From the IMG/VR virus record IMGVR_UViG_3300044676_006671, positions 1 through 27,531 of that record: DNA of 27,531 nucleotides. One strand, 5' to 3'. The notes beneath the pieces are model-generated. The model was not told the origin of the DNA and did no database searches. It was given only the letters and a program-made list of their open reading frames with translations. Positions 1-27,531 of this stretch are shown here, piece by piece (position 1 is the first letter of the stretch; each line of letters starts with the position of its first letter). The position numbers and the translations under genes are program-made. This DNA comes from a virus (lineage: Duplodnaviria; Caudoviricetes).

Positions 1-450
1 ACTGATCTACCTCTCCCAATTGGAGTTGGTTCAGTAGGAAAAACACCTGACGGAACTTGGATGTTCGTTCAAGCTGACGGTGCTATCGACCAATACGCTT
101 TTGTAAAAATAACTGACGATGGGCAGGCAGCAATGCTTACTCAGGCGAATGATTCAGCTATTTTGCAAGCTGGCGTAGCTCAAGTAGCAGCAGCAAACGA
201 CGAGTACCTTTGGGTATGGGTTGGCGGCGTTGGCGGCGGCGGTGTTGATAGTGGAATTAAGGGTAAAGTAGCAGCTTCGTATGCGGCTGATGCAGCTCTT
301 TATACTACTACAACAGCCGGTGTTGCTGATGATAATGCATCCGGAGCAGTACAAATTGTTGGAGCAGTTGGTCTTACGACTGACGGCGGAAGCGGATCAG
401 CGGTTGAGTTGAAGTCGATGGGATACCTATCTATCAATTTAACAGCGTAA
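1..450 (+). CDS. Head decoration/cement-type virion protein, 5'-truncated (frame is open from base 1)
   Basis: Frame 1 has no stop from 1 to 450 (TDLPLPIGVGSVGKTPDGTWMFVQ...). The protein is Gly/Ala-rich and beta-type, and is followed by a strong terminator, as expected for the gene after the major capsid protein. Confidence 0.55.
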   Translation, partial: TDLPLPIGVGSVGKTPDGTWMFVQADGAIDQYAFVKITDDGQAAMLTQANDSAILQAGVAQVAAANDEYLWVWVGGVGGGGVDSGIKGKVAASYAADAALYTTTTAGVADDNASGAVQIVGAVGLTTDGGSGSAVELKSMGYLSINLTA

Positions 451-457
451 GCTACTA

Positions 458-484
458 GGGGGGAGGAAACTCCCCCCACTTTTT
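458..484 (+). terminator. Rho-independent terminator
   Basis: GGGGGGAG-GAAA-CTCCCCCC stem-loop followed by ACTTTTT, just after the stop at 450. Confidence 0.85.
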
Positions 485-495
485 ATTGAGGCATT

Positions 496-756
496 ATGGC
501 AAGCGATTTTACACCTTCTAATCCAGGCGCATTGTTCTCGGCGTCAAAACTAGCAACTGTTACACCTAGCGATAGCACTGACCTTGGAGCTGTAAGAGCT
601 TTGTTTGTTGGCGGCGCTGGTGTTGTAAATGTATTGGCTCAAGGCGATACTTCTCCAGTACAAATCACAGTACCAGCGGGAACGCTATTGCCAATATTTG
701 CAAGCAAGGTTTATTCAACAAGCACAACAGCAACGCTTATTGTAGCAATGTACTAG
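496..756 (+). CDS. Head spike base protein (RcGTA Rcc01079-like family)
   Basis: 86 aa with the pattern VTPSDSTDL...RALFVGGAG.V.V...VPAGTLLPI...KV.ST.TTAT.IVA typical of this family; GAGG RBS. Confidence 0.75.
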   Translation: MASDFTPSNPGALFSASKLATVTPSDSTDLGAVRALFVGGAGVVNVLAQGDTSPVQITVPAGTLLPIFASKVYSTSTTATLIVAMY

Positions 757-757
757 T

Positions 758-1591
758 ATGTTTATTGGCATTAAAGGTCTTGGAGTTGTAGGTTCGGTGG
801 TCGGCAATGTAAGCGGCCCTGCCTACGATTCTGACGCTCAAACCTACATTGATGCTGTAGAGGCTGCCGACGGTCAAGCGTTAGAGACTGATGTTAAAGA
901 AGCCTATAACAACTTCTTTGTAGGCTTAAAAGACGATGGGTTGCTCACTGACTTATCGGCTTGTTGCTTATTGCTTGGCGCTCGTACAGTCGCTGGTGCT
1001 TTAACTCCACTAGTTCCTTCCATGCCTACGCCCATCAACAACAACTTTGTTAGTGGTGATTACAGTAGAACCACAGGGTTAAAAGGTGATGCAAGCACCA
1101 AATATATAGATACTGGATTAGCCGCTAATTCAGATGGTCAAAATGATTTTCATTTGTCCGTGTATGAGACTGAACTGCACAATACTGGCGGTAGCACAGG
1201 AGGTATTATCGGATATACTGATTTCCCTGGTTCGGGAAATGCGGCTCAGATCGTGTATAGATACAACGCACTTTTTATTCAACGTGCAAAAGACCCTAAC
1301 AGCACTCAGCTATCTAGAGGTACAGCAACGGGATTTTCTGGCATCGTAAGAAATGGGCCATTCGGTTTTGATTACCGCTACCCCAGTGGCACCGGAAACA
1401 TTACAGGTACAAGTAGTGCTGCGCCAAGCGCCAATATGTATGTTTTTGCGAACCACTTGCCAGGAACAGGCGCATATATTAAAGCGAACGGCCGAATCAC
1501 CTTTTATTCATTCGGTGCGGCAGTAACACTTGCGACTCTTGATAGCCGAGTTTCAACTTTAGTCAGTGAAATTGGAGCCGCTTTGCCATGA
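758..1591 (+). CDS. Putative head fibre/spike protein
   Basis: N-terminal MFIGIKGLG resembles the anchor peptide of Rcc01080-type fibres that follow spike-base genes; beta-rich C-terminal domain. Confidence 0.55.
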   Translation: MFIGIKGLGVVGSVVGNVSGPAYDSDAQTYIDAVEAADGQALETDVKEAYNNFFVGLKDDGLLTDLSACCLLLGARTVAGALTPLVPSMPTPINNNFVSGDYSRTTGLKGDASTKYIDTGLAANSDGQNDFHLSVYETELHNTGGSTGGIIGYTDFPGSGNAAQIVYRYNALFIQRAKDPNSTQLSRGTATGFSGIVRNGPFGFDYRYPSGTGNITGTSSAAPSANMYVFANHLPGTGAYIKANGRITFYSFGAAVTLATLDSRVSTLVSEIGAALP

Positions 1592-1905
1592 CCTTAGAAG
1601 ACCTTATCCCAGATTTACCGCTGAGTTATGCCGAAGGCAAAACATACGGCTTAGTGTTTGCCGTAGATTTGAAAATGCGGCTTGATGAAATACAGCAAGA
1701 ACATCCACCTACTAATTACGCCACACCTGTAGAAACGGCTGATGGGCGTTACATACTTCACGGTGATTTACTCAGTGAAGTGGGGCCAGACGGAATGTTT
1801 GCTGGAACATTTTCTTATTTAGATCAATCGAGATTTAATGAGGTTGAGGTTTTGTCGTGGGCAGATGCACAAGCATTGTTGCCTCCAAGACCCGATCCTG
1901 TTTAG
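1588..1905 (+). CDS. Hypothetical protein (fibre-associated)
   Basis: ATGA overlap with the fibre gene; acidic, 105 aa. Confidence 0.6.
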   Translation: MTLEDLIPDLPLSYAEGKTYGLVFAVDLKMRLDEIQQEHPPTNYATPVETADGRYILHGDLLSEVGPDGMFAGTFSYLDQSRFNEVEVLSWADAQALLPPRPDPV

Positions 1906-1972
1906 AGCTTGTAATAGTGACTATGGTATATAAAAATATTGACAAACCGTTTATGTACCACAGGGAGAATTT

Positions 1973-2644
1973 ATGGCACAGGTAGATTGGGCAAGTATAA
2001 TGAATGGCAATAGCAAACCGCAAAGAAGGTACAGCGGAGCTAATGTGAAATTCTTTTATGCCTACAATGAAAATCGTGAAAAGTCGTTAAATGAGGGACG
2101 ACCTATATTTGACGAAATTCCTTCAATTTCAATTCAATGGCCTGGTGGTGATGAGACTGTTAGGCGCATAGAACAGCAGGATATTCATGAATACCCAGAA
2201 CTTTACGAGCGTTTTAAGGCAGGAAGTGAGCCAGTAACCGAAGGTACTCCACTAGCTGAGTGGGCTATGATGAGTGGTTCTGCACTAAGAGAGCTAAACT
2301 ATCTTGGCTTTAAGACAGTAGAGCAATTAGCAGCGGCAACTGATGAAGTTAAAAGAAAGATAGGGCCACTATCAAAACTTGTCACTATGGCAAAAGATTG
2401 GTTAGAGGCTGCAAATTCAGATCAAAATGAGGTGGTAAAGCTAAAACAACAATTAGCAGCAGAGACCGCAAAAAGAGAGCAATTAGAGGAAAAACTAGAG
2501 TTATTCCTACAACGCATTGAAGCAAACGAAGGAACGGATTTAAGACCGCTAAGAAAAGAAATGGCAGAAGAAGAAACACCTGTAGCAGCGGAACCAGTAG
2601 AAGTAGAAACGCCAAAGAGACGAGGTAGACCAAGGAAGCAATGA
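1973..2644 (+). CDS. Conserved phage protein of the head-tail region
   Basis: GGGAG RBS; GRPIF...EGTPL.EW...GFKTVEQLAA motifs, a coiled coil and a KRRGRPRK tail; overlaps the next start. Confidence 0.7.
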   Translation: MAQVDWASIMNGNSKPQRRYSGANVKFFYAYNENREKSLNEGRPIFDEIPSISIQWPGGDETVRRIEQQDIHEYPELYERFKAGSEPVTEGTPLAEWAMMSGSALRELNYLGFKTVEQLAAATDEVKRKIGPLSKLVTMAKDWLEAANSDQNEVVKLKQQLAAETAKREQLEEKLELFLQRIEANEGTDLRPLRKEMAEEETPVAAEPVEVETPKRRGRPRKQ

Positions 2645-3498
2645 GTTTAAGCACGGTTATTCAAAATGTAGCAGACGAAGCAGGGTACACCGTAAGCGCC
2701 AATGTGATCGGCGCTACCGATACTACTACGAAACAGCTTCTTGCAATTGCACAGCGAATTAACCTTGAAATGTTCGAGCAATACCCCTGGACTAAATGCT
2801 ATGCTTCAGGGGCTATTACTCTAGTGGCTGGTCAGGCGCAGTATGCCTTGCCAGCCGCTTTTTCTTATTATCAGTACGACACCTTCTGGAATCAATCTAA
2901 CCGCTGGAGAGTGTTGGGGCCAATGACGGCTCAAGACTATGCCGACATAAGAGGGTTTGGCCTTAACCCCACTATTTATCAACAGTTTCAAATAAGAGGT
3001 ATTAGCAATGATCAACTTCTTATTTATCCTACGCCGACGGAAAGCGGTGATGTCATCATTTTTGAATACATTGCGGATCGCAGTGTTAAACCTAAAACCT
3101 GGACAGCTACTACTGCTTTTCCGGCTGGTAGTTATTGTTTTTATAACGGCAATTATTATCAGACAACTTCTGGAGGCACGACAGGAGCAACTCCACCAAC
3201 GCATACTACAGGCAGTGTATCCGATGGTGGTGTGACTTGGACGTATTACAGTGGTTCCTACAATAAATTTCTAGCTGATACTGATAGTTCTGTTTTTAAT
3301 GAAAAAGTATTGGAGCAGGGCATCTTAGAAAGGTTTGCAGAGATTCACGGCTTAGACAGTGTAAGACCTAAATACCAAGTGCAATTACACGAGGAATGGT
3401 CGAGAGATATGCCAGCAAAGATTCAGTATGCTGGAACAATGAGACGCAATCAGATTTACGCAAGAAACGGAGTAGCATCATTTGGAACATGGATATAG
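2641..3498 (+). CDS. Head-tail adaptor (tail tubular protein A / P22 gp4-like) with an inserted CBM-like module
   Basis: N-terminal helices, 'ITLVAGQAQYALPAAF' and 'LLIYPTP...IIFEY' are adaptor-like; positioned upstream of the nozzle. Confidence 0.65.
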   Translation: MSLSTVIQNVADEAGYTVSANVIGATDTTTKQLLAIAQRINLEMFEQYPWTKCYASGAITLVAGQAQYALPAAFSYYQYDTFWNQSNRWRVLGPMTAQDYADIRGFGLNPTIYQQFQIRGISNDQLLIYPTPTESGDVIIFEYIADRSVKPKTWTATTAFPAGSYCFYNGNYYQTTSGGTTGATPPTHTTGSVSDGGVTWTYYSGSYNKFLADTDSSVFNEKVLEQGILERFAEIHGLDSVRPKYQVQLHEEWSRDMPAKIQYAGTMRRNQIYARNGVASFGTWI

Positions 3499-3501
3499 AT
3501 T

Positions 3502-5058
3502 ATGAATGGATTTCAACCACCTGCATTTGTAGCTAATGACCCTAGAGGTACTTTTTACTGGTACGTTTCTAACGGTATGCCATATCAAGAAGCTGCTAAT
3601 CTTGTAGCACAACGGTTCGGCCAACCGAAAACAAAAGAGCAATTAGCAAGAGAAAAAGAAAAAGCAGAACAAAACTATCAGGCTGGTCAAATTGCTGGTT
3701 CGTTAGGTGGCATGGTTGTCGGTGGTGAAGCGCTTGCTGGATTTCCTAACGTAAAAAAGTATTTGGGATATGGACAAACACCGACTGACGCAGGAAGCGG
3801 TTCTATTAGCATGACACGGCAAGTCCCACCTCCAACAACAAGTGTTGATGGTAGCGGAGCTGGAGCAGTAGATTTAGGTGGTGGTACAGGTGGCACTGGG
3901 GGCGGTGTTGCAACTCCAAAAGTATTAGAAGTTAAAGGAGCGACTGCAACAATAGAAACACCTGCTGGTGTTGAGCAGGTTCCATCGGAGGCTCTAAACG
4001 ATCCAGGGTTCTTTTCCAACATTGATTGGAATAAAGCAGCTCAAGGCGGCATGGGAGCCATGCAGCTTTATCAAGCATACAAAGCGTACAAGGGCGGCGA
4101 TAAGGTCGGAGCTGGTATTTATGGAACTGCTGGAGCAACAAACATAGCAGCTTCAGGGTTAGCAGGTCAGTTTGCACAGCAAGCAGCAGGAGACGCACTA
4201 GGAGGATATTTAATACCAGGCGTAAACGTAGTGACAGGTTTGTACAGTGGATACAAAACTGCTGATGCTCTTAGTGATATGGCGGCTGGTAACGATAGAT
4301 ATAAAACTGGCGCAATGGGAATGGCTGCTACGGGTGCTGCTATTGGTAGCGTGATTCCTGGTGTCGGAACAGCGATTGGAGCAGTTGTAGGAGCCTTAGC
4401 TGGACTTACGGCAGCTAAGTTTGGTTCTAGTAAAAACAAAGCACAAATGTTGCGAGATGGGATTCGTGATGTATGGCAAGAGAACGGAATTGTCGATGAA
4501 AACTATCAGGGTACATTGGCTGACGGCACAGCCTTTGACTTCGGTGTAGATGGTAGCAAGTTAAAATGGAAAGAAATTGATAAGATTGCGGAAGCACAGC
4601 CGGAGGCGTGGAGCGCAGCGGTAGGTCTGCTTGATCCCCTAGTGAGCAGCTACGGTCTTAAAGGGCAAAAAATGTCAGACGTTACGGCGTGGTTAGCTAG
4701 GGCAGCGGTTAGTAATGCAGGGAACGACCCACAGGTTGCTATTGAAAACGTAAAGCATTTTGCTGCACAGCAGGGCCTCGACGGAGATGCGTATCAGAAA
4801 ATAATGGATACCTTTCGAGCAGAGGACAAAATTACGGCAGAAGAATATGACCGAAATATGAGTCATGCTGCAAGATTGTTTGGAGAAGCAACGCCAGATG
4901 TAACGGAAGAGTTAATTGCACGACCTGCCGAGGGTGAGGTTGCAAGACTTTCTCCTGGCATGTATCGAGATGCTAGTGGCAATTTAGTGAAAGCAAATTC
5001 AATGCGAGCAGCGTTAGAAAAAGCATACAAGGGTAAAGAAAAAAGTAAGGAGCTATAA
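3502..5058 (+). CDS. Putative internal virion/ejection protein
   Basis: 518 aa, Gly/Ala-rich, with a glycine-zipper hydrophobic stretch (GAAIGSVIPGVGTAIGAVVGALAG). Confidence 0.55.
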   Translation: MNGFQPPAFVANDPRGTFYWYVSNGMPYQEAANLVAQRFGQPKTKEQLAREKEKAEQNYQAGQIAGSLGGMVVGGEALAGFPNVKKYLGYGQTPTDAGSGSISMTRQVPPPTTSVDGSGAGAVDLGGGTGGTGGGVATPKVLEVKGATATIETPAGVEQVPSEALNDPGFFSNIDWNKAAQGGMGAMQLYQAYKAYKGGDKVGAGIYGTAGATNIAASGLAGQFAQQAAGDALGGYLIPGVNVVTGLYSGYKTADALSDMAAGNDRYKTGAMGMAATGAAIGSVIPGVGTAIGAVVGALAGLTAAKFGSSKNKAQMLRDGIRDVWQENGIVDENYQGTLADGTAFDFGVDGSKLKWKEIDKIAEAQPEAWSAAVGLLDPLVSSYGLKGQKMSDVTAWLARAAVSNAGNDPQVAIENVKHFAAQQGLDGDAYQKIMDTFRAEDKITAEEYDRNMSHAARLFGEATPDVTEELIARPAEGEVARLSPGMYRDASGNLVKANSMRAALEKAYKGKEKSKEL

Positions 5059-5792
5059 TGGCAAGAGGAATGATGTCACGTCCACCAACTGGCGGCGGAT
5101 TAAAAGAGCTTAGCGCAAGACAACAACGACGCAAGCAGTATTTAGAGCGTCAAGGCCGAGAGTTTAAGCCCAGTGGTCGAGTAGCTGGTCAGCCTACAGA
5201 AATGCCAGAAATGACCGCTAGACAACAGCGACGGCAACAGTATTTAGCAAGGCGTGATGCTAGACGACAAAGAGCTGTAGAGGATTACAGAGCGCAACAA
5301 GCCGGGCAACAAGCCGGGCAACAGCTTGGAAGGTTTCCTGGACTTCCTGAAGGATTACCTGAAAATTATCAGCCGTATCCGTTGGATCTAACTCCAGAGC
5401 AAAGGAAACAATTAGAAAGTAATTTATTAAGTGGAAACTTCCGTAGCGACAATCCCAATGCACCTCAAGATGCAATGTTAAGAAGGCCAGCAGGATCTCC
5501 ACTTTTTGCAGATTATTTTGGCGGTCAAGGTTATGGCAACATGATGGGTCAACTACCTGCTGGTGTAACTCAAGGTCAGGCAGTAGCAGCAGCAATGCAA
5601 GAGCCAGAACGCCTACCAAATCCTGAAACATTGAATCGGATGCCAGGACAACCGTTCGGGCAATATACGGCAGCAGGACAGTACCGACCTCTACCATTCT
5701 ATGCAACGCCGCAGCAGATAAGAGAGAGGCAGGCGTTGATACAAGGTGGACATTATTTCAACCAGCTACCACCTGCACAACGAATGAGGTAA
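5058..5792 (+). CDS. Gln/Arg/Pro-rich putative internal virion protein
   Basis: AAGGAG RBS, TAATG coupling, low-complexity 244 aa. Confidence 0.55.
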   Translation: MARGMMSRPPTGGGLKELSARQQRRKQYLERQGREFKPSGRVAGQPTEMPEMTARQQRRQQYLARRDARRQRAVEDYRAQQAGQQAGQQLGRFPGLPEGLPENYQPYPLDLTPEQRKQLESNLLSGNFRSDNPNAPQDAMLRRPAGSPLFADYFGGQGYGNMMGQLPAGVTQGQAVAAAMQEPERLPNPETLNRMPGQPFGQYTAAGQYRPLPFYATPQQIRERQALIQGGHYFNQLPPAQRMR

Positions 5793-5795
5793 TAA

Positions 5796-7334
5796 ATGCC
5801 GCTGCAAGGTTTCACAATGCCACCACCATATCGGGGCTTAGACTTAATAAGCCCCGTAGATAACATGGATCCTAGCCATGCTTTAGAGCTAGTAAACGTG
5901 TTTTGTGGCCCAAGTGCGCCTACAGTCCGGTTAGGGTATGAGGAGTTTGTAAATACTGGCCTTAGCTCTCCCTTGTATTTTTTAGCTACATTGCAGTTAA
6001 AAAATGGCACTGAGCAACTTATTGCGGCAAACGATACGAACATATACAGCGTCAGCGAATCAGGAATTAGTACTGATATTACTAATTTGACACCACACAC
6101 AGATGCAGAGTTTCAGAGTACTGTATTTGCAAATAATATCTATTTTGCAAACGGTGTTGATCATTTTAGCGTATACACTGGCTCTGGAACTGTTACAGAT
6201 ACAACCTTTACGTTCGGTGGTGGTGTAACCGGACACGACATCATAAATTGCGCTAATTACCGTGAGCGCCTCTACATGATAGAAAAAGAAAGCGCTATTG
6301 TTCACTACGGAAATACTCAAGCTACAGGGGTTAGCGGTACGTCTAGCACAAACAGCTACGACTTTCAGTATGTATTTAATCACGGTGGGTTTTTAGTAAA
6401 CTGCGGAACCTACACAAATCAAACGTCAACAACCTCACAAGCTCTGTTTTTTGCATGTAGCAGTGAGGGCGAGATGGTCTTCTTTTCAGGAACCTCGCCA
6501 AGTGATTCTAACTGGTCTTTAGTTGGTCGATACTACATAGGAAAGCCATTGGGTTATCGAGCGTTTATTCCTATCAACGCTGATATGTGGGTGCTGACAC
6601 AGCAAGGCATTGTGCCGATTTCGAGCTTGTTTAAGATGGATCCTGTTCAAGCTGTAAATACAGTTAGTGCAAAAATTAACCCCTTTATAAGTGATTACGC
6701 TGCACAACTTTCTTTTGACCATGAGTGGGCAGGTGTGTTTTGGCCAGCAGGCAGACGAGTCTATGTAAGTGTTCCGACTAGTAGTACGACCGTTAGTTAT
6801 TTAGTTTATAGTCTTGATACACAGGCATGGTCGGAGTTTAGACTTTCAAGCAATACTCATGGAATTAGCCTAGCGGTATTTAATCGTTTGCCATACTACG
6901 GTTCGGCGCAAGGCATTATTTGGAAGGGCGAAACAGGGCAAGCTGATGCTGTTACTGCTACTGACAGTCAATCAATAGTGTATTCCGGCAGAAGTGCATT
7001 TAGCTTTTTTGGCAGTCGAGCTAACTACAAAGTATTTGCTGATATTCGGCCAATTGTAAGAACAAAACGAGGAGTCACTCTTAACGTAGGAATAGATACC
7101 GACTTTAAGAGAGCAACTGCAATTACTGGAGTCACTACGGCTCCAGGCGTGTTTACTCCGTGGGGTAGTCCGTGGGGTAGTTCGTGGTCGTCAGATTTAG
7201 ATTACATATTCGATAGGTTTGCAACAGAGGGGCAAGGCCACTGTGCGGCTTATCGTTTTGGTGGTTCACTAAAAAACGCAAGTATGCAAATTTTGGGTAT
7301 GGAAATCCGCTTTAATCTTGGAGGACAGGTATAA
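5796..7334 (+). CDS. Tail nozzle / tail tubular protein B (P22 gp10-like, beta-propeller)
   Basis: 512 aa, beta-rich; N-terminal PPYRGL..SPVDNM.P..A..L.N and C-terminal PWGSPWGSSW motifs are typical of podovirus nozzles. Confidence 0.7.
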   Translation: MPLQGFTMPPPYRGLDLISPVDNMDPSHALELVNVFCGPSAPTVRLGYEEFVNTGLSSPLYFLATLQLKNGTEQLIAANDTNIYSVSESGISTDITNLTPHTDAEFQSTVFANNIYFANGVDHFSVYTGSGTVTDTTFTFGGGVTGHDIINCANYRERLYMIEKESAIVHYGNTQATGVSGTSSTNSYDFQYVFNHGGFLVNCGTYTNQTSTTSQALFFACSSEGEMVFFSGTSPSDSNWSLVGRYYIGKPLGYRAFIPINADMWVLTQQGIVPISSLFKMDPVQAVNTVSAKINPFISDYAAQLSFDHEWAGVFWPAGRRVYVSVPTSSTTVSYLVYSLDTQAWSEFRLSSNTHGISLAVFNRLPYYGSAQGIIWKGETGQADAVTATDSQSIVYSGRSAFSFFGSRANYKVFADIRPIVRTKRGVTLNVGIDTDFKRATAITGVTTAPGVFTPWGSPWGSSWSSDLDYIFDRFATEGQGHCAAYRFGGSLKNASMQILGMEIRFNLGGQV

Positions 7335-8197
7335 TGGCAAATGGGGCAATGGGGCAAGACCCAAGACAACAAGCGGCTGCCGAGCCGAACAGTCAAAGGA
7401 TGCAGAGACGGTTGCAATATCTGCAAAGAACTCGTCCTAACGATCCTGCTGTAAAGCGGCTACAAGCAAGACTGCGTGGTATGCCTGATTATCAGGCTCC
7501 TGATTTTCGGACGTTATCGCCTGAGCAACAAGCAGAACAAATGGCAGGAACTAGCGGCTCTGTTTATGAGCAAATGGCTGGTTACGCTCAAGGGTTTGAT
7601 CCTCGTACAATGCAGAGTCAGTATGAACCTATTTATTCTCAAGAAATGGAGAGAGCTAGGCAGAATGTTATGGGGCAGTTTGAAAGACAAATGGCTCCTG
7701 AGTTTCAGAGACAGCAAGAGCAGTTTCAACAGATGGCGGCAGAGAGAGGTTTAGATCCTAACTCTGTGGCGTACAAGACTCAGCTACAGCAATTAAATGA
7801 AAGGCAGGATGCTGCTAGACAGCAAGCTGTGAGCCAAGCTGAAACAGCCGCACAGGGCGTACAACAATCAATGTTTAGCCAAGCTGGTCAAATGGCAATG
7901 ATGCCTGGTCAGATTGCAAGTCAATTCCAAGACCCATATAAGCTAAACTTTGCTCAAATGTTAGAGCAACAGAAAATGGCTTTTGAAGCGAGACAGGCAG
8001 AGCTTGAACGGCAGAATCGGTTGCAGATTGCAAGGACGCAAGGAAGTGGCAGTCAAGGGCCAACGCCATATGACCGATACATAGCTGAAACAATTGAAGG
8101 TGGTTATGGCGGTGGACAACAGCCTAATCCGTTTGCTGGTTTTGCTGGTGGCTTTGCTGGCGGCTTTGGTCAGGGATATTTAGGAGGATCTAAGTAA
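7334..8197 (+). CDS. Putative DNA ejection/pilot protein
   Basis: GGAGG RBS; Gln-rich helical protein with a Gly-rich C-terminus, directly after the nozzle. Confidence 0.6.
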   Translation: MANGAMGQDPRQQAAAEPNSQRMQRRLQYLQRTRPNDPAVKRLQARLRGMPDYQAPDFRTLSPEQQAEQMAGTSGSVYEQMAGYAQGFDPRTMQSQYEPIYSQEMERARQNVMGQFERQMAPEFQRQQEQFQQMAAERGLDPNSVAYKTQLQQLNERQDAARQQAVSQAETAAQGVQQSMFSQAGQMAMMPGQIASQFQDPYKLNFAQMLEQQKMAFEARQAELERQNRLQIARTQGSGSQGPTPYDRYIAETIEGGYGGGQQPNPFAGFAGGFAGGFGQGYLGGSK

Positions 8198-9420
8198 TGG
8201 CAGATGAAGGTTTGTTAGGCGTACCAATGAGTTTTGGTATTGGCGATACTTTACTAGGATCGCTAGGAACTGGTTTGGCTAGAGCTACTCCTAAAATGAT
8301 TAGCCCCTATGCCTCTACAGGTACAGCTATTGGGTTAGGACTAGGCAGTGTGTTGTTGCAGTCATTGTTAGGCTATCAAGCTAGACAGCAAGCAGCCGAC
8401 AGAACTATTGAGCTTAACAAGCTATCTACTCCACTACTAGGTATGCAGACAGCACAGGAGAGATCTGATTACATTTCAGGATTAGGTGACGTAGATACGC
8501 AAGTGCTTGGTAGACTAAGTAGCTTATCAGGAGCGTTAGGAAGTCGTGCTATTGAGCAGCAACAAGAATTAGATCTAGCAAAACGAAAGGCAGAGCTTGA
8601 CTATAAAATGGAGCTAAGTCCGATGGCTCAACAGCTTGCAGAGCTAAAGCTAAGTCGAGAAAAAGAATTAGCGGAAGCAAGAGCTTCAGTTTTTGGCAGC
8701 AGGTTTGCAGTTGGCGATCCAGAAAAAAACAAGATAATGCAAAAAAGGTTTGGCGCACTTAATTTGAAAAGTAAAACTGCCTTAAATTTATTGGAACCAG
8801 AAGAGTGGCAACAATTAGACGAGGGTACTTTACAGCCAAATCTAGCCCTAAATTTAGCTAATGAAAGGCAAAGAAAACTTGATATAAGCCCTGAAGGCAC
8901 AGGGTTAAGTCCAAAACAAGCTGAAGAGGCAGCAGGGCAAGATCAAATAATAAATGACGTTACGCTACATATAGAAAAAATAAAAAGCATACCGGAAGTA
9001 GCACTGCAATTAGCATACAAATCACCAGTTGCCGCCACAGCATTGGGCAAAATGAGTGCAAAACTGGCCGATGGCGAGTTACCAGAAGGTTTTCTTGCGA
9101 ATAATGAAGCGCTTGCGGCAACAATTAGAAAAGAATTGTTTGGACAAACTTTGACTGGCAACGAAAAGAGATCGTTTGATATTGTAACAGGGAAAGAAAC
9201 AACGAGTAGCAAAGCTGATATTATAGCAGCATGGGATTATCTCATAACTAGAGCTAGATCTAATCTAGCATCAAAACGTAAGTATGTCGGCATGACTAAA
9301 GAAGAGTTTGCTCAAGGAGGCGGCGCTGACACTAAAAGTAAAATTAATTCAGATGACAAGTTAGCGGAGCAACTTAGAAAAGAAATTGCTGAGTTAAAAA
9401 GGGAATTAGAAGTTGATTAA
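8197..9420 (+). CDS. Putative DNA ejection protein
   Basis: AGGAGG RBS, TAATG coupling, N-terminal Gly/Leu hydrophobic segments, helical remainder. Confidence 0.6.
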
Positions 9421-9446
9421 AAAACAATAGTTGCGGTGAGACGGTA

Positions 9447-12400
9447 ATGAATCCAGAGGTAAAAGAATTACAAAAAGAACTTGCTGTTTTGAAAGCCCTA
9501 AAACAGAAGCGAGATGCCGAAAAACAAAGACAAGTTGTTTCTGCGGCAGAGCCTTCTTTGTTTCAAGAATTTAGAGACTACCTAATAGAGCGTCCCTACA
9601 CTGGTCTGAATGTCGCTTTAGGTCTTACAAAGGGATATACTGAAACGGCAGATCTACCCTCAACTGTAGCCACACTTACAGGAGCAGTTGAGCCTGATAC
9701 TCTTCCTCGTTTTACTACTCCAGTTGAGTCTTTATCTGAAGCATTGTTAGGAGAGAAGCAACAGCTAGGCACTCAAGAACTAGCTAGTTATTTTTCTCCT
9801 TTTGGCCTTCGCAAATTAGGAACGCAAGCTCTTAGTGGGTTAGGGGCGTATGTGGGGGCTAAATCGGCTGAAAAGCTTGCGCCAGAAAATTTGACAGCAA
9901 GGATCCTTGCGCCCTTATTTGGAGCAACAGCGCCAACGCTTACAAGAATACCTGGCGCAGTGACAAGAAAAGCTTTGACAAAAGGAGAGCCTCTTACCGA
10001 TGCGTTAAACATAGAGCGACAAGCACAAAAAGAAGTAGCAAGAGAGTTAACGCTCGAAGAAGCACAAAGACTAGCGGCAGCACAAGAGGCAGGCACAATT
10101 ATGTCTACTGTGCCCTATCCGAAGACTCTTGCAGAAGTCGTACAAAGTCCTGATGTTGCTCTTTATCAAGATGTAATCAGAGGCAAGGAAGGTGGTGCGC
10201 CAATTTTAGAGGCTATGGAAGCTAGAAAGAAAGCGCTTACTGGCGAACTGGAAGAGATAGCGCCAGATTCAAAAGTAGGCGAACTAAGAGACGAAGTGTT
10301 AGCGGTAGCAGAACAAGAACAACAGGCGCAAGCTGCAATACGAGGAAAGTTAATAGATCAAATTGAGGGATTAGAAGCTGGAACGAAGCGTGAGGCAGGT
10401 GCTGCACTGCAAGGTGGTTTAGTTGAACGTAAAGCAGAAGCAAAAGCTGCTTTAGATGCAAAATGGGAGAGTGTTCCTAAAAACTTAGAAATAGATGTGA
10501 CCGAAGAAATCGAACCTATTTTTAAGTGGTGGAGGGATCAAAATCCAATAAGGAGACGCAGGGCAAAAGCGGTTGGCTCAGTAATTAACGATCTCAAACG
10601 AACAGCTACCGATCTTAAAAACCCAGAATACATAATGACGTATGATACCTTTCAAGCAATTAGGGAAGGTGTAAATGATATTATTGCTAATCAAAGCGCT
10701 CCGGCAAGCACAAGACGTTACGCAAGAATACTCAAAAATAAAATGGATCAAGCAATTGGATCAATTGATCCAAAAGCAGACGAGTTACTAGATTTAGGCT
10801 TTTCAACAAATGATGTAACTGCGTTGTACGATGCAATTAAAGAAACACGAGCCTTTCACCAGAAATTTAGTGAAGGGTTGACTGGAAATCTTACCTCAGA
10901 ACGTTTAGGTGAACTTAAAACAAAAGCAAGCAATGTTATACAATTAGCACTTAAAAACCCTGAAAACGTCGCAGAGGTAATGACTAAATTTGGACGAACC
11001 GCTGATGAATCATTGATACTGCGGCAAGAATTGATGAAACGGTTAACGGACGCTAAAAACCCTAGTGTGTATCTAAACAAAAATGTAGACCTATACAAAC
11101 AAGCGTTTGATGTTGATTTTGATGCTATAAATAATTATGCCAAGTTAAAACAAGCTGGCAGTCCGTTAGATGCTTACACAAAAGGCGTTGTTTCAGATGC
11201 CAGCATAGCCAATAAGATATTTAGATCGGAAAAAGAAACAGCGAAGTTTGTTAAAGATTTTGAAGGCAGCGCTGCTGTTCCTTTAGCGAAAGGCAAGTTA
11301 ATTGATCTTGTAACAAAGCGAGGAGATGCTGCGAAGCGATTAAGCGATTATGAAAATGTTGGATCGTCACTGTTTAAGGAAGATTGGGAATTAGTAAAAA
11401 ACGTTATTCAAGACTTAGAAGGCGTTAAAAGTCCGAGCAGGTTATTTAAGAAAAAAACAGCCGGAGAATCAGGAACACAACCCCGTCAAGTTAAAGAGAA
11501 AGCAATTGCAGGGGGGAGAAGAATCTACAGATGGGCAGACAAGGCTCCAGCGCTAGGTGCTGCGTTAGGTGCTTTTATGTCTAAACCTTTTGGTGTTACG
11601 GGAGCGCTAGCAGGAACCGCTATTGGTGCAAAAGCTGGAGAGTTTGTTAAGGGCCGCTTCGGTAACAGAGAACAAAGACTAAATAAAGCGGTTGCCTCCT
11701 TGCTAGCAGATCCAAGAATGATCGAAATCGGCAAGAAAGAAGCAACTGCCGAAAATGTTAAAGTTCTTGATGATTTTCTTACGCAAATTGCTTTCGGTGG
11801 AAGGGGGGCAGCCATTTCTGCAAACACAGAGGCAATTGAAACTGAAGCTAGCGAAGCGACACAGCCAAAAGTTAAAAGTCCAGAATTGGAAACTTTACAG
11901 AGTGAGCTAGCTTTCCTAAAAAAACTTAAAGAGCAAAGAAACAGGGAAGCAAGCCAGTCACAAAGTAAGGCAGCTACACCTACGGCCACTGCTACACCAA
12001 CCGAAACAAGCATTGCAACAAATACACCTACAGCTACACCTACAGCCACTACTACACCAACCGAAACAAGCGTTGCAATCGAAACAGCCACAGCAACGCC
12101 TACGGCCACTGCTACACCAACCGAAACAAGCATTGCAACAAATACAGCCACAGCTACGCCTACAGTCGAGCCGACTAAAACTATTCCTGCTACCCCAACA
12201 ATAACAGCAAAAGGCGTGTCTTATAATATTCCAGTGGGCGATAAATATCCTGACCCAGAGCTGGTCAAAGCTGTAGTAGCGGTAGAATCTAACAATAATC
12301 CAAAAGCAAAGAGCAAAGTGGGTGCAACTGGATTTATGCAGTTGATGCCAGCTACAGCTAAAGAGTTAAAAGTGGATATTAACGATCCACAGGAAAACAT

Positions 12401-12626
12401 CGAAGGCGGTTCACGATACCTACAAAAGTTGATAAACCGTTTTGATAGTGTAGAACTCGCTTTAGCAGCCTATAATTGGGGGCAAGGAAACATAGCTAAC
12501 GCTCTCAGAAAGCTAAAGGGCGAAGGCAGGGAGCCTACATGGGAAAACATAAAACGATTTAATCCGAGATTGCCTAAAGAAACTAGGCTATATGTTGGTA
12601 AGGTATTAAGAAAATTAGGGGCATAA
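9447..12626 (+). CDS. Large ejection protein with a C-terminal SLT lytic transglycosylase
   Basis: 1059 aa; C-terminal AVES..NP.A.S.VGA.G.MQLMP.TA and AAYNWG SLT motifs; glycine-zipper segments; Thr/Pro linker. Confidence 0.85.
11971..12165 (+). repeat. 60-bp tandem repeat (~3.25 copies) encoding a Thr/Pro/Ala linker
   Basis: Units start at 11971, 12031, 12091 and 12151 (CAGCTACACCTACGGCCACT...), encoding ~[20 protein letters not shown]. Confidence 0.95.
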
Positions 12627-12627
12627 T

Positions 12628-13608
12628 ATGGGATGGTCAGGTGGAACCTATACTAAGGGAAACAATGCAACAGGTGGATGGGCCGGTGATGCTAGTCTAG
12701 GTATCGGTATAGAAGCTGGTCGTCACGATACACAGGACGATGACTTTACTGGCGGTATAAACAATTGCATTGCAAAAGATGGTCAGAACACGCCTACTGC
12801 TAATTTACCGATGGGTGGATACAAGCATACAGGTGTAGCTAACGCTAGTAGCAACGATGAGTATACGAGCCAAGGACAGCTACAGGACGGAAGTTTTAGA
12901 CCCAAGTTTTTGAATCCTCAGTACGTTGGCAGCATAACATTTTTTAATCAGACTAATTGCTACAATGGCGGCACAGCAAATGTTGAGCAGTTAAACGTAA
13001 GTAGATCGTCAACTGTCGGCGTTGATACTGCAATGCAAGCAGGCGATGTGCTTTATCGTCACGACATTCAAAGTTATACCGGAACAGGCTACGCTCGATC
13101 CGTTCAGGTTTCAGCAACGTGCCCAGTCAATCCGACTGGAGGGGCTGCTTTTGCACCTGGCTCTTACAATATCTCAGTGGGCAACTCTACAGGATCGGCT
13201 TTAGTTTCAGCGCTAACCATTAACTCAAGCGGTTGGATTTATGCGCCTGAAGTGTATTCAAATACAACAGGTAATGCCGCAAATGTTTATGTGCATACTA
13301 CAGGATTACTGCAACGCTCTACATCGTCGTTGCGATACAAAGAAAACATTGAGCCGTTAGCGTATGGCTTAAATGAAGTGCAAAAGATTAAGCCTGTAAC
13401 TTTCACAAGTAAGGGTGACGATTCTGGGCTTAGATTTGCAGGACTAATTGCTGAAGACTTAGATGAGCAGGGCCTAAAAGAATACGTTTCATACGATGAC
13501 AATGGCCAGCCTGACGCTATACATTACGGGAACCTTGTGACATTAGCATTCAAAGCCATTCAAGAGCTGGAAGCCAAAGTAGCATCACTTGAGGCGCAGC
13601 TTGCATGA
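12628..13608 (+). CDS. Tail fibre with a C-terminal intramolecular chaperone (peptidase S74)
   Basis: SSLRYKENI cleavage-type motif, GLIAEDL and AIQELEAKV coiled coil; N-terminal KDGQ.TPTANLPMGG tail-attachment motif. Confidence 0.85.
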   Translation: MGWSGGTYTKGNNATGGWAGDASLGIGIEAGRHDTQDDDFTGGINNCIAKDGQNTPTANLPMGGYKHTGVANASSNDEYTSQGQLQDGSFRPKFLNPQYVGSITFFNQTNCYNGGTANVEQLNVSRSSTVGVDTAMQAGDVLYRHDIQSYTGTGYARSVQVSATCPVNPTGGAAFAPGSYNISVGNSTGSALVSALTINSSGWIYAPEVYSNTTGNAANVYVHTTGLLQRSTSSLRYKENIEPLAYGLNEVQKIKPVTFTSKGDDSGLRFAGLIAEDLDEQGLKEYVSYDDNGQPDAIHYGNLVTLAFKAIQELEAKVASLEAQLA

Positions 13609-14021
13609 AATATCTTCGCTTGGTGAGAGTTACGGAACATAACGGAGCAACTCTGGGTGTGCTGACTATTGACGGCATGGCTGAAGTGTTGACGTTAGAG
13701 GATCCGTGGCATCTCAACGAGCGAAACATTAGCTGTATCCCAGAGGGGCGTTACAAGATAAAACCGAACAACAGCCCTAAGTTTGGGAAAACTTACATAC
13801 TTGAGGATGTACCAGAGAGAAGTTACATTTTAATCCATCCTGGCAACACACCTAAAGATACTCACGGTTGTATCCTGGTGGGATTACAGTACGGTGAGTT
13901 AAATGACATGCCAGCAGTTTTAGCGAGTCGTAGTGCTTTTGGTAAGTTTATGGAGCTTATGGCAGGCGATGAAGGAGAAATTGTAATTATAAACGCCTAC
14001 GGTGGTGGGAGGGTGCATTGA
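13605..14021 (+). CDS. DUF5675-family protein, endolysin candidate
   Basis: T.G.L...TLE.PW..N....SCIP.G.Y and VP.RS.ILIH.GN...DT.GCILVG motifs; next to holin-like genes. Confidence 0.8.
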   Translation: MKYLRLVRVTEHNGATLGVLTIDGMAEVLTLEDPWHLNERNISCIPEGRYKIKPNNSPKFGKTYILEDVPERSYILIHPGNTPKDTHGCILVGLQYGELNDMPAVLASRSAFGKFMELMAGDEGEIVIINAYGGGRVH

Positions 14022-14260
14022 CTGAGGGCGATTTTACACAAGTTAAGTATTGGTTTGACCTTGCTATCAAGGCAATTATTGGTGTTGTCGTGAGCCTTAT
14101 TGGGCTAGACTATCGAGCAGTGAAGACAGATTTAGTTGAGTTGGAAACAGCTAGATACCACATGACAACTGAAGTTGAGATTCTCAAAAACGAGCTAAAC
14201 CACATTAAACGCAGCCTGGATAAAATTGATGATAAATTGGGTAAAGCTATTAACCGTTAG
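14018..14260 (+). CDS. Holin-like membrane protein (1 TM plus coiled coil)
   Basis: TM segment LAIKAIIGVVVSLIGL followed by a coiled coil; TTG start overlaps the lysin stop. Confidence 0.55.
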   Translation: MTEGDFTQVKYWFDLAIKAIIGVVVSLIGLDYRAVKTDLVELETARYHMTTEVEILKNELNHIKRSLDKIDDKLGKAINR

Positions 14261-15053
14261 TCTGCTCTTTGTTTCCTCTGCCTCTGCTACCCCTAGCTAC
14301 TTAGCCCTTTGTCATAAAAACTGGAATTGCGAAGAAACGTTTTCCACCTTTAAGCACACCATAAAAACAGGCTGGTTAGACAATACTTTTGGCACTAAAT
14401 GTAGCTGCGTTAGCAAGCTGCTAAACGACCCTAGAGATAAAGTATTTAGGGTACATATCATGAACAGCCCTTGCATGAGAAACCGTCGGTGTGGGCGATA
14501 TGAGCTGTTACACGGCGAGACTGCTTTTAGTGCTAGTAAAAAGATAAACAGGGGTAACAGAAAGTTTTTGAATAGATACAAAAGGCGAGTAAAAATATTA
14601 GGCAGGCGCATTGCTAAAGCTAAGGGCAATGTAAAGCTATATGTCAGTCCGTGTCTTGAGTGTGATATTCGTGGGAAAGCTAGAAAGCGTTTGTTGGCTA
14701 TTACTGCTTCTCTCTTACCTACTGCTATTCTGGTGGACAATCCCTATCGGCAGCGTTGTATTAAAGGTGTAGTTTGTGAGAAGCATGGAATTAGTCCAAG
14801 GTTATCAACACCTTGCATTGTTGATTTAGACGGTGTTGACGGTGATGTTGTCGATGTAAAAAGCTGGTTGCGTAACTATAGCCATTGTGAGTTACAATAC
14901 TATTGGAATTACGGAATGAACTGTATTTCAGGAGGGTTTGTCGATCCTAGACTACGAAGCTGTGCGCTAGGTCGGCAATACTTCTTTAATTTAAGGAAAA
15001 CACTATGCCAGTATTTTGGGGATCTATCGTCCGACATTTGCTCACCGCTGTAG
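14226..15053 (+). CDS. Secreted Cys-rich basic protein of unknown function
   Basis: Signal peptide ending SASA, about 16 Cys, Lys/Arg-rich. Confidence 0.65.
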   Translation: MMINWVKLLTVSLLFVSSASATPSYLALCHKNWNCEETFSTFKHTIKTGWLDNTFGTKCSCVSKLLNDPRDKVFRVHIMNSPCMRNRRCGRYELLHGETAFSASKKINRGNRKFLNRYKRRVKILGRRIAKAKGNVKLYVSPCLECDIRGKARKRLLAITASLLPTAILVDNPYRQRCIKGVVCEKHGISPRLSTPCIVDLDGVDGDVVDVKSWLRNYSHCELQYYWNYGMNCISGGFVDPRLRSCALGRQYFFNLRKTLCQYFGDLSSDICSPL

Positions 15054-15190
15054 CAGGTGCTTTAGTTGGCGTGGGAGTTGCAGAGCCAGCAGCAACCGAC
15101 TTTGTTAATGCTGCTGAGCCAGTAGTTGGTGGCATTTTGCTTTATGCCATTGGTCAAGTTTGGTCTATCTTTGACAAGACTAAAAAGTAG
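15005..15190 (+). CDS. Putative holin (Pam3-gp28-like, 2 TM)
   Basis: S.VRH.LT...G.LV..G and WS..DK pattern; AAGGA RBS. Confidence 0.65.
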   Translation: MPVFWGSIVRHLLTAVAGALVGVGVAEPAATDFVNAAEPVVGGILLYAIGQVWSIFDKTKK

Positions 15191-15524
15191 TCCTGCCTAC
15201 TCTCCGACGAGTTATCTTGTTGGAAGCATAATTTTGTAACTGTTCTTTAGTTAGTTGTAATAAATGCTTTCTAACCTTCTCTGCAAAACCTGTGTCACCG
15301 TAGAGCATAATCGAGATCCAGTTTAGATTATGCGGCTTGTTCTCGTCGGAAAATAAAAACCAATTACAGTTATGTGCATATGGCTCTTGCTTCTTTGTTT
15401 TGCCTGTGCGCTTTTCTTCTATTGCGTCTATGTAATCGTACACCGCACGATTGACAACCGCCAACCAGAGAAGAAACTCAGGTTGCTTCCGGTTGCTTTG
15501 ATACATCTGTATTATTTCGACCAT
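15180..15524 (-). CDS. Hypothetical protein (likely start 15524)
   Basis: GGAGG upstream of the ATG at 15524; last gene of the leftward arm. Confidence 0.55.
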   Translation of the reverse strand: MVEIIQMYQSNRKQPEFLLWLAVVNRAVYDYIDAIEEKRTGKTKKQEPYAHNCNWFLFSDENKPHNLNWISIMLYGDTGFAEKVRKHLLQLTKEQLQNYASNKITRRRVGRTTF

Positions 15525-15820
15525 TCTAACCAATCCTCCAAGTACATAGTAACCATCCAAGGTTTTGCATTTCGCCTATGTACCACGATTGGCGTTTTGT
15601 CTTTGCAATCTCTTAAACTTTGCGACATTGCTTGATCAATGTTTAACCTTTCTACTCGCTTAACCTCTATATGAAAGTCGGATAACTCTTCACATACAAC
15701 ATCGGAGTCACCTGCTTTACCACAAAACTGCTGTGTTCTTCTTGCTGTGTAACCGTATTCTTTTAGCTTGTTAGCTAACTCTCTTTCCCCTGCTGCTCCC
15801 TTAGCTCGGCTATTTGTCAC
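15512..15820 (-). CDS. Holliday junction resolvase-like PD-(D/E)XK nuclease
   Basis: NSRAKGAAGERE, SDV and HIEVKR motifs of the Hjc-like phage family. Confidence 0.8.
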   Translation of the reverse strand: MTNSRAKGAAGERELANKLKEYGYTARRTQQFCGKAGDSDVVCEELSDFHIEVKRVERLNIDQAMSQSLRDCKDKTPIVVHRRNAKPWMVTMYLEDWLEWSK

Positions 15821-16040
15821 TTAGTAAGTCCTCTCCTTCTGGCTTAAAAACTAATGGTACACCTCGATATATTACATAATAGTAACCATCTCTTTCGCCC
15901 TCAAAGCGGTATGGAAAGTTTTTTAGTTCTTCGATAGCACAACGAAAAGTTTGTTTGTTTAATGGTAGTGCCGTAGGAGCTTCTCCATTGACCGTAAGCT
16001 GATTAAGGCGTTTATCTATTAAGTTTAGGATATTTGTCAT
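15810..16040 (-). CDS. Hypothetical protein
   Basis: Coupled to both neighbours; 76 aa. Confidence 0.55.
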   Translation of the reverse strand: MTNILNLIDKRLNQLTVNGEAPTALPLNKQTFRCAIEELKNFPYRFEGERDGYYYVIYRGVPLVFKPEGEDLLSDK

Positions 16041-16303
16041 TACCAGTTTCTACAGCTCCAATATCTAGCCTTAGTCTTAGGTCCAGGGCTATCGCATTTA
16101 TGCCTAGCTCTAAAACTCCTTCTTCTAGCTGGCTCGTTCTTGCGTATTTTCATGTTAGGATCCCCAAAGCGAACCTTTACTACATTCCCTTTTTCGTTTT
16201 TAACGTGTACTGCAAACTTCTTTGATTCGCCTGGTGTCCGATACGGCTTATTCAACCGAACGTTTTTCTCTAGCGATTTTCTAAGTGCTGATTCTTTTGG
16301 CAT
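16040..16303 (-). CDS. Small basic conserved phage protein (DUF6321-like)
   Basis: KKFAV...VRFGDPNM.I....P.RR.SFRARH.C...ARYWSC motif. Confidence 0.7.
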   Translation of the reverse strand: MPKESALRKSLEKNVRLNKPYRTPGESKKFAVHVKNEKGNVVKVRFGDPNMKIRKNEPARRRSFRARHKCDSPGPKTKARYWSCRNW

Positions 16304-16908
16304 TAGTAATAAACCTTATCTGTGTTTGCTACTGACCATCTCTCGCAAGTCTCTGCTGTATGGACTCCCTCCATTGTAGTGTATCCCTTGGTTTTTGCGC
16401 TAGGGCTATTTCCGATATAGTAGGCATCCTTAAAAGCGATCCTATTGGTCGGCAGAGCGCAAACTTGCCCGTTAGCAAGCAAGCAGACATGGGCACACTT
16501 GTTTTGTTCAGGTTCGAGCAAGACACCTGACTCAGTGTGAGAATCAGGCAACCAGTCCACCGTAAACCAGTAGGAAGCTGACATTTCTGTTTTGTCTTTG
16601 AGGATTGCATTGCACTCGTAGTCTCGCAGAAAGTCAAAGACCGTAACAGTGGGTTTATCCGAGAAGCAGTCCCAGAGTTGTAGCATTTCTAACTCTAATT
16701 CTGTATCGTCATTGGGTGTATTGTGCCAGAGGTAGTGTAGAGGTATTTGCCTAAAGTGCGCTCCAGACTGCATCAGAACGTGGAACTGTAAGCATCTACC
16801 TCTAAACGACTGCACAGCAAAAGCATAGCCCTCTTCTACTCCGTCTGACTGATCGGTTATGTAGGGACTAAATATCTGTATTTTAAGTGGGGGAATGTTT
16901 GCGTTCAT
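16303..16908 (-). CDS. Conserved hypothetical phage protein
   Basis: NANIP...GR...FH...GA...LQLWDCFS...Y.FTVDW...KCAH...ALP.NRI motifs seen in aquatic phages; coupled at both ends. Confidence 0.7.
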   Translation of the reverse strand: MNANIPPLKIQIFSPYITDQSDGVEEGYAFAVQSFRGRCLQFHVLMQSGAHFRQIPLHYLWHNTPNDDTELELEMLQLWDCFSDKPTVTVFDFLRDYECNAILKDKTEMSASYWFTVDWLPDSHTESGVLLEPEQNKCAHVCLLANGQVCALPTNRIAFKDAYYIGNSPSAKTKGYTTMEGVHTAETCERWSVANTDKVYY

Positions 16909-17145
16909 TTATCTGCCATGCTTAGACCAAGACTCAAAGCAAGGCCCAAACCTAGACCTATACTTAAAACAATAACAAGAAATAGACTTAGCCCTCGACC
17001 TCGACCTCGACCGAGACCAAGCTCTGGACTGAGACCAAGCCCTAAATCTAGACCCAGGCCAAGAACGAGACCAAGGTAAAGACATAGATCTGGATCTAGA
17101 TCTAGATCTAGACCTAAACGAATGGAACGGTGATATCTTGATCAT
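16909..17145 (-). CDS. Ser/Arg/Trp-repeat small protein, paralogue 2
   Basis: 78 aa with (RS)n and SW repeats; its TAA abuts the next ATG and its ATG abuts the upstream TAA. Confidence 0.6.
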   Translation of the reverse strand: MIKISPFHSFRSRSRSRSRSMSLPWSRSWPGSRFRAWSQSRAWSRSRSRSRAKSISCYCFKYRSRFGPCFESWSKHGR

Positions 17146-17350
17146 TTATCTGCCATGCCCAGATCAAGACCTAGACCAAAACCCAGACCCAGACCGAGAC
17201 ATAGACCTAGATCTAGACCAAGACCTAGACCTAGATCTAGACCAAAACCCAGATCTAGACCAAGACCAAGACCTAGACCAAGACCAAAACCCAGATCTAG
17301 ACCAAGACCAAGACCTAGACCAAGACCTAGACCAAGACCAAGACCTAGAC
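16985..17350. repeat. Degenerate hexamer arrays (AGACCW/AGATCT) within a ~235-bp tandem duplication
   Basis: Junction CATTTATCTGCCATGC occurs at 16906 and 17143; ACGAATGGAWCGGTGMTATCTTGATCA occurs at both gene starts. Confidence 0.9.
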
Positions 17351-17376
17351 GAATGGATCGGTGCTATCTTGATCAC
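17164..17376 (-). CDS. Ser/Arg/Trp-repeat small protein, paralogue 1
   Basis: GTG start overlaps the stop of the upstream gene; N-terminus MIKIAPIHS matches paralogue 2 (MIKISPFHS). Confidence 0.6.
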   Translation of the reverse strand: MIKIAPIHSSRSWSWSRSWSRSWSWSRSGFWSWSRSWSWSRSGFWSRSRSRSWSRSRSMSRSGSGFWSRS

Positions 17377-17708
17377 TTAGTTTCTCTCGGCAGATCGTGT
17401 TTCCAGAAATATGCGTCAACAATCGAATCGGTATTTACAACTACGTCAACGGTTACAGCTTCCACCTCGTCAAGCGATCCTCTTTCGATGCATTCTCCGA
17501 ACCGCCCAGTATCAGCGATCCAAGCAGCATCTTCGAGTACCAAAAACTTACCTTTTATTGCTTTTACTCGACCTGTTACAGCAAAGGTAACAGTCCTAAT
17601 TAGCCATTTCTGATTTACTACAAACGGCAATTCTACAGCAGAGCTATTAAACAACTCTTTTATAGAACTACCGACCAACTTTTCTATGTCTTTCTCATTT
17701 ATTTCCAT
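17373..17708 (-). CDS. Putative Sm/LSm-like (SH3-barrel) protein
   Basis: WLIRTVTFAVTGRVKAIKGKFLVLEDAAWI fits the Sm1 beta pattern and VVVNTDSIVD fits Sm2; AAGGAG RBS. Confidence 0.5.
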   Translation of the reverse strand: MEINEKDIEKLVGSSIKELFNSSAVELPFVVNQKWLIRTVTFAVTGRVKAIKGKFLVLEDAAWIADTGRFGECIERGSLDEVEAVTVDVVVNTDSIVDAYFWKHDLPRETK

Positions 17709-17845
17709 TGTTTCTCCTTTATTTCGTCCATTTGTTTATCCCAAAACTCTTGAGCTTCTTTTAGCCCTTCCTCCAGCTCTGTCACATCACAATTAGCTAG
17801 AAAGTCGGTCAACCTGTCTACAAAGTTTTGTATGTCGTCAGTCAC
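17699..17845 (-). CDS. Small acidic hypothetical protein (48 aa from GTG 17845)
   Basis: GTGA overlap with the upstream stop and an AAGGA RBS; the longer ORF-track start would overlap the upstream gene heavily. Confidence 0.5.
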   Translation of the reverse strand: MTDDIQNFVDRLTDFLANCDVTELEEGLKEAQEFWDKQMDEIKEKQWK

Positions 17846-18063
17846 GGCTTCCTTGTATGAGAAATTGATTTTGTTGCAAACATTAACGCTTCCTCTAATT
17901 TCGTAAGCACTATTGCCTTGTAGCGTGGATCTAAACAAAACTCTTCAACAGCAATTTCAAGAAATGAAAACTTATGCCGTAACAGCTCTATATGAATCAG
18001 TTTATCTGCGTCTAATGGTTGACTGCTAAAACGATACGATATTTTTGGTGCTTCATTTTCCAT
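17842..18063 (-). CDS. Acb2/Tad1-like helical hairpin protein (putative anti-defence sponge)
   Basis: RF...R....C..R.KAIVLTKLEEALMFATKSI resembles the R..S.A.TKLEEA.MWA..AI signature. Confidence 0.55.
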   Translation of the reverse strand: MENEAPKISYRFSSQPLDADKLIHIELLRHKFSFLEIAVEEFCLDPRYKAIVLTKLEEALMFATKSISHTRKP

Positions 18064-18064
18064 T

Positions 18065-18544
18065 TTACTTTACCCCCATATTTAATTTACTAACCAATGT
18101 AACACCCTCAACCTCTGCGCCAGCTTTTAAGTCGTCTAGTAGTAGCTTCTTATTAGGCTCTACAGTCACTTTTGTTCGCTGATATGCTTCTGGTAGATCT
18201 TCTGCCTCTACCGTCACATCCACCGATTGTGAGGCTCTCCAGGTTATTTTATGTCGACTAGACTCGTAAGCCTCTCGCTCATCCATCTGCCCCTGAAGAT
18301 ACCCTAGCAAGCTTTCTGCTCTCTTCTCATAGCTTTTAGACCTGTCAGCTAAGGTTTTAGCTTCTGCTTTGATGCCTTGAGCCATAAAGCGCAAATGCTT
18401 AACGTAGCTAAGAACAGCCTCGATCTTATCTTTACGCTCTAAAGCTAATGCTTGCCAAGTGTCGGCTAAGGTTTGCTCGTCAAGTTCTTCTGATAGCTCC
18501 TCTAGTGCTAACAGCTCTTTGTTTAATTCATATAGTGTTGTCAT
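18065..18544 (-). CDS. Siphovirus Gp157-family protein
   Basis: MTTLYEL..., coiled coil, I.WR.S.SV.V...LP..Y...PNKK.L...LKAG.EV.GV.L pattern. Confidence 0.85.
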   Translation of the reverse strand: MTTLYELNKELLALEELSEELDEQTLADTWQALALERKDKIEAVLSYVKHLRFMAQGIKAEAKTLADRSKSYEKRAESLLGYLQGQMDEREAYESSRHKITWRASQSVDVTVEAEDLPEAYQRTKVTVEPNKKLLLDDLKAGAEVEGVTLVSKLNMGVK

Positions 18545-18561
18545 GTGTTCTCCTTGTTTGC

Positions 18562-18885
18562 CTAGAATGGTATGTCATCATCATTAAAATCAGGCTTTTG
18601 AAACTTTTCTTTTACATAGTCTCGCTCATCCTCTTTAACGCCGTTACTAGCATCGACACTACTGTCCACTGTCCCACCGTGGGCTAATGCTTCTCGTATT
18701 AGTTCTTGTAGAATCTGCAAATCGTTACTGAAAAACGTCTTACTTTCTTTCCACTGTTCTGTTTGCTTATCCTTGTAACTCTTTCTAATTGTGTATTGTG
18801 CGCCAGTGTTTCCTTCCCACACTGCCACATCTATTCCTTTGCTTCTTGCCGAATAAATAGGTTTTCTACTCATTTCTTCCTCCAT
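18562..18885 (-). CDS. Putative ssDNA-binding protein (non-OB, PC4-like) with an acidic SSB tail
   Basis: I.VAVW...Y.I.KSYKD...WKES..F...DL..L core and C-terminal DFNDDDIPF. Confidence 0.65.
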   Translation of the reverse strand: MEEEMSRKPIYSARSKGIDVAVWEGNTGAQYTIRKSYKDKQTEQWKESKTFFSNDLQILQELIREALAHGGTVDSSVDASNGVKEDERDYVKEKFQKPDFNDDDIPF

Positions 18886-19105
18886 ATGTTAGGTCGTTTA
18901 TATGACCAAGTTTTTGTTTATGCCTATGTTGTTTAGCGTCTATATGTTTCACCGTTGTGACGTACACTGTTCCATCTGGCGTTATACCTTTGAATTTACC
19001 GTCTTTCCCATTCCATTGGCTTGCCAACTGAATCTGCGGTAATACCTCAGCTAATTGCTGGTGTAAGTCCTGTAAATTACTTCCTTTCCGTTGTTCGTAT
19101 GGCAT
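18866..19105 (-). CDS. Hypothetical protein
   Basis: Overlaps both neighbours in the operon; GAGG RBS. Confidence 0.5.
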   Translation of the reverse strand: MPYEQRKGSNLQDLHQQLAEVLPQIQLASQWNGKDGKFKGITPDGTVYVTTVKHIDAKQHRHKQKLGHINDLTYGGRNE

Positions 19106-19403
19106 GCGTTCCTCTTTCTATTCCTAATTTATTTAACACTTTTTTGACTGTATCACCTGCTAATGCCGTTTCTTTTGGTAGGCTTTTAACGGCTATCCCT
19201 TTTTTTATAAGCCACTCCTTAGCTGAATTGCAGGCTTTAATCACATCGTCCAGTTCGGTGGCAAAAACACTCTCCGCTTTCTTCCACTCGTTTTCTCGAC
19301 TGTTAAAATATACTTTCTGTATTTGAAAGCTAAAGTAGTCACCATTTTTCCAAACGACTACTTGTACGTCATTGCTCTTAATTGTTCCGATACGTTGTCC
19401 CAT
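19077..19403 (-). CDS. Paralogue of the SSB-like protein, lacking the acidic tail
   Basis: VQVVVW...F.IQKVY....EWKK....F..EL aligns with 18562-18885. Confidence 0.6.
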   Translation of the reverse strand: MGQRIGTIKSNDVQVVVWKNGDYFSFQIQKVYFNSRENEWKKAESVFATELDDVIKACNSAKEWLIKKGIAVKSLPKETALAGDTVKKVLNKLGIERGTHAIRTTERK

Positions 19404-19408
19404 AGTAC

Positions 19409-19437
19409 TTGATTATCTCCACGCCATAAACTATCAT
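19409..19437 (+). promoter_or_regulatory. Sigma70-type promoter for a probably leaderless HTH gene
   Basis: TTGATT-17bp-TATCAT; the ATG lies 8 nt after the -10 box and has no SD. Confidence 0.5.
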
Positions 19438-19445
19438 AAGCAGTT

Positions 19446-19628
19446 ATGGAAAACAATAATAAACATAAAAAGTGGTTGAGGACAAGAGAACTATGCGAAT
19501 ATCTGTCAATTCCGAGAAGCACCTGCGAATTGTTGATCCGTCGGGGGATGCCCCACATCCGGATCGGGAAAGCGAGACGGTGGGATCCGAAAGAAGTAGA
19601 AAAGTGGCTAAAAGAGAACGGTTCATAG
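19446..19628 (+). CDS. Excisionase/MerR-type HTH DNA-binding protein
   Basis: WL.T.ELCEYL.I.RST...L...GMP.IRIG...R.....VE.WL pattern. Confidence 0.8.
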   Translation: MENNNKHKKWLRTRELCEYLSIPRSTCELLIRRGMPHIRIGKARRWDPKEVEKWLKENGS

Positions 19629-19870
19629 CGATAGATAAGCGAATATTTACTCACGGACTCACACCTGGAGAGATTTTAGTTTTTGCTTACATAGATCAGT
19701 TTCAAGGGGCGCAAGTTTGTTTTGCCACTAATGAAACCATAGCAAAAGAAGTAGGAATAGGTGTTCGTCAGGTGCAAAGATACCTTTTGCGGCTAAAAAA
19801 AAAGAGGCTTATAAAGGCATTTTATGAAGGAAAAAAACGCCTAATGAAAACTTATCTCAATGCACGATAG
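19604..19870 (+). CDS. Winged-HTH replication initiator-like protein (N-terminal domain only, 88 aa from GTG 19604)
   Basis: FI.I...I....LT..E.LV...I......CFATNETIA...G...R.V.R.L..L.K..LI is a phage initiator HTH pattern; iterons follow directly. Confidence 0.7.
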   Translation: MAKRERFIAIDKRIFTHGLTPGEILVFAYIDQFQGAQVCFATNETIAKEVGIGVRQVQRYLLRLKKKRLIKAFYEGKKRLMKTYLNAR

Positions 19871-19872
19871 GT

Positions 19873-19980
19873 ATGACATATATGTCACCCCTACCATGAC
19901 GGATATGTCACCCTTAACCATGACATATATGTCACCATATAAGAATATTATTATAATAATAATTTATAATAATAATACAT
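19873..19980. promoter_or_regulatory. Putative replication origin: three iterons plus an AT-rich unwinding element
   Basis: ATGACATATATGTCACC at 19873 and 19920 and ATGACGGATATGTCACC at 19896 (23/24-bp period, palindromic core TGACATATATGTCA), then a nearly pure A/T tract at 19937-19980. Confidence 0.75.
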
Positions 19981-20168
19981 GTAGATCACATACTCGTAGG
20001 CATGTTTTAGCTTAAAAATAGATATAATTAGGTTATAAGTAATAGTTAAAATCGTTTTTAAGGTGTCTAGCTTGCTCTCTGTGGCGTTTTAATGGCTTGC
20101 CCTATGGTATGCCTACCCTAACAAAAGAAAATGGCTTAGAATGGGTTCTAGAACTTGCAGGGTTTTAG

Positions 20169-20197
20169 TTGTGCAAGAGGGTAAAAAGAGGTAAAAT
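20169..20197 (+). promoter_or_regulatory. Sigma70-type promoter of the putative sRNA
   Basis: TTGTGC-17bp-TAAAAT. Confidence 0.55.
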
Positions 20198-20203
20198 AGA
20201 ATT

Positions 20204-20268
20204 AGAAACAGTAGTGTGTTTCTCCTTTAAGCTACACAATTTACTTCGCAGGGTTGTGTAGCTTTTTT
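20204..20268 (+). ncRNA. Putative trans-acting anti-RBS small RNA
   Basis: No ORF between promoter and terminator; segment 20212-20228 (TAGTGTGTTTCTCCTTT) is antisense to the RBS/start regions of several - strand genes. Confidence 0.55.
20229..20268 (+). terminator. Rho-independent terminator (+ strand polarity)
   Basis: 11-bp stem AAGCTACACAA/TTGTGTAGCTT; the T-run follows only on the + strand. Confidence 0.75.
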
Positions 20269-20764
20269 ATGCCTTGAGTTCATTAAATTCGTTTAAGAAG
20301 ACATGCTCTTTTGGAACGTCCTTCCCAAATCGTTTGATAACTTTTCTGTAAAACTCAACAGGATCTTGGCAGACAACGAGATCGGCTTGAGAGGCCCAAG
20401 TATCTACAGCGTGTTTTCTTTCCCGATAATATCTATCGGCTAATTCATCTTTTATAGCTTCCACAATGCGCTGTTTAACGGACTTTTTAACGTGTCTAAG
20501 TGCATTTCTAAGCTCTCTTAAAGCCTGTCTATCCTTAAATTCAAAATGTAAATTTACAGGATGATATTCAACGTAAGTGTTTGCATTTATTAGAAAATCA
20601 CAATGCTTACCGAAGGCTAAAGGGACTTGAAAGGTTTTTCGCATTTCAAGCTCAAAGTCAGGTAGATATTTTTCAAGAAGTAATCCGCAAGCTAATTCAG
20701 CTTTAGATGCAAAGGAAATAGTGACGTTTTCTTCACGTCGTTTGAATGTTTCGTAGTGAAGCAC
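20267..20764 (-). CDS. PD-(D/E)XK-like nuclease-fold protein (start uncertain)
   Basis: F.S.AE...G..L, CDFLI and VEYHP motifs; the ORF-track start at 20800 lies inside a terminator, so GTG 20764 is preferred. Confidence 0.55.
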   Translation of the reverse strand: MLHYETFKRREENVTISFASKAELACGLLLEKYLPDFELEMRKTFQVPLAFGKHCDFLINANTYVEYHPVNLHFEFKDRQALRELRNALRHVKKSVKQRIVEAIKDELADRYYRERKHAVDTWASQADLVVCQDPVEFYRKVIKRFGKDVPKEHVFLNEFNELKA

Positions 20765-20775
20765 AAGAATAGAAT

Positions 20776-20805
20776 AAAAAAAGGGGTGACTATACGCCAC
20801 CCCTT
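20776..20805 (-). terminator. Rho-independent terminator
   Basis: Minus strand AAGGGGTGGC-GTATA-GTCACCCCTT then TTTTT, after the stop at 20810. Confidence 0.8.
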
Positions 20806-20809
20806 AGTT

Positions 20810-21070
20810 TTACTCGCCGAAGAGTCCGTCTAAATGATCTTGAAGCCAGTAAAAAGCTTCAAGTTGTCCTAGCTCAAACTCCGACAGCTTCTCCCTACTC
20901 CCTTTCAGCTTTTTTTCTACAGCCAAAAGAAAGTCCTCGAAGTAGTGACGTACACTTGTAGCCCCTTGTGTAAAGGCTTCCGCATAGTCATCCCGATTTT
21001 GAGGTGCTCTACGAAACGGTGTGTAATGTAGCGCAAACTGCGCTGCATCTTTAACTATCTGATTCTCCAC
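20810..21070 (-). CDS. Hypothetical protein
   Basis: AGGAGG RBS, GTG start. Confidence 0.6.
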   Translation of the reverse strand: MENQIVKDAAQFALHYTPFRRAPQNRDDYAEAFTQGATSVRHYFEDFLLAVEKKLKGSREKLSEFELGQLEAFYWLQDHLDGLFGE

Positions 21071-21269
21071 GCTTTCCTCCTTTAAGCATCTGTTCTTCTA
21101 GTCGATCCATCTCATCCTGAATGATGTCTCCTAAAACTTCTTGGATTGACATGTCGCAAGCAAAACTTTCGGTTTTGATAAACCTCAAATGCTTTTCTTT
21201 AATTCTAGTCGTAAATACTGTTAGTTCTTCTCCGTCACCGATAGGTAACATTGGTTTTCGTTTACGCAT
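21051..21269 (-). CDS. Ribbon-helix-helix-like DNA-binding protein
   Basis: VFTTRI strand followed by two helices (LRFIK...MSIQEVLGDII). Confidence 0.5.
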   Translation of the reverse strand: MRKRKPMLPIGDGEELTVFTTRIKEKHLRFIKTESFACDMSIQEVLGDIIQDEMDRLEEQMLKGGKRGESDS

Positions 21270-21876
21270 CTGTAAAAGCCTCCTCGTCTATAAATTGTGA
21301 AAGTTTTTCAAGCCGTATTGGGCTTTTCCACAGGTTTTCGCTTATTCTTTTTACGTTGCTTGCAAGTAGATAAGTCTCACAAGCCTTTTTATTTTCAGCC
21401 GGGCAATCTGCTAGGTTGTAGTAGGTCGTGACTGCTTTTGCCTTTTTAGGTGTAGCAGGTTTTGAAACAGGTGCTTGACTAGCTACATTGCCATCATCAT
21501 CCTCTGGTGCTATTCCCATTGCCGACATAAGACTGTAACGCCTACAGTACGTTAAAGCAGAGCCATAGCCTTGAGCGTCTCTTTTGGTCACTGGAATAGT
21601 TAGCTCACCGAAATATAGCCTCTCTCCAGTTGTATAAAGTAGCTCGGTTACGATAGTGACGAACCCCTCTTCACTTGGCTTGGGCATCTGTATCAGTGCG
21701 AATCCTTGCTCGTGTAGTGAGTCTATAACCGCCTCGATACAAGCACCTAGATCAGCGTATTTACTCCTAAAGTGTGGGTTTGTGCTAGTTTTTAGAGCTT
21801 TTCCGAACCCCTTTTGAGCTAGTACAAAAGCCTCATGTATTGTTTTTTCTTTGTGTGTTTCTTCTTTTTTACTCAT
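21262..21876 (-). CDS. erf: ERF-family single-strand annealing recombinase
   Basis: NPHF.SKYADL and AQG.GSALTY.RRYSL...GI..EDDDG signatures. Confidence 0.92.
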   Translation of the reverse strand: MSKKEETHKEKTIHEAFVLAQKGFGKALKTSTNPHFRSKYADLGACIEAVIDSLHEQGFALIQMPKPSEEGFVTIVTELLYTTGERLYFGELTIPVTKRDAQGYGSALTYCRRYSLMSAMGIAPEDDDGNVASQAPVSKPATPKKAKAVTTYYNLADCPAENKKACETYLLASNVKRISENLWKSPIRLEKLSQFIDEEAFTDA

Positions 21877-22339
21877 TTTTTTCCTCTATTAGTTTTTTAA
21901 GTTTCAAAACCTTTCTTGCATATGCTTTCCCTGCCTTGCTCCAGTGTTTTCCACTGTTATACACAGCTAGAGCCTTTTTTATGCTGTCTAACCTTTCAAT
22001 TTCTTCTCTAAGTATTTGCGCTCCGCAAGCCAAGTTAAGCGATAGATCCCACAATTCATCGGGATGTAAACCGCATCTCTTAGCATTGAACGGCATTACT
22101 TGAGTTAAGCCCCTCGCTCCCTTATGGCTCTCAGCTTGTATTCTGAAACTGCTTTCGGTTTCGATTAAAGCCAATAGCAAGCTAGGGGAGAGATTGTTTT
22201 TATAGGCTACCCTGTGAGCCTCTGAGACTATTAAAGCCTTAGAGGTTGTCACGGGTAGTCCATAAAAACGCTTTATATGATAGATCGCACTATCGGAGTT
22301 ACATCCAGCTACCAACAATGCGATCCAGATTAGTTTCAT
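21869..22339 (-). CDS. Lipoprotein lytic transglycosylase (SLT domain)
   Basis: Lipobox LVAG-C; IETESSF...A.S.KGARGLTQVMP and ALAVYNSG motifs. Confidence 0.85.
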   Translation of the reverse strand: MKLIWIALLVAGCNSDSAIYHIKRFYGLPVTTSKALIVSEAHRVAYKNNLSPSLLLALIETESSFRIQAESHKGARGLTQVMPFNAKRCGLHPDELWDLSLNLACGAQILREEIERLDSIKKALAVYNSGKHWSKAGKAYARKVLKLKKLIEEKNE

Positions 22340-22497
22340 CGTCTAGCCACAACCCGGACTGGATCGTTGCCTAGGATTTGAGTTTGCACACCGATCCAAC
22401 ACGTCACAGCACCCACGATCATAAAGATGTGAAGCACTGTCACGGCTAATGCCGAAATGCTGAATAAGTCTGCTTTTATTTTAGTTAGTACGTTCAT
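22336..22497 (-). CDS. Small membrane protein, 53 aa (absent from the ORF track)
   Basis: MNVLTKIKADLFSISALAVTVLHIFMIVGAVTCWIGVQ...; ATGA overlaps at both ends; AGGGG RBS. Confidence 0.65.
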   Translation of the reverse strand: MNVLTKIKADLFSISALAVTVLHIFMIVGAVTCWIGVQTQILGNDPVRVVARR

Positions 22498-22718
22498 AGT
22501 TTTCCCCTTTCTTTTATTAGTGTGTTGATTCTTTTAAGCCGTGTTTCCGGTTTTAGCCTCTTGTTTGTTCCTACCGCATTCACTACCGCCATTAGATCGC
22601 TAGGTGTTATTCCAGCTTTATAGGCTTGGTAGAAGGGAACGCAAAAGGTCAAAACTGAATAACTTAAAGTGTTATCAGTTAAGTTCTCACAACGATTGCA
22701 ATAGCTTGCCCAAGTCAT
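22494..22718 (-). CDS. Hypothetical protein
   Basis: GGGGG RBS, CxxC near the N-terminus. Confidence 0.55.
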   Translation of the reverse strand: MTWASYCNRCENLTDNTLSYSVLTFCVPFYQAYKAGITPSDLMAVVNAVGTNKRLKPETRLKRINTLIKERGKL

Positions 22719-22727
22719 AGCTTCCCC

Positions 22728-22985
22728 CTATTTTAGATCTAAAGTTGGTTGTTCACACTGCACAAAGTAGCACTTCAAAGGTACAGCATTATGACGTGTC
22801 ATTGCGCTCGATTCTTGCCTTTCATCTACTCGATACAATCCAGCCTTTGCGCCTAGCTCAAATCCTGAGCATGCTGATAGGGTGAGCGTTAGATACAAGC
22901 CTACGCCTAGAGCTATTGTGTATACTAAGTGCGTTATAAAAACGTCCATTTTGTCTGCTATCTCGTTTAATTTTTCGTGGTTCAT
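22728..22985 (-). CDS. Membrane/lipoprotein-like protein
   Basis: Hydrophobic segment ending LSA-C; extended RBS motif. Confidence 0.6.
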   Translation of the reverse strand: MNHEKLNEIADKMDVFITHLVYTIALGVGLYLTLTLSACSGFELGAKAGLYRVDERQESSAMTRHNAVPLKCYFVQCEQPTLDLK

Positions 22986-23024
22986 AGTGTTTTTCTCCTT
23001 TTTTACACGTTAGCGATCCTAAAC

Positions 23025-23070
23025 AAGCGATCAATAGACTCCAGAACGCTCTGAAGTCCGTTGATTACTC
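23025..23070 (-). repeat. Intergenic hairpin element, copy A (divergent)
   Basis: mRNA strand GAGU.AUCAA.GGACUUCAGA-GCGU-UCUGGAGUCU.UUGAU.GCUU. Confidence 0.6.
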
Positions 23071-23077
23071 GGTTGGA

Positions 23078-23686
23078 TTATGCGGATACTTGAGCAGATT
23101 CTAGCCTTGCTTTCTCTGCTTTTAATTCAGCTATGTAATAATCGTGAAACCGTTCTTTATAGTCGCAACCTCTAAAAGCTACTGGAACAAAGTCCCATAT
23201 CTCAGCCCAAGTAGTACGCCACTCAGAATCGCAATGTTTGCAAGCGATAACAGGAACGACTAGCCCGCCATGCACTTTTAGATATTTGATATAGGCTGGT
23301 CTTCTAAAGCCGTTAAAGCCTAGCTTGATCTCGCCATAATCTTGATCTGCCGTTTTCAAGCCGTGATAGCAGGGAACAATCACCTGTAACCCACTTGCTT
23401 CGTCTCTAAACGCTATTCGACCAGCATCGCATTCTGACAGATCAAAGTTTTTCTCTTTATCGTATAGCCAGATTCCCTCGTTTGTATGACTTTCATAGTG
23501 TCCCGGTTCGATCCCGTCTTCGCTATAAATAGGACACCGAAACCGTAAGCCTTCAGGTTGTCTGGATGGATCTACGCTTCCCGAAATAGCTTTTACTTTG
23601 TGCCGATCTTCATACCGCAGATAGTACATCGTTTCGCATGTACCGATCTTGATCTCGTTATTTTTATATAGTGCATATTCTCCCAT
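23078..23686 (-). CDS. Conserved early protein of unknown function (202 aa from ATG 23686)
   Basis: AAGGAGAATAAGCACT-ATG; IKIGTCE.MYYLR motif; C-terminal CxxC. Confidence 0.7.
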   Translation of the reverse strand: MGEYALYKNNEIKIGTCETMYYLRYEDRHKVKAISGSVDPSRQPEGLRFRCPIYSEDGIEPGHYESHTNEGIWLYDKEKNFDLSECDAGRIAFRDEASGLQVIVPCYHGLKTADQDYGEIKLGFNGFRRPAYIKYLKVHGGLVVPVIACKHCDSEWRTTWAEIWDFVPVAFRGCDYKERFHDYYIAELKAEKARLESAQVSA

Positions 23687-23716
23687 AGTGCTTATTCTCC
23701 TTTTGTTAGTACTCAC

Positions 23717-23765
23717 AAGCGAGTACAGTTGGCGACTCGCATAGAGTCGCCTGCTGTAATTACTT
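23717..23765 (-). repeat. Intergenic hairpin element, copy B
   Basis: AAGU AAU UACAG CA GGCGACUC-UAUGC-GAGUCGCC AA CUGUA CUC GCUU. Confidence 0.9.
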
Positions 23766-23766
23766 A

Positions 23767-24060
23767 CTAAACTTTGCCTAACTTTATTGTGTAGTCTCCG
23801 AAAGTCCAAGATTGTCCGATATACTTGTGGGCTTGCTCACAGTCGAACACCACGGAACCGTCACTATCAAAAACTAGATGATAATTTTCGAAATCGTCCA
23901 ATTCCATATCATACTCCCCACGAGAATATTCCCACTCGCAATTCTCGAAGTGCTCTAGTAGCTCGTGAACAGCATGTTCAACTTTTAAGTGACAGGAAAC
24001 CCAATTGCGCCCAAGCGTATGCTCACCATAGACTCGTGTGATGGTATATGAATTTTTCAT
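23767..24060 (-). CDS. Acidic early protein of unknown function
   Basis: AGGAGAAAACACT-ATG; flanked by hairpin elements. Confidence 0.7.
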   Translation of the reverse strand: MKNSYTITRVYGEHTLGRNWVSCHLKVEHAVHELLEHFENCEWEYSRGEYDMELDDFENYHLVFDSDGSVVFDCEQAHKYIGQSWTFGDYTIKLGKV

Positions 24061-24085
24061 AGTGTTTTCTCCTGTTAGTACTCAT

Positions 24086-24135
24086 AAGCGAGTACAAACG
24101 GCGAGACTGTCACTTCCCGCCGATTGTAATTACTT
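24086..24135 (-). repeat. Intergenic hairpin element, copy C
   Basis: AAGU AAU UACAA U CGGCGGGA-N8-UCUCGCCG U UUGUA CUC GCUU. Confidence 0.9.
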
Positions 24136-24141
24136 ACTGTG

Positions 24142-24690
24142 TTATAACTCTCGCATCGGCATAATTACCGCAATTTTATCGCTGGACTTGAAATAAACAG
24201 GCGCTCCTTCCTTAGCTTGCGAAAGCTCCCAGACTGTTGAGGCTTTTAACAAGTCAGCCAGATATGCGCCGTTGATCGGTATTCGGATATTCCCTTGATC
24301 TGGATGGCTGTTAAAGTCTAGGTTCCAATTTATGCCGTCCTTATTGTCATAGCTTAGAACAACATGATCTCCAGTTATCTCAAGTATCATCGGCGTAGCT
24401 TTGTATTCACCTATTTTAGAGATAGCGATCACAGTTTTTGATTGTTTAGCATCTAAGTGTAGCAAGTGGGTGGACTTTGGGATCTCATCTAAAAACATTC
24501 CTAGATCGGGAGGCGTGTAAGGATCGGATGTTAGGCTTATCGTTTTTAAGCCGTAATCGTGATTGGTAGCAATGCCGTGTATCCTATGTCCATCGGTAAC
24601 ACAACGATAGTTCTTATAACCTATCTCCGATTGGCAGTTGTATCTCTTTTCCTTTTTCGCTTGTTTAAGGACTGTTTCAAAGTATTTCAT
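24142..24690 (-). CDS. Truncated DNA polymerase III beta-clamp-like protein (182 aa from ATG 24690)
   Basis: VTDGHRI (cf. ATDGHRL), INGAYLADLLKA (cf. FN..YL.D.L) and PV.F......AVIMPMR (cf. VVMPMR). Confidence 0.7.
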   Translation of the reverse strand: MKYFETVLKQAKKEKRYNCQSEIGYKNYRCVTDGHRIHGIATNHDYGLKTISLTSDPYTPPDLGMFLDEIPKSTHLLHLDAKQSKTVIAISKIGEYKATPMILEITGDHVVLSYDNKDGINWNLDFNSHPDQGNIRIPINGAYLADLLKASTVWELSQAKEGAPVYFKSSDKIAVIMPMREL

Positions 24691-24718
24691 AGTGTTTGTC
24701 TCCTTTTGTTGCACCCAT

Positions 24719-24768
24719 AAGCGAGTACAGTTCAGAGGCTACGTGTAGCCTCTGTGCTGTAATTACTT
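24719..24768 (-). repeat. Intergenic hairpin element, copy D
   Basis: AAGU AAU UACAG CA CAGAGGCUA-CACG-UAGCCUCUG AA CUGUA CUC GCUU. Confidence 0.9.
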
Positions 24769-24782
24769 TAAATGAATCTCTC

Positions 24783-25277
24783 TCAGTACTTTGCACGAAC
24801 CTCTCTCAGCATAAAACACAATTCAGATAAGTCTATTTCTGTCGCATTAAAGCGTTGCATTAGTTCGCCTAGGTAAATTCCGTCACACAGATAATCATCT
24901 AGGCTGGAATAAATTTCATCCATTAGCTCGTGGAGGGTTTCACGATCAAACTTTCTTGTGGCGTTTTCGCCGTTGAAATACTCCTCTTGAATGTGATCGA
25001 GTAATTCGTCAAAAACTTTTGATTGTTCTGAATTTAGTTTCAACTGCGGTAGGTAACATGCACACACTTTTATCTCGTGAGTATCCTCATCTAGAAGGCT
25101 AATAGAACCAACGTAACTGTAAGTTCTATTGTCATAACAACCCCTAGCAAGTTTTACTGTGGGTGTACGAAACCTGTCCTCTTTGGCAAACATTTGCCAG
25201 CCGTGAGAAATGTAGACGAACTTGTCCTTCAGTGGAGTGTCGGTGTCGAATGGGCGTATTATATGTTCAACTTCCAT
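24783..25277 (-). CDS. First early gene, hypothetical (acidic C-terminal half)
   Basis: AAAGGAGAAAAACATT-ATG directly downstream of a promoter. Confidence 0.7.
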   Translation of the reverse strand: MEVEHIIRPFDTDTPLKDKFVYISHGWQMFAKEDRFRTPTVKLARGCYDNRTYSYVGSISLLDEDTHEIKVCACYLPQLKLNSEQSKVFDELLDHIQEEYFNGENATRKFDRETLHELMDEIYSSLDDYLCDGIYLGELMQRFNATEIDLSELCFMLREVRAKY

Positions 25278-25311
25278 AATGTTTTTCTCCTTTAACTAAC
25301 TAACTTACCTC

Positions 25312-25340
25312 ATTCTACATGTAAAGATGCTTGCTTGCAA
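25312..25340 (-). promoter_or_regulatory. Strong sigma70-type early promoter
   Basis: Minus strand TTGCAA-17bp-TAGAAT with an A/T-rich upstream tract. Confidence 0.75.
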
Positions 25341-25451
25341 GTATAGATTCGACAAAAACACAGAAAAACTTTAATTAGTTTATAAGTGCCTGATATTGTG
25401 TAATAATAATTGCAGTGGGGTAGGTGCAATAAGTAGTATAATGAGTGACGC

Positions 25452-25736
25452 ATGTATAGGGCTATGGAACGCAAGGTGAAGCCGGGAGTAAGGTGGCATA
25501 TAGAGGGATTTAATCATGCACAGCCGTATCCGGGCGGGAACCTTTATCACGCTGTAAGACAGATACAGGGGCAGACTGTGGCAGGCATGGCGAGGGAGTT
25601 CGGCACCACCAGACGACGATGGCAGTACAGGGAACAAGGTAAGCGGATGTATCGAGTGGCAGAGATAATGGCGCTGTATGAAGCCAGCGAGCTAACACCA
25701 GAGCAATTCATAAAATTATTAAGTAAGATAGCCTAG
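25452..25736 (+). CDS. XRE/Cro-type HTH regulator
   Basis: VRQIQGQTVAGMAREFG.TRR.WQYREQG.R pattern; divergent from the early promoter. Confidence 0.65.
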   Translation: MYRAMERKVKPGVRWHIEGFNHAQPYPGGNLYHAVRQIQGQTVAGMAREFGTTRRRWQYREQGKRMYRVAEIMALYEASELTPEQFIKLLSKIA

Positions 25737-25914
25737 TTACGGAGATAGCTTAATAGTTTTCCACAACTCGTAAACTATATATACATAGTAATATCGCACA
25801 CTTAGAATCCACAGCACAGAAATTCAAAACCAAAACGTTTTTGAAAAAAGAAAAAGTACCGGTTATATCTATATCCACCTATACACAAAAAATCGCAAAA
25901 TAGGAGCGTAGGCT

Positions 25915-26379
25915 ATGAAGGATGAAACGGAATTAAAATCGGAAGTTGTTTCTGAGGAAGGCGTAAAAATTTCGGAGCCAGAAATAGTGTTGGATCGTAC
26001 TACTCAGGACAAGATGAGTAATAAGCATGAGAAGAATCCTGTATGGGCGGAGCAGATACGTCATATGGGCAGGATAGGGTTAAGTAAGAATAATATAAGG
26101 ACAGCATTTGGGTTACGGGAGCATTTACTGAATAAGTATTATTTAGAGGATTATTTAGCTGGCGTATCTGAGATGCAGCGTGGCTTAGCTACCAAGGCGT
26201 TAGAAGAGGCTATGAATGGGAATACGCCTATATTGTTACATTTGTTGAAGACTAAATTAGGTTGGAGTGAGCAGCAGATTATAGAGCATGTAGGCGAGAT
26301 TAAGGCTGTTGTATCGGCTAAGCCATTAACTAAGGAAGAGTTTAGCCAGAAGTATTTAACTGAGGACGAAGAAAAATAG
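25915..26379 (+). CDS. terS: Terminase small subunit-like protein
   Basis: AGGAG RBS; HTH followed by L...A..GN...L..LLK..LGWSE; upstream of terL. Confidence 0.65.
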   Translation: MKDETELKSEVVSEEGVKISEPEIVLDRTTQDKMSNKHEKNPVWAEQIRHMGRIGLSKNNIRTAFGLREHLLNKYYLEDYLAGVSEMQRGLATKALEEAMNGNTPILLHLLKTKLGWSEQQIIEHVGEIKAVVSAKPLTKEEFSQKYLTEDEEK

Positions 26380-26575
26380 GCTTTCCCCACTTGTAAAAGG
26401 GGGGATTAAGGGGGGTTAGTTTCTACGCTATTTGCGTACTAGAATATAAATATATTAGTTTTTGAGGAAACGGAACAAGGGGGAAAAATAATTGTGTGAG
26501 TTTGGGTGGGTTTCTAAAGGGAGGGTACCACACCACTAACCCCTGTCAAGACCCTCTTTTTTAACTATTTACATT

Positions 26576-26788
26576 ATGAGGGATAAATACCACAAGCCAG
26601 TATGGAGGTATTTTAAGTGTCCTAGTTGTTGTGAATACAAGTTTGCTTATACGAGTTTGTTAAGGATCGAATGTGGTATGGTTGATTGTAAGTATATATG
26701 CGATGTTAGGCGTAACGCTATTACTAGGGATGAGTATGAGCAAAGACACGGTGTTAATACGGCAGATGACACAACTAAGGTGTTCTGA
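26576..26788 (+). CDS. Small zinc-ribbon protein
   Basis: CPSC...C....C motifs. Confidence 0.5.
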   Translation: MRDKYHKPVWRYFKCPSCCEYKFAYTSLLRIECGMVDCKYICDVRRNAITRDEYEQRHGVNTADDTTKVF

Positions 26789-26906
26789 TTGTGGGCATAT
26801 AAGTCTAAAGAAAGATGAGCTTAGTTTCTTCTGCCAAAACCCTAAGTGTAAGGTGGATCGTATTATAGGAAGTAATCTTGTAGTTATTAAAATCTTAGAT
26901 ACATAA
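26766..26906 (+). CDS. Small zinc-ribbon protein (likely start ATG 26766)
   Basis: CSDC...CQNPKC. Confidence 0.45.
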   Translation: MTQLRCSDCGHISLKKDELSFFCQNPKCKVDRIIGSNLVVIKILDT

Positions 26907-26922
26907 ACATAGTGGATAGATA

Positions 26923-27156
26923 GTGAAAGGTTTAAGACATAGAGACTTTAATAAGACGACAAAAGGAATCCCAAGAAAAGGCGAAGAAACTGCCGAAGAT
27001 GTTAAGTATTGGAAAGCGTTGCTGCAACGGCGTGACGAGCATAGCAAAAAAAGTCAAAATTACCTTCATTGGGATAGAGTGTATGATTATGAATCTAGTG
27101 CAATTTACGAAGAATTATACGCTATTCCTGCGTGGTGGCTAAAGGAAAATGACTGA
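26923..27156 (+). CDS. Hypothetical protein
   Basis: Overlaps the terL start; 77 aa. Confidence 0.5.
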   Translation: MKGLRHRDFNKTTKGIPRKGEETAEDVKYWKALLQRRDEHSKKSQNYLHWDRVYDYESSAIYEELYAIPAWWLKEND

Positions 27157-27531
27157 TTACGAAAGTGAAAACATTGATGAGCATATTGTTTGGGCTCCAC
27201 AAGCAGGGCCACAAACTATGCTTATTGATTGCCCTATTACCTTGGTGGGGTACGGCGGTGCCCGAGGCGGCGGCAAAACGGATGGGGTATTAGGTAAGTT
27301 TGCTATAAAGCAAGAACAGCTAGGTAAAGACTTTAATGCTATCTTTTTTAGAAAAGAACTTCCCCAGGCAGATGACTTAATTGAAAGAGCTAAACAGATT
27401 TATTTACCTCTTAAAGCTCACTGGCAAGACCAAAAAAAGCAATTTACCTTTCTTAATGGCGGTAGACTTAGGTTTAGACCCTTAGCTAATGATAGTGATG
27501 CTGAGAAGTATCAAGGACAGAATTTATCTGA
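27149..27531 (+). CDS. terL: Terminase large subunit, N-terminal ATPase part (runs off the window)
   Basis: MTDYESENIDEHIVWAPQAGPQ...YGGARGGGKT (Q motif and Walker A)...FRK...F.NG.RL.F...KYQG; AAGGA RBS. Confidence 0.93.
   Translation, partial: MTDYESENIDEHIVWAPQAGPQTMLIDCPITLVGYGGARGGGKTDGVLGKFAIKQEQLGKDFNAIFFRKELPQADDLIERAKQIYLPLKAHWQDQKKQFTFLNGGRLRFRPLANDSDAEKYQGQNLS

Follow-up and report, generated by a model that had tools for sequence, protein, structure and literature searches.

A predicted 65-nt small RNA matched to the shared leader of early genes in a family of uncultured aquatic phages

How phages that rely on the host RNA polymerase shut off their early genes is an old question, to which proteins, RegB and RegA among them, are the known answers. 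The locus described here raises the question of whether a single short RNA could do the same work. It lies in a 27.5-kb partial virus record (27,531 nt; hereafter the window), where a first-pass annotation had proposed a small RNA antisense to a ribosome-binding motif shared by many early genes. The best sequence matches of the window are estuary metagenomes; none of the 24 runs listed among the matches is of RNA, which does not bear on expression. The phage belongs to an uncultured aquatic family whose complete relatives measure 33–36 kb. Among cultured phages, the tail protein alone has matches, at <30% identity, and the marker protein has none; a search of a genome collection returned a single 33% match and no clue to the host. 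The genes of the window are arranged as follows:

1..15190, + strand: structural and lysis genes
minus strand: block with RusA-like and Gam-like genes
+ strand: HTH gene and rep gene (19446–19870)
minus strand: early operon, from the gene starting at 25277 through the SLT and ERF genes to an 86-aa gene (end 20810)
20810..21070, minus strand: the 86-aa gene, last of the ERF recombinase operon; synteny marker preceding the unit in relatives
25312..25340, minus strand: promoter-like site upstream of the early operon, called from a consensus match alone

Behind the rep gene, a stretch of direct repeats with AT-rich sequence (19875–19980) is a likely origin, and some strain contigs are divergent between ~19980 and 20066. 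Two tandem RS/WS-repeat ORFs with similar starts (16909–17376, minus strand, and L001:2237–2759) possibly encode basic nucleic-acid-binding peptides.

Between the rep gene and the end of the recombinase operon lies a compact unit with these predicted parts:

20169..20174, + strand: −35 box TTGTGC of a predicted promoter (box match, strain-invariant)
20192..20197, + strand: −10 box TAAAAT of the same promoter (box match, strain-invariant)
20204..20268, + strand: predicted 65-nt small RNA with a putative start; fold z −4.7
20204..20223, + strand: predicted 5′ hairpin with arms 20204–20210 and 20217–20223 and loop 20211–20216
20221..20228, + strand: anti-Shine-Dalgarno (anti-SD) core UCUCC (20221–20225) and open linker (20224–20228)
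20229..20268, + strand: intrinsic terminator and U-tract

The promoter boxes and their 17-nt spacer are exactly as first described. A consensus promoter scan found 18 sites in the window against 26.3 in shuffles, and the unit promoter, a poor consensus match, was not among them; the call is based on the box arrangement being conserved in relatives. The terminator (20229–20264) likewise agrees with the earlier description, with 11 Watson–Crick and 3 G–U pairs and a U-tract that works on the + strand only. None of 200 shuffles was as stable as the fold of 20204–20268. Strain contigs carry 12 variable sites within 20066–20268, and none falls in the RNA or the boxes, the nearest being at 20203 (p = 0.003, or 0.02 if the sites are counted as 8 clusters). 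The RNA overlaps the neighbouring gene by only 2 nt, at that gene's stop codon. One element of the first description has to be revised: the seed is not a wholly unpaired segment, since 20217–20223 pairs with 20204–20210 (7 bp), leaving just 20211–20216 and 20224–20228 open. The loop 20211–20216 is complementary to bases at the target start codon. Searched against Rfam at E up to 1, the window gave a sole match, to atoC, at E 0.94. By prediction and conservation, the unit shows the general traits of a trans-acting small RNA, namely its own promoter, an intrinsic terminator, a conserved fold and no ORF, and it is very probably a real small-RNA gene.

The loci of relatives were gathered by means of two marker proteins; a query with the rep protein gave 4 loci, of which L002 and L003 differ in gene order and were left out. 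In relatives, the unit faces the recombinase operon convergently where that operon ends; clade C (L017, L040) has it immediately after the recombinase gene itself. A strict detector, run behind the marker gene of 86 aa, picked up an antisense unit in 26 of 34 distinct contexts; on random windows it fired 14 times in 400, with 8 of these hits on family units and 6 on non-family sequence. Among its eight misses, L010, L029, L030 and L058 have units outside the searched stretch, the L036 locus is incomplete, L045 and L050 carry a variant slot, and in L023, a weak marker match, no unit was detected. L107 was discarded as an unrelated chance match.

We extracted 25 units, the window included, picking the −10 boxes by eye and reading the −35 boxes off afterwards. 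The units measure 61–71 nt, except for one 91-nt and one 115-nt form. A −35 hexamer starting with TTG stands at 17-nt spacing in 19 of the 25, and five further units have an 18-nt spacer and a TG extension. The 5′ hairpin and the terminator are predicted in all 25; the anti-SD core has 2–4 of its 5 bases unpaired in every unit, and the 5′ arm tracks the seed throughout. Lineages differ widely in their hairpin pair types; these were tallied by structure, as a cross-clade MAFFT alignment misaligned the stems and no covariance model was built. In clade B, about 99–100% of cells are paired and three terminator stem pairs are altered on both sides, in a comparison with shuffles that kinship among the sequences can beat. 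The promoter strand holds 67 G–U pairs against 8 A–C mismatches, a count biased towards the folded strand, and 23 of the 25 units fold better on that strand, L017 and L018 folding better on the opposite one.

Several variants accompany the family. The clade B terminator loop (L007, L009, L013, L014, L015, L084, L085) is near-invariant while its stem changes; its sequence complements the leader spacer at the point where the 5′ seed fails to match, making it a possible second seed. In L013 (5161–5262, minus strand), a second promoter–hairpin–terminator unit lacking the anti-SD core stands in tandem with the family unit. The L046 variant (876–985, minus strand) has an extra hairpin between seed and terminator, the loop of which equals the clade G 5′ loop. 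A tRNA gene on the other strand abuts the unit terminator in L060 (6593–6665) and L066 (6680–6752), and in L029 a tRNA lies ~1.7 kb from the unit.

Targets in the window were scored over 48 hand-listed starts by net pairing energy, which includes the cost of opening both RNAs. The seven best are all motif-bearing minus-strand genes, with net energies of −14.1 to −10.0 kcal/mol:

25275..25295, minus strand: target leader of the first early-operon gene (start 25277); 17/19 matches, net −14.1 kcal/mol, rank 1 of 48
22983..23003, minus strand: target leader (start 22985); 16/17 matches, net −13.6
23684..23706, minus strand: target leader (start 23686); bulged pairing, net −12.1
18542..18558, minus strand: target leader of the Mu Gam-like gene (start 18544); bulged pairing, net −11.9
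17706..17722, minus strand: target leader (start 17708); perfect 13-mer at 17709–17721, net −11.4
24688..24708, minus strand: target leader (start 24690; the gene weakly matches a polymerase processivity-factor family); 15/17 matches, net −10.6
24058..24077, minus strand: target leader (start 24060); one-bulge match, net −10.0

The first-pass annotation had expected early starts to rank at the top, and they do: the ten best starts, these seven included, are all on the minus strand, and an automatic gene list of 45 starts is headed by six of the same seven genes. The best + strand start (25915) reaches a net −7.2 kcal/mol; among 17 structural and lysis starts, −5.9 is the best value. The match counts for 22985, 25277 and 24690 and the 13-mer had been given exactly, and the partial matches at 24060, 23686 and 18544 do pair, with bulges; the start at 21070, also named as a partial match, is weak (net −6.2 kcal/mol, rank 12 of 48). 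Late + strand starts had been said to lack the motif, which does not hold for 15005, where part of it is present, though with a net energy of just −4.2 kcal/mol. Raw duplex energy by itself is unexceptional: six of the 20 best raw duplexes genome-wide fall at starts (0.8 expected) and 14 elsewhere. The window seed keeps one persistent mismatch to the commonest leader, as do the clade B seeds.

A repeated stem-loop element at 23709–23765 (minus strand) precedes a target RBS, with similar copies at ~24078–24135 and ~24711–24768. It forms a long interrupted stem with a conserved base and a variable tip, resembles elements in L009, L013 and L082, matches no Rfam family in the window, and may be a processing site of the RNase III type or a repeat used in recombination. 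In L017 (3005–3063, minus strand), a type II hammerhead ribozyme lies directly before a predicted target RBS; its score of 39 bits exceeds the cut-off. Processing at such stems or at the hammerhead would bring each leader close to a 5′ terminus.

If pairing matters, the seed should change together with the leaders. Early gene sets were defined by position, independently of the RNA, and 13 phages were scored against 15 RNAs, L001 being omitted for its length. With seven clades, which were drawn from the unit sequence and are not fully independent because an anchor-protein tree with three deep lineages does not recover D, F and G as single groups, the cognate diagonal for early genes was the best of 5040 labellings (residuals −1.6 to −4.8 kcal/mol), bearing out the expected co-variation; for non-early genes it ranked 840 of 5040. 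With five merged clades, early genes ranked 1 of 120 (residuals −2.3 to −3.9) and non-early genes also 1 of 120, with small residuals (−0.1 to −0.8). Shuffles that kept the core reached the observed pairing in 0–2 of 200 cases in 11 of the 13 phages, the weak ones being L060 (26/200) and L078 (11/200). Early starts differed from other starts at the 0.05 level in only 6 of 13 phages.

A wobble test was less favourable. If pairing is selected, G–U pairs are expected to favour antisense over mirror pairing; we counted 63 G–U pairs for antisense and 81 for mirror pairing (7 and 1 in the window). Antisense pairing was the stronger in 8 of 13 phages, and the mirror was the stronger by far in L009. 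Antisense pairing is thus not favoured over a copied leader and, as the seed invariably shares its strand with the leaders, it may be such a copy. The window RNA and the L082 RNA each prefer their own leaders, and the L082 RNA pairs with the window leaders as well as the window RNA does, so the specificity of the match is not strict. Units are swapped wholesale between close relatives: the 65-, 91- and 115-nt forms stand beside proteins that are 72–95% identical, and they do not track the protein tree.

Could the unit act in cis instead? It might be a convergent promoter and terminator insulating the early operon at its end, or encode a cis-antisense RNA that covers the start of the next gene, its likeness to the leaders then stemming from copying or recombination among cassette repeats with no selection for pairing. 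The leaders do belong to longer repeats, the phage encodes an ERF annealing protein, and the wobble test was neutral to negative. Yet the match is limited to the last 17–20 nt of the repeat, the 5′ arm follows the seed in all 25 units, and in the window no minus-strand gene follows. Across the 25 units, the codon opposite the seed is ATG in 12 (ORFs of 2–28 aa), ACG in 8, TTG in 2, CTG in 2 and none in 1; no conserved ORF starts there, and the eight ACG units retain pairing with AUG. L101 has a second CTG, in frame with the next gene. Judged by this lack of a conserved ORF, the 25 units do not overlap the start or body of a target gene as cis-antisense RNAs of the sar or OOP kind do. The worry that the site might be the RBS of a real ORF, raised in the first-pass annotation, therefore finds no conserved ORF behind it in the window, and it may be justified in one sub-lineage. 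In L045, L047, L050, L103, L105, L106 and L108, promoter and terminator are retained in the slot but CUCC is absent, and the slot faces the ATG of an extended next gene of 128–131 aa, whose product, from its acidic tail, looks like a ssDNA-binding protein. Where upstream DNA is present (L103, L105, L108), pairing to upstream starts spans −4.5 to −14.9, with no common strong leader. In the L045/L047/L050 sub-lineage the unit thus looks cis-acting and possibly overlaps its target. A second type of unit, at L029 +924, L056 +4522, L067 +4225 and L077 +4175 (similar copies at L100 +9410, L101 +1269 and L102 +3813), has a promoter-like site within the rep start and runs antisense across the rep RBS into a terminator, which looks like cis-antisense control of rep; its covering of the rep RBS in L029, L056 and L067 also speaks for action in cis. 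The slot without CUCC and this second unit over the rep RBS together suggest that the unit began as a cis-antisense RNA and gained its trans targets later. As an account of the 25 units, a purely cis-acting role is unlikely.

A general anti-SD decoy, aimed at host mRNAs or any strong SD with the fit to phage leaders secondary, would be favoured by the core, CCUCC or UCUCC, which equals the conserved anti-SD core of 16S rRNA (PMC10783764), and by clade B, which retains CCUCC though most of its leaders read GGAGA. The bases flanking the core, however, follow each phage's own leaders, and core-kept shuffles pair far worse, which makes the decoy distinctly improbable. Still less credible is a type I toxin–antitoxin pair in which the site is the RBS of a hydrophobic 32-aa peptide read from a CTG (20211–20113, minus strand) behind a good SD, with the RNA as its cis-antitoxin. 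The start, length and sequence of this frame are not conserved, so that a conserved hydrophobic toxin ORF is missing opposite the unit; it carries no coding signal, with 3/7 and 3/5 strain changes synonymous, no more than in other frames, and tblastn with it gave nothing better than E 0.5. An RNA coupled to the origin, as a primer or replication control, was suggested in the first-pass annotation by position, the unit lying ~270 nt from the direct repeats of the rep gene in the window. As rep lies elsewhere in L029, L030 and L056 and the unit stays with the recombinase operon, this closeness is incidental and the coupling can scarcely be maintained.

Given a conserved unit with a two-hairpin fold and a fixed convergent location, and a seed and leader that match lineage by lineage, we consider the 65-nt RNA to be probably a trans-acting repressor of early-gene translation through a shared leader, with a probability of about 0.68. 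The earlier proposal of one RNA against an early regulon thus stands as far as the ranking of early starts and the co-varying seed are concerned; repression itself is a prediction. In the proposed mechanism, the host RNA polymerase would transcribe the unit from phage entry onwards. The open anti-SD linker and the loop would make first contact with a leader, after which the short hairpin would unzip to give a duplex of ~16 bp, at a net −10 to −14 kcal/mol. This duplex would exclude the 30S subunit from the SD-to-start leader of about seven early genes, and decay would perhaps follow. Since the RNA would build up over time, early and host-takeover genes would likely be braked with a delay; this is the simplest reading and would make the RNA an equivalent of the T4 protein RegB. 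A lysogeny switch had also been envisaged; tyrosine integrase, resolvase and ParA-type proteins were found in none of five complete related genomes, in searches that detected their positive controls, and a classical lysogeny switch is unlikely. The phage may have a carrier state.

Several known systems share parts of this design. The c4 antisense RNA is cut from a precursor by RNase P, in contrast to the window unit with its own predicted promoter and terminator. In phages P1 and P7, c4 is described as pairing around a phage RBS through sequences in loops and blocking translation of its target, ant mRNA, with sequence differences underlying heteroimmunity (PMC12197685). The window RNA is likewise predicted to pair around phage RBSs, with its pairing sequence partly in a loop; the predicted pairing, at unlinked sites, co-varies, and the wobble test is unsupportive. 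Where c4 acts on ant mRNA, the window RNA fits some seven early genes that are unlinked and have one standard leader in common. The C4 antisense RNA model (RF01695) had no match in the window (E up to 1) or in 10 related loci, no antirepressor was found among the 37 proteins scanned in the partial window, and, with integrase, resolvase and ParA missing from the five complete relatives, there is no sign of the antirepressor operon of a temperate phage. T4 RegB is described as a protein endoribonuclease that needs S1, inactivates many early transcripts at a GGAG Shine-Dalgarno followed by an A-rich spacer and aids the early-to-later transition (PMC3014915). The window RNA, by contrast, would recognize its leaders by base pairing. 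By analogy, its mode of action would resemble that of c4 and its role that of RegB, while it falls outside the C4 family.

The sar RNA of P22 and OOP of lambda have a cis arrangement with one overlapping target each, unlike the window RNA and its 2-nt contact with a stop codon. Each is described as a short antisense RNA of a phage, made from a promoter of its own; initiation is blocked by sar, and the OOP promoter has a role in replication control (PMC12197685). The lytic phage PAK_P3 makes two abundant late small RNAs, sRNA1 and sRNA2, for which silencing of translation in trans is proposed; each has one perfect 11-nt phage match and, unlike for the window RNA, the accessible text of that report names no common leader target (PMC4933390). 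In literature largely outside subscription papers, we found no description of a phage small RNA against a shared early leader. The seed motifs had no match in three of the six supplementary files of a further survey, and the 10,006 candidates left unnamed there may include the family (PMC10690425).

The swapping of units between relatives brings up a more tentative idea, that standardised early leaders and one master small RNA form a swappable specificity module made of RNA and comparable in function to RegB. This is possible rather than probable; if true, the module would time early shut-off, and a resident phage would use it to silence early genes in co-infecting kin. The natural seed–leader pairs from several lineages provide a ready cross-matrix and could serve as orthogonal translation switches. 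If the main reading is right, a 65-nt RNA that silences a set of genes through one leader would be a compact RNA solution to early-gene shut-off in this family.
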